Positions 1 through 64,000 of a DNA stretch of 64,000 bases are shown one piece after another. The stretch comes from Streptomyces griseus. GTDB lineage: Bacteria > Actinomycetota > Actinomycetes > Nanopelagicales > Nanopelagicaceae. The notes beneath the pieces were generated by a model that worked only from the letters and a program-made list of their open reading frames with translations, searched no databases and had not been told where the DNA came from. Location: NCBI GenBank assembly GCA_945884695.1, contig CAMCYO010000004.1:56648-120647 (forward strand). The letters are read 5' to 3'. Position numbers and translations under genes: made by a program. Numbering within the stretch: position 1 is the stretch's first letter; each line of letters begins with the position of its first letter.

Positions 1-2151
1 ATGAAAAACAACAACTCCTTGGGTTTCATTCAACGTTTCGTAAAGATCTGGATGGATGATTTGGGCCTTGCTCCATCCATGTCTGGCTGAAAGAAAAGGC
101 CTAATCATGTCGGACTTAACTGGTCCTGGGCGAAAGAGTGAAATATCAACGATGAGATCTGCAAATGTTTCGGGTGCTAATTTTCCGACGAGTTCGCGTT
201 GTCCGGGACTTTCTACTTGAAAGATTCCAAGAGTGCGCGTTGATTTAATAAGGTCAAAAGTTGGCTCATCATCTAACTCCACCGCATCAATATCTATGAC
301 TTTCTTCTCTGCACGCTCTATCTCAGAAACTGCATAAGCAATTGTGGATTGCATACGAACGCCCAAAATATCGAGCTTAAGTAATCCAATTGCCTCTACA
401 TCATCTTTATCAAATTCCACCATTGGGTAGCCACTGGCGTTGACTTGAAGTGGTACGCGGTCAAGAAATCCCGCGTCTGATAAAACAATGGCGCATGGAT
501 GCATAGCTAGATGTCGAGGCAGCCCATCTAGGCGCTCTGCCATAGCCAAAGTCATGGCGGTAAGGGGTGATGAAAGGTTAAGGCCTTGTAATTCAGGAAG
601 GCTAGCTAACGCCTTAGATATGTGGCGGGCGCGAACATGGGGCAATGATTTTGCAATCAAATCAATTTCCATTCCGGACATACCCAACGCTGCCCCTGTA
701 TCGCGAATGGCATGGCGAGCACGGTATGTATCAACCATTGCAACTGTGGCACACCGTGAAAGATTGCCAGGAGTACTCCACTTGGGATCTCCATAACGTT
801 TAAAAACTAAGTCATATATTTCAAGTCGCCTGGCAGATTCGACATCAATATCAATGTCAGGAAGTGCTCTACGCAATGGAGAACAAAAACGCTCCATCAA
901 TAAGCCATGACGCAGTGGATCTACTCCAGAAATTCCTAAGAGATGACAGATCAATGACCCTGCACCGCTTCCTCTTGCTGCAACTCGGATACCTGCACCA
1001 CGAGCCATATCGGAAATATCTGCAACTGTAAGAAAATACGATTCATACCCCAGCGTTGCAACAGTTGCTAACTCTTCGTCCAAACGCTTATGCGCCTTTG
1101 TGATAGTTGCACTATCGCTATAGCGCCAATTCATGCCTGCTTCAGAGCGCTTTCGTAGTAAAGATTGCATTTCTTTCTGCGAACTGGCTCCGACTACCGA
1201 AGGCTCGGGTAAATGGATTCCTCCTAGGCCAATGTCGCGAGTGGGAGAAAGAATTGCACGCTCTGCCCACTGAAACGTTGTAGCAAGTAACTGTCCTGCA
1301 TTGCGCTCTCCTGCAACTCGCGCAATCTCTTGGGCCACTGCAAACATCTCTTGACTTGATTTAAGAAATCCTTCTGCATTTGTGCGTTCTATATGGCGAG
1401 CATGCAAAGGAGTAAGTTGGCGGGCAGAATCTAATATGTCGGCAACGGGGCCATCTTCTCGTTCAAGCATGCGCACAGCATTTGTAAGAAGAGCATCAAT
1501 GCCATTATCTCGAGCAAAAACCAGGGAACGTCCAGCATGAGTGCTAGAGCGTGGCCCGTTTCCTGCGATTAAGTGAGAAACGCATTCAATTGCGCTGGAG
1601 GAAAAGTACTCGCGCAATTGCGCAAAAGATGCTTGAGCTATATCCGGACGTTGCCTGGCAAGTGCAATACCAACAGGTGATTCTGGGCCATGCAGTGCTA
1701 AAAGGTTTGTGCTGTACTGACTAAAACGATTGAGAAAATCCAGGGTAAGAATCGGTGTAGTGCTTCTTTGTAATACGCCAGATTGATGAATGCTTTTATC
1801 AAATCTTTGATGCGAAGGCTGATAGGTATGTAACGAACTCACGAGACGACAAAGCGAACTCCATCCCCCATCGCCATGTGCTAATAAAGTAATGCGCGGT
1901 AAGTTTTTTACCTCTTTTGTAAATGGAGTGCTTTCTACATCAATAGCAAGATTAATTCCGATAATCGGTGCAACTCCGTAATCAACGCAACTTTGAGCAA
2001 AACGTATTGCTCCAGCTAATCCATCGCGATCGGTAAGAGCTAGAGCTGGCATTTGATACTCACTTGCGCGAGCAACAAGATCACGCGGTTGCGTGGTTCC
2101 ATATTTAAATGAATACGCGCTATGGGTGCGCAAATGAATAAAAGTGTTCAT
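1..2151 (-). CDS. dnaE2: Error-prone DNA polymerase III alpha subunit DnaE2 (ImuC-type), N-terminal 717 codons; continues beyond left edge
   Basis: Absent from the ORF track because it has no stop in the window. My minus-strand translation from ATG (2149-2151) stays open in frame to base 1. It begins MNTFIHLRTHSAYSFKYG...ALALTDRDGLAGAIRFA (PHP domain). Later motifs are GYESYFLTVADI, RGSGAGSLICHLLGISGVDP, PDIDIDVES, LLKLDILG, FQVESPGQRE and LFRPGPV. A perfect SOS box heads the 2-gene cassette. Confidence 0.85.
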   Translation of the reverse strand, partial: MNTFIHLRTHSAYSFKYGTTQPRDLVARASEYQMPALALTDRDGLAGAIRFAQSCVDYGVAPIIGINLAIDVESTPFTKEVKNLPRITLLAHGDGGWSSLCRLVSSLHTYQPSHQRFDKSIHQSGVLQRSTTPILTLDFLNRFSQYSTNLLALHGPESPVGIALARQRPDIAQASFAQLREYFSSSAIECVSHLIAGNGPRSSTHAGRSLVFARDNGIDALLTNAVRMLEREDGPVADILDSARQLTPLHARHIERTNAEGFLKSSQEMFAVAQEIARVAGERNAGQLLATTFQWAERAILSPTRDIGLGGIHLPEPSVVGASSQKEMQSLLRKRSEAGMNWRYSDSATITKAHKRLDEELATVATLGYESYFLTVADISDMARGAGIRVAARGSGAGSLICHLLGISGVDPLRHGLLMERFCSPLRRALPDIDIDVESARRLEIYDLVFKRYGDPKWSTPGNLSRCATVAMVDTYRARHAIRDTGAALGMSGMEIDLIAKSLPHVRARHISKALASLPELQGLNLSSPLTAMTLAMAERLDGLPRHLAMHPCAIVLSDAGFLDRVPLQVNASGYPMVEFDKDDVEAIGLLKLDILGVRMQSTIAYAVSEIERAEKKVIDIDAVELDDEPTFDLIKSTRTLGIFQVESPGQRELVGKLAPETFADLIVDISLFRPGPVKSDMIRPFLSARHGWSKAQIIHPDLYETLNETQGVVVFH

Positions 2152-2159
2152 GGGATGCA

Positions 2160-2435
2160 TCAGATAGAAGTGATACGCCAATTACCCGTAACTTCATCGC
2201 GTTCGAGTTCGAAAGTTGTGAGCGCTCCAATGGGTGCCGCCTCTACTCGCCAGAGTGCGCGAGCGCGATCATCGGGTCTATGAATGCCATCGCTAATGCG
2301 GTTCCACCAGCCCCCTGCTTCGCACCATCTAGATAAAACGCTATAGATACGAAAGCGCTTGCCCGCGAAGGTGAACTCCACGGGGGTAGCGCCATCTGCC
2401 AAGACCTCTGGCTCCGGGGCTGTATTTTCGAACAT
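2160..2435 (-). CDS. Small conserved protein upstream of dnaE2 (ImuB C-terminal-like / DUF6504-like, tentative)
   Basis: The track ORF 2160-2492 starts at a TTG with no SD. The only ATG (2433-2435, in frame, residue 20) lies inside the SOS box. The stop is 8 nt before the dnaE2 start. The W-rich pattern RWCEAGGWWNR...WRVEA...GNWRI recalls, from memory only, the C-terminal tail of ImuB proteins. Confidence 0.55.
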   Translation of the reverse strand: MFENTAPEPEVLADGATPVEFTFAGKRFRIYSVLSRWCEAGGWWNRISDGIHRPDDRARALWRVEAAPIGALTTFELERDEVTGNWRITSI

Positions 2436-2443
2436 ATGTTCGA
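2428..2443. promoter_or_regulatory. LexA operator (SOS box) TCGAACATATGTTCGA, perfect palindrome
   Basis: Exact match to the actinobacterial/mycobacterial consensus TCGAAC-N4-GTTCGA. It sits at the head of the small-ORF/dnaE2 cassette, and its spacer plus right half contain the ATG. Confidence 0.85.
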
Positions 2444-2513
2444 AAAATAGCGCCTCCCTCTGACAAGGGCAAGTGGGGTTATCTAGGGCCAAATTGAGCG
2501 TGTCGGTAGCCTA

Positions 2514-2537
2514 ATATAGTTGAACTTTCAACTATAT
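2514..2537. promoter_or_regulatory. 24-bp perfect palindrome ATATAGTTGAA-CT-TTCAACTATAT in a divergent promoter region (candidate operator)
   Basis: Read directly: 11-bp arms and a 2-nt spacer, centred 55 bp upstream of the doxX start and about 90 bp upstream of the SOS box. Confidence 0.4.
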
Positions 2538-2580
2538 GCACTACCCTGATCTAGTCAGTACCCACCACTAAAGGAGTTTC

Positions 2581-2994
2581 ATGGACGCAGTATTAGCTAT
2601 CGGGCGAATCCTTTTCGCGCTACTTTTCATCTCATCAGGAATCAACCACCTCACAAAGCTCGAAGCAATGACCGGCTATGCCAAGTACAAGAAAGTCCCT
2701 GCAGCAAAGTTGGCAGTACTGCTCAGCGGAGTCATGCTCCTACTTGGTGGCGTATATGTAGCGCTTGGAATTTATGCAGACCTTGGCGCTCTCTTATTGG
2801 CAATCTTCCTGATTCCAGCAGCTCTTTTGATGCATGCATTCTGGAAAGAAACAGACCCAACAGCGAAAATGAATGAGAGCATCGCCTTTTTCAAGGACCT
2901 ATCACTAGCTGGCGCAGCGCTCATTCTCTTTGCGATGATTGCAAGCGGCGCAAACATCGGATGGCACATCACCTCTGCATTCTTTAACTTCTAG
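2581..2994 (+). CDS. DoxX family membrane protein
   Basis: 137 aa with 4 predicted TM segments. The sequence RILFALLFISSGINHL...LLMHAFW is typical of DoxX. SD AAAGGAG lies 5 nt upstream. Confidence 0.8.
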   Translation: MDAVLAIGRILFALLFISSGINHLTKLEAMTGYAKYKKVPAAKLAVLLSGVMLLLGGVYVALGIYADLGALLLAIFLIPAALLMHAFWKETDPTAKMNESIAFFKDLSLAGAALILFAMIASGANIGWHITSAFFNF

Positions 2995-3011
2995 ACACCA
3001 AGACAAAAGTA

Positions 3012-3045
3012 AGAAGCCCGTAGCGCGAAAGCGTTGCGGGCTTCT
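3012..3045 (+). terminator. Hairpin downstream of doxX (AGAAGCCCG...CGGGCTTCT)
   Basis: 9-bp GC-rich stem with an inner GCGC-GAAA-GCG stem. There is no strong T-tract. Confidence 0.45.
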
Positions 3046-3059
3046 GTCATGATCGGGCA

Positions 3060-3815
3060 ATGGAAATCTTAGGAGCCCTGCTAGCCGGTGCGTTCATTGG
3101 CTCAGTCTTAGGATTCGTTGGAGCAGGTGGGGCAATGCTCTCAGTCCCCATTCTTATCTACCTCTTTGCCTTCACTCCACACCATGCATCTACGGCAGCA
3201 CTTGCAATTGTTTTCGCATCTGCCACTGCAGGAGTAATACCTAAATTCAAAAAAGGTGAAGTACTCCTACGCGAAGGCCTAACGATTTGGCTCCTTGGAA
3301 TGGTTGCAAATATTGGGGGTTCGTGGGTTTCTCGTTTCATTAGCGATAGCGCTCTCTTATTTGGATTTTCATTAGTTCTCATTAGCGCAGCTACAACTAT
3401 GTGGATGAAACCACCTAAGCAGGAGCAGAGGCGAAAAATACCGCTCCTTCTCTTAATCATTTTTTCGTTGGCCATCGGCTTAATGACAGGGTTATTTGGA
3501 GTTGGTGGAGGTTTCCTTGCCATTCCTATTTTGGTTAAGTTCTTTAAAACTCCTCTTGCAAAAGCCACAGGTACATCACTTCTGATTATTGCTCTCAACT
3601 GTTCTACTGCATTTTTTGCTCATGCTAGTTCCTGGAAAGGAATCTCATGGCAAATCCCAATCATCATGGCTCTTAGCGCAATTATTATTTCAACCCTAGC
3701 ATCACAGCACAGCGCAAAAATTTCGCCGTTGATCTTGCGCCGGTCCTTTTCGATCGTGCTACTTTCTATTGCCGCATTTACACTTATCCATACATTCCTT
3801 TTAAGCAATTCATAA
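3060..3815 (+). CDS. TauE/SafE (TSUP, DUF81) family anion exporter
   Basis: 251 aa polytopic protein. The internal repeat motifs GxGGGxxxxP occur twice (GAGGAMLSVPIL and GVGGGFLAIPIL). Confidence 0.85.
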   Translation: MEILGALLAGAFIGSVLGFVGAGGAMLSVPILIYLFAFTPHHASTAALAIVFASATAGVIPKFKKGEVLLREGLTIWLLGMVANIGGSWVSRFISDSALLFGFSLVLISAATTMWMKPPKQEQRRKIPLLLLIIFSLAIGLMTGLFGVGGGFLAIPILVKFFKTPLAKATGTSLLIIALNCSTAFFAHASSWKGISWQIPIIMALSAIIISTLASQHSAKISPLILRRSFSIVLLSIAAFTLIHTFLLSNS

Positions 3816-3836
3816 CGCACAGTCAAGGATTACTTA

Positions 3837-4319
3837 ATGCCAACAGATCATCCCGCAGTTGAGAGAGTCCGTCAGGAACTTTTAGCGCATGGCTGCAATT
3901 CAGAAATTGAAACACTTTCAGATAGCGCACGTTCAGCCCTAGAAGCTGCGCAAGCGCTGAACATTGAAGTGGGACAAGTTGCTTCATCAATTGTTTTCAA
4001 ACTTCCCAGTGGAAATGCTCTTTTGGTCATTACAAGTGGCAGGCATCGAGTCGATACTCATTTAGTCGCTACAAATTTGGGGGTTGAAAAATTACATAGA
4101 GCGGACGCAGATTTTGTTCGAGAAAGTTCTGGATTTGCCATTGGCGGCGTGAGCCCACTGGGGTGGATTTCAAAACCAGAAATAATCCTTATTGATGAAG
4201 CGTTAAACGATTACGACGTGGTTTGGGCTGCAGCTGGCCACCCACATGCGGTGTATCCAACAACGTACGCCGAATTAATGAAGGTCACTGGAGCTAGGCC
4301 AATGATTGTCGGTGAATAA
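3837..4319 (+). CDS. YbaK/EbsC-type aminoacyl-tRNA editing (deacylase) domain protein
   Basis: 160 aa with the sequences SIVFK...LLVITSGRHRVD...FAIGGVSPLG...AAAGHPHAV. Confidence 0.75.
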   Translation: MPTDHPAVERVRQELLAHGCNSEIETLSDSARSALEAAQALNIEVGQVASSIVFKLPSGNALLVITSGRHRVDTHLVATNLGVEKLHRADADFVRESSGFAIGGVSPLGWISKPEIILIDEALNDYDVVWAAAGHPHAVYPTTYAELMKVTGARPMIVGE

Positions 4320-5118
4320 ATTGCAATTAGTTTCAAAAGTTTATGCGCAGAGTCCTAAAAAGCAAACGCTCCTACTCATACATGGAATGGGTTCGGCTTC
4401 AACTGCTTGGAAACCAATCTTGAATGAACTCTGTAATACCTTCACAGTTGTCACCGTTGATTTACCTGGTCACGGGCAAACTCCAATGGATAAAACTCAT
4501 CCCATGGATCCCCAATCACTTGCCCAAAGTGTTTTTGATTCGATGAATGAACTTGGATTTGAGAGCTTTCATCTTGTAGGAAATTCTCTCGGTGGATGGA
4601 TTGCCTTAGAAATGGCAGGCATGCGCCCACACCAAATCCACTCTGTTACTGGTATAGCCCCTGCCGGACTATGGCTTGCGCCATTTACTGCACGTTATCC
4701 GGGGACCGCGCTAGCGCGGATGCTTTCATCAACTATTTGGGTGGTGTCGCCACTTGTACTTCACTTTGAATGGGCACGAAAAATGGGTTTTTCCAATGTG
4801 AGCCCACGCTGGAAAGAGTTTTCTTATGAAACATGTCTGGATGCAACAAATGCAATGGCAGGCTCTGCTGGTTACTATCCTGCTTGGGATGCGCTTTTGA
4901 AGAAAAGATATGAGGGTCATATTTCACCAACAATTCCTGTAACTATAATTTTTGGCGATAGTGATAGAACTCTTCCTGCTTCAACTAGCCAAGAGCGCTC
5001 ACTCGTTCCATCACATGCACGATGGTTGGTGCTTACTGAGTGCGGCCATGCACCCATGTGGGATCACCCGAAACTCGTTGTGGATCAAATTCTCTTAACA
5101 GCTGGTGTTGGAAAGTGA
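4306..5118 (+). CDS. Alpha/beta-fold hydrolase
   Basis: LLLIHGMGSASTAW, nucleophile elbow GNSLGGW, C-terminal ECGHAPMWDHP. The TTG start overlaps the ybaK-like stop, so the start is uncertain by a few codons. Confidence 0.8.
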   Translation: MSVNKLQLVSKVYAQSPKKQTLLLIHGMGSASTAWKPILNELCNTFTVVTVDLPGHGQTPMDKTHPMDPQSLAQSVFDSMNELGFESFHLVGNSLGGWIALEMAGMRPHQIHSVTGIAPAGLWLAPFTARYPGTALARMLSSTIWVVSPLVLHFEWARKMGFSNVSPRWKEFSYETCLDATNAMAGSAGYYPAWDALLKKRYEGHISPTIPVTIIFGDSDRTLPASTSQERSLVPSHARWLVLTECGHAPMWDHPKLVVDQILLTAGVGK

Positions 5119-5777
5119 TTACAGTTCTTTATTTTTGGAAAATACCGACCAAACGTATTCCACGAGCCCTTTATTTTATGGCAACCCAAAAAGCACAATT
5201 GAAAAAAGTTCCCGGAGTTAATTTTGTTAAAGTGCTCGGAACCGGCAGAGGAGAAACTTTCACCCCGGCCGATGCTGATGTTCATCGCTGGGGATTTCTT
5301 GTAACAATCGATGAGAAGTTCCTCTCCCAATTTGATGAATCTGACATTATACAAAGGTGGCGCAAAGGTTCACATAGCGAATTTAGAGCAGTACTAGAAC
5401 CCATTTCCTCCCACGGAAAATGGTCCAGGCAAGAACCATTCACGCCAACCGCATTCGATAGGGAGAACATACAAATTGCGGCAATCACAAGAGCCCGAAT
5501 TAAGTGGAGTCAAAACTTTCGTTTCTGGAGATCAGTACCACCGGTGACATTAAGTCTTGCTAGATCCAAGGGACTCATTGGAGCAATCGGAATTGGTGAA
5601 GCCCCAATCGGCTTGCAAGGAACTTTTTCACTCTGGGATTCGGCTAGCGCACTGAAAGAATTTGCATATAAGGGCAAGGCCCATCAAGGGGCAATTCAAG
5701 CTACCTCTACGTATAAATGGTATTCAGAAGAATTATTTGCGCGCTTTGCAATACTCGAAGTACGGGGCTCACTCTGA
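5115..5777 (+). CDS. CrtA-family (spheroidene monooxygenase / CrtA-OH-like) carotenoid oxygenase
   Basis: The family-like N-terminus FWKIP...YFMA...VPGVNFVKVLGTGRGETFTP precedes the first ATG, so I place the start at GTG 5115 (GTGA overlap with the upstream stop). The C-terminal part reads TFSLWDS...AHQGAI...WYSEELFARFAI. Confidence 0.65.
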   Translation: MITVLYFWKIPTKRIPRALYFMATQKAQLKKVPGVNFVKVLGTGRGETFTPADADVHRWGFLVTIDEKFLSQFDESDIIQRWRKGSHSEFRAVLEPISSHGKWSRQEPFTPTAFDRENIQIAAITRARIKWSQNFRFWRSVPPVTLSLARSKGLIGAIGIGEAPIGLQGTFSLWDSASALKEFAYKGKAHQGAIQATSTYKWYSEELFARFAILEVRGSL

Positions 5778-5797
5778 GATAGGGCAGACTTAGCCCC

Positions 5798-6601
5798 ATG
5801 TCCATCCGTCATTACAGCTCTCGACGAAACCGAAGATCTGGAATCTCGCATCGGGCACAAGTTTTCTTGCAAACTATTTTAGCAATTTCAATTCTTCTTC
5901 AAATAAGTTATCCGCTTATCAACGGTGAAACGCTACGTCTAGTCACAATTGCCACCGTATATTCCAGCGCGCTGGCAATGGTCCTCCATGCCTATTACTC
6001 ATTCGGTTCGAAATACGTTGCAATCTATTTGCCCATTACATTGCTCTTTGGTTTTGGTATTGAGCAAATTGGAATGCGTACAACATGGCCATTTGGAAGC
6101 TACACATATGATTCAAGTTTAGGATTTCAAGTTTTTGGAGTTCCTTTAGTGGTTCCCTTTGCGTGGGTGATGATGGCCCATCCAGTGTTAGTTCTTGCTC
6201 GTCGTATTAGTAAGAATTGGGTCTTTCTCGTTGGTGGTATAGCGATGATGGGTTGGGACCTGTTCTTAGATCCACAGATGGTGGCGGCCAATCGTTGGAC
6301 ATGGACTTTTGATGGCGCACATGTCCCATTTCAAAGCGAAATCCCATTATCGAATGCATTCGGTTGGCTATTTGCCGGAATCGCAATTACAGCACTCCTG
6401 CATCTGCTACTCCCTCGGGATCGTCGTAAATCTAGTGCCGGATTTGCTGTTGTCGATATATTCCTACTCTGGACCCTATTTGCTGGTCTTATTGGCAACC
6501 TATTCTTCTTTGACCGGCCAGGTGTTGCACTTGTCGGTGGAATAGTTTTCGGTTCAGTGATCGCGCCATATGTGTTCTCACGCTGGCTTGGCCGACCTTA
6601 G
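5798..6601 (+). CDS. Carotenoid biosynthesis membrane protein (Caroten_synth / CruF-like 1,2-hydratase family)
   Basis: 267 aa polytopic protein with EQIGMRTTWPFGSYTY...GVPLVVPFAWVMMAHP...GWDLFLDPQMV. It sits inside a carotenoid gene context. Confidence 0.7.
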   Translation: MSIRHYSSRRNRRSGISHRAQVFLQTILAISILLQISYPLINGETLRLVTIATVYSSALAMVLHAYYSFGSKYVAIYLPITLLFGFGIEQIGMRTTWPFGSYTYDSSLGFQVFGVPLVVPFAWVMMAHPVLVLARRISKNWVFLVGGIAMMGWDLFLDPQMVAANRWTWTFDGAHVPFQSEIPLSNAFGWLFAGIAITALLHLLLPRDRRKSSAGFAVVDIFLLWTLFAGLIGNLFFFDRPGVALVGGIVFGSVIAPYVFSRWLGRP

Positions 6602-6613
6602 TAATCTCATACT

Positions 6614-7690
6614 GTGAAAATCGCACTCATCGTTCTACCAGCCTTACTGCTGATTAATACATGTCTCAACCTTCTTTTTCTCAAACGTCCATCAAAGCAA
6701 GTTCCAATCTCTCCAACCACAGTTGCTGTTCTGGTGCCCTTACGAAATGAAGCAGATAACGTTGTTAATCTAATCACTTCCTTAAAGCAACAAATAGGAG
6801 TTCCTAACCTTGAGTTTATATTGATTGATGACAACTCCACCGATGAAACTTTGCAACTAGTCACCTCTTGCAGTGATGGAGATAGACGTTTTCGAGTACT
6901 ACGTGGAGATGAACTGAAGTACGGATGGTTAGGAAAACCTTTTGCACTCGAACAAGGAGGTCGCGCAACTCATGCCGAAGTTATAGTCACAGTCGATGCT
7001 GATGTCCGCCTGAATCCAGATGCAATTTCGGCATCTTTAGATCTGATGGCAAGAAATAACTTCGATTTTCTCTCTCCATACCCTCAACAGATTGCCCAAA
7101 CATGGTCTGAAAGACTTATTCAGCCCCTATTGCAGTGGTCTTGGATGGCCACTGTCCCATTGCGCATTGCACAAAAATCTTCAAACCCGGCTTTCGCGAT
7201 CGCCAATGGCCAATTCTTTCTTGTAAAAAGTTCAAGTCTTGCAAAAATTGGTGGCTTTGCGGCGATAAAAAATGAGGTCCTGGATGACATCCAACTCGTT
7301 CGCCACCTCATGCGCGGTGGTTTTCATGGAGGCGTTGCAAATGGTTCATCAATCGCGCAATGCAAAATGTATTCCTCGTGGGCACAATTGCGCGACGGGT
7401 ATGGAAAATCCTTACGAGTTGCCTTTGGTGGAATCTTAGGAAATTTAGCCGCTGTGACTTTCTTACTTATCTCAGGAGTGCTTCCTTTCATTTTTGCTCT
7501 AACGGGCTCATTTGCCGGATTAATCGGATTCTTCTTCATTGTTTTCTCCCGTTTAATTTCAGCCTTCAGTAATAGATCCAGTATCAGTGACGCCGTTTTT
7601 CATCCATTCTCTATCGTGATTTTGCTCTATCTTCTGGCTCGTTCTTGGTGGCGAAGAGGCACTATCGAATGGAAAGGTAGAACGGTATGA
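6614..7690 (+). CDS. Family 2 glycosyltransferase (CruC/CrtX-like carotenoid glycosyltransferase candidate)
   Basis: VAVLVPLRNEADNV, ILIDDNSTDET, VTVDADVRL (DxD), with a C-terminal TM region. Its stop overlaps the next start (ATGA). Confidence 0.8.
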   Translation: MKIALIVLPALLLINTCLNLLFLKRPSKQVPISPTTVAVLVPLRNEADNVVNLITSLKQQIGVPNLEFILIDDNSTDETLQLVTSCSDGDRRFRVLRGDELKYGWLGKPFALEQGGRATHAEVIVTVDADVRLNPDAISASLDLMARNNFDFLSPYPQQIAQTWSERLIQPLLQWSWMATVPLRIAQKSSNPAFAIANGQFFLVKSSSLAKIGGFAAIKNEVLDDIQLVRHLMRGGFHGGVANGSSIAQCKMYSSWAQLRDGYGKSLRVAFGGILGNLAAVTFLLISGVLPFIFALTGSFAGLIGFFFIVFSRLISAFSNRSSISDAVFHPFSIVILLYLLARSWWRRGTIEWKGRTV

Positions 7691-9186
7691 GTCGAGTTGT
7701 CGTTATTGGCGCAGGTATCGGTGGCATGTGTGCTGCCGCTCGCTTAGCCAAAGCAGGACATAGCGTTGATATATATGAAAGCTCACACTTTGTTGGAGGA
7801 AAATGTCGGACCGAATGGATCGGCAAGTATGCCTTTGATACTGGCCCATCACTTTTAACTTTGCCAGCCGTGTATCGCGATTTCTTTTTAAAAACTGGAG
7901 AACCTATTGAAAGAGTTCTAGAGCTCCAGCCGGTAAATCCAGCATTTGATTATCGTTTTGCCGATGGAGCAAGTGTTAAATTCACTAACCTCTCACGATA
8001 CGAAACATTGGCTGCAATCCGTGAAAGTTTTGGTAGTAGGGCCAGCGATGAGTGGAACGCGCTTATGGAGCGTGCTGAAAAAATGTGGGACGTTTCAAGG
8101 GAGCCCTTTATTGAATCAGAATTGACATCAATTCTATCTTTCATCAAAAGACCAACTTTTTTGCGCGACCTATTAACAATTGCTCCTTGGAAAAATTTAC
8201 GAACTCTTGTTAAGAGTCTTACTCAAAACCAGTACCTTTCCTACATAATCGATCGTTATGCAACCTATAGTGGCTCAGATCCTAGAAAAGCTCCAGCGGT
8301 AATTCTCTCTATTGCATTCGTAGAAGAAGCATTCGGGGCTTGGCACATTAAGGGCGGAATTGGGCAATTGGCTTTAGCGATTGAAGAACGCGCAAAAGAA
8401 CTCGGCGTGAAATTCCACCTCAATGCGCCAGTGGTTTCGATCAATCACAATGGAAAAAGTGTTTCAGGTATCACTGTGGCAAGTGGAGAAAAGATTAGTG
8501 CCGATGTAGTTGTAGCCAACTCTGATGCATCCACTGTCTACACGCAGTTAATTACTGGCAAGGTTCGAGTGCTTCGTAAGCAAAGAGCTTCACTTGCCAA
8601 ATCCGAACCTTCACTGGCAGGGTTTTCATTACTCTTAGGGTTAAAGCCAGATCCGGATGCACCACCAATGAGCCACCACACAGTTCTATTCCCCGCAGAC
8701 TACGACGCTGAATTTGATGCAATATTCACAGAGCACAAACCAGTTGAAGAGCCAACAATTTATATCTGCGCTCCAAATGATCCCTCCATGTCTCGCACTC
8801 CAGGTTATGAAAGTTGGTTTGTATTAGTCAATGCTCCCCGTCATTCAACAGTTGGAGATGGTTGGGATTGGAGCGATGAAAACTTTGCTCGTGCATACGG
8901 GGCTAAGATTATTTCTCAGATTGAAGCACGAGGCATTCCCCTTCGACATCGCATAGAGCTCTTGGAAGTGCGAACACCAGCAGATTTAGAAAAAAGCGTA
9001 GGGGCACCTGGTGGTTCGATTTACGGATCCTCAAGCAATAGTGCCCGTTCAGCATTCACACGTGCGCGAAATCGCTCTCCCCTTAACGGATTGTTCTGCG
9101 TGGGTGGTTCAGCACATCCTGGTGGAGGATTGCCACTTGTTGGAATAAGTGCCGAAATTGTTGCAGATGCGATTGGGCGAGCTTAA
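7687..9186 (+). CDS. Phytoene desaturase-family FAD oxidoreductase (CrtD-like carotenoid 3,4-desaturase candidate)
   Basis: VVVIGAGIGGMCAAARLAKAGHSVDIYE...GGK Rossmann motif and the C-terminal GGSAHPGGGLPLV motif; 499 aa. Confidence 0.85.
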   Translation: MSRVVVIGAGIGGMCAAARLAKAGHSVDIYESSHFVGGKCRTEWIGKYAFDTGPSLLTLPAVYRDFFLKTGEPIERVLELQPVNPAFDYRFADGASVKFTNLSRYETLAAIRESFGSRASDEWNALMERAEKMWDVSREPFIESELTSILSFIKRPTFLRDLLTIAPWKNLRTLVKSLTQNQYLSYIIDRYATYSGSDPRKAPAVILSIAFVEEAFGAWHIKGGIGQLALAIEERAKELGVKFHLNAPVVSINHNGKSVSGITVASGEKISADVVVANSDASTVYTQLITGKVRVLRKQRASLAKSEPSLAGFSLLLGLKPDPDAPPMSHHTVLFPADYDAEFDAIFTEHKPVEEPTIYICAPNDPSMSRTPGYESWFVLVNAPRHSTVGDGWDWSDENFARAYGAKIISQIEARGIPLRHRIELLEVRTPADLEKSVGAPGGSIYGSSSNSARSAFTRARNRSPLNGLFCVGGSAHPGGGLPLVGISAEIVADAIGRA

Positions 9187-9818
9187 AGCTTCTTTAAAGA
9201 GTTAACTGCAAAACGCAGAACCAGAAGAAAGCTAATAATTTGCACAAAAGTTAAAACAATTGCAATCGCAGTTGGCCAGTTGTGTGAAAAACTGATGTGG
9301 AAAGCCACAATTGCCACGGCTAGAAAACTTGCTCGCACTGGCCTCTCTCCTGGAGTTATAACTCCAACATCGGCAACGCCAAGAGATGCTAATCGTGCAC
9401 GTGCATATTCTTGAAAGCCTGCAAAGCAAGCCAATGCAAGTATCCAACTTAATGGCACTCCTAATCGATAAAAAGCGATCGCCCAAAGCGCTTCCGAAAT
9501 GCGATCTGCAATGCCATCCCATACCGCACCTATTGCACTAGTTCGCTCTGTATAAATGGCAACACTTCCATCTATCCCATCGGCAATGAGAGAAAGAGCA
9601 AGGAAAATTAAGGCCCACCAGTGAGGCGAAGTAATCGCAGTAAGGCCGGCACTTAGTACGCCAATAGTTGTCAATACATTTGGAGTGATATGCAACTTCG
9701 CACATCCACGAGCAAGTGGAAATGAGATTCGCAGCCAGCCCCCAACAACTCCTGAAGTTGGCGCTCCTCCGTGGAGTTTGCTCCATTGCGCAGTGAATTC
9801 TTCGAAATTGAGTTTCAT
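9183..9818 (-). CDS. CDP-alcohol phosphatidyltransferase family protein
   Basis: Signature DGIDGSVAIYTERTSAIGAVWDGIADRISE (D-G-x2-A-R...G-x3-D-x3-D type) in a polytopic protein. It shows a 4-nt start/stop overlap with metF. Confidence 0.85.
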   Translation of the reverse strand: MKLNFEEFTAQWSKLHGGAPTSGVVGGWLRISFPLARGCAKLHITPNVLTTIGVLSAGLTAITSPHWWALIFLALSLIADGIDGSVAIYTERTSAIGAVWDGIADRISEALWAIAFYRLGVPLSWILALACFAGFQEYARARLASLGVADVGVITPGERPVRASFLAVAIVAFHISFSHNWPTAIAIVLTFVQIISFLLVLRFAVNSLKKL

Positions 9819-10666
9819 CGCCTTAACGCCAAGTTTGTATAGATTTCAGAGGTCGCAGTTGAGGTATTCATTGTGTAAAAATGTAATCCAGGAGCCCCTG
9901 CTAAAAGTAAGTCCTGGCAAAGTTTAGTTGCAATTTCAATACCAAGTGCCTTAACTGCATCGGGATTAGATTCGATATCTTCAAAACGTTTACGTAGAGC
10001 ATCTGGAATAGGGGTTCCGCTGAGTTCGGACATTCTCACTAACTGCTTTACATTTGTAACGGGAAGAATTCCCGGTATAACGGGAAGGCTGGAGCCTCTC
10101 TCTGCTAAACGCGCCACGAGTGCGCTCCATTGAGTAGCATCAAAAAAGAATTGTGTCGTTGCAAAACTTGCGCCCAAATTTTCTTTACGTATCAACACAT
10201 CAATATCCTTATCAAGATTTCCGCCCGATGCGGGATGGCCATCGGGAAAAGCTGCAACACCAACAGTGAAATCCCCAAATTCACAAGCGAGCGCGACAAG
10301 TTCATCGGCATGATTGAGCCCATGAGGAATAGAAACCCATGGAGCTCGCGGACCACCTTCTGGGTCTCCACGAAGTGCCAAAATAGATTTAATTCCAACA
10401 TCACGGTAGCGAGTAAGAATGTGAAGAATTTCCTCTTGCGTCGAGCCAACGCATGTTAGGTGGGCAATAGTTGGAATCTGCGTTCTTTTCGTGATTTCAG
10501 AGGTGATAGCGATTGTGCGATCCCGAGTTGAGCCACCTGCGCCATAAGTGACAGATACAAAATCAGGTGCAATCGGCCCAAGTGCTTCTATTGCACTCCA
10601 TAGGCGCTCTTCCCCTGGTAAATCTTTGGGAGGGAAGAATTCAAAAGAGATCGTTGGGGCAGACAT
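9815..10666 (-). CDS. metF: Methylenetetrahydrofolate reductase
   Basis: ISFEFFPPKD...VSVTYGAGGSTRDRT. I prefer ATG 10666 (preceded by AAAGGAGAG) over the longest ORF start at 10711. Confidence 0.9.
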   Translation of the reverse strand: MSAPTISFEFFPPKDLPGEERLWSAIEALGPIAPDFVSVTYGAGGSTRDRTIAITSEITKRTQIPTIAHLTCVGSTQEEILHILTRYRDVGIKSILALRGDPEGGPRAPWVSIPHGLNHADELVALACEFGDFTVGVAAFPDGHPASGGNLDKDIDVLIRKENLGASFATTQFFFDATQWSALVARLAERGSSLPVIPGILPVTNVKQLVRMSELSGTPIPDALRKRFEDIESNPDAVKALGIEIATKLCQDLLLAGAPGLHFYTMNTSTATSEIYTNLALRR

Positions 10667-10711
10667 ATCTCTCCTTTCGCCGACTATGGACAGTGAGGGT
10701 ACCGTTACCAC

Positions 10712-11797
10712 GTGATGATTGAGCCAGAGCGCGCTTTAGCCCACGTACGTATGAGTGTACAAAGTGAGCTCACCGAATTCCTCTCCCAACAAACCCAATA
10801 CCTTGGCGAAATTGGAAGCGAACTCATCCCTGTTGCAGAAGCTATGAACGCATACCTTCTCGATAGTGGCAAGCGCTTGCGACCACTCTTTGCTTACGCA
10901 GGTTACTTGGGGGCAGGTGCATCAGAAAATAAAGCCGTCATCAAGGCTGTTGCAAGTCTTGAACTCTTGCAAGCATGCGCACTGATTCACGATGACTTAA
11001 TGGACGGTTCTGACACTCGACGTGGAAAACCTGCAATGCATCGACGTTTTGAGAGCATTCACGAACAAGATGAGCTCTCTGGTTCAGCCACGGCATACGG
11101 TGCATCTGCTGCAATCTTGCTCGGAGATTTAGCTCTGGTTTGGTCTGATCAAATGTTTCATAGCGCTGGGCTTGCACCAGAGGCGCTCTTGCGATCTTTA
11201 AGTGTGCATGATGAAATGCGCATAGAACTCATGGCTGGACAATTTCTCGATATACACGAACAGGCACTGGCAACATCTAGCGTCGCGCGATCTCTAAAAA
11301 TTGCTCGTTACAAATCAGGTAAATACACAATCGAGCGACCACTGCATTTTGGTGCATCTTTGGCTATTGAAAACGAAAATCAACGACAAACACTCATGAC
11401 GATGTACTCAGAATTTGGACTTCCACTTGGTGAAGCATTCCAACTTCGCGACGACTTACTCGGAGTCTTTGGAGATCCAATAATTACTGGCAAACCTGCA
11501 GGTGATGACTTACGAGAAGGAAAGCGCACAGTATTGATGGCTATGACACATGACCGAGCAAGCGCTGCACAGGAGAAAGTAATCGCCCAATATTTTGGAA
11601 GCGATGATTTGGATTCAGCCGGAGTCGAAGGGCTACGGACAATCATTACTGAAACAGGTGCACGCCAACATGTGGAAGATCTCATAGAGAAATTGACACT
11701 CACCGCGCAGGATGCGCTCAATCGTGATGAGATTGACTCCTCAGCGCACGCTCTTTTAGATGAGCTTGCATCGATTGCGGTACGTAGGAGCGCATAA
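10712..11797 (+). CDS. crtE: Polyprenyl (geranylgeranyl) diphosphate synthase
   Basis: Both Asp-rich motifs are present: LIHDDLMDGSDTRRG and FQLRDDLLGVFGD. It is contiguous with crtI-crtB. Confidence 0.9.
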   Translation: MMIEPERALAHVRMSVQSELTEFLSQQTQYLGEIGSELIPVAEAMNAYLLDSGKRLRPLFAYAGYLGAGASENKAVIKAVASLELLQACALIHDDLMDGSDTRRGKPAMHRRFESIHEQDELSGSATAYGASAAILLGDLALVWSDQMFHSAGLAPEALLRSLSVHDEMRIELMAGQFLDIHEQALATSSVARSLKIARYKSGKYTIERPLHFGASLAIENENQRQTLMTMYSEFGLPLGEAFQLRDDLLGVFGDPIITGKPAGDDLREGKRTVLMAMTHDRASAAQEKVIAQYFGSDDLDSAGVEGLRTIITETGARQHVEDLIEKLTLTAQDALNRDEIDSSAHALLDELASIAVRRSA

Positions 11798-13282
11798 ATG
11801 CCGGCACGCGTAAAAGGTCCAACTGACCATGTTCTCATTGTTGGTGCAGGGTTAGCAGGACTTAGTGCTGGCCTCAGACTTGCAGGGGCAGGTCGAAAAG
11901 TCACAATCGTTGAACGTGAAAGTGTTCCCGGCGGTCGCAACGGACTCCTGAAAAAAGATGGTTACGCATTTGATACAGGCCCAAGTGTATTGACGATGCC
12001 TTCGCTTATTAATGATGCCTTTAATAGTGTTGGTGAAGAACTTTCTGATTGGTTAGAACTCACACCCGTTGCGCCTTTGTATCGCGCTTTTTATGCAGAT
12101 GGATCACAACTTGATATTCATGCAAACACAGAGCAAATGGAAGCAGAGATCGCTCGCAACGTCAGCGCCTCTGATGCTTTGGGTTACAGACGGTATGTAG
12201 ATTTTGTAACTAAGTTATACAAATATGAAATGAATGATTTCATTGATCGCAATATTGACTCTCCCCTAAATCTGTTGACTCCCAATTTGGCCCGCCTTAT
12301 AGCCCTGGGTGGCTTTCGCCGTCTTGCTCCAAAAGTAAATCAATACCTTAAAGACCCCCGACTTCAAAAGGTCTACTCATTTCAAGCCATGTATGCCGGT
12401 GTAAGTCCACAACAAGCCTTAGCAATCTATGCAGTTATTGCCTACATGGATTCAGTCAATGGGGTATTTTTTCCCAAAGGCGGAATGCACGCACTTCCTA
12501 GAGCACTTGCAAGTGCTGGGCAGAAACATGGAATTACATTTAAATACAACTCTGAAGTCACTAAAGTAGATTTCAAAAATGGACGTGCTCAAGCTGTCAT
12601 TACCGCATCGGGTGAGCGCATTGAATGCGATGTGCTCGTTCTCAATCCAGATCTGCCAGTTGCATGGCGGGATTTGCTTGGTCGAACACCTGCATCCATT
12701 AAGCGTTTAAAGTATTCACCCTCATGTGTAACTATGTTAGTGGGTTCAAAAAAAGAATATTCGCACCTTGCCCACCACAACATTCACTTTGGAAATTCTT
12801 GGGATGGAGTTTTTGATGAATTGATTCATAAAAAAGTTCTGATGACCGACCCCAGCGTGCTTGTTACCGTTCCTTCAAAAGATGATCCAACGCTTGCACC
12901 TGCCGGTAAACACTCCTATTACGTTCTCTTTCCAACACCAAACCTGGATGCTGACATCGACTGGAAGAAAATGCGTGGTCCATATCGTGACCAAATGATT
13001 AAAACATTGGAATCACGCGGATACACAGATTTTGGTGACTCAATAGAAGTTGAATCCCTAACGACTCCATTAGATTGGCAGAACCAAGGAATGGAGCGAG
13101 GGGCGCCATTTGCCAGCGCTCATACCTTCTTTCAAACCGGTCCTTTCCGGCCTCGCAACCTGGCAAAAGGATTTGAAAACGTTGTTTTTGCAGGATCTGG
13201 AACGCAACCCGGAGTCGGTGTCCCCATGGTTTTAATTTCAGGGAGATTAGCAGCAGAGCGAATTGTGGGCCCGGTGCGCTAA
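11798..13282 (+). CDS. crtI: Phytoene desaturase
   Basis: VLIVGAGLAGLSAGLRLAGAGRKVTIVE...GGR and C-terminal FAGSGTQPGVGVPMV. It starts 1 nt after the crtE stop. Confidence 0.9.
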   Translation: MPARVKGPTDHVLIVGAGLAGLSAGLRLAGAGRKVTIVERESVPGGRNGLLKKDGYAFDTGPSVLTMPSLINDAFNSVGEELSDWLELTPVAPLYRAFYADGSQLDIHANTEQMEAEIARNVSASDALGYRRYVDFVTKLYKYEMNDFIDRNIDSPLNLLTPNLARLIALGGFRRLAPKVNQYLKDPRLQKVYSFQAMYAGVSPQQALAIYAVIAYMDSVNGVFFPKGGMHALPRALASAGQKHGITFKYNSEVTKVDFKNGRAQAVITASGERIECDVLVLNPDLPVAWRDLLGRTPASIKRLKYSPSCVTMLVGSKKEYSHLAHHNIHFGNSWDGVFDELIHKKVLMTDPSVLVTVPSKDDPTLAPAGKHSYYVLFPTPNLDADIDWKKMRGPYRDQMIKTLESRGYTDFGDSIEVESLTTPLDWQNQGMERGAPFASAHTFFQTGPFRPRNLAKGFENVVFAGSGTQPGVGVPMVLISGRLAAERIVGPVR

Positions 13283-14188
13283 ATGGACGAGCTGACTAGC
13301 GCCGGAATCTTAGATCCAGAACTTCGCGCTTCCTACGCCGAATGTAAAAGACTTAATGCACTCCATGGAAAAACGTATTACCTTGCAACGCTACTACTTC
13401 CTAAAGCCAAGCGTCCATTTGTCCACGCTCTCTATGGTTTTGCTCGTTATGCCGATGAAATTGTTGATGACTTAGCATCGCACCTGACACCTGCAGAAAA
13501 AGAGAGTGAGTTGCGTAGGTGGTCAGATTCGATTGTAAAAAGTTTAGAAACTGGCAAAAGTGATGATCACATCGGTAGAGCTTTAATCGACACCGTTAAT
13601 CGCTTCAATATTCCTCATGCACATTTCTCGGCATTCCTTCACTCCATGGCCATGGATCTAACCGTCACCGAATATGAAAGTTTTGAAGATCTCATGAAAT
13701 ACATCTACGGTTCAGCCTGCGTTATTGGCCTTGAAATGGTTCCGGTACTCGGGGCAATCTCGGATCAAGCATATGAGCCAGCAGAAAAACTTGGCACTGC
13801 ATTTCAATTAGCCAATTTCATTCGTGACGTAGGCGAGGATCTAGATCGCGGGCGTGTTTATCTTCCTCTTAATGAGTTAGGAGCCCATGGCGTCGATAGG
13901 GCGATGCTTGAACGGCGCACACTCACTCCTGAAATCGTCTCAGCACTCAAGGAGCAAATTGCGCGAGTCCGTACTTTACAAGGGCAAGCAAATCCCGGGA
14001 TTGAATTCTTGTCTCCCACAAGTAGGCCATGCATTCAAGCTGCCAGCGAGTTGTACTGCGGAATTGTTGATGAGGTTGAAAATAATAACTACGAGATTTT
14101 CACCAAACGTGCTAAAACTTCCACAAGTAAGCGAATGAAGGTTGCGAGCCGAGCATATCTTCGCTCGGTAATTGCTCGAATGGGCTAA
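13283..14188 (+). CDS. crtB: Phytoene synthase
   Basis: YGFARYADEIVDD and FQLANFIRDVGEDLDRGRVYLP. Confidence 0.9.
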   Translation: MDELTSAGILDPELRASYAECKRLNALHGKTYYLATLLLPKAKRPFVHALYGFARYADEIVDDLASHLTPAEKESELRRWSDSIVKSLETGKSDDHIGRALIDTVNRFNIPHAHFSAFLHSMAMDLTVTEYESFEDLMKYIYGSACVIGLEMVPVLGAISDQAYEPAEKLGTAFQLANFIRDVGEDLDRGRVYLPLNELGAHGVDRAMLERRTLTPEIVSALKEQIARVRTLQGQANPGIEFLSPTSRPCIQAASELYCGIVDEVENNNYEIFTKRAKTSTSKRMKVASRAYLRSVIARMG

Positions 14189-14211
14189 GAACATTATTTC
14201 TTGCTAAGATA

Positions 14212-14297
14212 GGAAATACGGGAGCCCATGTGGCTGAGAGGGTCTGAAATTCAGATCGACCGTTAGACCAGTCCGGTAATGCGGATATGGAAAGGGT
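14212..14297 (+). promoter_or_regulatory. TPP (THI-box) riboswitch
   Basis: ACGGGAGCC-CAUGU-GGCUGAGAGGG...GACCGUUAGACCAGUCCGGUAAUGCGGAUAUGGAAAGG aligns element by element with the TPP aptamer core (GGGnGCC, CUGAGA, ACCnuuGAACCUGAUCnGGnUAAUnCCnGCGnAGGGA). The 3' end overlaps the SD GGAAAGGG 5 nt before ATG 14301. Confidence 0.85.
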
Positions 14298-14300
14298 GAC

Positions 14301-14876
14301 ATGAGAACTCTTTTTACAATTTGGGGTTACGACTTATCTATCTTGGAATTTTTTGCAGCCCTGACATCATTTGTTGGGGTTGGCATTGCCATCACAGGAA
14401 AACGTGCAACGTGGCCTTGGTGGATAATGAGTAGCCTTCTTTACGGTATTTTCTTTCTCAAAGTGAATCTCATCGCAAGCGCTGCATTGCAAGTGGTATT
14501 TATCGCAGCTGGCATTTGGGGTTGGTATGGCTGGGCGCCAACGGGTGCGGTGCCGGGCAAACTTTTACCTAAAGCAAAACTCTTATGGGCTATTGCTCTA
14601 CTCATTTCCTGGGTTGCCCTTGCGCCATTCCTGCACAGTATTGGAGCTGCTGCTACTTGGTCTGATTCATTTATATTCTTAGGAAGTTTCATAGCTCAAA
14701 TTCTTATGGTCTATGAAAAATACGAGAATTGGCCTCTCTGGTTTCTCGTCGATGCTGTAGGTACAGTTGAATATTTTGTCCTAGGTTACAAATTCACTGC
14801 CGTTCTCTATTTAGCATTCACGGTGATGGCAATACTCGGCTGGCGCGGTTGGCTAAGTAAAACTTCGCAAAAATGA
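14301..14876 (+). CDS. PnuC-family transporter (PnuT-type, thiamine or thiamine-precursor uptake inferred from the riboswitch)
   Basis: 191 aa, 6-7 TM segments, Trp-rich PnuC-like motifs (WPWWIMS, GIWGWYGW, NWPLWFLVD). It lies directly downstream of the TPP riboswitch. Confidence 0.8.
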   Translation: MRTLFTIWGYDLSILEFFAALTSFVGVGIAITGKRATWPWWIMSSLLYGIFFLKVNLIASAALQVVFIAAGIWGWYGWAPTGAVPGKLLPKAKLLWAIALLISWVALAPFLHSIGAAATWSDSFIFLGSFIAQILMVYEKYENWPLWFLVDAVGTVEYFVLGYKFTAVLYLAFTVMAILGWRGWLSKTSQK

Positions 14877-15427
14877 ATCTTATTCCTGAAATTGAGCTCG
14901 CACTCAATTCACCATCGAGATGTGGAAGAACGCATGTAATCGCAATCGATGGGCGAGCGGGAGCAGGAAAGACAACCCTGGCACATGAACTATTCCTGGG
15001 GTTTAGTGGGCCACGAGTGGTAACTGTGATTGCCCTTGATGATGTCTATGCCGGCTGGGATGGCGCACTTGGCCCCAAACTCACTCACACTCTTACCCAC
15101 TTGCTCGAATCGATCTCTGCAAATAGATCCTTCAGGCTTCCTATTTTTAATTGGCAGATGTCGACCTTTGATTCAGAGCGCATCATTGAACCTTCTGATT
15201 TATTGCTCATAGAAGGCGTTGGAAGTTGCCAGAAAATTGTCAGAGAATTCAGTTCTGCAACCATCTGGTTAGACATCGAGCCAGAAATTGGATTACAAAG
15301 AGTGCTAGAGCGAGACGGTGAAAGCATTAGTCAGGAGATGAAGCAATGGCAGATCGAAGAAGAGAAACTTTTCGCCCACGATGAAACCCGAAAGTATGCA
15401 GATTTTGTGCTTTCTGCAATTGGCTAA
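14873..15427 (+). CDS. P-loop nucleoside/small-molecule kinase-like protein (uridine kinase/PRK-like fold), substrate unknown
   Basis: Walker A IAIDGRAGAGKTTLAHEL and Walker B-like LLLIEGVG. ATGA overlap with the transporter stop. Confidence 0.6.
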   Translation: MNLIPEIELALNSPSRCGRTHVIAIDGRAGAGKTTLAHELFLGFSGPRVVTVIALDDVYAGWDGALGPKLTHTLTHLLESISANRSFRLPIFNWQMSTFDSERIIEPSDLLLIEGVGSCQKIVREFSSATIWLDIEPEIGLQRVLERDGESISQEMKQWQIEEEKLFAHDETRKYADFVLSAIG

Positions 15428-15476
15428 ACAGCGCGCCATACAGGTGCAAATCTAAACTGTTAACTAAGATTTCTCC

Positions 15477-17405
15477 GTGTCAGATCTTTCCGGCGAACTC
15501 ATTGATGGACGCTATGAGCTCATCCGCCAGATCGCTAGTGGCGGTATGGCCACAATTTATCAAGCTTTGGATACTCGCTTAGACAGAAAAGTTGCAGTCA
15601 AGATTATGCACGAGCACTTGGCTAATGATGAAGAATTCGTCAATAGATTCATCCGAGAAGCAAAAGCTGCCGCCGCACTTTCTCATCCAAATATCGTGGC
15701 CGTGCAAGATCAAGGGTGGAACCAGAGCGGTATTCCTGCAGTATTTCTAGTTATGGAGTTGGTCGAGGGAAGCACACTTCGCGATTATTTATTTGAAAAG
15801 GGCAAACTTTCAACGCAAGAGCTTTTACATTTTATGACTCCAATTCTTAGCGCTCTTTCGGCAGCGCATAAAATTGGAATAGTTCATCGTGACATCAAGC
15901 CAGAAAATATTTTAATATCGCAATCAGGCCGTGTTAAATTAGCTGATTTTGGTTTAGCGCGTGGAGATCTGATTGGAAACACGATGACTGCCGAGTCCAG
16001 TGTAATTCTCGGTAGCGTCTCCTACCTTTCTCCAGAACAAGCTCAACGGGGAGTTGCCGATGCACGCAGTGACATCTACTCTTTAGGAATTGTTGCTTTC
16101 GAAGCGCTCACGGGCAAGAAACCATTTGATGGTGAATCACCTATTCATATCGCCTATCAACATGTGAACGAGAAAGTTCCCGCGCCATCGACAATTAATC
16201 CCGATGTTCCGCCAGCCCTCGACGCTTTAATTGTGCGAGCAACAAGTACTAATCCTGACGATCGCCCCCGAGACGGTGAAGCATTTTTAGATGAGTTAAG
16301 ACAAGTTGAGGCAATCGTAGATCCCAAAGGCAGACAACTCAGCTTTGAATTAGACCTTGGATCTGAGCCCATCCGTGATAAATCACGACAGCTGGTAAGA
16401 GTTTCGAAAGAGATTAAAACCCAAACTTCTGAAAGAGTAGAACCTATGGTTGCAAAGAAGAGTCCACGCGAGAGCACGGCAGAAACGGCTCGAGAGCGAA
16501 AGCGACGCACGAGTGCCCGGATTCGTCGCAACCGTTGGATTGCACTCTTTCTTCTCCTGGCACTGGGTGTTGGTAGTTGGTATCTCTTTGTAGGCCCAGG
16601 TACTCGCGTTGTCGTTCCATCCGTTGCGGGAATGAGCGTTAAAGAAGCCAAAGCAGCCCTCACTCCGCTTGGATTGACTTATGAAGTGGCAGAGGAAGTA
16701 TTTAGCGAAGATATTCCTAAAGGAAAAATTATCTCCTCTAAGCCTGCTGGCGGTGGTCGAATAGGCGAGGCCGGAAATGTTTCACTCTATCTTTCTAAGG
16801 GCGCAGAAAGATATCTCATCCCAAATCTTCAAGGTCTTACTGTTGAAAGCGCAACTGCGCTAATACAAACCGATCCACTTGTCATTGGAACTACTACGCA
16901 ATCCTATGATCCAAGAATTCCAGAAGGCGCAATAATTTCAACTTCTCCAAGCGCCGGCACGAAAGCAACACGGGGCAGTGCAATTAATATTGTTATCAGC
17001 AAAGGGATTCAACAGCTTGCACTTCTCTCTTACATTGGAAAAACTGGAGACCAAGCACTTAATGAATTAGAAGAAGCAGGATTTAACGTAACAATTAGAT
17101 ACGAGTTCAGCGATAGTGCACTTCTTGGTGAAGTCATTTCTCAAGTGCCAGCTGGAGACGCTCCTGCATCAAAAGGATCAGATATAGAAGTTGTTGTCTC
17201 CAAAGGTTCTGAATGGGTCTTTGTACCCTCTGGTATTCGAGGACTCGAACAGGGAGTTGCATTAACGATGTTAGAAAATAGTGGTCTGGAAGTCGGTAAG
17301 CCCATTGTTACAGGTAAAAATAAGAAGAAATTCGTCACTCACATCTCACCGGCGGAGAGAACGAAAGTTAAACGTGGCAGTAAGGTCACCATCACAGTAG
17401 GGTAA
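15477..17405 (+). CDS. Ser/Thr protein kinase with TM segment and four extracellular PASTA repeats (PknB-like)
   Basis: GRYELIRQIASGGMATIY...KVAVKIM, HRDIKPENILI, DFGLAR; TM segment WIALFLLLALGVGSWYLFV; then repeated about 65-aa PASTA units (VPSVAGMS..., IPNLQGLT..., LLSYIGKT..., VPSGIRGL...). Confidence 0.9.
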   Translation: MSDLSGELIDGRYELIRQIASGGMATIYQALDTRLDRKVAVKIMHEHLANDEEFVNRFIREAKAAAALSHPNIVAVQDQGWNQSGIPAVFLVMELVEGSTLRDYLFEKGKLSTQELLHFMTPILSALSAAHKIGIVHRDIKPENILISQSGRVKLADFGLARGDLIGNTMTAESSVILGSVSYLSPEQAQRGVADARSDIYSLGIVAFEALTGKKPFDGESPIHIAYQHVNEKVPAPSTINPDVPPALDALIVRATSTNPDDRPRDGEAFLDELRQVEAIVDPKGRQLSFELDLGSEPIRDKSRQLVRVSKEIKTQTSERVEPMVAKKSPRESTAETARERKRRTSARIRRNRWIALFLLLALGVGSWYLFVGPGTRVVVPSVAGMSVKEAKAALTPLGLTYEVAEEVFSEDIPKGKIISSKPAGGGRIGEAGNVSLYLSKGAERYLIPNLQGLTVESATALIQTDPLVIGTTTQSYDPRIPEGAIISTSPSAGTKATRGSAINIVISKGIQQLALLSYIGKTGDQALNELEEAGFNVTIRYEFSDSALLGEVISQVPAGDAPASKGSDIEVVVSKGSEWVFVPSGIRGLEQGVALTMLENSGLEVGKPIVTGKNKKKFVTHISPAERTKVKRGSKVTITVG

Positions 17406-17409
17406 GCAA

Positions 17410-18267
17410 ATGTCTCCACTCCATCCACGAATCGGCGCTCACGTACCGACTACGGGCGGAATGGCTAAGCGCTCTGTCGAATATGCGAAAACAATTTCTG
17501 CAGAAGCTATTCAACTCTTTGCCTCAAATCCTCGTGGATGGGCTATGCCTGAATCAAATGTGGTGGCCGATGAAGAATTCAAGGTAAAGGCCAAAGAGTT
17601 GGATATAGCAACCTACGTTCACGCACCTTTTCTTATTAATCTTGGATCTCCGACTTTTGGTACCTATGAAAATTCATTAGCTTCTACTGCTTACTCACTC
17701 AAAAGAGGAAGAGAAATAGGCGCACTCGGTGTCGTTGTTCACACGGGATCGGCCGTAGATGTAAACCATGTCAAGCAAGCATGGAAGCAAATCCACGAGG
17801 GAATGATGCCAATTCTGCAATCACTACCAGATGATTCACCTACGCTGTTGCTCGAACCCACTGCTGGTCAAGGCCAATCGCTAGTCAAGAAATTGGATGA
17901 CTTGGTCAATTATTTAGAAGCCCTTGAGTATCACCCAAAAGTTGGAATCTGCCTGGATACCTGTCACGTATTCGCAGCAGGTCATGACATCGCAAAAAAA
18001 GGCGGAATGACACAAACCCTTGATCTCCTTGTGTCCATTGCTGGTGCAGAACGCATTCAGCTCATTCATGCAAATGATTCGAAAGATGTCTGCGGCGCGC
18101 TAAAAGATCGCCATGAAAACTTGGGTGAGGGTAAAATCGGGATCGACCCTTTTAAGGAACTTCTTGCTCATCCAGCAATTGCCAACGCTCCCCTCATTCT
18201 TGAAACTCCCGGGCAAGAAACCCAACATAGCGCCGAAGTTGCACTCCTTAAGAAGTTCCGCAAATGA
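17410..18267 (+). CDS. nfo: Deoxyribonuclease IV (endonuclease IV, AP endonuclease family 2)
   Basis: IGAHV...YVHAPFLINLGSP...VVVHTGS...LLEPTAGQG...CLDTCHVFAAGHD...IHANDSK...DRHENLGEGKIG. Confidence 0.9.
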   Translation: MSPLHPRIGAHVPTTGGMAKRSVEYAKTISAEAIQLFASNPRGWAMPESNVVADEEFKVKAKELDIATYVHAPFLINLGSPTFGTYENSLASTAYSLKRGREIGALGVVVHTGSAVDVNHVKQAWKQIHEGMMPILQSLPDDSPTLLLEPTAGQGQSLVKKLDDLVNYLEALEYHPKVGICLDTCHVFAAGHDIAKKGGMTQTLDLLVSIAGAERIQLIHANDSKDVCGALKDRHENLGEGKIGIDPFKELLAHPAIANAPLILETPGQETQHSAEVALLKKFRK

Positions 18268-19112
18268 GAAAACAATTACGTCTAGCACCCTTTGCACTCC
18301 TTGCCGTTTCCATGATGTGGGGCTCAACATTTGTATTAATGAAGAGTGCAATTAAGCGTCAAGATGTAAACAGTTTTCTCTTTTCGCGCTTTGCTCTAGC
18401 TGTAATTGCCATGATTGTTTTGCGTCCACGAATTCTAAAACTTCTAACAAGAGATATGTTAACAAAGGGCTTCTTTGCGGGGTGTTTTCTAGGATCTGGT
18501 TACATTCTTCAAACGTTAGGTTTAGCTCGCACAACTGCTGCTGTAACGGGATTTGTCACTGGCCTTTATGTCGTTGCAACTCCCTTAATCGGGGCGTTAA
18601 TACTTAAGCAGAAAATTTCACGTAAAACTTGGACCTATGTCGGAATGGCAACAATTGGCTTGGCACTCCTTTCTCTCCATGGCTGGTCAGTTGGTACTGG
18701 TGAATTATTCGTGCTCGCTAGTGCTATCGCATTTGCAGCACACATCATCGCACTCGAGCAATGGAGTAGCGGGCGCGATACATACGCACTCACAGTGGTT
18801 CAATTAGGAACTTGTGCCCTCATGACTGGATTGGCCTCGCTCAAAGATGGATACCAAGCACCTCCTGATTCTGGAGTGTGGGCAGTAGTTATATTTACAG
18901 CAATCTTTGCAACAGCAATTGCATTCATTGTTCAAACATGGTCACAAGCTCATATGGCATCTACAAAGGTGGCGGTAATTTTGACTATGGAGGTGGTGTT
19001 CGCAGCCCTCTTTGCACTCCTTTTTGGTGGTGAAAGTTTAACTCTTCAAATTTCACTAGGCGGAATTCTCGTAGTAAGTGCCATGTATTTCATTGTCATG
19101 GACCAGGCGTGA
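18264..19112 (+). CDS. EamA/DMT-family transporter
   Basis: 282 aa, 10 TM segments, two EamA-like halves. ATGA overlap with nfo. Confidence 0.8.
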   Translation: MRKQLRLAPFALLAVSMMWGSTFVLMKSAIKRQDVNSFLFSRFALAVIAMIVLRPRILKLLTRDMLTKGFFAGCFLGSGYILQTLGLARTTAAVTGFVTGLYVVATPLIGALILKQKISRKTWTYVGMATIGLALLSLHGWSVGTGELFVLASAIAFAAHIIALEQWSSGRDTYALTVVQLGTCALMTGLASLKDGYQAPPDSGVWAVVIFTAIFATAIAFIVQTWSQAHMASTKVAVILTMEVVFAALFALLFGGESLTLQISLGGILVVSAMYFIVMDQA

Positions 19113-19124
19113 GATACTAAAAAT

Positions 19125-20174
19125 ATGCGCGTAGATCTTCGCTCCGATACGGTCACATTGCCATCCCTTGCAATGCGACAAGCTATGGCCGATGCCCCAG
19201 TTGGTGATGATGTTTATGGTGAAGATCCCACAGTCAATTCCCTTGAGGAACGTGTTGCTGAGTTATTTGGTAAAGAGGCTGGAGTCTTTGCTCCATCGGG
19301 GTCACTTGCAAATCAATTAGCTCTTCGCACATTAGTTGCTCCAGGGGAGGAACTCCTTGTTGAAACAAATTCGCATATTGTTCGTGCCGAACTTGGAGCT
19401 GCAGCAGTTTTTAGTGGGATCACAACACGCACATGGCAGGCAGAACGCGGACTGCTCAACGCGCAAGATGCCCTAGCTATTGCAAAACCAGACTCTGGTC
19501 CATATTTAGTGTCGACAACTGCCATTGCTGTTGAGAACACACATAATTTCGGGGGCGGAACTATTCAACCCATTGAGGAAATACGCAAACTTCACAAAGG
19601 TGCACAAGAAATGGGATTGCACCTGCATTTAGATGGCGCACGTATCTTTAACGCACATATTGCAAGCGGAGTTTCGCTCAAAGAGTATGGAAAAAATTTT
19701 GACACCATCAGCGTATGCCTTTCTAAAGGTTTGGGCGCGCCAGTTGGCTCAATTGCACTTTCCACAAAGGAGAGAATTTCAAAAGCCAGGGTATGGAGGA
19801 AGCGTTACGGATCGGGCATGCGCCAAGTTGGAATCCTGGCCGCAGCAGGTCATTTTGCCTTAGATAACAATTTCGCTCGATTAAGTGATGATCATAAACG
19901 TGCGAAATTTCTGGCCTCCAAACTCCATTCAATCCTGCCTTCACTTGTTGATCCAGCACATGTTCACACAAATATTGTTGGGCTTAATCTTGTTGACCTT
20001 CCACTTTCAGCAAGCGAGTTTGCTCAATTGGCAAAAGCGCAAGGTGTACTCATTAGCGCCCTAGGACCAAAATTTGCTCGCCTGGTTACACACTTAGATA
20101 TTGATGATGAAGGCATGGAATATTCTGCAGAAGTTCTGAGAAAAGTTTTACAGCACGCCCTCATGTCGAAGTAA
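19125..20174 (+). CDS. ltaE: Low-specificity L-threonine aldolase
   Basis: VDLRSDTVTLPS..MRQAMADAPVGDDVYGEDPTVNSLE and the PLP-lysine region SVCLSKGLGAPVGS. Confidence 0.85.
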   Translation: MRVDLRSDTVTLPSLAMRQAMADAPVGDDVYGEDPTVNSLEERVAELFGKEAGVFAPSGSLANQLALRTLVAPGEELLVETNSHIVRAELGAAAVFSGITTRTWQAERGLLNAQDALAIAKPDSGPYLVSTTAIAVENTHNFGGGTIQPIEEIRKLHKGAQEMGLHLHLDGARIFNAHIASGVSLKEYGKNFDTISVCLSKGLGAPVGSIALSTKERISKARVWRKRYGSGMRQVGILAAAGHFALDNNFARLSDDHKRAKFLASKLHSILPSLVDPAHVHTNIVGLNLVDLPLSASEFAQLAKAQGVLISALGPKFARLVTHLDIDDEGMEYSAEVLRKVLQHALMSK

Positions 20175-20615
20175 CCACTCTTTGACTTCTAAACCATAGG
20201 CATAGTTACCTAATGCGCCACCTGTTTTTACAACTCTGTGACAAGGAACAACAACGGCAATCGCGTTCTTCGCACAGGCACTTCCGGCGGCCCTTACGGC
20301 GTCCGGTGATCCAGCACGCTTTGCTAAGTCGGCGTATGAGAGAACTTTTCCTGCCTTGATCTTGCGCATCGCTTTCCATGCTAATTGAGAAAAAGTTGGG
20401 CCATCTTGTCGAACATTGATGGCACTAATCGCTTCGATATCTCCATCAAAATAATCTTTAAGCAAATCTGAAATAACGGGAATTGCTCTCACCCTCTTAA
20501 TTTCTTGCGCATTGATTTCGATTTCTTCAAATGAAGTTCGCAATAGTACGTGTCCATCGGCCAAAAGATGCAAGGTTCCAACAGGGGTTTTCATTGAAGT
20601 TGTAATCAGTGCCAC
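20148..20615 (-). CDS. ogt: Methylated-DNA--protein-cysteine methyltransferase
   Basis: Active site VVPCHRVV and helix-turn-wing region SYADLAKRAGSPDAVRAAGSACAKN. The start is either GTG 20615 or ATG 20594. Confidence 0.9.
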   Translation of the reverse strand: MALITTSMKTPVGTLHLLADGHVLLRTSFEEIEINAQEIKRVRAIPVISDLLKDYFDGDIEAISAINVRQDGPTFSQLAWKAMRKIKAGKVLSYADLAKRAGSPDAVRAAGSACAKNAIAVVVPCHRVVKTGGALGNYAYGLEVKEWLLRHEGVL

Positions 20616-20624
20616 ACAGGCAGA

Positions 20625-21968
20625 TTAACGGTCGCGAAGCATCTCCGCTACTAGAAATGCAAGCTCTAAAGATTGCGAATGATTGAGGCGAGGGTCGCAG
20701 GCACTCTCATACCTGGTAGCTAAATCTTCATGAGAAATTTGCTCACCACCACCCACGCACTCCGTTACGTCATCCCCAGTAAGTTCTATATGGATTCCGC
20801 CAGGATGCGTGCCTAAAGATTTATGTACTTCAAAAAACCCCTTTACTTCATCCATCACATCATCAAATCGACGCGTTTTATAACCAGTTGGTGCCTCATA
20901 TGTATTGCCGTGCATGGGATCACATACCCATAGAACTTGAGCTCCGGATTTAGTCACACCATCAACCAATGCAGGCAAAGATTCGCGAATTTTTCCAGCG
21001 CCCATTCGAGTAATGAATGTAAGACGGCCCGGCTCTCTTTCAGGATCCAATTTATCAATCAGCGCTAGAGCATCAGAAACAGTGGACTTTGGCCCAAGTT
21101 TTACGCCAATTGGATTGCGAACTTTGGATGCAAAATCAACATGTGCGCCATCGAGTTGTCTGGTGCGTTCGCCAATCCAAATGAAGTGTGCAGAAACATC
21201 ATAAGGAAGTTGGGTACGTGAATCGATACGGGTCAGCGCCTTCTCATATTCCATGATGAGTGCTTCGTGACTTGAAAAGAATTCCACTCTCTTAAAAGCC
21301 TCAGGGTCTACGCCAGCTGAGTTCATGAACTCAAGAGCACGCCCAATTTCATTCGCCATTTCTTCATAGCGAACGCCGACAGAGGAGTCGCGAATAAATC
21401 CTTTGTTCCACTCATGAACTTGGCGTAAATCTGCAAAACCACCCTGCGTGAAGGCACGAACAAGATTGAGAGTTGATGCAGAAGTGTTATAAACCCTGAG
21501 TAAGCGTTGAGGATCTGGAGTTCTAGAAATTTCATTAAAATCCAAACCATTAACCGCATCGCCACGGTAGGCAGGCAGTGTGACATCACCACGCGTTTCA
21601 AAATCATTCGAGCGAGGCTTGGCAAACTGACCAGCCATACGCCCCACTTTGACCACTGGCAAACTGGAGTAGTACTGCAAAACCGCGGCCATCTGCAAAA
21701 TAGTTTTGATTCGATTGCGAATTGAGTCAGCAGTTGCCGCTTCGAAAGTTTCGGCGCAATCGCCACCTTGTAACCAAAAACCTCGCCCCGATGCTGCTTG
21801 GGCAATGCGCGTTTTTAAATTGTCACACTCACCGGCGAAAACTAAAGGTGGTTGCTTCTTTAATTCAGAAACTGCGCTCTTAATTGGTGCACCATCGGCG
21901 CCACCTGGCCATTGAGGTTGTTGTGCCGCAATGAGAGATGAATCAAAGAGCGTGTCCAAGGTTGTCAT
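20625..21968 (-). CDS. aroG: Class II (plant/actinobacterial type) 3-deoxy-7-phosphoheptulonate synthase
   Basis: 447 aa. The sequence QQPQWP...PPLVFAGE...WLQGGDCAE and the C-terminal HGNT...GGIHIELTG are characteristic of class II DAHP synthases. Confidence 0.9.
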   Translation of the reverse strand: MTTLDTLFDSSLIAAQQPQWPGGADGAPIKSAVSELKKQPPLVFAGECDNLKTRIAQAASGRGFWLQGGDCAETFEAATADSIRNRIKTILQMAAVLQYYSSLPVVKVGRMAGQFAKPRSNDFETRGDVTLPAYRGDAVNGLDFNEISRTPDPQRLLRVYNTSASTLNLVRAFTQGGFADLRQVHEWNKGFIRDSSVGVRYEEMANEIGRALEFMNSAGVDPEAFKRVEFFSSHEALIMEYEKALTRIDSRTQLPYDVSAHFIWIGERTRQLDGAHVDFASKVRNPIGVKLGPKSTVSDALALIDKLDPEREPGRLTFITRMGAGKIRESLPALVDGVTKSGAQVLWVCDPMHGNTYEAPTGYKTRRFDDVMDEVKGFFEVHKSLGTHPGGIHIELTGDDVTECVGGGEQISHEDLATRYESACDPRLNHSQSLELAFLVAEMLRDR

Positions 21969-22023
21969 AAGGTCCTAGCCTAGAGAGTTCGATGGTGACT
22001 TCGGAGGTTAATATATAAGTACC

Positions 22024-23049
22024 TCAGCCAAAGAAGATCTCTGCCTCCTTATAGAGAGCAGGGTCAACGGTCTTAATCTTCTCGATAGCCGATTTAAGGG
22101 GTACTCGAACGATAGAAGTTGAATGTAGCCCAACCATCGTTCCCCAATCCCCCTCATGTACGGCGGTAATCGCATGAAGGCCGAAACGAGTGGCTAAGAC
22201 CCGATCAAATGCCGTGGGAGTTCCACCTCTTTGAATATGCCCAAGGACCGTTGTTCGTGCTTCTTTTCCAGTCCGCTTTTGAATTTCTTGGGCTAGCCAA
22301 TCACCGATTCCTGATAATTTAACATGACCAAAGGAATCTAAACTTTTATCTTTTGTCATCATCTGCCCATCAATTGGCATTGCACCTTCGGCAACGACGA
22401 TGATGGGCGCGTAATTTGTTTTAAACCGTGACTCAACCCATTGGCAAACCTTTTCAATTGAAAATTTCTGTTCTGGAATCAAAATGCATGCCGCTCCGCC
22501 AGCAATTCCTGAGTGCAACGCAATCCAACCTGCATGCCGTCCCATCACTTCTACAATAAGTGCTCGATGATGTGACTCTGCAGTGGTGTGAAGTCGATCA
22601 ATTGCCTCCACGGCAATGTTGATCGCAGTATCAAAGCCAAATGTGTAATCGGTATTGCTCAGGTCATTATCAATAGTTTTTGGAACTCCAATGACATGTA
22701 CGCCTTCATCTGCTAAGCCAGATGCAACGCCTAACGTGTCTTCTCCACCAATTGCAATCAGAGCATCGATTCCGAGGGCTTTAAGATTTTCAATTACTTT
22801 CTTGGAACCACCTTCGATTGCATAAGGATTAGTTCGAGACGATCCCAAGATGGTGCCACCTCTGGGCAAAATTCCACGAGTAGCTTGCACATCCAATTGC
22901 ATGGTGAGATTCTCCAGAGGGCCTTTCCAGCCATCACGAAAACCAACGAATTCATACCCATACTCTTTAACGCCTTTGCGCACAATGGCTCGGATGACGG
23001 CATTAAGGCCTGGGCAATCTCCCCCACCTGTCAATACCCCGATGCGCAT
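22024..23049 (-). CDS. pfkA: 6-phosphofructokinase (ATP- or PPi-dependent)
   Basis: MRIGVLTGGGDCPGLNAVIRA, IGGEDT, PKTIDNDL, MGRHAGW. ATG 23049 has GGAG 9 nt upstream; the longer track start at 23064 is a TTG. Confidence 0.9.
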   Translation of the reverse strand: MRIGVLTGGGDCPGLNAVIRAIVRKGVKEYGYEFVGFRDGWKGPLENLTMQLDVQATRGILPRGGTILGSSRTNPYAIEGGSKKVIENLKALGIDALIAIGGEDTLGVASGLADEGVHVIGVPKTIDNDLSNTDYTFGFDTAINIAVEAIDRLHTTAESHHRALIVEVMGRHAGWIALHSGIAGGAACILIPEQKFSIEKVCQWVESRFKTNYAPIIVVAEGAMPIDGQMMTKDKSLDSFGHVKLSGIGDWLAQEIQKRTGKEARTTVLGHIQRGGTPTAFDRVLATRFGLHAITAVHEGDWGTMVGLHSTSIVRVPLKSAIEKIKTVDPALYKEAEIFFG

Positions 23050-23164
23050 TGCGATGTGCTCCAATATAGAAGAATTGAAACTTCTTATGCGTGAACTCTA
23101 CTCGGCAATGGTTTTGATTCACAACGGAATTGCATCTAACTACCTTTAACTGCTAAAAACACCT

Positions 23165-24097
23165 ATGGAATTAGCTCCAGAACTTCGAAAATTTCTAGAC
23201 GCTGGCGCAGCACTTGGTTTACCCGAAGCATGGGAAGCGACACTAGAAGTCATTAGAGCAAATCGTTATCGCTTCCTACAAATTTCAGGATCAGCGCGAG
23301 ACATTTATTCCATCACTAATCGTTTTATTCCAGGACCTACGGGAGATCTTCCTATTCGTATCTATCGTCCGAGTGCAGAGAAGAATTTGCCAGCCATGGT
23401 GTATTTCCATGGAGGTGGATGGGTATTGAACTTTGTAGATATATACGATTCAACCCTGAGCGCTTTTGCAGAAGAAATTGGTTGCGTAGTCATTGCAGTT
23501 AATTATCAAAAAGCTCCTGAACATCCATTCCCCACTCCCATGGATGACTGCTATGCAACACTTCAGTGGGTTGAGGAAAATGCCAATGATTTAGGAATTG
23601 ATAGCAAAAGAATTGGAATTGGTGGCGACAGTGCCGGTGCAAATTTATCGTCCGGTGTTGCACTCAGGGCTCGCGATGAGAATGGCCCGTCAATTGTCTA
23701 CCAACTCCTCATCTACCCATGCAATGGATTAGATTTCGATACTCCTTCCTACCAAGAATTCGCTACAGGCTACGGATTATCACGCCAAGGAATGCAGTGG
23801 TTTTGGGGTAAATATCTTTCCACCGAAAAAGATAAGACCAACCCTTATGCAGTCCCCATGGTTTCTAAAAATTTTAAAGGCCTGCCTCCTGCAATCGTCA
23901 TAACTGCAGGATTTGATCCGCTTAAAGATGATGGGATTAAATACGATGCACTTCTCAAAGCTGCTGGTGTTCCAACAATCTACAAGGATTACCCCACGAT
24001 GATTCATGGCTTCTTTAATCTCAGCACCGTGACGAAGACAACCGCCGAGGCAATTAACGACTGCAGCCAATTTATTCGTGGATTACTAAAGATCTAA
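23165..24097 (+). CDS. Alpha/beta hydrolase, hormone-sensitive-lipase-family esterase
   Basis: HGGGW oxyanion motif, GDSAGANL nucleophile elbow, C-terminal DPL.DD and MIHGF. Confidence 0.85.
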   Translation: MELAPELRKFLDAGAALGLPEAWEATLEVIRANRYRFLQISGSARDIYSITNRFIPGPTGDLPIRIYRPSAEKNLPAMVYFHGGGWVLNFVDIYDSTLSAFAEEIGCVVIAVNYQKAPEHPFPTPMDDCYATLQWVEENANDLGIDSKRIGIGGDSAGANLSSGVALRARDENGPSIVYQLLIYPCNGLDFDTPSYQEFATGYGLSRQGMQWFWGKYLSTEKDKTNPYAVPMVSKNFKGLPPAIVITAGFDPLKDDGIKYDALLKAAGVPTIYKDYPTMIHGFFNLSTVTKTTAEAINDCSQFIRGLLKI

Positions 24098-24108
24098 CCT
24101 AGGACTAG

Positions 24109-24975
24109 ATGACGCGCAGGAATTGGATTCTATTTTCCATTGTAGGAATTCTTTGGGGAACTCCCTATCTCCTCATTCGCGTTGCAGTTCGTGATTTTAG
24201 CCCGGCAACTGTAGTTTTTATCCGGGTGGCAATAGGTGCGATGATCTTGATACCTATCGCAATTAAGCAAAAAACGTTTATGTCTGCAGTTCGAGGATTG
24301 AAATACATTTTTCCTTACGCAATCGCTGAAATGCTTATTCCGTTGATGCTTATCGCTATGGCCGAGACTAGTATTTCATCGGGCTTGACTGGCATTTTAA
24401 TTGCAACAGTTCCTATTTGGGCCTCAATTTTTGCATCTCTTTATGGAGATAAATCAGTTTGGCATCAGACTCGCCTCATTGGTCTCATCGTGGGATTTGT
24501 AGGAATTTTCTTACTTATTGGCATTGAAAGTTTGACGGGAGAAAGCGCGCTCTGGGCGATTGCATTTGTAATCATTGCTTCCGCAAGTTACGCATTCGCG
24601 GTAAATATGATTACGAGAAAACTTCCCGATGTTTCAGGAATTGCATTCAACGGAATTGCCATGGCTATCACGGGCTTAATTATTGCTCCATTCGCAATTG
24701 CTCAGTGGCCAACAACTGCTGTACCTACACAAGCTATTTTTTCCGTAATTGCACTCGGACTTTTCTGCACCGCACTGGCATTTATTCTCTTCTTTATCGT
24801 TATCAAAGAGATTGGGCCAGCACGAGCATCTTTAACCACCTACCTCAATACTGCCGTAGCGGTCTTGCTGGGAGTAGTTATATTGCGCGAACCATTTACT
24901 CTTGGAATCGCCATAGGTTTGCCACTGGTGTTATACGGTTCATATCTAGCAAGTCGCAAACCTTCGAAAGTCTAG
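24109..24975 (+). CDS. EamA/DMT-family transporter
   Basis: 288 aa with 10 TM segments in a duplicated EamA architecture. Confidence 0.8.
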   Translation: MTRRNWILFSIVGILWGTPYLLIRVAVRDFSPATVVFIRVAIGAMILIPIAIKQKTFMSAVRGLKYIFPYAIAEMLIPLMLIAMAETSISSGLTGILIATVPIWASIFASLYGDKSVWHQTRLIGLIVGFVGIFLLIGIESLTGESALWAIAFVIIASASYAFAVNMITRKLPDVSGIAFNGIAMAITGLIIAPFAIAQWPTTAVPTQAIFSVIALGLFCTALAFILFFIVIKEIGPARASLTTYLNTAVAVLLGVVILREPFTLGIAIGLPLVLYGSYLASRKPSKV

Positions 24976-25889
24976 TTTTCACCAAAACCTAAGCGTTCGA
25001 GAAGTTTTGGATCTCGCTGCCACTCTTTTGAAACTTTAATGTGTAGTCCTAAAAATATTCGCGCACCAAGAATTCTTTCAATATCGGCCCTTGCCCGAGT
25101 TCCTATATCTTTTAATCTCTGCCCTTGATGCCCAAGCAAAATGCCTCGTTGAGAATCGCGTTCAATATGAATCGTTGCATGTATATCGAAAAAGGGCTTA
25201 TCTCCTTCGCTCTCGCGCTGAGACATCTCGTCGATGGTGACAGTAATGGAGTGCGGTAATTCTTCTCTGGCATCGCGCAATGCGGCCTCTCGAATTAATT
25301 CACAAATCCATTTCTCCTGCCCTTGGTCACTCACCATATCTTTGGGATAAAACTCAGGACCTGGTGAAAGGAGCCCTCCAATGAGTCCAGTGAGGAGTTC
25401 AACTTGATCGTGAATCACAGCAGAGACAGGAACTATTTCATCCCACGTAAAATCTTTTGCCAACGCAGAAATGCTCATCAACTTTTGTGCAAGCTCTGCT
25501 TTGTTTACTAGGTCAGTTTTTGTAACTACTGCAATTTTTTTGCTACGTGGGTGCTTGGCAATTTCGGCGATAATAAAATCATCACCCGCCCCGAAGCTTT
25601 CATCAGCTGGCATGCACATCAGAATCACATCTACCGAATCCATGCTTTCACCAACAACTGCATTTAAGCGATGACCAAGAAGTGTTTTAGGTTTATGAAC
25701 CCCTGGTGTATCTACCAAGATGGCTTGGTAATTATCTCTATTAACAATGCCACGAATCGCATGACGAGTAGTGTTGGGATGCGCAGATGTAATTGCAATT
25801 TTGCTACCAACGAGGGCATTTACCAGAGTGGATTTACCTGTATTTGGTCGCCCAACAATGGCAACAAAACCAGATAGAAATTCGCTCAC
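24972..25889 (-). CDS. era: GTPase Era
   Basis: GFVAIVGRPNTGKSTLVNALVG, DTPG, TKTD, C-terminal KH domain (VERDSQ-type IERDSQRGILLG). Confidence 0.95.
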   Translation of the reverse strand: MSEFLSGFVAIVGRPNTGKSTLVNALVGSKIAITSAHPNTTRHAIRGIVNRDNYQAILVDTPGVHKPKTLLGHRLNAVVGESMDSVDVILMCMPADESFGAGDDFIIAEIAKHPRSKKIAVVTKTDLVNKAELAQKLMSISALAKDFTWDEIVPVSAVIHDQVELLTGLIGGLLSPGPEFYPKDMVSDQGQEKWICELIREAALRDAREELPHSITVTIDEMSQRESEGDKPFFDIHATIHIERDSQRGILLGHQGQRLKDIGTRARADIERILGARIFLGLHIKVSKEWQRDPKLLERLGFGEN

Positions 25890-25901
25890 GGGATAAGTCT
25901 C

Positions 25902-26762
25902 TCATCTAAATGCGCTAACAAACTCCATTGCATCTGCTACAGATGTTACGAGTTCGGCCGAACGTTCGCCAATGAGCCGATGGCAACCTTCACTTGTCGG
26001 GGAAGTAATCGGACCAGGAATCGCCATGACCGGGCGCATCAACTCAGCAGCATCTCTTGCCGTACGCAAAGAGCCACTCCTAAAAGCTGCTTCAACTACA
26101 AGTGTGGCTTTAGATAAAGAGGCGATCAATCGATTGCGAGTTAAGAATCGTGCAGGTATCGCATGCACGCCAGGCATTACTTCACTGACGAGTGCTCCAG
26201 TTTCTGCAATTTCTCTAAAGAGTCTTGCATTACCAGCGGGATAATTAACATCAATGCCAGTTGCCAAAACTGCGATGGTTATTCCTTCGGCGATAAGAGC
26301 GCCTTTGTGAGCAGCCGAATCAATGCCATATGCGCCACCACTGACAACGGCCCATTCGCGATCGACAAATCCAGATGCAAAATCTCCTGCAATCCGAACA
26401 CCATAATTTGTTGGATTTCGGGTGCCAACAATGGCAAGGGAGGGCACTGAGAGAAAGTGTGCATTTCCTTTTACTACCAACCCTATAGGTGCAATCGCTA
26501 AATCATTAAGTAATGCTGGCCAGATAATGTCATCTGGAGTTATAAAAGTTGCACCCACCTGATGGATTGCATCTAGAACTTCATCCGGATTATTCTTCTT
26601 GACGATCGAGAGCGTTCTCTCGAATTTTCCTTCGGCGTAACCACCACTACGAATCTTTTCGACAATCGCAACTGGCCCGTGTGAATCTATTTCGCGATTC
26701 CAGAATGTATTACCGCCCTCGATTGCCGAAAACAAAAGGGCTCGAGCTTGCATCTTAATCAC
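25902..26762 (-). CDS. dprA: DNA-processing protein DprA (Smf)
   Basis: LAIVGTRNPTNYG...VVSGGAYGIDSAAHKGAL...TIAVLATGID..YP.N. It sits in the conserved comM-dprA position. Confidence 0.85.
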   Translation of the reverse strand: MIKMQARALLFSAIEGGNTFWNREIDSHGPVAIVEKIRSGGYAEGKFERTLSIVKKNNPDEVLDAIHQVGATFITPDDIIWPALLNDLAIAPIGLVVKGNAHFLSVPSLAIVGTRNPTNYGVRIAGDFASGFVDREWAVVSGGAYGIDSAAHKGALIAEGITIAVLATGIDVNYPAGNARLFREIAETGALVSEVMPGVHAIPARFLTRNRLIASLSKATLVVEAAFRSGSLRTARDAAELMRPVMAIPGPITSPTSEGCHRLIGERSAELVTSVADAMEFVSAFR

Positions 26763-28279
26763 ATGCCAACGCCTTCCCGTAGAGAAAATGCTCGCTCTGT
26801 ATCTTCTAAAGTTGGCCTTGGGTGTTGGGCTAAATCAGCAATGCTCCAAGCAATTCGCATAATCTTATGAAGTCCACGCGCAGAGATACGTTCTTGGTCC
26901 AATTCAGAATGAAGAAAGCTCATAGCTTTGCGTTCAGGTTGGTAGAGAGTTCGCAGTGCCCGACTTGGAATTTGCGAATTCAATTTCCAGCCATCGTGTG
27001 CAAATCTTTGGCTTGCCATAGTGCGTGCGCTAATAACTCTTTTCCTAATAATTGCACTCGAAGTTCCAAGTTCGCTTTGCATAAGTTGTACTCTCCCTAA
27101 CGGTTCAACCTCCACCTTTAAATCGATTCGATCCATTAATGGCCCAGAAAGTTTGCTCAAATAGCGCCTCACTTGGTGTGATGAACATGTGCAATTTCGT
27201 CCACGCCCTGAAAACATTCCGCAAGGACAAGGGTTTGCAGCCAGTATCAATAGAAATTGCGCAGGGTAGGCCACACTTCCAACACTTCGGGTAATCGTGA
27301 TAGATCCAGATTCAAGTGGTTGGCGTAATGAATCTAGAACGCCAACTCCGCACTCAGGTGCCTCATCAATAAAAAGCACTCCACGATGTGCCAATGAACA
27401 TGCACCAGGGCGAATGTGGTGCGAACCTCCCCCAACCATGGCCACGCGAGTTGCAGTGTGATGAGGAGAGATAAATGGCGCACATGTTGATAAAGGCGAG
27501 CGAATACTTAATCCACCCGCAATTGAATGTAGCGCTGTTACCTCTAGTGACTCTTCACGTGAGAGTGGAGGCAAGATACCTGGAAGTCTCTGGGCGATCA
27601 TGGTCTTTCCAGTTCCGGGCGGGCCGATTAATAATAAATGGTGTCCACCCACGGCGGAAACTTCTGCTGCGAATCGACCAAGTTGTTGGCCAGCTACATC
27701 ACTGAAATCAAAAGAGCTATCCTCAAAATTTTCCTCTATTGCAAGCTCTTGTATCTGCGCTCTCTCACCTGTTCGCAACCAATGCAATAGCGTTTTGATA
27801 TCCTCCATTGGAATAACGCTCATCTCTGACATCAACGCAGCCTCTGCCATATTTGCTAACGGAACCACTGCAATACGAATTCCGTTTTTGTACGCTGCAA
27901 TAAGTGAAGGCAATACTCCTCGAACGCTTCGGATGCGACCATCCAGTGCGAGTTCGCCTAAATAAACAATCTCAGAGCTTTGTACAGATGGAATTACTCC
28001 CGATGCCACCATGAGAGCAATTGCAATGGGTAAATCAAATCCAGATCCACTCTTATGCATCCATGCGGGCGAAAGAGAAACTATAACTTTCTTATTTGGC
28101 CAAATTTCGCCACTGTTAACCAATGCCGACCGAACGCGATCTCGAGACTCTATCAGCGCAGTATCAGGTAACCCAAGTAGCGTGTAGCCGGGAAGACCAT
28201 CTGCAATATCAACTTCGACATTAACTACATGACCAGCTAGGCCAACGAGAGCAATAGATAGGCTCTGACCCAGACTCAT
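26759..28279 (-). CDS. YifB/ComM family Mg-chelatase-like AAA+ ATPase
   Basis: Lon-protease-like N-terminal domain; Walker A LLLIGPPGTGKTM; Walker B GVLFIDE; Cys cluster PCPCG...C.C. Confidence 0.9.
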   Translation of the reverse strand: MSLGQSLSIALVGLAGHVVNVEVDIADGLPGYTLLGLPDTALIESRDRVRSALVNSGEIWPNKKVIVSLSPAWMHKSGSGFDLPIAIALMVASGVIPSVQSSEIVYLGELALDGRIRSVRGVLPSLIAAYKNGIRIAVVPLANMAEAALMSEMSVIPMEDIKTLLHWLRTGERAQIQELAIEENFEDSSFDFSDVAGQQLGRFAAEVSAVGGHHLLLIGPPGTGKTMIAQRLPGILPPLSREESLEVTALHSIAGGLSIRSPLSTCAPFISPHHTATRVAMVGGGSHHIRPGACSLAHRGVLFIDEAPECGVGVLDSLRQPLESGSITITRSVGSVAYPAQFLLILAANPCPCGMFSGRGRNCTCSSHQVRRYLSKLSGPLMDRIDLKVEVEPLGRVQLMQSELGTSSAIIRKRVISARTMASQRFAHDGWKLNSQIPSRALRTLYQPERKAMSFLHSELDQERISARGLHKIMRIAWSIADLAQHPRPTLEDTERAFSLREGVGM

Positions 28280-28656
28280 AAAACGTTAGCTCTATATTCG
28301 ATGATATGTGAGCCATCTTTTTGCATCAGAACACCAGCACAATCAATTTGGAAATTGCTCCAGCGTCTTGAGTGACATGCCCGCCATGCCAGGCTTAATC
28401 GCTGTAATCGGGCAGCTTTTGCAGGAGTAATTGACTCTAAAGGTTGGCCAAATGCAAGTGATGAGCGAGTTTTGACTTCGACAAAGGCGACTGTGCCATT
28501 CGGGTAGAGCGCGACGATATCAATTTCGCCCTCTTTGATTCTCCAATTACGCTCGAGTATGTACACACCACGGTGATCAAGAAAATTTGCAATTACATCT
28601 TCGCCAAATTTTCCGAGCGCATAGTTCTTGCCCTCTAGTTTATTGTTCTCTGCCAT
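28276..28656 (-). CDS. YraN-family (UPF0102) endonuclease-like protein
   Basis: GEDVIANFL...ILERNWR...GEIDIVAL...VAFVEVKTR. Confidence 0.85.
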   Translation of the reverse strand: MAENNKLEGKNYALGKFGEDVIANFLDHRGVYILERNWRIKEGEIDIVALYPNGTVAFVEVKTRSSLAFGQPLESITPAKAARLQRLSLAWRACHSRRWSNFQIDCAGVLMQKDGSHIIEYRANVL

Positions 28657-28705
28657 AGTTTTGGCAGATTAACCCGATATAGCCAGTGACCTAGATAGAG
28701 AAAAT

Positions 28706-29332
28706 CTAGTGTGTGGAAAGCCTTGGGCTGTCTATAAGTTTAGAAATATTTGAAAATGTACGACGATGATCAGGGCACGGTCCCAGAGCGTGAAGTGCCG
28801 TTGTGTGGGCCGAAGTTATATAACCCTTGTGTCGAGCAAAACCATAACCTGGGTATTTAAGATCCAAGTCGCGCATTGCTCGGTCACGGGAAACTTTGGC
28901 AATAATTGATGCCGCGCTAATGGAAATCACAACTTGATCTCCTTTCCACACCGCAAGAGCCGGCACTCCTAAGCCATCAATTTCATAGCCATCGGTGAGA
29001 ACATAGTGTGGTTCTATTTCTAAACCCTGGACCGCTCTACGCATGCCATCTAAATTTGCAGCGTGCACTCCTCTTGAATCAACTTCCTCCACAGAAATTT
29101 CAAGAACAGAGATGGCGAGTGCGTGCTCATGAATGAGATCAAAGTGTTTCTCTCGCACACTTTCAGTTAACTCTTTTGAGTCACGAATCGGTGCAAGCAC
29201 TGGATCAAATGGATCTTTTAAGATGACGCTAGCAACGAACAATGGTCCTGCGCATGCGCCACGACCGGCTTCATCAACACCGGCTATCGGTGAAATTCCA
29301 GCCTCAAAGAGTTTGCGCTCAATTACTTTCAT
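28706..29332 (-). CDS. rnhB: Ribonuclease HII
   Basis: IAGVDEAGRGACAGPL, DSKELT, SIIAK...R, YGFARHKGY. Confidence 0.9.
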   Translation of the reverse strand: MKVIERKLFEAGISPIAGVDEAGRGACAGPLFVASVILKDPFDPVLAPIRDSKELTESVREKHFDLIHEHALAISVLEISVEEVDSRGVHAANLDGMRRAVQGLEIEPHYVLTDGYEIDGLGVPALAVWKGDQVVISISAASIIAKVSRDRAMRDLDLKYPGYGFARHKGYITSAHTTALHALGPCPDHRRTFSNISKLIDSPRLSTH

Positions 29333-29346
29333 GGCGCTCGGTGAAT

Positions 29347-30006
29347 TTAGCCTTTTTTAAGAACATCAATGCGATGAATAATTGTTGCATCCCGTGCTGG
29401 CCAGATAACAGCAACTACGCGTCCAACAACTTTGTTCACTGGAACAAATCCATCGTTAATGTCATCTGTGTGATATCGAGAATCTGCACTTGCAGATCGG
29501 TGATCACCCATCACCCAAATCTTGCCTTTAGGCACTGTTATTTCGAATTCGGTATCACTCGGGTCATCGCCTTCAATAATATAAGGCTCGGTTACCGAGA
29601 CTTCGTTGATTATGAGATGCTTTTTCTTGTCACAACAAATGATGTGATCTCCTGCAACACCAATAACTCTCTTTACTAAATGTTGTTTTGCTGGATCTGG
29701 AAGTACGCCCACTGCAATAAGGCCTTCTCGAATTTTTGAAATCAAAAAGGGCTCAATACTTTCAGGCGCCTCTCCTAGCCAATCGGCAGGGTCATGGAAT
29801 ACCACAACATCGCCACGCTTAATGGTTTTGGAGATGAATGGAACCTTATTGACTGCTACGCGATCTTGAATTTGAAGCGTAGTTTCCATGGAACCAGAAG
29901 GAATAAAGAAAAATTGTACAAGAAAGGTTTTAATGAGAAGAGATACGAGAAGTGCAACAACTACGAGTATAGGAAACTCGCGAAGGACTGATCCTTTGCG
30001 TGGCAT
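29347..30006 (-). CDS. lepB: Signal peptidase I
   Basis: N-terminal TM segment; IPSGSMETTL (catalytic Ser box); RGDVVVF; GDHRSASADSRY. Confidence 0.9.
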   Translation of the reverse strand: MPRKGSVLREFPILVVVALLVSLLIKTFLVQFFFIPSGSMETTLQIQDRVAVNKVPFISKTIKRGDVVVFHDPADWLGEAPESIEPFLISKIREGLIAVGVLPDPAKQHLVKRVIGVAGDHIICCDKKKHLIINEVSVTEPYIIEGDDPSDTEFEITVPKGKIWVMGDHRSASADSRYHTDDINDGFVPVNKVVGRVVAVIWPARDATIIHRIDVLKKG

Positions 30007-30015
30007 TACGAGAAG

Positions 30016-30468
30016 TTACGCCTGCTCGGCGGAAGCTTCTACCGTCTGCTCAACAATTTCCTCTGCAGGTGCCTGGGCAACGATTTCTTCTACGCGATCT
30101 GGAGTTGAAAGAATCTCGTCGCCAGCTCCGCGCTTTTCACGAATTTTTGCAGCTTTTCCACGCAAGTCGCGCAGGTAATATAACTTCGCACGACGTACAT
30201 CGCCTTTGCGAACAACTTCAATTTTTTCAATAACTGGTGTGTGTACTGGGAAGGTACGCTCGACTCCGACACCATAGGAAACTTTACGAATCGTAAATGT
30301 CTCACGAACGCCATCTCCTTGACGGCGAATAACAATTCCCTGGAATACCTGAAGGCGACTCTTGCTACCTTCGATAACGCGAACGTGGACTTTTAGTTCA
30401 TCTCCTGCGCGGAAAGTAGGAATATCCTTGCGAAGGGAGAGAGCGTCTACAGCATCAAGCACGTTCAT
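30016..30468 (-). CDS. rplS: 50S ribosomal protein L19, with an acidic C-terminal extension of about 30 aa
   Basis: [32 protein letters not shown]...[18 protein letters not shown]...RRAKLYYLR, followed by the tail ...[32 protein letters not shown]. Confidence 0.95.
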
Positions 30469-30580
30469 TTCTTATCCTCATCATCGATCATGGCGATCTC
30501 TATCGCGAACGCCTAGTTAGGTGTAACTGGCGTAGGGCGCCTATCTTGCCACAGCACCCCTCATACCGCTAAATCGGTGC

Positions 30581-31354
30581 TCATTGCAGAACGGCCTTGG
30601 ATAAGGCTGGATGAAGGCTAGGTCCGGCGCAAACGGTGATTCCAGCCTCATTGGTGGTGAGAACAGCACCGGCCTCAATGGCAATGAGTCCCCCTGCAGC
30701 GCTATCCCATTCTTTAAGTCCTGATTCATAAAATCCATCAAATGCACCCATTGCGACGTAACATAAATCAACAGCAGCAGATCCCATGCGACGTAAATCT
30801 CTAATAAGTGGCAGTAACTGTGCAACGACTCTGCTCTGTTCGATACGTTTCTCAACATCGTATTCAAACCCTGTACCAATAAGTGCGCGCTCAAGAGTGA
30901 CAGGATCATTGCAAGAAATTGGCAGGCCATTAAAAAATGCGCCACCATTGCGAATTGCGGTCCATATCGAATTAACCGTTGGTGCATAAACAACTCCAAT
31001 GAGCGGACCATTTTCATCTCGCGCGCCAATGCTGATATTCCATCCTGGCAAGGCGTAGAGATAATTGACTGTTCCATCGATTGGATCGATTACCCACGTG
31101 ATTCCAGAAGTCGAAGGACAAGACGCGCCTTCTTCTCCAACAATTCCATCCAAAGGTCTTGCCTCTAATAGGGCATCCACTATCAAGTGCTCACTTGCTT
31201 TATCCATTTGAGTGGCAAAATCCAACGCTGAAGTTTTTGTGGAAATGTCGAAAGCTAATGGACGATTCAGAAGCATTTCACCTGCTTGGCGGGCAACGCG
31301 TACCGCTAGCGCCAATAAATCTTTATCCTCAATTGGATTATGCGAGTGTGGCAT
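30581..31354 (-). CDS. Inositol monophosphatase family protein (SuhB/ImpA/HisN-like)
   Basis: IVGEEG, WVIDPIDGTVNY, and a WDSAAG-type C-terminal motif (EWDSAAGGLI). Confidence 0.85.
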   Translation of the reverse strand: MPHSHNPIEDKDLLALAVRVARQAGEMLLNRPLAFDISTKTSALDFATQMDKASEHLIVDALLEARPLDGIVGEEGASCPSTSGITWVIDPIDGTVNYLYALPGWNISIGARDENGPLIGVVYAPTVNSIWTAIRNGGAFFNGLPISCNDPVTLERALIGTGFEYDVEKRIEQSRVVAQLLPLIRDLRRMGSAAVDLCYVAMGAFDGFYESGLKEWDSAAGGLIAIEAGAVLTTNEAGITVCAGPSLHPALSKAVLQ

Positions 31355-32587
31355 ATGAGCACTCTAACAAGTTATAGGCTCTGGTACATGTTTACGCCCT
31401 ACCGGGAACTTTTTCAAACACCAGGAGGGATTCGCTTTTCTTTTGCCGGGTTCATCGGACGTATGCCTATTTCAATGGATTCGTTAGCACTAATTTTTAT
31501 TGTTGTTCACGCATCTGGCTCCTACACACTTGCAGGTGCGCTGGCGGCAGTTGGGTCAGTAGTTGTTGCAATAGCGATGCCCTTCTGGTCTCGAATAGCA
31601 GATCGCGTGGGTCAAAAACGAACTCTTTCATTTGCGATTCCGATACGCATCGGGTCCTTAGCACTTTTCATTGCTTTAGTTAATCTCGATGCACCAGTCT
31701 GGACATGGTTTGCATCAATTATTTTTGCAGAAGCAACAGTAATTAATGCAGGAGGCATGGTTCGGCGCCGTTGGCTTTGGGCCCTCGGAGAGAACAGGAC
31801 CCTTATAAATACCGCCTACTCATATGAGGGTCTAATGGATGAGTTCGTTTTCATTCTTGGCCCTGTTATTGCAACTTTTTGCGCAACCTCAATCGCACCA
31901 TCTGCTGCTCTCATTGTTGGATTGGTTTTCATGTTTGTGGGCACAACATCTTTTGCTCTGCAAACAGCGACCGAACCTTCCCCACATCCACGCGATATTG
32001 ATGCACCTCATCCTGCCGTGATGAAAAATCCTGCTGTTCAGGCCGTCGTCGTCCCATCAATTTGTATTGGCGGATTTTTCAGTGCGGTTGCAATAGTTGT
32101 TGTTGCCTTCGCTCAAGAAGAACAATCACCAAATAGTACTGGTCTGCTATTGGCAATTTGGGGAGTAGGTAGCGGAGTATCTGCAATCTTCCATGGAGTG
32201 ATTAAATGGAAGATAAACTATGCAACTCGTTTCTTAATATTTTTCGCCGCTCTCACCGCTCTTTCTTTCCCTCTTATTTTCGTAACGAACTTTACTTTCT
32301 TAGCAATTGCGCTATTTTTTAATGGCTTGGCAATCGCTCCACTAATCGTCTCTGCATATGGGGTTGCCGAAACTGCTGTGCCACCTGCACAGATAACCGA
32401 AACTCTTGCTTGGGTAATAGCTGGCATGCCCTTGGGTGGTGCATTTGCTAGCGCTATCACTGGTTGGGTGATCGATAGACATGGGGCCCAAGATGCGTTT
32501 TGGGTTCCTTTTGGGTGCATGGCAATCGGCATGGCCCTTGCACTTACCTACTTTCGGACCTGGAATAGATTACGCTCAGCCGCGTGA
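31340..32587 (+). CDS. MFS transporter (start uncertain: 31340, 31355 or 31388)
   Basis: About 400 aa with 12 TM segments. The N-terminal YRELF...FAGFIGRMP motif is typical of actinobacterial MFS proteins. Confidence 0.75.
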   Translation: MRVWHMSTLTSYRLWYMFTPYRELFQTPGGIRFSFAGFIGRMPISMDSLALIFIVVHASGSYTLAGALAAVGSVVVAIAMPFWSRIADRVGQKRTLSFAIPIRIGSLALFIALVNLDAPVWTWFASIIFAEATVINAGGMVRRRWLWALGENRTLINTAYSYEGLMDEFVFILGPVIATFCATSIAPSAALIVGLVFMFVGTTSFALQTATEPSPHPRDIDAPHPAVMKNPAVQAVVVPSICIGGFFSAVAIVVVAFAQEEQSPNSTGLLLAIWGVGSGVSAIFHGVIKWKINYATRFLIFFAALTALSFPLIFVTNFTFLAIALFFNGLAIAPLIVSAYGVAETAVPPAQITETLAWVIAGMPLGGAFASAITGWVIDRHGAQDAFWVPFGCMAIGMALALTYFRTWNRLRSAA

Positions 32588-33375
32588 GTGAACTACGCCT
32601 AACAGGAAAATCCGCAGATGGAACACATCTGATGCTTACCGATGGCGCAGATGGCGAATTTACATTGCGCATCAGCGACACATTGCGAGCCAATGTAAAC
32701 CAACCTCGATTAGCAGCTGTTGTGGAAAATGAAACAGAGAATATATCGGTACGTGAAATTCAAGCCCGACTTCGCACTGGCGAACCAATGGAAGCGATTG
32801 CTCGAGATGCTCGATGTGCGATTGAAAAGATTGAACGATTCGCTGGGCCAATATTGCAAGAGCGCATTTACATTATCGATCTTGCCCAAGCAGTTGTGAT
32901 GCGTAAAGAAGGCGGGCGCGAACCAGTTACCTTTGCTGATGTCATCGTTGCCAGACTTGCCCCAAGACAAGTAGATATGAACGCTGTTGAATGGTCTACG
33001 TGGCGCTTAGTTGACGGTAGCTGGATACTACGAATTACTTTTCCGAACCGAGATGGAGTCGGCACTGCTGACTGGAGTTTTGATCTTACGCGCCGAGCAC
33101 TTGTTGCACTCGATGATGATGCGCGATGGATGTTGGGAGAAGAAGTTGCACCTGCGCGAACAACCGATCATGGATTGGTTTACGGAAATCATCCAACTCA
33201 AAATCGCTCCCCCGAACCCACAATAGGTCGTGAAGGCCCTCGCTTAGTTGCAATTCGCGAAACTCCCGATGAAGAAGCAGCAAAGGATGGAGTTACAGGG
33301 CGCGCAAAAGTTCCCTCTTGGGATGAAATCATGTTTGGAACTTCTAAGAAAAACGATGAAGGCTCTGACCTTTAA
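32584..33375 (+). CDS. sepH: Septation protein SepH (DUF3071)
   Basis: N-terminal MSELRLTGKSADGTHLMLTDGADGEFTLRISDTLRA and conserved C-terminal RAKVPSWDEIMFG. GTGA overlap with the MFS stop. Confidence 0.8.
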   Translation: MSELRLTGKSADGTHLMLTDGADGEFTLRISDTLRANVNQPRLAAVVENETENISVREIQARLRTGEPMEAIARDARCAIEKIERFAGPILQERIYIIDLAQAVVMRKEGGREPVTFADVIVARLAPRQVDMNAVEWSTWRLVDGSWILRITFPNRDGVGTADWSFDLTRRALVALDDDARWMLGEEVAPARTTDHGLVYGNHPTQNRSPEPTIGREGPRLVAIRETPDEEAAKDGVTGRAKVPSWDEIMFGTSKKNDEGSDL

Positions 33376-34472
33376 TGTACTTCGCACGACAAGAGCGGAA
33401 TTAATTTTTCTGCATCGCTCAACCCACCGTGATGGCCGACCATTTTAGATTCTTTCTCTTTCCTACCTGCTTCAATAAAAACCATAGTGCCTTTAGCAAT
33501 TGCAAGTACATCTCCCATGCGATCTCTCGCATCCGAAGTGACAACATCACCAAAAAGAGATGCGGTGATTGCTTCATCTTGCGTGTAAATATCGGCTCGC
33601 TCTCCTAGGAAATCCCTCCACGTCTGCGCAACCTCTTCTGCGCGATCTACTTGGTCAGATGGCAAATACAGATGCCTTGCTCTAGGTTCACCCGCAATCA
33701 ACGCAACTCGATCAAGGAGTGGATTATTGGCCCCGATGATAATTTTTTCCTCAGCATTTATCATTCCGTGATCTGCAGTAAGCCAAAGGCGTGTGCCTTT
33801 AGGAAGGTTTGATATGAGCGATGATGCAACGAGCTCTACATATGCCAGTGCATCTAGCCATTTTTCAGAGCCGACTCCATCGCTATGGCCTGCGACATCT
33901 AAATCATTTATATAGACATAAGCAAAAGCAGATGAATTTTTTAGCGCCTTTTTCGTTTCATCAACAAGGTCGGCAAGAATATTTGCCCTTCTGTAATGCG
34001 CTCCGCGAAAGGTTGCGCGAGTGAAACCAGAATTTTCATATCTCTTGGCTGCAATATGTGATACCGAGATACCCATTCTTGCTGCCCGTTGGAAAAGCGT
34101 TTCTACAGGCTGCCAGTTTTCTGGATCAACTCGCTCATCCCAATTGAGTGCATTGAGAATTCTTCCGCCACTTCGGGGAACACGTACCGTATATCCCAAC
34201 ATTCCATGTGTTCCTGGCAGCTCTCCTGTTGTGAAGGTTGTTAAAGCCGTTGCTGTTGTTGTCGGGAAAGTGCTTTGCAAAGGAGAAAAAGAATGCATCT
34301 TTGAAATTGTTGGAAGTGCATTTCTATATTCATCAATAACCGATGCGCCTAATCCATCAATAAGAAATAGGCATTCTCTGCCACTTGGGCTGGGGGAAAT
34401 ACCAAGTGGATTGCGAGTACCTGGGAGGCCAAGGGTTGAAAAGATTGACGGTGCTATGTCGGCTAAATGCAC
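33372..34472 (-). CDS. Alkaline-phosphatase superfamily protein (type I phosphodiesterase/nucleotide pyrophosphatase family)
   Basis: FLIDGLG, FPTTTATALTTFTTG, DVAGH and LTADHGM metal-ligand motifs. Confidence 0.8.
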   Translation of the reverse strand: MHLADIAPSIFSTLGLPGTRNPLGISPSPSGRECLFLIDGLGASVIDEYRNALPTISKMHSFSPLQSTFPTTTATALTTFTTGELPGTHGMLGYTVRVPRSGGRILNALNWDERVDPENWQPVETLFQRAARMGISVSHIAAKRYENSGFTRATFRGAHYRRANILADLVDETKKALKNSSAFAYVYINDLDVAGHSDGVGSEKWLDALAYVELVASSLISNLPKGTRLWLTADHGMINAEEKIIIGANNPLLDRVALIAGEPRARHLYLPSDQVDRAEEVAQTWRDFLGERADIYTQDEAITASLFGDVVTSDARDRMGDVLAIAKGTMVFIEAGRKEKESKMVGHHGGLSDAEKLIPLLSCEVH

Positions 34473-34509
34473 AGTGTCATCCTCTCATTAAATCCAGTAT
34501 CGTAACCCC

Positions 34510-35424
34510 GTGAGTGAAACTTTCCCAGCGGTAAAATATTCAGATGAAGTGCTTGGTGCTCGCAGAGTTGGATCACCCATAGTTGCCCTCGAGTCCACAA
34601 TTATTAGTCATGGCTTGCCTCGTCCAACTAACTTTGACGTTGCCCAGGAAGTTGAAGAAATTGTTCGCCAGCGCGGAGCAACACCTGCAACCATCGCAGT
34701 GCTCGATGGTGTGGTTCACATAGGTCTATCTGCTATACAACTTCGGGATATAGCCAATCGCGATGACATTCTTAAAGCTTCTAGTCGCGATTTAGCAATT
34801 GCTGTCGCCAGAAAGAAAAGCTCTGCAACAACTGTTGCTGCAACAGCTCACTTAGCAGTCCTCTGCGGAATTCATATATTTGCAACTGGCGGACTCGGGG
34901 GCGTACATAGAGGAGCAGGCCAATCCTTCGATGAATCAGCCGATCTAACTGCACTGTCTACTCTAGATATCACCGTTATCTGCGCCGGAGTTAAATCAAT
35001 TCTCGATGTTGGAGCAACACTTGAGCGATTAGAAACTCTTGCCATTGGTGTAGTTGGCTACCGCACACTGGCTTTTCCGGGATTTTACTTAACAGATTCT
35101 GGTTTCACTCTCGAGCATCAAGTTGAATCACCGAAAGCGATTGCATCGATTATCTCTGCCCGTCGTGCGCTTTCAACTAACAATTCAGCCCTACTCGTGG
35201 CCAATCCAGTATTGAATCAGATGGAGCCCTCACTTCACGAGCGCGTTCTTGCCTCTGGGTTGGCCCTTGCTTCCGCCCAAAACATTACGGGAAAAGATGT
35301 CACACCGTTCTTGCTCGAACATTTTCACACCCACAGCAATGGTGAATCACTTCGCGTGAATATAGAACTCATTAAATCAAATGCCGCATTGGCTGCAGAT
35401 ATTGCCGTAGCCAGCGCACTGTAA
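34510..35424 (+). CDS. psuG: Pseudouridine-5'-phosphate glycosidase
   Basis: VALESTIISHGLPRPTN...FATGGLGGVHRG...DISADL-type motifs; 304 aa. Confidence 0.9.
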   Translation: MSETFPAVKYSDEVLGARRVGSPIVALESTIISHGLPRPTNFDVAQEVEEIVRQRGATPATIAVLDGVVHIGLSAIQLRDIANRDDILKASSRDLAIAVARKKSSATTVAATAHLAVLCGIHIFATGGLGGVHRGAGQSFDESADLTALSTLDITVICAGVKSILDVGATLERLETLAIGVVGYRTLAFPGFYLTDSGFTLEHQVESPKAIASIISARRALSTNNSALLVANPVLNQMEPSLHERVLASGLALASAQNITGKDVTPFLLEHFHTHSNGESLRVNIELIKSNAALAADIAVASAL

Positions 35425-35430
35425 GCACAC

Positions 35431-36324
35431 ATGGCAAATTTATTATGCATAGGTGATGTCATGCTCGATGTCGTTGCAATCGTTCCTTCGCAGATCAATT
35501 ACGGAAGCGATACACCTTCGCAGATTTCAACACATGGTGGCGGAGCGGCTGGAAATGTAGCTTCATGGGCTCAAGTCTCAGGCGCACAAACTCAAATAAT
35601 TGCCCGAGTAGGCAACGACTCTGCAGGTATCGCTATTTTATCCGAGTTTGATGGACTTGGAGTCAGGTATAAAAATACGATTGTGCCAGGAGCGCGCACA
35701 GGCGTTGTTGTTATTTTAGTTGATCCATCGGGTGAGCGCACGATGTTTCCCGAAACTGGAGCAAATTCAGGCCTGACCTTAAATGATTTGCCGGAGTTAA
35801 AAGGTTTTCAAGCGGTATACATATCTGGCTATGCTCTACAAAATCCACAATCTAGGCCGGGCGTACTTGCCATGATCGATGTTATTCGTGAAAACAAAAT
35901 TCCGATTTTCTTTGACCCTGCAACTGTTGGCGGAATGAGTCAGGTTAATATTGCGGAAATACTACGATGGCTACCTTTAATGTCCACTCTCCTTCTCAAC
36001 GAAGAAGAAGCCATTTTTCTTACTCAAGAATCGGATGTAAGGGCATCACTAGAGGCTTTACTTCAATCCACTCCAACGGTTGTGATCAAAAGAGGCTCTC
36101 TGGGATCTATTGGAAAAACTAAAGATGGAGAACTTCACACCATCGAATCGATAGAAGTATCAATGCTCGATACCACTGGCGCGGGAGATTCATATGCAGG
36201 CGGATACATTGCATCGTGGTTGAAAAATCCCGATATTGCCCAATGTATGAAGGCAGGATCTTTGGTAGCTAGTCAATGTGTGGCAATAGTTGGGGCACGT
36301 CCGCAGGTCACTACCGAGATTTAA
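35431..36324 (+). CDS. psuK: PfkB-family carbohydrate kinase (pseudouridine kinase inferred from psuG adjacency)
   Basis: GGAAGNVA and C-terminal [13 protein letters not shown] motifs. It lies 6 nt downstream of psuG. Confidence 0.75.
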
Positions 36325-36350
36325 CCCCAGTAGTTGGCATAATCACCGCC

Positions 36351-37883
36351 ATGGCAACTACAAAGACTCCGGCAAAGAGAGCAACTAAAGGTAAGAAACC
36401 CATCGGACCAAAGCCGGGTGAATATCCCGGCAAGATTGTTGATATCGATGTTTCATCAGAGATGTCTGAGTCGTTCCTTGAGTATGCCTATTCAGTTATT
36501 TATTCGCGTGCACTTCCTGATGCTCGTGATGGATTAAAACCTGTTCATCGCAGAATTTTGCATCAGATGGCAGAGATGGGTCTGCGTCCAGAGCGTGGAC
36601 ATGTAAAGAGTGCGCGAGTTGTTGGTGAAGTAATGGGTAAATTGCACCCACACGGTGATGGTGCGATCTATGACGCACTCGTGCGTATGGCCCAATCTTT
36701 TTCCATGCGCTTGCCACTCATCGATGGGCATGGAAACTTTGGTTCACTCGATGCCGGCCCTGCTGCAATGCGCTACACCGAAGCTCGGCTCGCACTACCT
36801 GCAATGGCGATGGTTGCCGAAGCCGATGAAGACACCGTTGATTTTGGTTCTAACTATGACGGTCAAATTCTTGAACCCCTTGTACTTCCTGCTGCCTATC
36901 CAAACTTATTGGTAAACGGTGGATCTGGAATTGCTGTTGGTATGGCAACAAATATGGCGCCTCATAATCTTGGCGAAGTAATTGCAGCAACCAAACATCT
37001 CATTGAGAATCCAAGCGCAACCTTAAAGGCTTTAATGAAATTTGTTCCAGGACCAGATTTTCCAACAGGGGGCGTACTTGTAGGAAGTGAAGGCGTACGC
37101 GAGGCCTATGCCACAGGCAAAGGCAGTTTTAAAGTACGAGCAACAGTTGAGATCAGCAAGATTTCCTCAAGAAAAATGGGTCTTGTGATCAAGGAATTGC
37201 CTTTCACCATTGGGCCTGAAAAAGTGGTGGAACGCATTGCCGAACTTGCTAAAGCTAAGAAAATTTCCGGAATTTCAGACATTATTGATCTCACCGATGG
37301 TAGGACAGGTACAAACGTCGTTATCGAACTTAAAAATGGATTTGAGCCAGAGCAAGTACTGGAGCAACTCTTCAAACTCACTCCCCTAGAAGATGCATTT
37401 GCAATTAATGCAGTTGCCCTCGTAAAGGGCAAGCCGCAAACACTGGGCCTTAAAGAACTGCTGCAAGTTTTTATTGGCCACCGTATTGAGGTAGTACGCC
37501 GTCGCAGCGAGTTTAGAAAAGCAAAAGCAACCGCGCGGTTGACGCTAGTCGATGGTTTATTAAAAGCCATTATCGATATTGATAAGGTAATTAAAATTAT
37601 CCGAGGAAGCGATGATGCAACAGAGGCCAAATCTGCCCTCATCAAGGCTTTCAAACTCAACGATGAGCAAGCAACATACATTCTGGATATGCCACTTCGT
37701 CGCCTTACCAAGATGTCCAAACTAGAACTTGAATCTGAGCAAAAAGAGCTCAAGGCCGTCATTTCGGCCCTGACCGCCCTGCTTAAGAGTGAAGAGAACA
37801 TTAAGAGGCAAGTCTCGGATGAACTTACCGAAGTCAGCAAATCATTTGCTACCCCTCGCAAAACCAAGATACTCGCCGAGTAG
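36351..37883 (+). CDS. parC: Type IIA topoisomerase A subunit (ParC/GyrA-like), N-terminal breakage-reunion domain only (510 aa); C-terminal beta-pinwheel domain absent
   Basis: [26 protein letters not shown], catalytic Tyr motif [10 protein letters not shown], and a coiled-coil [17 protein letters not shown]. It ends at ...[13 protein letters not shown] then TAG. ATG 36351 is taken because the 5' part of the track ORF overlaps psuK. Confidence 0.8.
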
Positions 37884-37892
37884 GCTCATTCC

Positions 37893-39599
37893 ATGAGAAG
37901 TTCGAGCTGGTACGGCGGAGAAGATCGCGATTCATATATACATCGCGCGTGGATGCGCCGTGGAAATCCTGACTCAGCATTCGATGGTCGACCACAGATT
38001 GCGCTAGTCAACACGGCCTCTGATTTTGCGCCATGTAACTCTCACTTAACTGAAGTTGCACAAAGTGTGAAAAATGGTGTGTGGGAAGCAGGTGGAGTTC
38101 CACTTCATCTACCCATGATTTCTATTGGTGAAACACTTGTGCGCCCAACATCAATGCTCTGGCGCAATATGGTTGCCATGGCAACAGAGGAGTTATTGAG
38201 AGCAAATCCAATTGACGGAGTGGTTCTCTTGGGAGGTTGCGACAAAACAATTCCAGCGCTCTTAATGGGCGCAGCATCAGTTGATTTACCTTCAGTTCTT
38301 ATTTCTGGTGGGCCCATGCTGACTGGAACATTTGAAGGTGCGCCATTGGGTTGTGGAACAGATGTATGGAAAAGAAGTGAAGAAATGCGTGCTGGATTAC
38401 TCAGCAAAGCCAAGTTCTTATCTTCAGAAAGTGCCATGATCCGAAGCAAAGGTCACTGCAACACCATGGGAACAGCATCAACAATGAGTTTCATGGCAGA
38501 AGCCCTCGGTATGACTGCACCTGGTATTACTGGCATACCAGCACCTGACGCAAGACTTTTAGAGGCCTCACATAACACGGGACGACTTATTGTTGAAATG
38601 GTTAAAGTAGATCGCAAACCCAGTGATGTCATGACTAAGGCTTCCTTTATCAATGCAATCATCACCTTGGCCGGAATTGGCGGTTCAACAAACGCCGTTG
38701 TGCACCTGCTAGCAATTGCAGGTCGCTTGGGTGTTGACCTGACATTGGATGATTTTGATAAATACGGCTCACATATTCCTTTACTTGTAAATTTACAACC
38801 TGCTGGAAGGTACTTGATGGAAGACCTCCACCGTGCTGGTGGTTTGCATGCAGTACTTCGTGAGTTAAAAGATCATTTAGAGCCAGGTGCAATTACCGTG
38901 ACCGGCAAGCCCTTCATCGAACCTCTTGATCGCGCAGAGATATTTGATAAAGATGTCATCCGTAGTGCCAAAGAACCTCTACAGAAGAGCGCAGGCATTG
39001 CGATTTTGCGTGGCAATCTTGCTCCCAATGGCGCCGTTATAAAACCTGCTGCTGCAAGTGCCCACTTACTGACGCACAAAGGCCCTGCCGTAGTTTTTGA
39101 TAGCGTTGAAGATTTCCATCTACGAATTAATGATCCGGCCCTTGATGTTGATGAAAATTCGGTTCTGATTCTGCGCGGATGCGGACCCCGGGGCTATCCA
39201 GGCATGCCTGAAGTTGCCAACATGATTATGCCGGAAAAGGTTTTAGCTAAAGGAGTTACCGATATGGTCCGAATTTGCGATGGCCGAATGAGCGGAACAG
39301 CCTACGGAACAGTTATCTTGCATGTTGCACCAGAGGCAGCAAGCGGTGGGCCCTTGGGGCTAGTACACAATGGCGACATAATCATTGTTGATGTTCCTAA
39401 TAGACGCCTTGAAATCGATATATCAGCTGAAGAATTAGCAAAGAGAAAACCATCAAGTGCCATGACACAAGCATTTGCTCAACCTAAACGTGGATGGGAA
39501 CGCATCTACGTTGAGCATGTCATGCAGGCTGATAAAGGTGCCGATCTGGACTTGTTACAAGGTAGTAGTAGTTCGGACGTAACTCGCGAGTCACACTAG
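37893..39599 (+). CDS. IlvD/Edd-family dehydratase (sugar-acid dehydratase-like N-terminus)
   Basis: RSSSWYGG...GRPQIALVNTASDFAPCNSHL, GGCDKTIPA, a cluster Cys-containing segment (SKGHCNTMGTAST), and MSGTAYGTVILHVAPEA. Confidence 0.8.
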   Translation: MRSSSWYGGEDRDSYIHRAWMRRGNPDSAFDGRPQIALVNTASDFAPCNSHLTEVAQSVKNGVWEAGGVPLHLPMISIGETLVRPTSMLWRNMVAMATEELLRANPIDGVVLLGGCDKTIPALLMGAASVDLPSVLISGGPMLTGTFEGAPLGCGTDVWKRSEEMRAGLLSKAKFLSSESAMIRSKGHCNTMGTASTMSFMAEALGMTAPGITGIPAPDARLLEASHNTGRLIVEMVKVDRKPSDVMTKASFINAIITLAGIGGSTNAVVHLLAIAGRLGVDLTLDDFDKYGSHIPLLVNLQPAGRYLMEDLHRAGGLHAVLRELKDHLEPGAITVTGKPFIEPLDRAEIFDKDVIRSAKEPLQKSAGIAILRGNLAPNGAVIKPAAASAHLLTHKGPAVVFDSVEDFHLRINDPALDVDENSVLILRGCGPRGYPGMPEVANMIMPEKVLAKGVTDMVRICDGRMSGTAYGTVILHVAPEAASGGPLGLVHNGDIIIVDVPNRRLEIDISAEELAKRKPSSAMTQAFAQPKRGWERIYVEHVMQADKGADLDLLQGSSSSDVTRESH

Positions 39600-40876
39600 A
39601 TTCCTGCTTGTAAAACCTCTCGCACCGCACTCATTGTCTTATCTATATCGCTACTCGTATGAGCACTTGAAAGAAACCACGTGCCTCTAGGCAAGATTCT
39701 GATTCCCTTTTCCAACAGCGCGAAGGCGAATTTGGCATAACGCTCGCGATTTGCTTTCATGGCTGAGCGATATTCAGTTGGACCTTTAAGATCAAAACGA
39801 ACGTTAAATACAGCTGGATAACCAACTATTTCATGCTCAACTCCTGCAGAGGCAAATTCGCTTGATAATTCTTTCATTAAGCGACCACCTGACACATCAA
39901 TACTCTTATAAGGCGCTTGGCTTTCGAGCAATTTCAACGTGGCAAGAGTTGCCGCCATAGAAACTGATTGTGTGTTATACGTACCGCCATGCATAACTTT
40001 TCCATGTGCAATCAAATCCATCAGCTCTTTCTTGCCTGCAATTGCCGCTACGGCAAAGCCATTAGCTAGCGCTTTACCTAAAATTGTTAGATCGGGTGTG
40101 ACTCCCAAAACTTTCTGAGCCCCACCATCGCTGACTCGAAATCCTGTAATGACTTCATCAAAAATTAGAACTGTCCCGTACTTTGTTGCTAATTCGCGCA
40201 CGCGCCCCAAATATCCAGGAAGTGGAAGTACTCCCCCAGAATTAAACATAATGGGCTCCATAATAATGCCGGCAATATCGCCGTTCTTGAGTTGTTCCTC
40301 AATCACATCGGCGTTATTCCACGGTAATACAATAATATTCTCACTCAACTCTTGACCTTGAGTTGCTGCTAAAGCATTGGGATGCAAAGGCTCGCCAGCA
40401 AATGCCATATCTGGTGCGACGCTGACTAAAACATTGTCAAACCATCCGTGATAGTGACCTTCAAATTTAATCATTTTCCATCGACCCCTTGCTGCGCGAG
40501 CAAGACGAAAAGCAACTTGTACGGCTTCTGAGCCAGAAGATGCAAAACGCACTCGTTCGGCACTTGGAACCATTTGTGTTAAAAGCTTTGCAGCTTCATA
40601 TTCCAGCGGAGTTTGACCTGCAACAAGCAAAGAAACATCTAACTGTTTCTTTGCCGCATCAATCACTTCTTGCGGGCTATGCCCCAAAATCATGGGCCCC
40701 ATGCCCAACACATAATCTGTGAGGCTGTTGCCATCAACATCGACCAAAGTGCAACCATGTGCTGATGTAAAAACTAAGGGATGAGGTTTAAAACCAGTTC
40801 GATAACCGCTATTGATTCCACCGGCCACATATTCAGAGCCTTGAGTAACCGCATTTTGCGATTGCCCAAATTCCAT
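39596..40876 (-). CDS. Class III (GSA-aminomutase-like) PLP-dependent aminotransferase
   Basis: 426 aa with ASSGSEAV, LIFDEVITGFR and ILGKALANG (PLP Lys). TGATG overlap with the upstream gene. Confidence 0.8.
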   Translation of the reverse strand: MEFGQSQNAVTQGSEYVAGGINSGYRTGFKPHPLVFTSAHGCTLVDVDGNSLTDYVLGMGPMILGHSPQEVIDAAKKQLDVSLLVAGQTPLEYEAAKLLTQMVPSAERVRFASSGSEAVQVAFRLARAARGRWKMIKFEGHYHGWFDNVLVSVAPDMAFAGEPLHPNALAATQGQELSENIIVLPWNNADVIEEQLKNGDIAGIIMEPIMFNSGGVLPLPGYLGRVRELATKYGTVLIFDEVITGFRVSDGGAQKVLGVTPDLTILGKALANGFAVAAIAGKKELMDLIAHGKVMHGGTYNTQSVSMAATLATLKLLESQAPYKSIDVSGGRLMKELSSEFASAGVEHEIVGYPAVFNVRFDLKGPTEYRSAMKANRERYAKFAFALLEKGIRILPRGTWFLSSAHTSSDIDKTMSAVREVLQAGI

Positions 40877-42126
40877 CAGATTTGGCCTTTTCTTGTCAGC
40901 AATGCAAGTAGTGCTACTCGGTCATGACCAGTTGCCTTCTGGACTTCATCTTCATCCAAAGCATCTGCATCGAGGCCTCGAAGAAAATATCCTGCCAGCG
41001 CTTGCGCCGTGGCTGGCTCATCCATAATTCCTGAATCAACTTTTTCAACATAAGTTTTCAATCTCTGTGCAACGACCCCTAAACCATTTCTAAAGAATGT
41101 GAAGTTTGCAGCAAATCGCGTAGGTAGTTGAGCACCTGAAAGATCCCAGCCTTGATAAAAGCCTCGCTCGAGTGAGCGCTGAACCAATCTGTAATGGTTC
41201 CTCCATGCATTCCTAACATTGTTAGCATTTCCCACAGGAATGATATTCGTGGAACCATCACTCAAGCGCACGCCGGTGCCTGCAACAGCTACTTGCAAAG
41301 CCTGCTTGGCATAATCCGCCGCAGGATGATCAAGTGTTTGAAACGCGGCAGAAATACCAGCTGCAGCAGAATAGTCGTATGTTCCGTAATGAAATGCAGT
41401 GAGCCGACCTTGCGCTGCTGTGATGAAATCGGGTGCTGAAAAACGTCCATCTAGACCAATAATTGCTTGCGTGGTTTCAATTTGTACTTCAAACTTCAAA
41501 CTGCCTTGTGGAAGTTTATGAGCACGCTCAAGCTCAACACAAGCATCAACCATCACTAAAACCTGACTGGCAAAAGTTACTTTGGGAAGCGTCACTACAA
41601 AATTATCTAAATTTCTATTGTGAGCAATGAAGCCGCTAAGGAAGAGATCTAGAGTTCGTAGCGCCCTATCTCGAGTGATTGCTTCAAATGATTTGATACG
41701 AATTCCTAAAAATGCCGTGTTCACTCCCCGGAGAGCTTCTAATGCCTCTGAAATCGCCTCATCCTCCTCGGCGTCAGAGCGACGGCCATAGCCATCTTCG
41801 AAATCAATGCGTAGATCTTCAATAGGTTCATTTTCCAATTTTGCATTCAATCGATCCCACCAAGCGGTTACAACTTTTACATCCTCTCCGATTGCGTCAG
41901 CGAAAGATTGTGCAGTGGAAGCATGTTCAGCCATCGTTCCACGTGCAAGCGCGCCCCATTGCCTTTGGATCTCTGAAGTGAACTTATCTGCCGGCACATA
42001 ACAGGTGTGCACAGGTTGGCGAGAGGGATTAAATACACCATACCTGTTTGCCAAAGCGTGATCACTCTTCGCGAGTGCTTTGTCAGCTTTTTTAAAAAAA
42101 GAAGAGGATAAATTCTCAGAGGTCAT
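40876..42126 (-). CDS. Uncharacterised HpcH/CitE (citrate-lyase-beta / malyl-CoA-lyase)-fold protein
   Basis: Ordered motifs resemble the CitE/HpcH TIM barrel: RIDFEDGYG, GIRIKSF, VVTLPKV, FEVQIETTQAI, FHYGTYDYSA. It is translationally coupled on both sides (ATGA with alc, TGATG with the aminotransferase). Confidence 0.5.
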   Translation of the reverse strand: MTSENLSSSFFKKADKALAKSDHALANRYGVFNPSRQPVHTCYVPADKFTSEIQRQWGALARGTMAEHASTAQSFADAIGEDVKVVTAWWDRLNAKLENEPIEDLRIDFEDGYGRRSDAEEDEAISEALEALRGVNTAFLGIRIKSFEAITRDRALRTLDLFLSGFIAHNRNLDNFVVTLPKVTFASQVLVMVDACVELERAHKLPQGSLKFEVQIETTQAIIGLDGRFSAPDFITAAQGRLTAFHYGTYDYSAAAGISAAFQTLDHPAADYAKQALQVAVAGTGVRLSDGSTNIIPVGNANNVRNAWRNHYRLVQRSLERGFYQGWDLSGAQLPTRFAANFTFFRNGLGVVAQRLKTYVEKVDSGIMDEPATAQALAGYFLRGLDADALDEDEVQKATGHDRVALLALLTRKGQI

Positions 42127-43184
42127 GAAAGTAAATCTTTTATTACTGCAGAAATCTTCATTTCACTCTGGTCAGGCAAGGAATTCCACCATTGCTGGGT
42201 CAAAGCTTTTATGCCAGCTTTAGTAGGACGCCCCCACACTCGTAAACGACCGATTCCCCCATCTGGATATACATCGAGTCTAATCGAGGATACCGCTGAA
42301 GAATTATCGACTATAAATCTGTGTTGAGTATCGGGTTGCACTTTCACTTTAGAAATCAATGCAATTGATCCTACGTTTTTAGAAAGGTTTTTCTCCTCCC
42401 CTGCGCTCAAACTGATCCAACCAGGCGCATTTCCTTTAAAGTGAGTTGTATCCATTTCAACTGCTGAAATATTTCCTTCTACTCCAAGATTGAGTGCAAA
42501 CCAGTCATTACCATCGCCTCTGCGCCTGCGTGTTTCCCAACCTTGCGATTGATTCTGATGTACTCCGGGTAACATCGCATTACTTGCAGAAGAATAAAAG
42601 TCATCACTACTTCCGATGAACAAACTTCCGTTTTCTACGGCAGCCAAATCAACTTCTCCTCGAGCAATAATCCATCCGGGATCTGGAATAACAACGCCAT
42701 GAGCGCGAAAACGCGCAACGCCACCATCGGGATAAATACTCAACCGCACATGTGTCCAACGTTTAGTACTCGCAACATCAAATGAATTCTCAAAATCACC
42801 TTTAAGCGTTGATTTAGGAAGGATTTGCTCCCAGTGCGCACTCTCCAATAGATCGGGCGATGGATACCCCTCTATAGCGGTAGCTTCTACAGATGCGCTT
42901 TCGGGAAAATTACCGACAAAATTTCCTGTATCAATAACGACGCTCTTAATAATTCCAGCGGCACCTAGACGAATTACTGCCCAATCATTTCCTGGAGTTC
43001 GACGACGTCGCGTTTCCCAACCGTCGTAAATTTGACCTTTATGTCCAAAGGTATGTGAAGCAAATTTGGCACGATTTTCACCTAGAAGATTTTCTTTTTC
43101 TGCAAAGAAGTCATCGTTGGCACTGATCACTCCTGCTCCTAATAGTCGCGAAGCAAGATTAATAAGCCCTAAGTCTTTATTCAT
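42123..43184 (-). CDS. alc: Allantoicase
   Basis: Two tandem allantoicase repeats (GWETRRRR..GNDW twice); N-terminal LINLASRLLGAGVISANDDFFAEKENL. Confidence 0.9.
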   Translation of the reverse strand: MNKDLGLINLASRLLGAGVISANDDFFAEKENLLGENRAKFASHTFGHKGQIYDGWETRRRRTPGNDWAVIRLGAAGIIKSVVIDTGNFVGNFPESASVEATAIEGYPSPDLLESAHWEQILPKSTLKGDFENSFDVASTKRWTHVRLSIYPDGGVARFRAHGVVIPDPGWIIARGEVDLAAVENGSLFIGSSDDFYSSASNAMLPGVHQNQSQGWETRRRRGDGNDWFALNLGVEGNISAVEMDTTHFKGNAPGWISLSAGEEKNLSKNVGSIALISKVKVQPDTQHRFIVDNSSAVSSIRLDVYPDGGIGRLRVWGRPTKAGIKALTQQWWNSLPDQSEMKISAVIKDLLS

Positions 43185-44524
43185 GCGTGACTCCTTGATA
43201 GGAATTTTCCCTGAGGTGATCCGATGAAATTTCCGTCGTCATGAACAAGTTTACCTCTCAGCCATGTCTTAGAAACCACACCTTTCAAAACTTTTCCAGC
43301 ATAAGGTGAAACGGGATTCTTATGCGCAAGTTTAAGTGGATCCACTGTGAAAGTCCTATCTGGATCAAATAGATACATATCTGCATCTTTACCTACATCT
43401 ATTGCGCCTTTTTGTGAGAGACCAACCAGTTCGGCTGGCCGAGATGACATCCATGTAGCAAGGTCAAAAAGACTTATTCCACGCTTGGAGCCCTCAGTCC
43501 AAATGATTGGCACTCCAATTTGTAAGGAAGAAATGCCTCCCCAAGCTGCCTGGAAATCTCCAACTTCAAAAAGTTTCAGATCTGGGGTGCACGGTGAATG
43601 ATCAGAAACGATCATGCTAATAATCCCTGATTTAAGCCCTTGCCATAATCGATCTTGATTGGCCGATTCGCGAATTGGTGGACAGCACTTGTACTGCGTC
43701 GCCCCATCTGCAATTTCATCACTATTTAAGGAAAGGTAGTGAGGGCACGTTTCGGTGGAAATTTTGACGCCGTCTTCTTGAGCCGAAGCAATCATCGCAA
43801 TAGCATCCGAGCTAGATAGATGTAAGACGTGAACTCGCGCCCCAGTTCTACGTGATTCTTCTATTAACTGAGCAATTGCAACATTTTCAGCACCCTTTGG
43901 CCGAGAAGCCAAAAATTCTGAATACTTCTTAGATGCGGCTTTAGAGGATCGCTCGATAGCAACCGAATCTTCTGCATGGACAACCATTAATCCATCATGT
44001 TTGGCCAGAACTTGGAGCGCAGAAGCCAAATCATCTAGCGATGAAGCGGGAAATTCATCAACACCCGAATGTAAAAGAAAACATTTGAATCCAAAAACTC
44101 CAGCTTTAAGTAGCGGTTCGAGTTGGGAAACATTCCCCGGAATCGAACCTCCCCAGAAACCTACATCCACACTGCATTGCGTCTCGGCAACGCTTTTTTT
44201 AATTGCCAAAGCATCGGGAGTGACAGTGGGTGGAATGCTATTAAGTGGCATATCTATAACAGTCGTAACTCCTCCGGCAGCAGCAGCCCTTGTTGCTGTT
44301 GCAAATCCCTCCCACGGTGTTCGACCCGGTTCATTTATATGTACATGTGTATCAACTACACCTGGCATTAAGACACCCAATACTTCGTAATTCTCGCCTG
44401 CATCTACTTTCGCATTAAAATCTAGAAGAGCAACAATCTTTCCATTAGTAATAGCAACAGCTACTGGGCGTTCGCCTATTGCAGTGACTGCACGCTTTGC
44501 ACGAATTACCAGGTCATATGACAT
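43181..44524 (-). CDS. allB: Allantoinase
   Basis: Cyclic amidohydrolase with VDTHVHINEPGRT.WEGF, GFKCFL, VHAE, SDHSP. I prefer ATG 44524 (MSYDLVIRA...), 1 nt after the aceB stop; the track start at 44533 is a TTG. Confidence 0.9.
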   Translation of the reverse strand: MSYDLVIRAKRAVTAIGERPVAVAITNGKIVALLDFNAKVDAGENYEVLGVLMPGVVDTHVHINEPGRTPWEGFATATRAAAAGGVTTVIDMPLNSIPPTVTPDALAIKKSVAETQCSVDVGFWGGSIPGNVSQLEPLLKAGVFGFKCFLLHSGVDEFPASSLDDLASALQVLAKHDGLMVVHAEDSVAIERSSKAASKKYSEFLASRPKGAENVAIAQLIEESRRTGARVHVLHLSSSDAIAMIASAQEDGVKISTETCPHYLSLNSDEIADGATQYKCCPPIRESANQDRLWQGLKSGIISMIVSDHSPCTPDLKLFEVGDFQAAWGGISSLQIGVPIIWTEGSKRGISLFDLATWMSSRPAELVGLSQKGAIDVGKDADMYLFDPDRTFTVDPLKLAHKNPVSPYAGKVLKGVVSKTWLRGKLVHDDGNFIGSPQGKFLSRSHA

Positions 44525-44525
44525 T

Positions 44526-46109
44526 TCAATCAATCATCTCCATCGCTGGCAAAGTTAAGAAATCTGCATAATTTGGATCAAGACTTACCTTTTCGAAAAG
44601 TAAAGATGCATCTTTCATGCGTTGAGGATCAAAGCCAGCGACCAATAGTCGTGTGGCTTCAGAGGCCAGTACTTCACGCACCATCTCAGGTGATGCAGTG
44701 CGACCCGTGTCCTTATATGTCACTCTATTTTGCACTTGCTGCCAAATCTGTGAGCGAGAAATCTCTGCCGTCGCTGCATCCTCCATTAAGTTGTGAATTG
44801 CCGCTGCTCCATTTCCATCGAGCCACGCTGCTAAGTATTGGAGGGCGATATCAATATTTTGACGAAGTCCTGCTTCAGTAACTTCACCTGGAATCGACTT
44901 CACACTCAGTAAATCCTCGGCGCTAACATTTACCTCAGGTCGTTGTTTATCTAGTTGGTTTGTTCTTCCAACTAAGAACTTATCGAAAATCTCAGCACAA
45001 ACAGGAACTAAATCTGGGTGAGCAACCCACGAACCATCAAATCCATCATTGGCTTCGCGCTCCTTATCAGCGCGAACTTTCTCAAGGGCAATCCGATTAA
45101 CTTCTGGATCTTTACGGCTAGGAATAAAAGCTGCCATCCCACCCATCGCAAATGCACCTCGCTTATGGCAAGTTTTAACCAACAAGTTCGCATAAGCGCG
45201 CATCATCGGAGCGTTCATAGTTATTGAATTGCGATCAGGCAAAATAAAATCAGGACCGGCATCTCTAAAATACTTAATGACTGAAAACATGTAATCCCAG
45301 CGACCGGCGTTAAGCCCACTCATATGATCCTTGAGCTCATACAAAATTTCATCCATTTCAAATGCGGCAGGAATCGTCTCAATGAGAACAGTGGCTCGTA
45401 CAGTGCCGTGAGGTAAACCTAAAGTTTTCTCAGCAAAGGTAAATATCTCGTCCCATAGTCTGGCTTCAAGGTGGCTCTCCATTTTTGGGAGATAAAAATA
45501 CGGTCCTGAACCCCTCGCCAAAAGAGTTTTCGCATTGTGATAAAAATGCATTCCAAAATCGAAAAGGGCAGCAACTACTGCGTGACCATCTACTTTTAGA
45601 TGTGACTCATCAAAGTGCCAACCGCGAGGACGAACAATTAGTGTGGCAATATTCCCGTCTTCGCGAAGCGCATAATTTTTGCCTTCAGGCGAAGTGAAAG
45701 TGAGGTCTTTGCGTGCAACTCCGTGCAAAACCACTTGGCCCTGTACAACATTGGACCAGTGCGGTGTATTTGAATCTTCTAAATCTGCAAGCCACACGCG
45801 CGCACCAGAATTTAAGGCGTTGATTGCCATTTTTGGATCTGTTGGCCCTGTTATTTCAACTCTGCGATCTTGTAAATCTGCTGGTGCCGGTGCAACCTTC
45901 CAACTTCCTTCACGAACTGCCTTTGTAGATTCAAGGAAATCTAAAGAACCGCCTTTTGATAGTTCAATCCGTCGCGCTTTACGAGCTCCAAGCAACAGAT
46001 CTCTGGTTTCATGAAATTTTTGGTCTAACTCTGCAACAAAATTAATTGCTTCCTGCGTAAGAATCTTTTCTGACCCAGCAATTGTTGAAGGGCTGACTCT
46101 GACATCCAT
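44526..46109 (-). CDS. aceB: Malate synthase A
   Basis: 527 aa with EITGP.D.KM.INALNSGA..WLADLEDS, RPRGWH, YFYLPKMESHLEARLW, GLNAGRWDY, GGMAA. Confidence 0.9.
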   Translation of the reverse strand: MDVRVSPSTIAGSEKILTQEAINFVAELDQKFHETRDLLLGARKARRIELSKGGSLDFLESTKAVREGSWKVAPAPADLQDRRVEITGPTDPKMAINALNSGARVWLADLEDSNTPHWSNVVQGQVVLHGVARKDLTFTSPEGKNYALREDGNIATLIVRPRGWHFDESHLKVDGHAVVAALFDFGMHFYHNAKTLLARGSGPYFYLPKMESHLEARLWDEIFTFAEKTLGLPHGTVRATVLIETIPAAFEMDEILYELKDHMSGLNAGRWDYMFSVIKYFRDAGPDFILPDRNSITMNAPMMRAYANLLVKTCHKRGAFAMGGMAAFIPSRKDPEVNRIALEKVRADKEREANDGFDGSWVAHPDLVPVCAEIFDKFLVGRTNQLDKQRPEVNVSAEDLLSVKSIPGEVTEAGLRQNIDIALQYLAAWLDGNGAAAIHNLMEDAATAEISRSQIWQQVQNRVTYKDTGRTASPEMVREVLASEATRLLVAGFDPQRMKDASLLFEKVSLDPNYADFLTLPAMEMID

Positions 46110-46157
46110 GACGTATCTCCTAGGCGATTTGGCAAACTATTTGGTGATTAAATAACA

Positions 46158-46198
46158 CAAATGCTGGGCGGTCAAACCTTGCGACCGCCCAGCATTTG
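46158..46198 (-). terminator. Perfect 16-bp hairpin (CAAATGCTGGGCGGTC-N9-GACCGCCCAGCATTTG) between the permease gene and aceB
   Basis: Read directly. On the minus strand it follows the permease stop by about 30 nt and is followed by the T-rich tract TGTGTTATTTAAT. Confidence 0.7.
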
Positions 46199-46229
46199 CG
46201 CCCATTAACTCTTTCTTAGGCTTGCTGAT

Positions 46230-47690
46230 TTAACCCTTGTGAGGGCTCTTGCCACCGTTAAGTGCGTAATAGACAAGACCAGCGACGCCGACTCCAATAA
46301 ACCATGTGTATGGTCCAAGGTTTGCGCTGTAAGAAGATGGTCCATAAATTGGAAGGATGCTTGAGAAGACTGCAGCAATTCCAGCAGCTACGAAAGCCTT
46401 GATATTCCAACCATTTGTGAACTTGTAAGGTCCATCTTCTTTGTAAAGACCAGCAACATCTAGAGTCTGCTTGCGAAGCAAATAGTAATCAACCATGATC
46501 ACACCAAATAGTGGACCCATTGTTGAACCAATTGCATTCACGAAACTTGGTGCATTATCCCAAGGATGAAGTGGGTATAGCACCAATGCGATTCCTGCTG
46601 CGATATATCCGCCCTTCTTGAAGTCAATCTTCGAAGGAGCCACATTTGAGAAATCAAATGCTGGGGATACGAAGTTTGCAACAACGTTAATTCCAAGTGT
46701 TGCCACAGCAAATGTCACAGCAGCCAAAAGCACTAGGAAGATATTGTCAAACTTTGCGGAAATCTTTGCTGGCTCAAGTAGAACTTCGCCATAAACCTTG
46801 CTCGCAGAAGCTGTTGTAAGTGCAGCAACGATTGAGAAAAGAATAAGGTTTACAGGCAAGCCCCATAGGTTGCCCTTCTTAACGGTTTCTTTATCTGGAG
46901 CAAAGCGTGAGAAATCGCAGAAGTTAAGGAACAAGGCCGCGAAGTAGGTAATCCACGTTGCAGAAATTGCCAATATGGCAGCCAGGGAACCTGGGGTAAC
47001 TGCGAGCCCTGTAGCATTTTTAGCAAGTGCTGCAAGATCAGCTTCAGGCATGTCAATTGAGAAAGAAATAGTTCCTGACTTAATTGCCAAACCGATAGCC
47101 AAAAGCAACATCATTATCCATACGGCTGGACCAGCAAAGTCCTGGAACCGACGTACGGTTTCCATTCCTTTTCTGATGATAAGGAGTTGCGCTGCCCACA
47201 CGCCGAGGTAGCAAAGTACTTCCAATGTAGTGTGATCAAACATCCGAGATGTCTCATTGAAATTCTTAGGACCGTCGTAGCGAGTGAGGAATGCAACAAT
47301 GGCGCCTGCAGCTGCACTGGTCTGTGCGCCGTACCAAAATGTTGCAACGACAGCACGAACAAGTGCCGGAACGTTTGCGCCGAAAGTTCCGAAGGAAGCG
47401 CGCGCGAGTACTGGGTAGGGAACACCAGTTTTTTGTCCTGCATAGCCGACTAAGTTCATTAGCCAGAAAATAACTACAGAACCGATACCAATTGCTATGA
47501 GGAATTTAAGAGTATTCCCTGCAACAAGGAAAAGACTTGCTGCTAGAAAATAACCGTAGAGACTGTGAACGTCGGAAGTCCAAACATTAAATATGCTAAA
47601 GACTCCCCATTTGCGTTCTGTTGCTGGCGCCAAATCTTCATTATGAAGACGAGGACTTGCAGTGCGACGCACTTCGTCCGAAATAGACAT
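46230..47690 (-). CDS. NCS1-family nucleobase/allantoin:cation symporter
   Basis: 486 aa with 12 TM segments. The N-terminal NEDLAP...ERKW motif is typical of NCS1 (PucI/Mhp1-like). It is adjacent to the allantoin operon. Confidence 0.85.
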   Translation of the reverse strand: MSISDEVRRTASPRLHNEDLAPATERKWGVFSIFNVWTSDVHSLYGYFLAASLFLVAGNTLKFLIAIGIGSVVIFWLMNLVGYAGQKTGVPYPVLARASFGTFGANVPALVRAVVATFWYGAQTSAAAGAIVAFLTRYDGPKNFNETSRMFDHTTLEVLCYLGVWAAQLLIIRKGMETVRRFQDFAGPAVWIMMLLLAIGLAIKSGTISFSIDMPEADLAALAKNATGLAVTPGSLAAILAISATWITYFAALFLNFCDFSRFAPDKETVKKGNLWGLPVNLILFSIVAALTTASASKVYGEVLLEPAKISAKFDNIFLVLLAAVTFAVATLGINVVANFVSPAFDFSNVAPSKIDFKKGGYIAAGIALVLYPLHPWDNAPSFVNAIGSTMGPLFGVIMVDYYLLRKQTLDVAGLYKEDGPYKFTNGWNIKAFVAAGIAAVFSSILPIYGPSSYSANLGPYTWFIGVGVAGLVYYALNGGKSPHKG

Positions 47691-47900
47691 ACTTTCCCCT
47701 GTCGTAGATGAACCCGGTTGGGCTCGACCGCTTCAGTTGCATGAGGCCATCGCTGGATTTGGCCCTGACGCAACCGAGTTAGAAGAAATGGTAGGTGTGC
47801 TCCCTCGCCTAATCAACGACATTTAGGGAAAACTGATAAATTTCTTAACATTTCTTGAGCGTATCGCGGGAGTTACTGCAGAGTAACAAAATTTTATCCC

Positions 47901-49976
47901 TTACGCATCAATTCTTTCGCGATCAATTTCTGCTGTTGAGATAAATTCCTTACGAGGTGCAACATCATTTCCCATCAAGAGTTCAAAAATCGCATCGGCG
48001 GCAATAGCATCTTTTACTGTGACTCTACGCAATGTCCTGTGGTCTGGATCCATTGTGGTCTCCCGCAATTGATCGGCGTCCATCTCTCCCAAACCTTTAT
48101 AGCGCTGCAAAGGTTCTTTCCATTTTTTGCCAGCCTTTGTCAGGTCAGCTAATACTTTTTTCATTTCATCATCGGAATATGTGTAATGAAAATCGCCTTT
48201 TTTCCCGCCAGATCCCATGACCTCAATGCGATGAAGGGGTGGAATCGCTGCAAATACGCGACCTGCATCAATGAGAGGGCGCATATAGCGATAAAGAAGA
48301 GTCAATAAAAGGCATCGAATATGTGCACCGTCAACATCAGCATCTGACATTAAAATAATTCGGCCATAGCGTGCATCGTCGAGTTCAAAGGAACGCCCAG
48401 AACCAGCACCAATAACTTGGATGATGGATGCGCATTCGGTGTTATCGAGCATCTGCGAGAGTGAGGCTTTTTGTACGTTAAGAATCTTTCCGCGAATCGG
48501 CAAGATCGCCTGAAATTCAGAATTTCGCGCAGCTTTTGTTGTACCTAACGCTGACTCGCCCTCAACGATAAAGAGCTCAGTTCTAGAGACATCCTCAGAG
48601 CGACAATCTGAAAGTTTTGTTGGCAAAGAAGAATTTTCCAGCGCATTTTTGCGACGTTGCAAATCTTTATGTGCTCGAGCAGAGATTCGAGTACGCGATG
48701 CTGCCGCAACTTTTTCAAGGATCAATCGCCCATTAGCTTTATCGATGCGCTTTGTTGTTGAAAAGAACGCTTTCATCTCATCTGCTACCACCGAGGCCAC
48801 AATGCGCGTTGCTGCTGCTGTGCCAAGTACTTCCTTAGTCTGACCCTCAAACTGTGGTTCTGACATACGAACTGTAATAACGGCTGTTAAGCCCTCCATA
48901 ATGTCATCTTTAATGACATCTGCTTCGGAGTTCTTTAGAGTCTTTGTTGAACGAAGTACTTCATTAAAAGCTTTTGTGATAGCTCTCTCAAAGCCCAACA
49001 TGTGCGAGCCACCTTTAGGGGTAGCAATAATGTTAACGAAGGAACGAGCAGTGGTTTCAAAACCATTGCCCCACTTCATTGCAATGTCCACGCCCATGTC
49101 GCGCTCGACTTCGGTTGAAATCATATGCCCTTGATCATCAAGAACAGGCACCGTTTCTTGATAGTGCCCACTACCCGTTAAGCGAATGACATCCCCAACT
49201 GCTTCATCGGGCTGTAAAAATGTGCAGTACTCAGAGATTCCACCTTTATGGAAGAAAGTTTCGGTAGTTTTGCCCTTGCTGCGATTGTCATTCACTATCA
49301 GCGTTAAGCCCGGAACCAAATATGAAGTCTGGCGGGCACGCGCATAAATCTCTTCTAAATCTAGCTCAGCCTCTTTGAGAAAAATCTGCTTATCACTCCA
49401 CCATTTAATTCGCGTACCCGTTACTTTATGTGGAACTTTTCCAACTACGCGCAACCCTGAGGATGCAGTAAAGGGAGCTTTTGGCCCGTCGCCTTCAAAA
49501 ATTCCGGCAGCTCCTCTTTGAAATGACATCCAATAAATCTTTCCGTCACGATCAACTTCTGCGTCCAATCGAGAAGCAAGCGCATTTACAACAGATGCTC
49601 CGACGCCATGCAATCCACCAGAGGCTGCGTAGGATCCACCGCCAAATTTTCCACCCGCATGCAATTTTGTAAGAACAACTTCAACGCCCGTTAGGCCAGT
49701 CTTGGGTTCTTTATCAACGGGAATTCCGCGACCATCATCGTGAACTTCTACCGAGCCATCAGATTCGAGATTGATTTCAATTTTCTTGCAATGTCCGGCC
49801 AGCGCTTCATCGACAGAGTTATCGATAATTTCCCAGAGACAGTGCATGAGTCCACGTGAATCTGTGGAACCGATATACATGCCGGGGCGTTTGCGAACAG
49901 CATCTAAACCTTCGAGAACAGCAAGATCTTTGGCGGTATAGCTCGCCTCAATTAGGTCATTATCTTTGCTAGCCAC
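47901..49976 (-). CDS. parE: Type IIA topoisomerase B subunit (ParE/GyrB-like), full length
   Basis: LEGLDAVRKRPGMYIGST, EIIDNSVDEA, HDDGRGIPV (GHKL ATPase), EGESA/TOPRIM LFIVEGESALG, ILMSDADVDGAHI, C-terminal QRYKGLGEM; 691 aa. Confidence 0.85.
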   Translation of the reverse strand: MASKDNDLIEASYTAKDLAVLEGLDAVRKRPGMYIGSTDSRGLMHCLWEIIDNSVDEALAGHCKKIEINLESDGSVEVHDDGRGIPVDKEPKTGLTGVEVVLTKLHAGGKFGGGSYAASGGLHGVGASVVNALASRLDAEVDRDGKIYWMSFQRGAAGIFEGDGPKAPFTASSGLRVVGKVPHKVTGTRIKWWSDKQIFLKEAELDLEEIYARARQTSYLVPGLTLIVNDNRSKGKTTETFFHKGGISEYCTFLQPDEAVGDVIRLTGSGHYQETVPVLDDQGHMISTEVERDMGVDIAMKWGNGFETTARSFVNIIATPKGGSHMLGFERAITKAFNEVLRSTKTLKNSEADVIKDDIMEGLTAVITVRMSEPQFEGQTKEVLGTAAATRIVASVVADEMKAFFSTTKRIDKANGRLILEKVAAASRTRISARAHKDLQRRKNALENSSLPTKLSDCRSEDVSRTELFIVEGESALGTTKAARNSEFQAILPIRGKILNVQKASLSQMLDNTECASIIQVIGAGSGRSFELDDARYGRIILMSDADVDGAHIRCLLLTLLYRYMRPLIDAGRVFAAIPPLHRIEVMGSGGKKGDFHYTYSDDEMKKVLADLTKAGKKWKEPLQRYKGLGEMDADQLRETTMDPDHRTLRRVTVKDAIAADAIFELLMGNDVAPRKEFISTAEIDRERIDA

Positions 49977-50202
49977 GGGCGCAAAGGTTAGCCACCAATT
50001 GGCACTTATAAAGGTAAGCGCGCCGCATCCATCTCAAATACTGAAATCAATGTGAAAATAAGGTCGAAAAGTCGATTTTCTTAGATGTGAGAGAAAATAC
50101 TCACAGAAAAAACATTTAATTTGGCAAGCGGGGAATAACCAATCCATGGTTTGATGTTCTCTACTACACAGAGCCAATTGGCCCAATTGTGAGGAGAGCG
50201 CA

Positions 50203-50418
50203 ATGACGAAGCAGATGATCCTAGAGACCACGCCCCTCAATGCAGTAGATCGTTGCGATCGCTGTGGCGCACAAGCATATGTACGTGCCGTACTTCTTTC
50301 AGGTGGTGAGTTACTTTTCTGTGGCCACCATGCAAAAGAATATGCAGAGGGACTAAAGCCAATTGTTGCTCACATTCAAGATGAAACAGAGAAATTAGTA
50401 GAGGCTTCCGCTAATTAA
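50203..50418 (+). CDS. Small conserved Cys/His protein (putative zinc ribbon, CDRC...FCGHH)
   Basis: 71 aa with SD GAGGAGAG 6 nt upstream. The CxxC...CxHH spacing is consistent with a metal site. Confidence 0.55.
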   Translation: MTKQMILETTPLNAVDRCDRCGAQAYVRAVLLSGGELLFCGHHAKEYAEGLKPIVAHIQDETEKLVEASAN

Positions 50419-50433
50419 TGTGAAGGAAATCTT

Positions 50434-50631
50434 TTAAAGTTCTGCTGCCTCAAAGTCATGTGATTTATGGGCTCCATCGCAAAAAGGTTTATTCTCTGAG
50501 TGACCGCAACGACATAGTGAAAAATCACTCTCGGTTTTAATTACTTTTCCCTCTGCATCTACAAAATCAACTGTTCCCGAAACCCGAATTGAACCATTTG
50601 CTTTTACTCGCATTGTGACTTTTTCACTCAT
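50434..50631 (-). CDS. CDGSH-type iron-sulfur domain protein
   Basis: Signature CRCGHSENKPFCDGAH (C-x-C-x2-S-x3-P-x-C-D-G-x-H); 65 aa. Confidence 0.8.
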   Translation of the reverse strand: MSEKVTMRVKANGSIRVSGTVDFVDAEGKVIKTESDFSLCRCGHSENKPFCDGAHKSHDFEAAEL

Positions 50632-50649
50632 GATATTCCAGCCTTCTCT

Positions 50650-52254
50650 TTAGTCGAGGTAATCACGCAAAACTTGTGAACGTGAAGGATGGCGCAATTT
50701 CGACATCGTCTTGGATTCGATCTGGCGGATACGCTCACGAGTTACGCCATAAACCTTACCGATTTCATCAAGGGTCTTTGGTTGGCCATCAGTGAGGCCA
50801 AATCGCATGGCAACAACTCCGGATTCACGATCAGAGAGAGTATCTAGAACAGAGTGTAATTGCTCTTGCAGAAGAGTAAATGAAACAGCATCGGCTGGAA
50901 CTACTGCCTCAGAATCCTCAATAAGGTCTCCGAACTCAGAATCGCCTTCTTCTCCAAGTGGAGTGTGCAACGAAATTGGTTCGCGGCCGTACTTTTGAAC
51001 TTCAACAACTTTTTCAGGAGTCATATCTAACTCTTTGGCTAACTCTTCAGGCGTTGGCTCACGGCCAAGGTCTTGCAACATCTGGCGCTGAACGCGAGCC
51101 AATTTGTTAATAACTTCAACCATGTGAACCGGAATACGGATTGTGCGTGCCTGGTCTGCCATTGCGCGAGTAATAGCTTGGCGGATCCACCATGTCGCAT
51201 ACGTTGAGAACTTGTAGCCCTTTGTGTAATCAAATTTTTCAACTGCGCGAATTAAACCAAGGTTTCCCTCTTGGATAAGATCAAGGAATAACATTCCGCG
51301 CCCTGTGTAACGCTTTGCAAGGGATACAACAAGGCGCAAGTTGGCTTCCAGCAAGTGGTTTTTAGCGCGCTTTCCGTCTTCAACAATCCACTCGAGTTCT
51401 CGCTTAAGTTTCTTCTCTAACTTCTTTTCGGTAAATAGTTTATTTTCAGCAAAAAGACCCACTTCAATGCGGGTAGCGAGTTCAACTTCGAGCTCTGCAT
51501 TCAAGAGCGGAACACGACCAATTTGCTTGAGGTAATCCTTTACTGGGTCAGCAGTAGCACCAGCAGTCATAACAGTCTGCGCGGGGGCATCATCTTCTTC
51601 AGAGGCCTTGAGAGTAAATGCGTTCTCTTCGTTACCCGTGCTCTCCTCGGTTAAATTCACTACACGTGGAGCGTTAGCCTTATCTTCAGCAGATTCATCA
51701 GTTGAAACTTCAGCAACAAGTGCCTCAAGATCTTCGAGCTCTACTTCTTCGAGCTCTACTTCTTCGCCATCAATTTTGGTAACGGTACTCTTGCCGACTT
51801 TATTTTCAACAGGGGGTGTAACTAGTGCGTAATCAGATTTTTTAAGTATGCGATTTGGGCTGCCTAAACCTTGTTTACGCAATTTTTCGGTAAGTGTTGC
51901 AACAACTGTTACCAATTCGCGTGCTTCATCAACCAGTGGCTTATCAACTTTCTTAACAATTCTGTTGAGGTTTATAACCCCGCGCGTAGCAAGCTCGTCA
52001 GTAAGTTCTTTATGTCGAGCAATGGCATCTTTTGCGGTAATAATTAATTTAATATCAGCAACAGTGAGATCTTTCTTGAGTTCAATCTTCTTAGCTGGAG
52101 CTTTTTTCGCAGGAACCTTCTTAGCCGGAGCTTTTTTCGCCACAACTTTCTTTGAGGCGCTCTTTTTTACAACAGCCTTTTTACTTTTCGCTGTTTTCGC
52201 CTTATTTTTGAGCGCACTAAGAGAGGCCACAAGAGTCCTTTGTTTTGACTTCAC
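50650..52254 (-). CDS. sigA: Principal RNA polymerase sigma-70 factor (HrdB/SigA type); start codon uncertain
   Basis: Regions 1.2-4.2 are present: [65 protein letters not shown], and the C-terminal [13 protein letters not shown]. The N-terminus is Lys/Ala/Pro-rich. Confidence 0.95.
52087..52146 (-). repeat. Tandem 30-bp direct repeat (27/30 identical) inside the sigA N-terminal tail
   Basis: The units are cttcttagctggagcttttttcgcaggaac and cttcttagccggagcttttttcgccacaac. They encode the repeated KKAPAKK(V)PAKK segment. Confidence 0.8.
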
Positions 52255-52358
52255 CGATTAATCTCTATCTGATTAATCGCGAAGAAGCGATGGCTATATT
52301 ATAAATTATCCACAGGGGTAATTGCACATCGAAGGCGCGGTTTCGCCCTCCAAACCCT

Positions 52359-53471
52359 CTACCCCAGGCTGAGAGCCTTGCGAATGACCTCGCCAACGGC
52401 TTCAACTTCAACTAAAAAGCCGTCATGACCGAAAGGAGAGGCCAGAGTCACTGCTTCATGAGCCATAGGCACCAGGTCGGCTATCTCGGCTTGTAGGCGG
52501 GGCGGAAAGAGTCGATCTGTGTCGATAGAAACAATGACGACCGGCACGGTGATTGAGGCAAGAGCGATAGCGACTCCACCACGATCTCTGCCGATGTCAT
52601 GTGAATTCATTGCCTCGGTAAGGCAAATATAGGTATTGGCATCAAAGCGAGCTGAGAGTTTTTCTGCCTGATGGTCTAGATAAGACTCCACTGCATAACG
52701 ACCTGTGTCATCTCCTTGAAGTTCGCGTCCAAAACGAACATCCATTTCGGCCTCAGTGCGATATGTCAGATGGGCAATACGACGTGCAATTCCCAGACCC
52801 TCGTTTGGTCCTTGCTTCTTATCGTAATAATCGCCTCCATAAAAATGAGGATCACTTTTAATTGCACGAATTTGAATCGAGGCAGTTCCTATTTGATCAC
52901 CTGTTGCAACTGCAGAGGAGCCAATAGAACAGATTGCTCCAATGCGCTCTGGGAACTGTACCGCCCATTCAAGAGCTCGCATGCCACCCAGTGATGGACC
53001 AACTGCTAAAAGATACTTCTTGATTCCCATGGCATCGCTAAAGGCAACTTCTGCATCCACCATATCTCGAATTGTTAAGGTAGGAAAACGTGAACCGTAG
53101 CGTTTTCCATCAGGTGCAATGGATGAAGGACCTGTGCTTCCTTGACAACCACCAATAACATTGGGGCATATAACAAAATATTTATCGGTATCAAAGGGCA
53201 AACCTGGCCCCACCATAGATGGCCACCAACCCGGCACATCTGACCAACCAGTGAGTGCGTGATTGATCAAAATCGCATTCGATGCATCTTTGTTAAGAGC
53301 GCCCCAACTTTGGTAACAGATAATTACATCGTGGAGAACTTCTCCGTTTTCTAAGGGAAGTGAGCCAATAGAAATAAATTTACGATCCCCAGGTTCATGC
53401 GTTTCAAGCCATGCGCCAGTAACGCCGGCAACGTGCGAAGGAGTTTTCGGTACTTGTGGAGGTGAAGCCAT
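52359..53471 (-). CDS. metX: Homoserine O-acetyltransferase
   Basis: Alpha/beta fold with GPSLGGMRALEW, ...NAILINHALTG, D....P and H..FL. ATG 53471 is chosen because the longer track ORF would run through the riboswitch. Confidence 0.9.
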   Translation of the reverse strand: MASPPQVPKTPSHVAGVTGAWLETHEPGDRKFISIGSLPLENGEVLHDVIICYQSWGALNKDASNAILINHALTGWSDVPGWWPSMVGPGLPFDTDKYFVICPNVIGGCQGSTGPSSIAPDGKRYGSRFPTLTIRDMVDAEVAFSDAMGIKKYLLAVGPSLGGMRALEWAVQFPERIGAICSIGSSAVATGDQIGTASIQIRAIKSDPHFYGGDYYDKKQGPNEGLGIARRIAHLTYRTEAEMDVRFGRELQGDDTGRYAVESYLDHQAEKLSARFDANTYICLTEAMNSHDIGRDRGGVAIALASITVPVVIVSIDTDRLFPPRLQAEIADLVPMAHEAVTLASPFGHDGFLVEVEAVGEVIRKALSLG

Positions 53472-53487
53472 GTAAAGCCTTTCGCAC

Positions 53488-53598
53488 TTGCTGATAGTAA
53501 GAACTATCAACCTGGTCTTCACCCGGAGCACCCCGCCGCGATGGAGGGTTGCCGTCTAGTTAGCCGGGGCTCGCACCTAGAACTCGTGACCTGGTGAT
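53488..53598 (-). promoter_or_regulatory. SAM-IV riboswitch
   Basis: The minus strand reads GGUCACGAGUUCUAGGUGCGAGCCCCGGCUAACUAGACGGCAACCCUCCAUCGCGGCGGGGUGCUCCGGGUGAAGACCAGGUUGAUAGUUCUUACUAUC. This is almost position-for-position the SAM-IV core (GGUCAuGAGU..CCAGC..AGCCCCGGCU.GCUGG.CGGCAACCCUCC..GCGG.GGGGUGC.CCGGGUGA.GACCAGGUUG), with compensatory changes in P2 (CUAG/CUAG). The SD GAAAGG follows. Confidence 0.9.
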
Positions 53599-53630
53599 AA
53601 TTCTACGCGATAGAGGGCTATTAACAAAAA

Positions 53631-54650
53631 CTACCGATCAAATATCGAGGCACATACTTTGGGATGCAATTCTGCGCGCAATGAGGCAAAGGATTGCGGT
53701 GGCCATCCAGCGCTAAAAACACGACGTAACAGGCTTGCTAAGGAATATCCAGCGTTATCTGCCATGGCTCGGTCAAGACAGTGTTGCGCTAACGCACCTG
53801 CTCCACTCTCATAGGAAACTGCTGCCAGCAACGATGCAAGAGGAGCTACATATCCAGGTGGTGCGATGCGCACTAAGTATTTCCACATGAGTGCGTAGGT
53901 GTGGAGAGTATGAGCATCGTGTGAGCCAAGTGCAAAGTCGCGCACCTGAATATCACTCAGCCGACCAATAATTCGGGCGCAAAGTTCTTGATCGGCACCG
54001 ATATTGTGGCCAACAGTTCCTGCAATGAATCGAGAGATCAAATCAATTACTGCAATTGCTCCATCCTTTTGATCTGCGTGAAGGGTTGGGCTATTGATAT
54101 CTACGCGAAATTCATTTACGCGGGCGATAAAATCTCTATCGCTTGCAAGTGGCAGTGAAGAGAGCGAATCGACAAGAGTTGTAATACCATCAAAAGGCAT
54201 CAACACACCTTCTGCAACTTGTTCGACAGCAACTCGTGAAGTGGAAATTTCCTCTAATAGATTGCCTTCGGGTGGACAGCATTTAGTGTCGCCACATAAA
54301 ACTGAACGGTAGCGACCTTTAAAGATGTGTAATGACTCTCGAAGTTCGATATCGGCTCTGAGCAAGGAGGTCGCGATTGCATCGAGGACTTCTTCGCCAT
54401 CGGAGCGGTCATCAGGAACATAGGCCACAACAAGTGCGCTCTGGGCACCTTCGCGCACCAGATGGGAAACAAGTGTTTCGTAGGGCTCAAGTGAACTCTC
54501 GGTACGCGAAAGTTCTGGGTAGTCAACGCGCATTGCCATTCCGACTAAATCATCTTTGAGGCAGACGAGAACTAAGGAATTTGTTGGGTGGTATCCGATC
54601 AGAAATGGAATAGCGGCGATGAGGTCGTGAGGAGATGTAAGTGTTGTCAT
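53631..54650 (-). CDS. DUF4192-family protein (actinobacterial, function unknown)
   Basis: N-terminal TSPHDLIAAIPFLIGYHPTNSLVLVCL is the characteristic DUF4192 start; 339 aa. Confidence 0.7.
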   Translation of the reverse strand: MTTLTSPHDLIAAIPFLIGYHPTNSLVLVCLKDDLVGMAMRVDYPELSRTESSLEPYETLVSHLVREGAQSALVVAYVPDDRSDGEEVLDAIATSLLRADIELRESLHIFKGRYRSVLCGDTKCCPPEGNLLEEISTSRVAVEQVAEGVLMPFDGITTLVDSLSSLPLASDRDFIARVNEFRVDINSPTLHADQKDGAIAVIDLISRFIAGTVGHNIGADQELCARIIGRLSDIQVRDFALGSHDAHTLHTYALMWKYLVRIAPPGYVAPLASLLAAVSYESGAGALAQHCLDRAMADNAGYSLASLLRRVFSAGWPPQSFASLRAELHPKVCASIFDR

Positions 54651-54732
54651 AAGGGCAAAGGATTGCGTGCATGACCAACATTATTCATAGCAAGAAGTAA
54701 TCTCTGTGGAGAAGTGTGGATTGGTGGGCATC

Positions 54733-55551
54733 TCAGGCATTTAAGGGAGTATTGGCGGTAGAAATAACCACTGTGGCCACTGAGAGTTTGCGGATTTGCC
54801 CAGTGATTGCACGCGCAACGCCATTATGTGTCCATGTTCCTCCCCAGGTCGCCAACATCGTGACCAGATATGTCCCCGCATGGCTGTAGGTATGTGAAAT
54901 TTCATCACTTGGAAAAGGTGCGCCAAATTTAGTTGTAGTAAAAAAGGTTCCGTCCCCATAGCTCCATAGGAAAGATGGACGCATTGTTACATCAATAACT
55001 TCTCCAATAATTGACACTTGAGTTGTAAAGATGGCAGGTAAGTGGGCCCAATAAATTATCGGAACATTTACTAACGCACCGCTTTGTGGTTGGCGCGCGA
55101 TGGCCCCATTCGGTAATAGTTTTTCAAGTCGATCATTGAGTGAGACCCCAGCAGTTGAAGCAACTTTAGGTACCACTTTGGCAATCACCTTGGCCACTAC
55201 TTTTCTAAGAACCTTTTTTCTGGGAGTTGGTGCAATATAAGGTTTTACCGTTGCGGGTTTATTCGATGTTCGAGGCGTAAATATAGGTTCTGGCGAAGTT
55301 TTTACTCGCGGTTTTGGCGTTGACTTTGGCGTTGGCTTTGGCGAAATTTGCGCATTCTTGCCACTGCCCTTTCTTCCTTCAATAATTATTTTTCCATTCT
55401 GCGTGTAAACGCTCAGACATGCAGAATCGATGCAATCAACAGCAAATGCTCGGTAAGGGTCAACCAGCGATAGAAGAACTACTACAGGACATACAAGGGC
55501 AAGAGTTATGATGCAGATTCGGTGAGAGTTTTTTAACTTTGATAGCGACAT
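54733..55551 (-). CDS. Secreted/anchored protein: signal-anchor, Pro/Lys/Thr-rich linker, PKD-like beta domain
   Basis: N-terminal hydrophobic CIITLALVCPVVVLLSL; linker PKPTPKSTPKPRVKTSPEP; C-terminal WSYGDGTFF...HTYSHAGTYLVT resembles the PKD WxFGDG...HxYxxxGxY pattern. Confidence 0.5.
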   Translation of the reverse strand: MSLSKLKNSHRICIITLALVCPVVVLLSLVDPYRAFAVDCIDSACLSVYTQNGKIIIEGRKGSGKNAQISPKPTPKSTPKPRVKTSPEPIFTPRTSNKPATVKPYIAPTPRKKVLRKVVAKVIAKVVPKVASTAGVSLNDRLEKLLPNGAIARQPQSGALVNVPIIYWAHLPAIFTTQVSIIGEVIDVTMRPSFLWSYGDGTFFTTTKFGAPFPSDEISHTYSHAGTYLVTMLATWGGTWTHNGVARAITGQIRKLSVATVVISTANTPLNA

Positions 55552-55640
55552 AGTGCGAGCCTAAGAGTCTGCAAAAAAGTCTGAAGGAAGTACATGCCGC
55601 TCCTGTGGAAAGAGGCCGTGACACCCTCTAATGTAGAGCC

Positions 55641-56099
55641 ATGGTCGCGCGCGATGGTGATGGTTGGGTTGAATGCCATTGCGGAGGCAAGCATTGGGGT
55701 GTACACGGGGCAGCAGGGCTACTCATGGTTCGAGAGCAATCACTGCTTTTGCAACATCGATCAGAGTGGGTTCATAACGGAGATACCTGGGGAATTCCAG
55801 GTGGCGCTCGAGATTCGCATGAAACGCCCGTTGAAGCAGCAATTAGAGAAGCCGTTGAGGAATGTGGAATCGAACCCGAACATCTTCGTGTCATACAAAC
55901 GCATTCTGATGACCACGGTCAATGGCGCTATGACACCGTAATCGCACGTGCAACACCGCTACTTATTCCGCACCAAATGAATTCAGAGGCTCAAGAGTTA
56001 CGATGGGTTGAATGGGGCGCAGTCGATTCGATGCTTCTGCATCCAAGTTTTGCAACATCGTGGCCAACAGTCAAAGCGCTACTGCACACTCTTTTTTAG
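55641..56099 (+). CDS. NUDIX hydrolase
   Basis: Nudix box GIPGGARDSHETPVEAAIREAVEECGI. Confidence 0.85.
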   Translation: MVARDGDGWVECHCGGKHWGVHGAAGLLMVREQSLLLQHRSEWVHNGDTWGIPGGARDSHETPVEAAIREAVEECGIEPEHLRVIQTHSDDHGQWRYDTVIARATPLLIPHQMNSEAQELRWVEWGAVDSMLLHPSFATSWPTVKALLHTLF

Positions 56100-56114
56100 C
56101 ATAATCCTAAAACT

Positions 56115-58115
56115 TTATTTTTCGTCGAAACTTTCTGCCAACCTCGAAAGTGATTCTTTCACAATTGCTGCATCGGATGTCCGCCACAGGGGTGGCATCG
56201 AATTGAGAAGCGTTGATCCATATCTTTTGGTCACAATTCTCGAATCCAATATTGCTACTACTCCCCGATCTTCCTCTGATCGAATCAAACGCCCGGTGCC
56301 CTGTGCCAACATCAGGGCCGCGCGCGGAAGGGAAACTTGCATAAAACCACTTCCGCCTTCTGCATCAATTTCTGCAGCGCGCGCTGACATCACAGGATCA
56401 TCTGGACGTGGAAATGGAATCCGATCAATTGCTACCAAAATGCATGCAGCACCCGGAACATCAACGCCTTGCCACAAACTCATTGTTCCTAAAAGAATAG
56501 ATGTCTCATCTTTAATAAAGCGCTCAACAAGTGGACCAACAGCGTCGCCTCGTTTTTGCGTAATTATTTTGATCGGCAACTCTGCCAATACTTTTCGCAA
56601 GTGCGCGTCCGCTGCTTCAACGCCTCGCCATGATGAGAAGAGTGCAAGTGTTCGCCCGCCAGCTGCATCGATTAACTCGCCCAACTCAGTTAACGCTTCA
56701 ATACTTGGGCCATCTCTGCCCGGTTCAGGAAGATGTTTAGGCAGATACAACATTCCTTGGTTTGCAAAATCAAAAGGCGAGCCAACATCGAGCATCTGCA
56801 CATTTGCCGGATCTACATCTCCTGCCTCAACTTCAGTATCAGCATCATCTCCTACAACGAAACCAATGTTGCGCGCCATTGCATCAAAGCCTTTGCCCAC
56901 TGTCAGCGTTGCAGATGTTGCAATGACCGGAGTCTTGGTGAGCAAATTGTTGCGAAGAACAGAGGAAACACTGAGCGGCGCAAGGTGCAAAGTAGAAAAA
57001 GTAGGTTCATACCAAAGCACTTGCCCCGCGCCCAATTTAAGTAATTTGCCTGCTGTTGTCGAAACTTCATTCACTGCGCCCTTTACTCGCGCTCTTTCAG
57101 CGATCGCATCGGAATCAATAATCTCTTCATCAGCCCCAATGGATTGCATAATGGCTTGTGCACTTTCGCGGACTTTACGGATGGGTGATTCCAGGGCAGA
57201 AGGAAGCTCGCTCAATCTTCCTTGGAGTGAGGTATCAAATTTCACGCTTTGGCCGTACTCGTCCATTGCATCGTCAAAAGCATCGGCAGCCTTTGTAAAA
57301 GCATCAGATAGCTTTCCTGGTAAATGCTTACGGGCCATAGCGGCAGCGCGTGACACGCGAGGTCCTGTTAATTCCTCAGTGACGGCTTGCGTTGTGCGAT
57401 CCATAAACTCGTGTGCCTCGTCCAAAATAACGGCGTCTCGTTCTGGCAAAATCGGATGTGAGTCAACAATTTCAATTGCTAATAGGGTGTGATTTGTAAC
57501 CACAACATCAGCGCTCTGGGCTTTAGCCTTTGCAAGGGCTGCAAAGCATTGATGTCCATAAGCACAAACATCTGCCCCCACGCACTCGCGACCGCTGAGC
57601 GAATTCGCAGCCCATACTCTTCGATCCACATCGGGTGCGTCATCGCGATCTCCTGAAACCCCTGGAACTTTTGCCCAGGCATGTAAACGCTTGGCATCGG
57701 CTCCTAAACTTGAAAGTTCTAAAACGAGTTCGCCATCAGGATCTGGATTTTCGCTATTCATCTTCTGCAAACATAAGTAATTACCCACACCTTTATAAAT
57801 ACCAAAAGTAATAGTGCGCCCTAAAACTTTTTCAAGGGCAGGCACGATTCGAGGAAGGTCTCGCTCAACTAACTGCCTCTGCAAAGCAAGGGTTGCCGTT
57901 GCTACTAAAACTTTTTTTCCGTGTACAAGGGCGGGCACCAAATACGCCAAAGACTTTCCGGTGCCAGTTCCTGCTTGAACCATAAGGTGATGGCGATTTG
58001 AAAGTGCGTTAGCTACCGCTTCGGCCATTTCGATTTGACCTTCACGTGAAGTTCCACCAATTGCCTCAATGGCAGCATCGAGGGCTTTGCGCACTTGCGC
58101 AGAAATGTCACTCAC
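56115..58115 (-). CDS. dinG: ATP-dependent DinG/XPD-family (Rad3-like) DNA helicase
   Basis: Walker A QAGTGTGKSLAYLVPAL; DEAH-type ILDEAHEF; C-terminal helicase motifs ILLGTMSLWQGVDVPG and RLIRSEEDRGVVAILD. GTG start with AAGGTGG 4 nt upstream. Confidence 0.8.
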   Translation of the reverse strand: MSDISAQVRKALDAAIEAIGGTSREGQIEMAEAVANALSNRHHLMVQAGTGTGKSLAYLVPALVHGKKVLVATATLALQRQLVERDLPRIVPALEKVLGRTITFGIYKGVGNYLCLQKMNSENPDPDGELVLELSSLGADAKRLHAWAKVPGVSGDRDDAPDVDRRVWAANSLSGRECVGADVCAYGHQCFAALAKAKAQSADVVVTNHTLLAIEIVDSHPILPERDAVILDEAHEFMDRTTQAVTEELTGPRVSRAAAMARKHLPGKLSDAFTKAADAFDDAMDEYGQSVKFDTSLQGRLSELPSALESPIRKVRESAQAIMQSIGADEEIIDSDAIAERARVKGAVNEVSTTAGKLLKLGAGQVLWYEPTFSTLHLAPLSVSSVLRNNLLTKTPVIATSATLTVGKGFDAMARNIGFVVGDDADTEVEAGDVDPANVQMLDVGSPFDFANQGMLYLPKHLPEPGRDGPSIEALTELGELIDAAGGRTLALFSSWRGVEAADAHLRKVLAELPIKIITQKRGDAVGPLVERFIKDETSILLGTMSLWQGVDVPGAACILVAIDRIPFPRPDDPVMSARAAEIDAEGGSGFMQVSLPRAALMLAQGTGRLIRSEEDRGVVAILDSRIVTKRYGSTLLNSMPPLWRTSDAAIVKESLSRLAESFDEK

Positions 58116-58149
58116 TGAGCCACCTTATCGATAAGTTCTAGCTGTAACG

Positions 58150-58184
58150 AAAAACCCTCGGTCCTATATGGGCCGAGGGTTTTT
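58150..58184 (-). terminator. Intrinsic terminator after nrdJ (AAAAACCCTCGG-N11-CCGAGGGTTTTT)
   Basis: 12-bp stem flanked by A5/T5 tracts (bidirectional form), starting 26 nt downstream of the nrdJ stop. Confidence 0.8.
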
Positions 58185-58209
58185 CTTAAAACGATTTAGC
58201 TACAGCAGG

Positions 58210-61038
58210 TTAACTGCAACCTGAGGTGTTACCGCAACCTTCGCAGACATAGCAGGCACCCGATGCGCGCATCTTGACTCCGCATGTCATACACAGTGGA
58301 GCATCAGATTTAATACCTGAAATTGCTTCAAGAAGTTCAGTGGATGATCCGAAAGTAATGGGCGCAGATTCGATTGCTACCGCTACAGGTTTGGTTGGCG
58401 CTTTAGCAACGGGTGCAACAGGAGTTTCAGTGCGATCAAACTCATCAAGTTCGTCGACAACATCTTCTGTGTATTGACCCGTCTCAAGGGCGCGTGCGCG
58501 CTCTGAAGCGGTGTAGAGACCAATACCTGAACGCGCTTCAAAGGGCAGGTAATCAAGGGCAAGGCGGCGGAAGATGTAATCCATCATGGATTGCGCAATG
58601 CGAATGTCAGCATCATCTGTCATTCCACTTGGCTCAAATCGCAAGTTAGTAAATTTCTCAACAAATGTTTGTAGAGGAACTCCGTATTGCAAACCAATGG
58701 ATACGGCAATGGAGAATGCATCCATAACGCCGGCAAGTGTTGAACCTTGCTTACCGAGTTTGAGGAATACCTCGCCAAGTGCGCCGTCGGCGTACGCACC
58801 TGATGTCATGTAACCCTCAGCGCCTCCAACAGAGAACGATGTTGTCATCGATGGACGTGACTTAGGCAAACGCTTGCGAACAGCAAGTGCTGGAGCTGAT
58901 GCAACAGGTGTATCTGTTTTTGCAGCTTTACCATCAGAGAGTGGTTGTCCAACTTTGCAATTGTCGCGATACACGGCAAGTGCCTTAAGTCCGAGTTTCC
59001 AACCTTCGTAATAAACCTCTTCTACTTCTTCAACAGTTGCCTCTGCTGGCAAGTTGACTGTCTTTGAAATTGCACCCGACAAGAACGGCTGACATGCAGC
59101 CATCATTCGAACGTGGCCCATGGGCGCGATCGAACGTGCGCCAAGTGCGCAGTCAAAGATGTCGTAGTGCTCAGGCTTGAGGCCAGGTGCGTCAATGACG
59201 TGGCCCTTTGCCGCGATGAATTCGACAATGGCTTCAATGGTTTCTTCGGTGTAACCAAGTTTGCGAAGTGCTGCAGGAACTGTCTGGTTAACGATCTGCA
59301 TGGATCCGCCACCGACAAGTTTTTTGAACTTCACCAGTGAGAAATCAGGCTCGATACCAGTTGTATCGCAATCCATCATCAAACCAATGGTTCCTGTTGG
59401 TGCAAGAACGGAAATCTGGGCATTGCGCCAGCCGTTCTTTTCACCAGTTGTAAGGCATGAATCCCACGCCTTATTTGCCTCTGTCCAGACATCGCGATCA
59501 AGTGTTGTCATGGATTTAGCAGATGTCGACGCTGCTGCATGTTTGCGCATAACGCGAGCATGTGGAGCAGAGTTGCGAGCAAATCCTTCGTATGGCCCAA
59601 CAATTGCTGCAAGTTCTGCAGAGCGCTTGTATGTAATTCCACTCATGAGTGAGGTGATTGCGCCAGCAAGGGCACGTCCGCCTTCTGAATCGTAGGCAAG
59701 ACCTGATGCCATAAGCAGGGCTCCCAAGTTTGCGTAACCGATTCCGAGTTGGCGATATGCGCGAGTTGTCTCACCAATTGCCAGAGTTGGGAAATCTGCA
59801 AAACAGATAGAGATATCCATGGCGGTAATGATCATCTCTGCTGCGCGACCAAATGTCTTTGCATCAAATGAACCATCTGATTTGAGGAATTTCATTAAGT
59901 TAATAGAAGCTAAGTTGCACGATGAGTTATCAAGTGACATGTACTCAGAGCAAGGGTTGGATGCATTAATGCGTCCGGTCTCTGGGTTTGTGTGCCAATC
60001 ATTGATGGTGTCGTCGTACTGAATTCCAGGATCAGCACATGCCCATGCAGCCTCTGCCATCTTGCGAAAGAGTGTGCGTGCATCAATAGTTTCGATTACT
60101 TCACCAGTTGAGCGAGCCTTAAGACCAAATTCTGTTCCGCCTTCAAATGCGCGCATGAAATCATCGCTGACACGTACAGAGTTGTTTGCGTTTTGGTATT
60201 GCACAGAGATGATGTCTTTGCCACCAAGATCCATATCAAAACCTGCATCGCGAAGGGCACGAATCTTGTTCTCTTCGTTAACTTTTGTCTCTATAAATTC
60301 TTCAATATCTGGATGATCTACATCGAGAACAACCATCTTTGCAGCTCTTCGTGTTGCTCCACCTGATTTGATTGTGCCAGCAGATGCATCGGCTCCGCGC
60401 ATAAAGGAGACTGGGCCAGAGGCAGTTCCGCCTGATTTAAGAAGTTCTTTTGATGAGCGAATACGCGACAAGTTAAGGCCAGCACCTGATCCGCCCTTGA
60501 AAATCATTCCTTCTTCGCGGTACCAGTTAAGGATTGAATCCATGGTGTCCTCGACGGAGAGAATAAAACATGCGCTCACTTGTTGAGGAGCTGCAGTACC
60601 CACGTTAAACCAGACAGGTGAGTTGAAAGAGAAAATTTGGTGCAACAACATATGGGTGAGTTCGTGTTCGAAAATTTCGGCATCAGCATCTGTTGCAAAG
60701 TAGCCATGTTCTTTTCCGGCCTTTGCATAGGTCAAAACAACGCGGTCGATTACTTGCTTCAGTGACCATTCGCGATTTTCTGCGCCAACTGCTCCACGGA
60801 AATATTTTGTTGTAACGATCATCGATGCGTTAACAGACCAGAAATCTGGATACTCTACGCCGTGTTGTTCGAAAACAATCTCGCCGCTCTTCCAGTTGGT
60901 CTGCACGACATCTCGACGCTCCCACGTTACTTCGTCATACGGGTGTACTCCAGCTTTTGTGTAAATCCGCTCGAGTGTTAAACCCTTGCCTGACTTAGTA
61001 GTGGACTTGCCTGGTCGATTGATGACCGTCTCTGACAT
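58210..61038 (-). CDS. nrdJ: Class II (adenosylcobalamin-dependent) ribonucleotide reductase
   Basis: 942 aa with NPCSEY (active-site Cys region), SCNLASINL, and a C-terminal Cys-rich zinc-ribbon tail CMTCG...CYVCEGCGNTSGCS. It lies downstream of nrdR. Confidence 0.9.
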   Translation of the reverse strand: MSETVINRPGKSTTKSGKGLTLERIYTKAGVHPYDEVTWERRDVVQTNWKSGEIVFEQHGVEYPDFWSVNASMIVTTKYFRGAVGAENREWSLKQVIDRVVLTYAKAGKEHGYFATDADAEIFEHELTHMLLHQIFSFNSPVWFNVGTAAPQQVSACFILSVEDTMDSILNWYREEGMIFKGGSGAGLNLSRIRSSKELLKSGGTASGPVSFMRGADASAGTIKSGGATRRAAKMVVLDVDHPDIEEFIETKVNEENKIRALRDAGFDMDLGGKDIISVQYQNANNSVRVSDDFMRAFEGGTEFGLKARSTGEVIETIDARTLFRKMAEAAWACADPGIQYDDTINDWHTNPETGRINASNPCSEYMSLDNSSCNLASINLMKFLKSDGSFDAKTFGRAAEMIITAMDISICFADFPTLAIGETTRAYRQLGIGYANLGALLMASGLAYDSEGGRALAGAITSLMSGITYKRSAELAAIVGPYEGFARNSAPHARVMRKHAAASTSAKSMTTLDRDVWTEANKAWDSCLTTGEKNGWRNAQISVLAPTGTIGLMMDCDTTGIEPDFSLVKFKKLVGGGSMQIVNQTVPAALRKLGYTEETIEAIVEFIAAKGHVIDAPGLKPEHYDIFDCALGARSIAPMGHVRMMAACQPFLSGAISKTVNLPAEATVEEVEEVYYEGWKLGLKALAVYRDNCKVGQPLSDGKAAKTDTPVASAPALAVRKRLPKSRPSMTTSFSVGGAEGYMTSGAYADGALGEVFLKLGKQGSTLAGVMDAFSIAVSIGLQYGVPLQTFVEKFTNLRFEPSGMTDDADIRIAQSMMDYIFRRLALDYLPFEARSGIGLYTASERARALETGQYTEDVVDELDEFDRTETPVAPVAKAPTKPVAVAIESAPITFGSSTELLEAISGIKSDAPLCMTCGVKMRASGACYVCEGCGNTSGCS

Positions 61039-61052
61039 CTGTTATTCCCCTA

Positions 61053-61104
61053 GTTCTTTTAAGTAGTTCGTCGTCGTGGTTCTTGGTGGTTCTTTGTCGT
61101 TCTT
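61053..61104. repeat. Five phased GTTC(T/G)T hexamers in the nrdR-nrdJ spacer
   Basis: Copies begin at 61053, 61066, 61079, 61089 and 61099 (spacing 13, 13, 10, 10). On the mRNA strand they read A(A/C)GAAC. Confidence 0.6.
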
Positions 61105-61107
61105 TTT

Positions 61108-61620
61108 TTAGCGGGTCTTTGTTAGGGAATTTTCCTGCGTTTTATTTACTGGGGTAGTACTCGATGGCACAGCTCGCAGTAAAGCGATCTCGCCTTCGAA
61201 ATCTTCAAGGGAGTTAAAGTTACGGTAAACCGAGGCATAACGCAGGTAGGCAACTTCATCGAGTTCACGAAGGGGTGCCAAGATGGCCAAGCCCACTTCT
61301 TGTGCTTCGATTTCTGCCTGACCTGATGCGCGAAGAGTTTCCTCTACGCGTTGGGCCAGGAGTGCTAAATCATCGTTATTAACGGGCCGACCCTGGCAAG
61401 CCTTGCCAACGCCGGCAATTACTTTCTCGCGACTAAAGGGCTCAGTAGCGCCAGATCGTTTGATGATATTGAGCAACGTTGTCTCTTGGGTTGAAAAGCG
61501 AGCGCCACATTCTGGGCATTCGCGACGACGGCGAATTTGGGTTCCATCTTCGACAGGACGTGAGTCAACAACGCGCGAATCATCATGTCGGCAAAATGGG
61601 CAGATCATCCGGCGTGTCAT
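61108..61620 (-). CDS. nrdR: Transcriptional repressor NrdR
   Basis: Zinc ribbon MICPFCRH...[11 protein letters not shown] followed by an ATP-cone ([14 protein letters not shown]...[12 protein letters not shown]). Confidence 0.95.
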
Positions 61621-61684
61621 CCTTTCTTATGCTCCTTGGGGGTGTATTGGCGCTTTCGATTAATTCTCTACAAAGGCTCAAAAA

Positions 61685-61732
61685 CCACTATGTATGGAAC
61701 TATATCGCGCTTTTACCCCTACATCTAGTAGG
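61685..61732. promoter_or_regulatory. Probable tandem NrdR boxes (61685-61700 weaker, 61717-61732 strong)
   Basis: Box B, CCCCTACATCTAGTAG, fits the core of acaCwAnATnTwGtgt (CTAcATcTAG palindrome). Box A, CCACTATGTATGGAAC, fits 7/10 core positions. The start-to-start spacing of 32 bp matches the usual phased tandem arrangement. The boxes lie 65-112 bp upstream of nrdR. Confidence 0.55.
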
Positions 61733-61836
61733 AACTGTAAAGGAGGTCTTGAGGCTTTACCTGCATTGGCCAGATGAATTCTTCTAGGGCGTGTCGAGCT
61801 GGTACCGGCCCACCTCACCGAAATTTTGCGGAGAAA

Positions 61837-62175
61837 TTAGGAGGGAATGCGCAGACTCTGCCCTGCCTTTACATCGGGAACCAACAGAGAATTAACAGAG
61901 ATGATCTCCTCGGCCATGCCACGAACGTCGCCCCCATGGGAGGCAGCCAAGGCAATGGACCAGAGCGTGTCACCGGGGGCTACGGTGATTGTCGTAAAGG
62001 AAGGCGCTTTGCTGGGATTGAGTGAATCACCGGCACCTGCCTTCATGGCAAAGCCGGCACCTAAAACAATAGATAAAGAGAGCACCACAAGTGATCGCGT
62101 TAAGCGAGCGCGCCGATTAAGGCCCGAACGTGACGGATACGAATAAGCAGTTGAATTCAACGCGATTGCACTCAT
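61837..62175 (-). CDS. LysM-domain membrane protein divergent from lexA (ChiZ/Rv2719c-like arrangement)
   Basis: Arg-rich N-terminus, TM segment LVVLSLSIVLGAGFA, and C-terminal LysM domain ITVAPGDTLWSIA...SVNSL...VKAGQSLRIP. ATG 62175 has GGAG 8 nt upstream; an alternative leaderless ATG lies at 62229, next to SOS box 1. Confidence 0.75.
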   Translation of the reverse strand: MSAIALNSTAYSYPSRSGLNRRARLTRSLVVLSLSIVLGAGFAMKAGAGDSLNPSKAPSFTTITVAPGDTLWSIALAASHGGDVRGMAEEIISVNSLLVPDVKAGQSLRIPS

Positions 62176-62231
62176 GGTCTGATCTCCGGCGAACAAGTGC
62201 TTAGGGAAGGTACGAATCTGGTTGCCCATAT

Positions 62232-62247
62232 TCGAACGCCTGTTCGA
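62232..62247. promoter_or_regulatory. LexA operator 1, TCGAACGCCTGTTCGA (perfect half-sites)
   Basis: Exact TCGAAC-N4-GTTCGA, 57 bp upstream of the LysM gene ATG at 62175. Confidence 0.85.
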
Positions 62248-62289
62248 TAGGATATTTATACCCCACCCCACCGACATTAGCAAGAAAAT

Positions 62290-62305
62290 TCGAACAGATG
62301 TTTGA
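62290..62305. promoter_or_regulatory. LexA operator 2, TCGAACAGATGTTTGA (one mismatch)
   Basis: 11/12 half-site positions match. It lies 32 bp upstream of lexA ATG 62337 and contains an in-frame ATG (62298). Confidence 0.8.
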
Positions 62306-62336
62306 ATTATTTCCCAATCTGCCCTACCCTCATGCC

Positions 62337-63011
62337 ATGAGCAAAAAAAACCCAGACCCAATTTCGGAATTGCCCGATGGTCCAGCCGATGAGCATGGCC
62401 TGACCACCCGCCAGCTCAAGATCTTGCAGGTGATTAAAAGTGCGGTAATAACCAACGGATATCCGCCTTCTATGCGTGAAATCGGGGCCGCAGCCGGTCT
62501 TGCCTCCCCAGCCTCTGTGCAATATCAACTCCAGGCCCTTGAAAAGAAGGGCTTTATCCGGCGCGACCCCACCCGTGGTCGAGCCCTTGAAGTCTTGCTC
62601 CCTGGTGAAAACTCCGAATTTGTTGCCCCTGATAAAACCCGCATGATTCCATTGGTCGGTCGTATTGCAGCAGGTGGCCCGATTTTGGCCGAGCAGACGA
62701 TAGAAGAAACCTTTCCTTTGCCCGAATCCATTGTGGGTCAAGGTGAGTTATTTATGCTCAAAGTTGTGGGCGATTCCATGATCAACGCCGCTATTTGCGA
62801 TGGAGATTATGTTGTTATTCGCAGTCAAAAAGATTGCAATAAGGGCGAGATCGTTGCGGCCATGATCGATGGCGAAGCAACGGTTAAAACTTTCTCCAAA
62901 AAAGATGGCCACATCTGGCTCTTGCCAGCAAATGATGATTTCGCTCCCATAAATGGAGATAACTGTGAGATTCTTGGAAAAGTCACTGCAGTTTTACGAA
63001 GCGTTCACTAA
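62337..63011 (+). CDS. lexA: LexA repressor
   Basis: [12 protein letters not shown]...[10 protein letters not shown] winged HTH, cleavage site region [12 protein letters not shown], and S24 peptidase motifs VVGDSM and [16 protein letters not shown]. An alternative start is the in-frame ATG 62298 inside box 2. Confidence 0.95.
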
Positions 63012-63039
63012 GCACCATTTTCATTGAAAGGTCAAGCCA

Positions 63040-63372
63040 TTGAGATTGAGTTACATGGCGATGTTGATCTTCACAATACTTGGCTCGTTCTGGCTTGAGC
63101 TAGCGTTAAAAATTGGGGTACTAAGGCGCGTAAAGCGCTTATTTATCAGCGTTTTTCCAGTCTCTGTCATCTTTGTTCTCTGGGATGCCTACGCAATTAA
63201 ATCAGGGCACTGGCACTTTGATTCGAAACAAATTGTGGGTCTCTATGGGCCGTTTAATATTCCACTTGAAGAATTCTTATTTTTTATCGTTATCCCCATC
63301 GCATCGATTATGACCATTGAAAGTGTTCGCACCGTAAAGAAGCACTGGGTCGTGGGAGATGAGGACAAGTGA
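63040..63372 (+). CDS. crtYc: Lycopene cyclase domain protein (heterodimeric CrtYc type); likely start ATG 63055
   Basis: About 105 aa with 3 TM segments and the motif NIPLEEFLFFIVIP. Confidence 0.8.
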   Translation: MRLSYMAMLIFTILGSFWLELALKIGVLRRVKRLFISVFPVSVIFVLWDAYAIKSGHWHFDSKQIVGLYGPFNIPLEEFLFFIVIPIASIMTIESVRTVKKHWVVGDEDK

Positions 63373-63662
63373 CCTACTCAATGATTGCGTGTTTGGCCGT
63401 ACTCGCCTGCCTTGTCTTTGATCTCTTTATTGCAAAAACTTCAATGATAAGAAAGCGTGCTTTCTGGACTTCTTACGCAATCATTTTGCCCTTCCAACTC
63501 ATCACCAATTGGTGGCTGACTTCTCGCAATATCGTCATGTATAGCGATAACGCCATCTGGGGGCTTCGAATTACTAGCGCCCCTATTGAAGATTTGCTCT
63601 TTGGCTTCTCTCTCGTCCTGGCTGTTCTTGCCTCATGGGTCTACTGGGGCCGCAAATTGTAG
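63369..63662 (+). CDS. crtYd: Lycopene cyclase domain protein (CrtYd type)
   Basis: 97 aa with 3 TM segments and the motif APIEDLLFGFSLVL. GTGA overlap with crtYc. Confidence 0.8.
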   Translation: MTYSMIACLAVLACLVFDLFIAKTSMIRKRAFWTSYAIILPFQLITNWWLTSRNIVMYSDNAIWGLRITSAPIEDLLFGFSLVLAVLASWVYWGRKL

Positions 63663-63852
63663 GGGTCCTTTTCACGTGATTAACTCGCCTACACCCCTCT
63701 AGAACCCATGTAAAGCGCTATGAAACCTCCTTCTGCCTGGGCGCTTAGCCTTGAAATTTTGAGCGTGCATCTACCGACCATAGGCGTATTCCCGCATAGA
63801 CATCGAAGGGGCAAGTTGGAAGAATTGAGCCAACCCCAGCATTAGGAGTTCC

Positions 63853-64000
63853 GTGAAATCCCTGCGAGAAATGCTCGCCCGAGGCAATAACCGCTCCGGT
63901 GGCAAAGGCGCGCGCAGATTTACTTTTGCATATACCAACACGTTCAAAATGCGCCTTAAGAAAAAGTCACAACTTGTTCTCGTTTTTCTCTTGCTATGCA
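63853..64000 (+). CDS. Possible 5' end of a membrane-anchored protein (runs off right edge)
   Basis: GTG preceded by TAGGAG at 4-nt spacing. It encodes a basic N-terminus then the hydrophobic run KKKSQLVLVFLLLC. A competing open frame exists on the minus strand, so this call is tentative. Confidence 0.3.
   Translation, partial: MKSLREMLARGNNRSGGKGARRFTFAYTNTFKMRLKKKSQLVLVFLLLC

Follow-up and report, generated by a model that had tools for sequence, protein, structure and literature searches.

The closest described systems couple a Pnu-type thiamine facilitator with a kinase that traps its substrate, as for PnuT of Shewanella woodyi, which has been characterised and carries thiamine, not thiamine phosphates (Jaehme et al. 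2018, PMC5749112), and for the OMthi-pnuT-tnr3 operons of Bacteroidetes (Costliow & Degnan 2017, PMC5613172). The Nanopelagicaceae (acI), a family that ranks with the most numerous bacteria of fresh water, must obtain vitamin B1 from outside; for them a THI-regulated PnuC/PnuT has already been published and the thiamine auxotrophy noted (Kang et al. 2017, PMC5301498). That paper calls the RNA a THI element and describes nearly the whole set of salvage enzymes as lacking, without discussing the kinase next to pnuT. Published reconstructions go as far as the import of thiamine by PnuT and give no account of how it then becomes TMP. On the RNA side, variants of the TPP riboswitch that are mutated in P4-P5 are reported to bind thiamin, TMP and TPP about equally well (McCown et al. 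2017, PMC5473149).

We analysed a locus from this bacterial family in a stretch of 64,000 nucleotides (hereafter the window), whose genome, G000, is 100% complete. The features of the locus are collected in Table 1. We consider it somewhat probable that it constitutes a riboswitch-controlled thiamine salvage operon. Only the assignment of the kinase is new; the THI-PnuT arrangement in acI is known from Kang et al. (2017, PMC5301498) and the kind of RNA variant from McCown et al. (2017, PMC5473149).

Table 1 Features of the leader and of the two-gene operon, in positions of the window.
Feature	Position	Strand	Basis or detail
Putative extended -10 element TGcTAAGAT	14202..14210	+	conservation only
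Variant THI-type aptamer	14218..14290	+	RF00059 30.2 bits, covariation, family-wide alignments
P2	14218-14221 paired with 14260-14263	+	
P3 hairpin	14224-14234	+	
CUGAGA	14234-14239	+	
P3a	14241-14247 paired with 14251-14257	+	
Continuous P4-P5 helix	14268-14275 paired with 14282-14290	+	loop GUAAUG 14276-14281
Shine-Dalgarno-like GGAAAGGG	14289..14296	+	read from sequence; purine-rich
pnuT, Pnu-family facilitator, 191 aa	14301..14876	+	PF04973 and TIGR01528 profile matches
P-loop kinase, 184 aa, candidate thiamine kinase	14873..15427	+	family scores, AlphaFold2 model, Foldseek, genomic context

A covarying THI-type variant in the leader

The leader had been described in the first-pass annotation as a clear THI-box aptamer. 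The RF00059 match at 14208-14309 scores 30.2 bits (E = 1.8e-4 locally and 3.3e-4 genome-wide) against a curated gathering threshold of 54.3 bits, and nothing within the window reached the gathering score. In the RF00059 alignment P1 is unpaired, its pairs at 14208-14309 being non-canonical in cmscan, and the P4/P5 arm carries deletions. No conserved complementarity for a closing P1 helix was found among 14 sequences of the genus; a P1 formed by the 5' leader with the stretch that follows GGAA was tried and rejected as not conserved, the only loci that can pair in this way being L010 and L011 (ACAAAC/GUUUGU).

The pyrimidine-sensing half is kept, the P2/P3 region with the CUGAGA junction and the ACC being invariant in alignment A1, and the pairing of P2, P3 and P3a is supported by covariation and by RNAalifold, which independently recovers the aptamer fold. 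The pyrophosphate-sensing internal loop J4-5/J5-4 (GAU...CGU in E. coli thiM), which by way of published structures we take to correspond to thiM residues G60, C77 and G78, is missing. Two covarying base pairs stand in its place, or a perfect 8-bp P4-P5 helix, CCAGTTCG/CGAATTGG, in most genera. Overall, 95% of the alignment cells are paired and compensatory changes occur at 5 pairs, including both that replace J4-5/J5-4. In the minimum free energy fold of 14216-14310 taken alone (z = -1.2), the P3 region pairs with the Shine-Dalgarno and start region and P2 is not formed; this alternative, in which an anti-Shine-Dalgarno strand within P3 would make the leader an ON switch, was considered.

The match at 14218-14290 is not spurious: the RNA there covaries and is a genuine variant of the THI type. 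It falls below the Rfam threshold because it is a variant without the pyrophosphate pocket, and the description as a clear THI box cannot be kept for an element with this score, no P1 and a base-paired pyrophosphate loop. A score under the cut-off, which the first-pass annotation had set down as speaking against its reading, was indeed obtained; the element covaries and is of the THI type nonetheless.

The variant is not confined to this locus. It lies upstream of all 14 kinase-adjacent pnuC genes in the genus, and a model built from it matches 134 of the 151 family genomes, mostly once each, a minority of these matches (in about 9 genomes) being canonical TPP riboswitches. It is found with compensatory changes and under strong purifying selection across 18 genera, and against RF00059 the homologues found with pnuT outside this genus reach 36-40 bits, whereas the canonical TPP riboswitches of the Nanopelagicaceae score 58-72 bits and have an intact J4-5/J5-4 loop. 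The canonical forms, one of which lies at L067:501-608, head thiC-thiM-thiE, genes for a thiO-like oxidase and a CytX-like permease, and also those for ThiB-type binding proteins and a YkoE-type permease; pnuT never stands behind one of them in this family. No genome was found to hold both the variant and a canonical form, and genus g6 has two canonical forms. This genus had been taken as a case of the variant RNA without the kinase, and was discarded as such, its matches to the model being canonical TPP riboswitches.

The type of transporter matches the type of riboswitch: a facilitator with a kinase goes with the pyrophosphate-blind variant, and the ABC importer and the biosynthetic genes go with canonical TPP switches, a correspondence that bears on the reason why such variants exist. 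Like the thiamin-accepting variants (McCown et al. 2017, PMC5473149), the RNA has a mutated pyrophosphate-binding P4-P5 core and is accompanied by canonical forms in related genomes. The variant RNA is probably not TPP-specific.

The Shine-Dalgarno-like sequence ends 5 nt ahead of the pnuT ATG and its first two G (G14289-G14290) are also the 3' strand of P4, so that the overlap of the aptamer with the ribosome-binding site had been read correctly; a purine-rich GGAAgG block is kept at this position across the alignments. A TGnTAnnnT-like block occurs at the -10 position in 14 of 14 loci of the genus, in the window 7-8 nt upstream of the first aptamer base. This -10 box is proposed from conservation, since a consensus scan of 14100-15600 found no sigma-70 promoter; no intrinsic terminator was found in the same interval.

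The transporter and the thiamine pathway of the genome

The pnuT product matches PF04973 over its full length with 122.2 bits (cut-off 27.3) and TIGR01528 (PnuC) with 71 bits. Its stop codon overlaps the ATG of the kinase gene in the ATGA at 14873-14876, and the downstream 184-aa frame contains the motifs IAIDGRAGAGKTTLA and LLLIEGVG. The PnuC-family gene, the kinase-like frame and their overlap were therefore all as first described. The second Pnu paralogue of the genome sits behind an FMN riboswitch. From the THI-type leader, the FMN control of the other paralogue and the published acI data (Kang et al. 2017, PMC5301498), thiamine is the predicted substrate of PnuT.

A different vitamin would be concerned if the two genes were a PnuC/nicotinamide riboside kinase module of the NadR or Nrk1 type, with the upstream RNA as a degenerate, non-functional THI relic. 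The transporter is indeed named PnuC by NCBIfam (TIGR01528), and the kinase shares its P-loop fold with Nrk1, to which it has a weak PDB match (2p0e, E = 0.009) in the P-loop region only. However, the purifying selection and the compensatory changes seen across the 18 genera are unlike those of a relic, and both Pnu paralogues stand behind vitamin riboswitches, a THI-type RNA in one case and an FMN riboswitch in the other. We rejected this very improbable reading because the second paralogue is FMN-controlled and NadA is present (330 bits), i.e. NAD is synthesised de novo.

The first-pass annotation had supposed a vitamin-auxotrophic genome, and the inventory of thiamine genes agrees with it. 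ThiL is present (202 bits) and stands alone; profile searches of the genome found no TPK, ThiC or ThiM, and the matches to ThiE, ThiD and ThiG were HisA/F-like or PfkB proteins only. In E. coli, thiamine is phosphorylated with ATP to TMP by ThiK (EC 2.7.1.89), an enzyme with an APH/choline-kinase-like fold, and TMP feeds ThiL. Another unassigned kinase of the genome, at L204:1231-2220, has the APH fold and might be an enzyme of the ThiK kind; the ThiK models matched none of the proteins of G000 tested.

This inventory bears on the substrate of the kinase at 14873-15427, for which thiamine or one of its precursors, HMP and HET, had been suggested. The thiamine part of the suggestion is backed by the gap in the pathway, by the linkage to the riboswitch and by complementarity with ThiE (see below). 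The HMP/HET part had to be dropped: such a kinase would be senseless in this genome because ThiD, ThiE and ThiM are absent. More broadly, the kinase might act on a thiamine-related compound other than thiamine itself (HMP, HET, an antivitamin analogue or TMP), and in favour of this YkoEDC, the transporter linked to the kinase family in Mycobacteriales, is predicted for HMP as well as for thiamine (Rodionov 2019 table), and the riboswitch retains only the half that recognises the pyrimidine. We nevertheless hold it to be quite unlikely, given that G000 would have no use for HMP or HET once phosphorylated, that the conversion of TMP into TPP is already served by ThiL, and that the characterised PnuT does not move thiamine phosphates (Jaehme et al. 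2018, PMC5749112).

Family and genomic context of the kinase

The best family match of the kinase is NCBIfam NF005115/PRK06547 ("hypothetical protein") with 104.3 bits, below the cut-off of 173 bits, and it is 37% identical to a true PRK06547 member from M. chubuense. An AlphaFold2 model (pLDDT 94) retrieved uridine kinase/uridine-cytidine kinase and phosphoribulokinase with Foldseek at a TM of about 0.71. The conserved residues are K33/T34 of the P-loop, D56, E114 and R143/R147; Y59, W62 and W94 are conserved too and might line a thiamine pocket. The protein is a divergent PRK06547 relative with a uridine-kinase fold. By fold and by best family matches, it falls with nucleoside or sugar-phosphate kinases.

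The kinase might accordingly be a divergent nucleoside kinase of the uridine/cytidine type or similar, engaged in housekeeping salvage and held next to pnuT by frozen gene order. Its fold and best named matches are uridine kinase and phosphoribulokinase, and it is the sole PRK-family gene of G000. Yet it lies far under the udk equivalog cut-offs (39.4 bits against 220.3 for TIGR00235, 44.3 against 180 for NF004018), and in its match to PF00485, the PRK/uridine kinase superfamily (34.9 bits, cut-off 22), residues 76-150 alone are aligned.

The gene neighbourhood speaks on both sides as well. The kinase gene is always directly upstream of pknB and, in about half of the genus genomes, it directly follows idsA with no riboswitch in front, being kept there without pnuT. 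For most of the homologues in other Actinomycetes, neither a thiamine-related gene nor a TPP riboswitch lies nearby, and when neighbouring frames at 38 high-GC actinomycete loci were clustered all against all, no neighbour proved to be cleanly conserved. Moreover, adjacency within the family is weak evidence when taken alone, because the streamlined genomes of this family share a highly conserved gene order.

On the other side, pnuT, the kinase and the variant RNA occur together in 38 of 38 pnuC-bearing loci. The linkage persists in three loci with rearranged flanks (L107, L120 and L130) and in a lineage whose kinase is 36% identical (L214), and in two genomes (G159 and G137) the riboswitch immediately precedes the kinase without any pnuC. 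Additionally, six Mycobacteriales genomes carry ykoE-D-C-kinase operons with the kinase gene last. A canonical TPP riboswitch stands at the head of three of them, and the kinases of these operons are true PRK06547 members (187-227 bits). The co-occurrence of the kinase with THI-type RNAs, proposed earlier as a check, was found not only at the pnuC loci but also at three of the ykoEDC operons and at the kinase alone. Genus members that have the kinase and no PnuT possess instead a ThiB-type thiamine ABC importer behind a TPP riboswitch.

The distribution of the kinase is complementary to that of ThiE: none of the 9 ThiE-positive genomes in genera g6, g38 and g39 has it and every ThiE-negative family genome of at least 90% completeness does, the exceptions being 2-3 ThiE-positive species that retain it. 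A single event in the evolution of related genera, or a small number of such events, may be all that lies behind this pattern.

A frozen gene order is difficult to reconcile with an adjacency that outlasts rearrangement of the flanks, with absence from exactly the ThiE-positive genera and with a riboswitch linkage that came about both with PnuT and with YkoEDC, transporters unrelated to each other, in two gene orders, and even where there is no transporter. We therefore regard the nucleoside kinase as an unlikely assignment, and lean, if only slightly, towards a non-orthologous thiamine kinase, which the genomic context and the pathway gap suggest. The literature searched (that outside subscription journals) contained no P-loop thiamine kinase, no ykoEDC-linked kinase and no biochemical data on any member of the family.

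Proposed operation and comparison with known systems

In the proposed scheme, transcription would start a few bases ahead of the aptamer, and the leader would adopt a THI-type aptamer fold in which the half that senses the pyrimidine (CUGAGA, ACGGGAG...GACCG) is preserved. The pyrophosphate-sensing loop being replaced by a plain helix, thiamine would most likely be bound about as well as TMP or TPP. The ligand is expected to fix the P4-P5 helix, whose 3' strand enters the ribosome-binding site, and so to lower translation of the operon, which would make the leader an OFF switch. Thiamine would diffuse into the cell through PnuT, the kinase, translationally coupled to pnuT, would phosphorylate it to TMP and thereby trap it, and ThiL, encoded elsewhere in the genome, would turn TMP into TPP.

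We also put forward, more tentatively, that PRK06547-type P-loop kinases could be an unrecognised family of thiamine kinases feeding ThiL in Actinobacteria without TPK or ThiK, and that in Nanopelagicales they may be co-expressed with PnuT under a pyrophosphate-blind riboswitch, so that the operon would sense the free vitamin and not the cofactor. If true, the candidate kinase would close a pathway hole in acI, the PRK06547 "hypothetical protein" family, whose members are found widely among Actinomycetes and also in Mycobacteriales, would gain a function, and a third non-orthologous solution to thiamine phosphorylation would stand beside TPK and ThiK.

Compared with E. coli ThiK, the candidate would catalyse the same reaction with an unrelated fold. 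With the NF005115/PRK06547 family, to which no function is assigned, and with PDB 1RZ3 ("possible uridine kinase", Bacillus stearothermophilus) it shares the P-loop, Asp and lid Arg residues, although its score lies under the family cut-off. The couple formed by PnuC and the RNK domain of NadR is alike in joining a Pnu facilitator to a P-loop small-molecule kinase; it serves another vitamin, and the kinase described here is free-standing and outside the NadR RNK family.

The RNA has in common with the TPP riboswitch RF00059 and its thiamin-accepting variants (McCown et al. 2017, PMC5473149; 'Roth et al., in prep.') the P2/P3/P3a/P4-P5 architecture, the CUGAGA sensor and the L5 GUAAUG, and, as for those variants, variant and canonical forms exist within one bacterial family. 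It differs from RF00059 by its score under the cut-off, by the lack of P1, by covarying pairs in place of J4-5/J5-4 and by a Shine-Dalgarno sequence that abuts P4 directly, without a separate expression platform.

The locus belongs to the same type, and to the same bacterial family, as the acI PnuC/PnuT with its THI element (Kang et al. 2017, PMC5301498). Like the PnuT/trapping-kinase systems, it joins a Pnu facilitator and a kinase in one operon headed by a THI-type riboswitch, an arrangement suited to facilitated diffusion followed by metabolic trapping. In contrast to these systems, the partner is a P-loop protein of the uridine-kinase fold, neither TPK/Tnr3 nor the APH-fold ThiK, its product would be TMP for ThiL, and the riboswitch has no pyrophosphate pocket.

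The leader RNA before pnuT

The RNA before pnuT is real, but it is a variant. The first-pass annotation had described a clear THI-box aptamer; a THI-like RNA is present, but its RF00059 match (14208-14309) scores 30.2 bits (E = 1.8e-4) against a gathering threshold of 54.3 bits, with P1 unpaired and deletions in the P4/P5 arm, and the RNA departs from RF00059 on three of the points tested. At gathering thresholds, the Rfam scan of the whole window returned no TPP riboswitch and only a SAM-IV riboswitch elsewhere. The match is the sole TPP-like one in the 1.48-Mb, 100%-complete window genome. The coding part of the annotation was correct: the transporter belongs to the Pnu family, and its stop TGA overlaps the kinase ATG in the tetranucleotide ATGA. 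The overlap of the aptamer 3′ strand with the pnuT SD was likewise confirmed: the two G that end P4 also open the purine-rich SD.

Features of the locus and of related loci
Feature	Position	Strand	Remarks
Carotenoid gene run	10712-14188	+	immediately upstream of the operon
361-aa ORF	within 10712-14188	+	polyprenyl synthase guessed from sequence
494-aa ORF	within 10712-14188	+	phytoene desaturase guessed
Squalene/phytoene synthase	within 10712-14188	+	PF00494, 234 bits
pnuT, full-length Pnu-family transporter, 191 aa	14301-14876	+	PF04973, 122 bits; TIGR01528, 71 bits
P-loop kinase, 184 aa	14873-15427	+	Walker-A motif; weak scores with many P-loop kinase families
PknB-type Ser/Thr kinase, four PASTA domains	15477-17405	+	starts 49 nt after the kinase
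SAM-IV riboswitch	53479-53591	-	98.5 bits; only above-threshold Rfam match in the window
FMN riboswitch directly before second Pnu-family gene, 241 aa	L209 3245-4103 (G000:C1:206744-207602)		94 bits; window genome
APH-fold kinase, 329 aa	L204:1231-2220 (G000:C1)	-	window genome; adjoins an SDR reductase
Interval of about 1.4 kb separating ykoE from ykoD	L201 997-2394		G196 ykoEDC-kinase operon
Kinase match with in-frame TGA	G187:C1:510193-510711		sampled genome G187

A leader identical in type was found at 14 of 14 loci with pnuC directly upstream of the kinase, i.e. the window locus and 13 of the 29 fetched sister-genome loci. A manually written structure, composed of P2, P3, P3a and an uninterrupted P4-P5 helix, reaches 95% pairing, and five of its pairs show compensatory changes; RNAalifold independently yielded the same fold. 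The two pairs that replace the canonical J4-5/J5-4 internal loop show free covariation (AU, GC, GU, UA), and most other genera have a fully paired 8-bp helix, CCAGUUCG/CGAAUUGG, as the P4-P5 arm. As this loop (G60, C77, G78) binds pyrophosphate via Mg2+ in the thiM structures, its replacement by base pairs indicates a variant lacking the pyrophosphate pocket. No variation is seen in the pyrimidine-sensing CUGAGA junction or in the L5 GUAAUG loop. A TGnTAnnnT block is conserved only 7-8 nt upstream of the first paired base and therefore leaves no room for P1; we infer a promoter at this block, where a consensus promoter scan returned none.

The covariance model built from the variant matched in 134 of 151 family genomes and in all 18 genera, as a rule at one site per genome; the minority of matches that turned out to be canonical TPP riboswitches came from about 9 genomes. 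These weaker matches score 58-72 Rfam bits and possess P1 and the ACCUGAUCCGG...CCGGCGUAGGGA core. Canonical TPP riboswitches of the family precede thiC-thiM-thiE, a thiO-like oxidase, a CytX-type permease, ThiB-type binding proteins and a YkoE-type permease, while the variant heads only pnuT-kinase or the kinase alone; the two aptamer types therefore serve different genes. The variant fits the briefly reported thiamin-accepting TPP-riboswitch variants which, according to unpublished work cited by McCown et al. 2017 (PMC5473149), have similar affinities for thiamin, TMP and TPP and can coexist with canonical TPP riboswitches. Kang et al. 2017 (PMC5301498) reported that pnuC of acI genomes is preceded by a "THI element" and predicted a PnuT. 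This kind of RNA is thus known rather than new.

Conservation of the locus

Kinase homologues occur in 30 of the 31 other genus genomes, and many genera keep the order crtB-RNA-pnuT-kinase-pknB. This order could be frozen synteny, but at three loci (L107, L120, L130) the flanks are rearranged and the RNA, pnuT and kinase stay together; a metagenomic lineage whose kinase is only 36% identical also keeps the triad with its 4-nt overlap. Two genomes (G159, G137) have no pnuT and carry a promoter-like box and the variant riboswitch directly before the kinase. Many sister genomes lack crtI, crtB and pnuT together, which leaves the kinase immediately behind the 361-aa gene. The PknB-type kinase is the invariant downstream neighbour across the family.

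The thiamine pathway and the kinase

The gene inventory of the full genome agrees with the thiamine salvage module first proposed. ThiL is present (202 bits); TPK, ThiC and ThiM were not found in this genome, and the absence of thiE was confirmed with TIGR00693. This leaves one workable TPP route, from thiamine by way of TMP, whose first step has no assigned enzyme. Marginal matches to ThiE and ThiD proved to be a His_biosynth (HisA/F-type) protein and a PfkB protein, respectively; ThiG gave only a marginal match (30 bits).

Profile and structure searches supported the P-loop kinase assignment but did not reveal a substrate. The best family match is NCBIfam NF005115/PRK06547, a "hypothetical protein" (104 bits against a cut-off of 173), followed by uridine kinase and phosphoribulokinase, both far under their cut-offs. 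The protein falls outside the udk, TPK and ThiK families and counts only as a below-threshold PRK06547 relative. Its confident AlphaFold2 model (pLDDT 94) resembles uridine kinases, uridine-cytidine kinases and phosphoribulokinase (TM about 0.71, 17-24% identity), and the best PDB sequence relative, 1RZ3, is of unknown function. Such relatives do not disclose the substrate, on which genomic context says more than fold. In G187 and in the g31-genus genomes G061, G078, G092, G116, G128, G150, G161 and G191, the profile match crosses a single in-frame stop close to the N-terminus, probably reflecting a shorter kinase starting near residue 19-22.

A nicotinamide riboside module of pnuT and kinase is argued against by NadA, which provides de novo NAD synthesis, and by the second Pnu paralogue, which is PnuX-like because an FMN riboswitch heads it and is presumably a riboflavin transporter; each paralogue is thereby paired with its own vitamin riboswitch. 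The genome has no PRK-family gene besides the operon kinase. Its unassigned APH-fold protein, which scores highest against MTR kinase (87 bits, cut-off 275), could be another small-molecule kinase, for instance a ThiK-like one.

The ykoE-ykoD-ykoC-kinase operon of Mycolicibacterium chubuense begins with a canonical TPP riboswitch (58.7 bits), and its gene order is found in five further genomes of the same family sample, two with TPP riboswitches (63 and 67 bits); the kinase is thus linked with a second transporter unrelated to PnuT. In Kocuria tytonis, TPP-controlled ykoEDC is convergent to the kinase. The ykoEDC-linked kinases score as full PRK06547 members (187-227 bits) and share 37% identity with ours. 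The ykoE-ykoD gap in G196 may hold an extra gene.

Within the 151-genome sample, ThiE exceeds its cut-off in 11 genomes, nine of them in genera g6, g38 and g39 and all nine without the kinase, and the kinase is present in all ThiE-negative genomes of at least 90% completeness; this complementarity may rest on few independent events. Against a thiamine link, about half of the genus keeps the kinase without the riboswitch, directly after idsA, two or three ThiE-positive species retain it, and most other Actinomycetes homologues have neither a thiamine neighbour nor a nearby TPP riboswitch. For the link, kinase-bearing genus members without pnuT or ThiE each have one canonical TPP riboswitch (5 of 5 examined), in G014 before a ThiB-type thiamine ABC importer (TIGR01254, 228 bits); they are predicted still to import thiamine and to need the phosphorylation step. 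On balance, we lean slightly towards a thiamine kinase.

Proposed mechanism and known systems

Beside the observed anatomy, conservation, pathway gap and genomic associations, we infer RNA ligand, switch polarity and kinase substrate as follows. The transcript would start at about 14216-14218, and the aptamer would bind thiamine or its phosphates via the pyrimidine pocket. The ligand-stabilised P4-P5 helix would occlude the adjoining SD and lower pnuT translation and, through ATGA coupling, kinase translation. PnuT would equilibrate thiamine between the two sides of the membrane, a behaviour demonstrated for the Shewanella protein (Jaehme et al. 2018, PMC5749112), the kinase would convert it into TMP, and ThiL would then make TPP.

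In the literature searched, we found no experimental work on any member of the kinase family, and the proposal of PRK06547-type kinases as thiamine kinases is apparently new there; the RNA and PnuT are already known. The pnuT-kinase system would work like the PnuC-NadR and PnuT-TPK modules.

Follow-up and report, generated by a model that had tools for sequence, protein, structure and literature searches.

The beta-pinwheel C-terminal domain (CTD) of ParC is thought to make topoisomerase IV (Topo IV) processive, to bias it towards positive supercoils and catenanes, and to offer partner proteins a place to dock. Kampranis and Maxwell reportedly showed in 1996 that gyrase deprived of its CTD becomes an ATP-dependent relaxing enzyme. 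For Topo IV, the E. coli enzyme assembled with ParC(1-482) is still active, but about 80-120-fold more of it is needed, and it acts distributively and does not distinguish positive from negative supercoils (PMC2875013). Deletion of the CTD also reduces DNA affinity, and the conversion of gyrase without CTD into an ATP-dependent relaxing enzyme is on record in the same source as a natural case, the ParC of Chlamydia, which has zero CTD blades and hence no CTD (PMC8216471). Among the Actinobacteria, purified ParC and ParE of S. coelicolor constitute a Topo IV in vitro that decatenates and relaxes DNA without supercoiling it, and the respective genes, parC (SCO5836) and parE (SCO5822), have opposite orientations and are separated by 13 kb, with hrdB next to them (PMC3905888). 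M. smegmatis has an atypical type IIA topoisomerase of two subunits, TopoNM, which is described as remote from every enzyme of type IIA; it is encoded by the adjacent genes topoN and topoM and has positive supercoiling activity (PMC8084294). A search of a literature library returned nothing that links acI, Planktophila or Nanopelagicales to a CTD-less ParC, and the one match for Nanopelagicales and topoisomerase concerned resistance genes.

Here we analysed a 64-kb stretch of DNA, referred to below as the window, that carries a ParC of this reduced type. Its parC gene (36351..37883, plus strand) encodes the A subunit of Topo IV in 510 residues, which comprise the breakage-reunion domain only, with its winged helix, tower and coiled-coil C-gate, and no beta-pinwheel CTD. 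We consider it very probable, from comparison of its sequence with those of its relatives, that this is a genuine, working parC, belonging to an actinobacterium of the freshwater acI lineage (Ca. Nanopelagicaceae / Planktophila group), and that its CTD was lost in the ancestor of the clade. The acI protein thus represents a second natural case of a CTD-less ParC, independent of that of Chlamydia, and not a new enzyme class. The idea of a minimal enzyme put forward in the original prediction was sound in that a natural CTD-less ParC is real, while it had missed that the architecture was already on record for Chlamydia (PMC8216471). Like the chlamydial protein, the acI ParC has zero CTD blades. 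It is kept by selection and originated independently, nesting within the actinobacterial ParCs next to a full-length sister, and it belongs to free-living plankton rather than to intracellular parasites.

The open reading frame runs from ATG 36351 to a TAG at 37881-37883. A longer alternative frame from ATG 36276 runs into the upstream PfkB gene, and the start at 36351 is favoured by the N-terminal MAT(A/T)K..., which is kept in relatives, while the sequence upstream of it is not. The first 28 residues (from nt 36351) form a basic tail rich in lysine and proline that ends in a GPKPGE[YF]PGK-type motif (residues 19-28, 36405..36434, plus strand) found in the CTD-less clade only. The DNA-cleavage active-site pair, Arg141-Tyr142 (codons at 36771..36776, plus strand), lies within the motif AAMRYTE (residues 138-144, nt 36762-36782), which is invariant in 15 of 15 short forms. 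The protein accordingly has the active-site Arg-Tyr pair of a type IIA A subunit as well as a complete breakage-reunion domain, the only Pfam match being PF00521 (DNA_topoisoIV) at residues 53-492, which spans model positions 1-431 of 432 with an E-value of 1e-149. PF03989, the repeat of the C-terminal beta-pinwheel that canonical GyrA and ParC proteins carry, has no match in the 510 residues. In the comparison with PDB entries, residues 28-507 were collinear with engineered, crystallised GyrA/ParC core fragments without large gaps, namely those of S. aureus GyrA (7-487 of 490, E 2e-146), M. tuberculosis GyrA (10-499 of 503) and S. pneumoniae ParC55 (7-481 of 496). By alignment, the natural 510-residue ParC is thus the breakage-reunion domain as it is excised by crystallographers.

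The C-terminal PRKTKILAE and the TAG (37854..37883, plus strand) lie a few residues past the RRTxI-type motif, where relatives run on through a linker into a beta-pinwheel CTD of about 320 residues. The end of the short protein aligns to FATPRRTILLESQG of the nearest full-length relative, which has 317 further residues, and it coincides with the ends of engineered deltaCTD constructs. E. coli ParC(1-482) and the combination of GyrA59 with GyrB, which share the domain content and the end point of the acI ParC, are its best functional models; they differ from it in that they were truncated in the laboratory from enzymes whose evolution included a CTD, whereas the acI protein has long evolved without one and may carry compensating changes. 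As far as the anatomy is concerned, the original prediction held throughout: the frame from ATG 36351 is intact and every quoted motif of the N-terminal region, the catalytic tyrosine, the tower and the C-gate was found, the proposed alignment with full-length actinobacterial ParCs (35 sequences) placed the stop just past the RRTxI-type motif as claimed, and an IlvD/Edd dehydratase gene does start 9 nt further downstream, at ATG 37893. Gene callers in other assemblies place the start of this dehydratase about 60 nt further downstream than ATG 37893.

Assignment to ParC rather than GyrA rests on several observations. NF004044 was the best NCBIfam model for the protein (718.9 bits vs a cutoff of 654, with the alignment confined to positions 2-478 of its 738), while both GyrA equivalog models remained below their cutoffs (NF004043, 674.3 bits vs 902; TIGR01063, 646.9 bits vs 877). 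As the protein has no CTD, it also has no GyrA box. The short ParC model NF007208 (479 positions), which we take to describe the Chlamydia-type ParC, likewise scored below its cutoff, with 153.9 bits vs 598; the acI protein shares this architecture but differs in descent. The nearest full-length relatives are ParC-type genes, among others from Streptomyces, Kribbella, Nocardioides and Arthrobacter. Identity to ParC loci from Streptomyces, Kribbella, Arthrobacter and others is 60-69%, the range for Streptomyces and other Actinomycetes being 60-66%. In the neighbor-joining (NJ) tree the acI sequences are nested among actinobacterial ParCs, and the gene faces a convergent parE beside a principal sigma-factor gene. 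The S. coelicolor Topo IV is therefore the ortholog with which the locus compares best: Streptomyces ParC loci are 62-65% identical to it over the core, and in both organisms parC and parE are in opposite orientation with parE beside the gene for the principal sigma factor. The Streptomyces proteins differ in their length of about 817 residues from the match start, with a CTD of about 320 residues where the acI ParC has none, and in an N-terminal segment that is acidic instead of basic. TopoNM, although it too is a two-subunit type IIA topoisomerase of an actinobacterium, is set apart by its description, given that the acI ParC is close to canonical actinobacterial ParC, and the convergent, non-operonic arrangement of the acI genes argues against membership in that group.

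The partner gene, parE (47901..49976, minus strand), encodes an intact B subunit of 691 residues and lies 10 kb away on the opposite strand, just as had been claimed. All four domains (HATPase_c, DNA_gyraseB, Toprim and DNA_gyraseB_C) and all catalytic motifs are present, and the protein scored 777.8 bits with NF004189 against a cutoff of 740, so that the locus has the intact ParE expected of an actinobacterial Topo IV. The gene adjoins a principal-type sigma-70 gene and a DUF4192 gene. The acI ParE is collinear with the ParE of lineages that have a full-length ParC. We considered compensation for the CTD loss within ParE and rejected it, as the alignment contains no acI-specific insertion, extension or indel.

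Between the two convergent genes lies a block of about 10 kb (37893..47690) encoding the IlvD/Edd dehydratase, a class-III aminotransferase, DUF6986, an allantoicase, an amidohydrolase, a malate synthase and a permease of the purine/allantoin type. This cargo is context and not part of the enzyme, and relatives with the same short parC lack it or have other cargo in its place. In five of them (L011, L013, L014, L015 and L017) the end of the convergent parE follows some 10-25 nt past the short parC; in L003, L005 and L010 a single ABC-F ATPase gene separates the two, in L001 an ABC transporter and an amidohydrolase, and in L012 a Zn-dehydrogenase, a GntR regulator and an M20 peptidase. The cargo at the parC/parE junction thus varies from one relative to the next, while the short ParC stays the same. 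Since the short parC abuts the convergent parE without any cargo in several relatives, the ureide block must have come later, which disposes of the alternative raised in the original prediction that its arrival had truncated the gene.

A local accident, either of this kind or in the form of a sequencing or assembly error near 37880, might be suspected from the fact that an unrelated gene begins just 9 nt past the stop. We give it a negligible probability, as 17 other species and no fewer than 24 contigs share this stop, and as other loci with the short parC have either a different insert after it or none. More precisely, the identical 510-residue protein, followed by the same downstream gene, is present on 24 contigs or more, drawn from several metagenome samples that were assembled separately, a recurrence that rules out an artefact of assembly or a frameshift, the other alternative that had been raised, and it is indexed in 32 blocks of the collection. 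The best 120 protein clusters, at 81-93% identity, all consist of proteins of 495-535 residues with PF00521 only; several of them hold hundreds to more than 1000 member sequences, and their named sources are Ca. Nanopelagicaceae or Actinomycetota MAGs.

The comparison of the orthologous locus across relatives, which had been proposed as a check, gave the same picture. The scan of species-representative genomes, a pattern-based locus scan that covered part of the Nanopelagicales, yielded 80 loci, in each of which the match was extended in frame to the stop. All 17 acI loci (L001-L017), with 79-92% identity to the window ParC and a GC content of 0.43-0.52, end 2-4 codons past the end of the query match, and none contains a frameshift or internal stop. 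They are labelled mostly as Ca. Planktophila, Nanopelagicaceae or uncultured actinobacteria, two bearing other taxon labels, and one (L003) comes from a complete chromosome of 1.41 Mb. By comparison, L018 and nearly all of L020-L080 have 310-395 further residues past the end of the query match, and the other actinobacterial loci read in frame amount to about 790-870 residues counted from the match start. In L019 the CTD is in a shifted frame, reflecting a frameshift in a long-read MAG, and L051 is likewise interrupted, at the match start. In a library of representatives at 50% identity the acI short ParC forms one cluster, whose neighbours, fragments aside, are full length. Two short matches in this library were rejected as chromosomal relatives, P0214 being a partial plant gene model and P0265 (locus L081) a mobile-element enzyme. 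The latter is a 499-residue A subunit that also stops at the NTD/CTD boundary, but it is just 45% identical to the acI ParC. Its gene overlaps that of the B subunit within a single operon, next to a DnaE-type polymerase, DUF932 and an AAA_10 ATPase, a setting unlike that of chromosomal parC and parE.

A cut that falls exactly on a domain boundary would also be expected of a split gene, in which a gene of its own, located elsewhere in the acI genome, would still encode the CTD, to act in trans with the short ParC. We regard this as very unlikely in view of several searches. An HMM of 320 positions, built from 35 actinobacterial ParC CTDs and run with --max on six frames of the window and of 19 loci, gave no match at E<=10 in the 64-kb window, while the positive controls scored 434 and 439 bits; the claim that no frame of the window encodes a CTD is hereby borne out. 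PF03989 was likewise absent from the scanned ORFs of the window (all listed ORFs of at least 150 residues, minus a few that overlap larger genes), and within 10 kb on either side of parC in the 17 acI loci the HMM detected no CTD-like sequence. Given that parE follows about 10-25 nt after the parC stop in five relatives, nothing has been left behind in place. A protein search with the CTD of the L018 lineage, the nearest relative, listed clusters that were all small (no more than 13 members) and consisted of partial ParCs from high-GC Actinobacteria, and none of its matches was an abundant CTD-only cluster as acI would be expected to give. Two CTD-only proteins on long contigs were checked, one located just downstream of a 174-residue PF00521 fragment and the other after an uncalled gap of 1.8 kb. 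Both adjoin the remains of a full-length parC and hence sit where a broken full-length gene would be, which also applies to L019.

The pattern of substitutions suggests that the short gene is functional. Between the window and L001-L004, dN is 0.07-0.11 and dS 1.9-3.0 (saturated), corresponding to an omega of 0.03-0.05; omega is 0.06 for the last 80 codons, and in deeper pairs the synonymous sites are fully saturated. Constraint on parE is similar, with comparable dN. In the NJ tree of the core domain the 15 short forms fall into a single clade (100/100 bootstraps), with the full-length L018 as its sister (100/100 bootstraps), and L018 has the same gene order, IMPase-MFS-DUF3071-phosphodiesterase-PsuG-PfkB-parC-parE. 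As the short forms are one clade with a full-length sister, the simplest history would be that the CTD was deleted once, long ago, when the L018 lineage had already branched off but acI had not yet radiated.

These data also bear on whether the short ParC could be a non-functional remnant of a Topo IV that is being lost, as in mycobacteria and corynebacteria. Such a fate has precedent, in that parC and parE are missing altogether from some Actinobacteria (PMC3905888), and for the E. coli enzyme the deltaCTD truncation lowers activity about 100-fold. It is nevertheless exceedingly improbable here, considering the omega of 0.03-0.05 at saturated synonymous sites and the constraint on both ParC and ParE, the invariance of AAMRYTE in every short form, the intact frame of 17 species-level loci and the retention of the short form through the whole acI radiation. 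With dN/dS at this level, the ordinary pseudogene that the original prediction had named as an alternative can be dismissed. What it chiefly proposed, that the A subunit is of a topo-IV-like kind reduced by nature to a minimum and not by random decay, is supported by the lineage-wide occurrence of the short form, strong purifying selection, intact catalytic motifs and an equally constrained ParE.

We propose that one deletion in the ancestor of the clade took the entire beta-pinwheel CTD and left a ParC ending just past the RRTxI-type motif. The sequence elements expected, by homology, for dimerisation, for binding and cleavage of the G-segment and for the C-gate are all present and conserved. 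The short ParC should thus still dimerise and then bind and cleave the G-segment through Arg141 and Tyr142, and together with ParE (47901-49976) it would form a ParC2ParE2 enzyme. This complex is likely to be a minimal enzyme of ATP-dependent strand passage, predicted to decatenate and relax DNA, while capture of the T-segment mediated by the CTD would be missing. Because E. coli Topo IV with ParC(1-482) behaves in this way, we predict the acI Topo IV to be distributive and without preference for positive over negative supercoils, and it would probably be much less active per molecule than canonical Topo IV. A slow-growing cell whose chromosome measures about 1.4 Mb, as in one complete genome of a relative, might manage with such low activity. 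Gyrase is presumably encoded elsewhere in the genome and would manage supercoiling, judging from the near-universality of that enzyme. We note a tension between purifying selection of this strength and the low activity to be expected without a CTD, which some form of compensation would resolve.

The N-terminal tail is a candidate for such a role. GPKPGE[YF]PGK or a close variant ends the basic Lys/Pro-rich tail in all 15 short forms. The 15 residues that precede the core carry a net charge of +2 to +4 in these proteins; in 30 full-length relatives, where the sequence is typically PPPDDFEER, the range is -4 to +2 (mean -0.9). Here we speculate that the clade-specific tail might supply DNA contacts or T-segment capture, so that the acI Topo IV would keep efficient decatenation without the beta-pinwheel, an idea that we consider rather unlikely. 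The basic tail and the loss of the CTD map to the same single branch, and the correlation between them therefore amounts to one event; compensation is accordingly a hypothesis and not a correlation. If true, it would provide a new answer to the question of what the ParC CTD is for, in highly abundant freshwater bacteria. The same tail could also be taken as a sign that the short ParC is no longer mainly a decatenase, its new contacts serving instead for pairing with GyrB or for a DNA-gate function in another process. Such re-purposing is highly improbable, given that ParE is retained, co-located and equally conserved, that neither subunit has other domain changes, and that the tail itself, sharing one branch with the CTD loss, counts as a single event.

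A minimal acI Topo IV would be of interest beyond this locus. A CTD-less ParC that has been under strong selection throughout the radiation of a free-living, globally abundant lineage, with a full-length sister available, represents a natural experiment, and comparison of the acI and sister enzymes might offer a natural system for asking which functions of the ParC CTD are dispensable or replaceable. The loss is in addition a concrete example of the removal of a protein domain within acI genome streamlining. For annotation it follows that 'GyrA/ParC' calls of about 510 residues in acI are complete genes and should not be taken for fragments. As a minor observation on the core itself, the glycine at the Ser83-equivalent position of the quinolone-resistance region seemed unusual, but this position is equally variable among full-length actinobacterial ParCs.

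The first codons of the short parC in the window (36351-36434) encode an N-terminal tail that is basic, rich in Lys and Pro, and carries the conserved motif GPKPGE[YF]PGK. When 15 short forms were compared with 30 full-length relatives, this basic tail was restricted to the clade lacking the C-terminal beta-pinwheel domain (CTD), whereas the corresponding segment of the full-length relatives is acidic and of the PPPDDFEER type.

Directly upstream of parC, a gene pair encoding PsuG (pseudouridine-5'-phosphate glycosidase-like) and a PfkB kinase (34510-36324) is kept in most acI loci as well as in L018, the full-length sister lineage; the pair is missing upstream of parC in three acI loci (L009, L014 and L015), where a phosphodiesterase gene adjoins parC. 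On the other side, the cargo between the convergent parC and parE genes varies among acI genomes, being a ureide/allantoin-type block in the window (37893-47690), an ABC transporter with an amidohydrolase in L001 (5356-11000), a Zn-dehydrogenase, a GntR regulator and an M20 peptidase in L012 (11497-21466), and a single ABC-F ATPase in L003 (11549-13153) and likewise in L005 and L010. No cargo is present at the junction of L011, L013, L014, L015 and L017. In acI, the parC/parE junction looks like a recurrent insertion site. The IlvD/Edd gene in the window has an ambiguous start (37893 versus about 37953): translation from the ATG at 37893 gives 568 aa, with residue 1 aligned to position 10 of the NCBIfam model, whereas gene callers in other assemblies choose a start about 60 nt further 3' (548 aa).

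A second A subunit without a CTD, P0265 (499 aa, 45% identical), is unrelated to the acI case. Its gene overlaps that of a GyrB-like protein of 661 aa on a 216-kb contig (L081, 6001-9482; see also L082). The neighbours of the L081 pair, a DnaE-type Pol III alpha, a DUF932 protein and an AAA_10 ATPase, suggest a type IIA topoisomerase borne by a mobile element.

In long-read MAG assemblies, the 'CTD-only' or truncated ParC calls at the locus L019 (6885-9657) and, on long contigs, at L086 (2476-5059) and L087 (4001-4939) appear to be full-length genes split by frameshift. Pieces of this kind add clutter to protein databases, where they might be taken for naturally split genes or orphan CTDs.

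The window also holds a carotenoid biosynthesis cluster (5798-14188) encoding a Caroten_synth-family protein, a GT2 glycosyltransferase, two phytoene-desaturase-like oxidases, a polyprenyl synthase and a phytoene synthase, broken up by opposite-strand CDP-alcohol phosphatidyltransferase and MTHFR genes.
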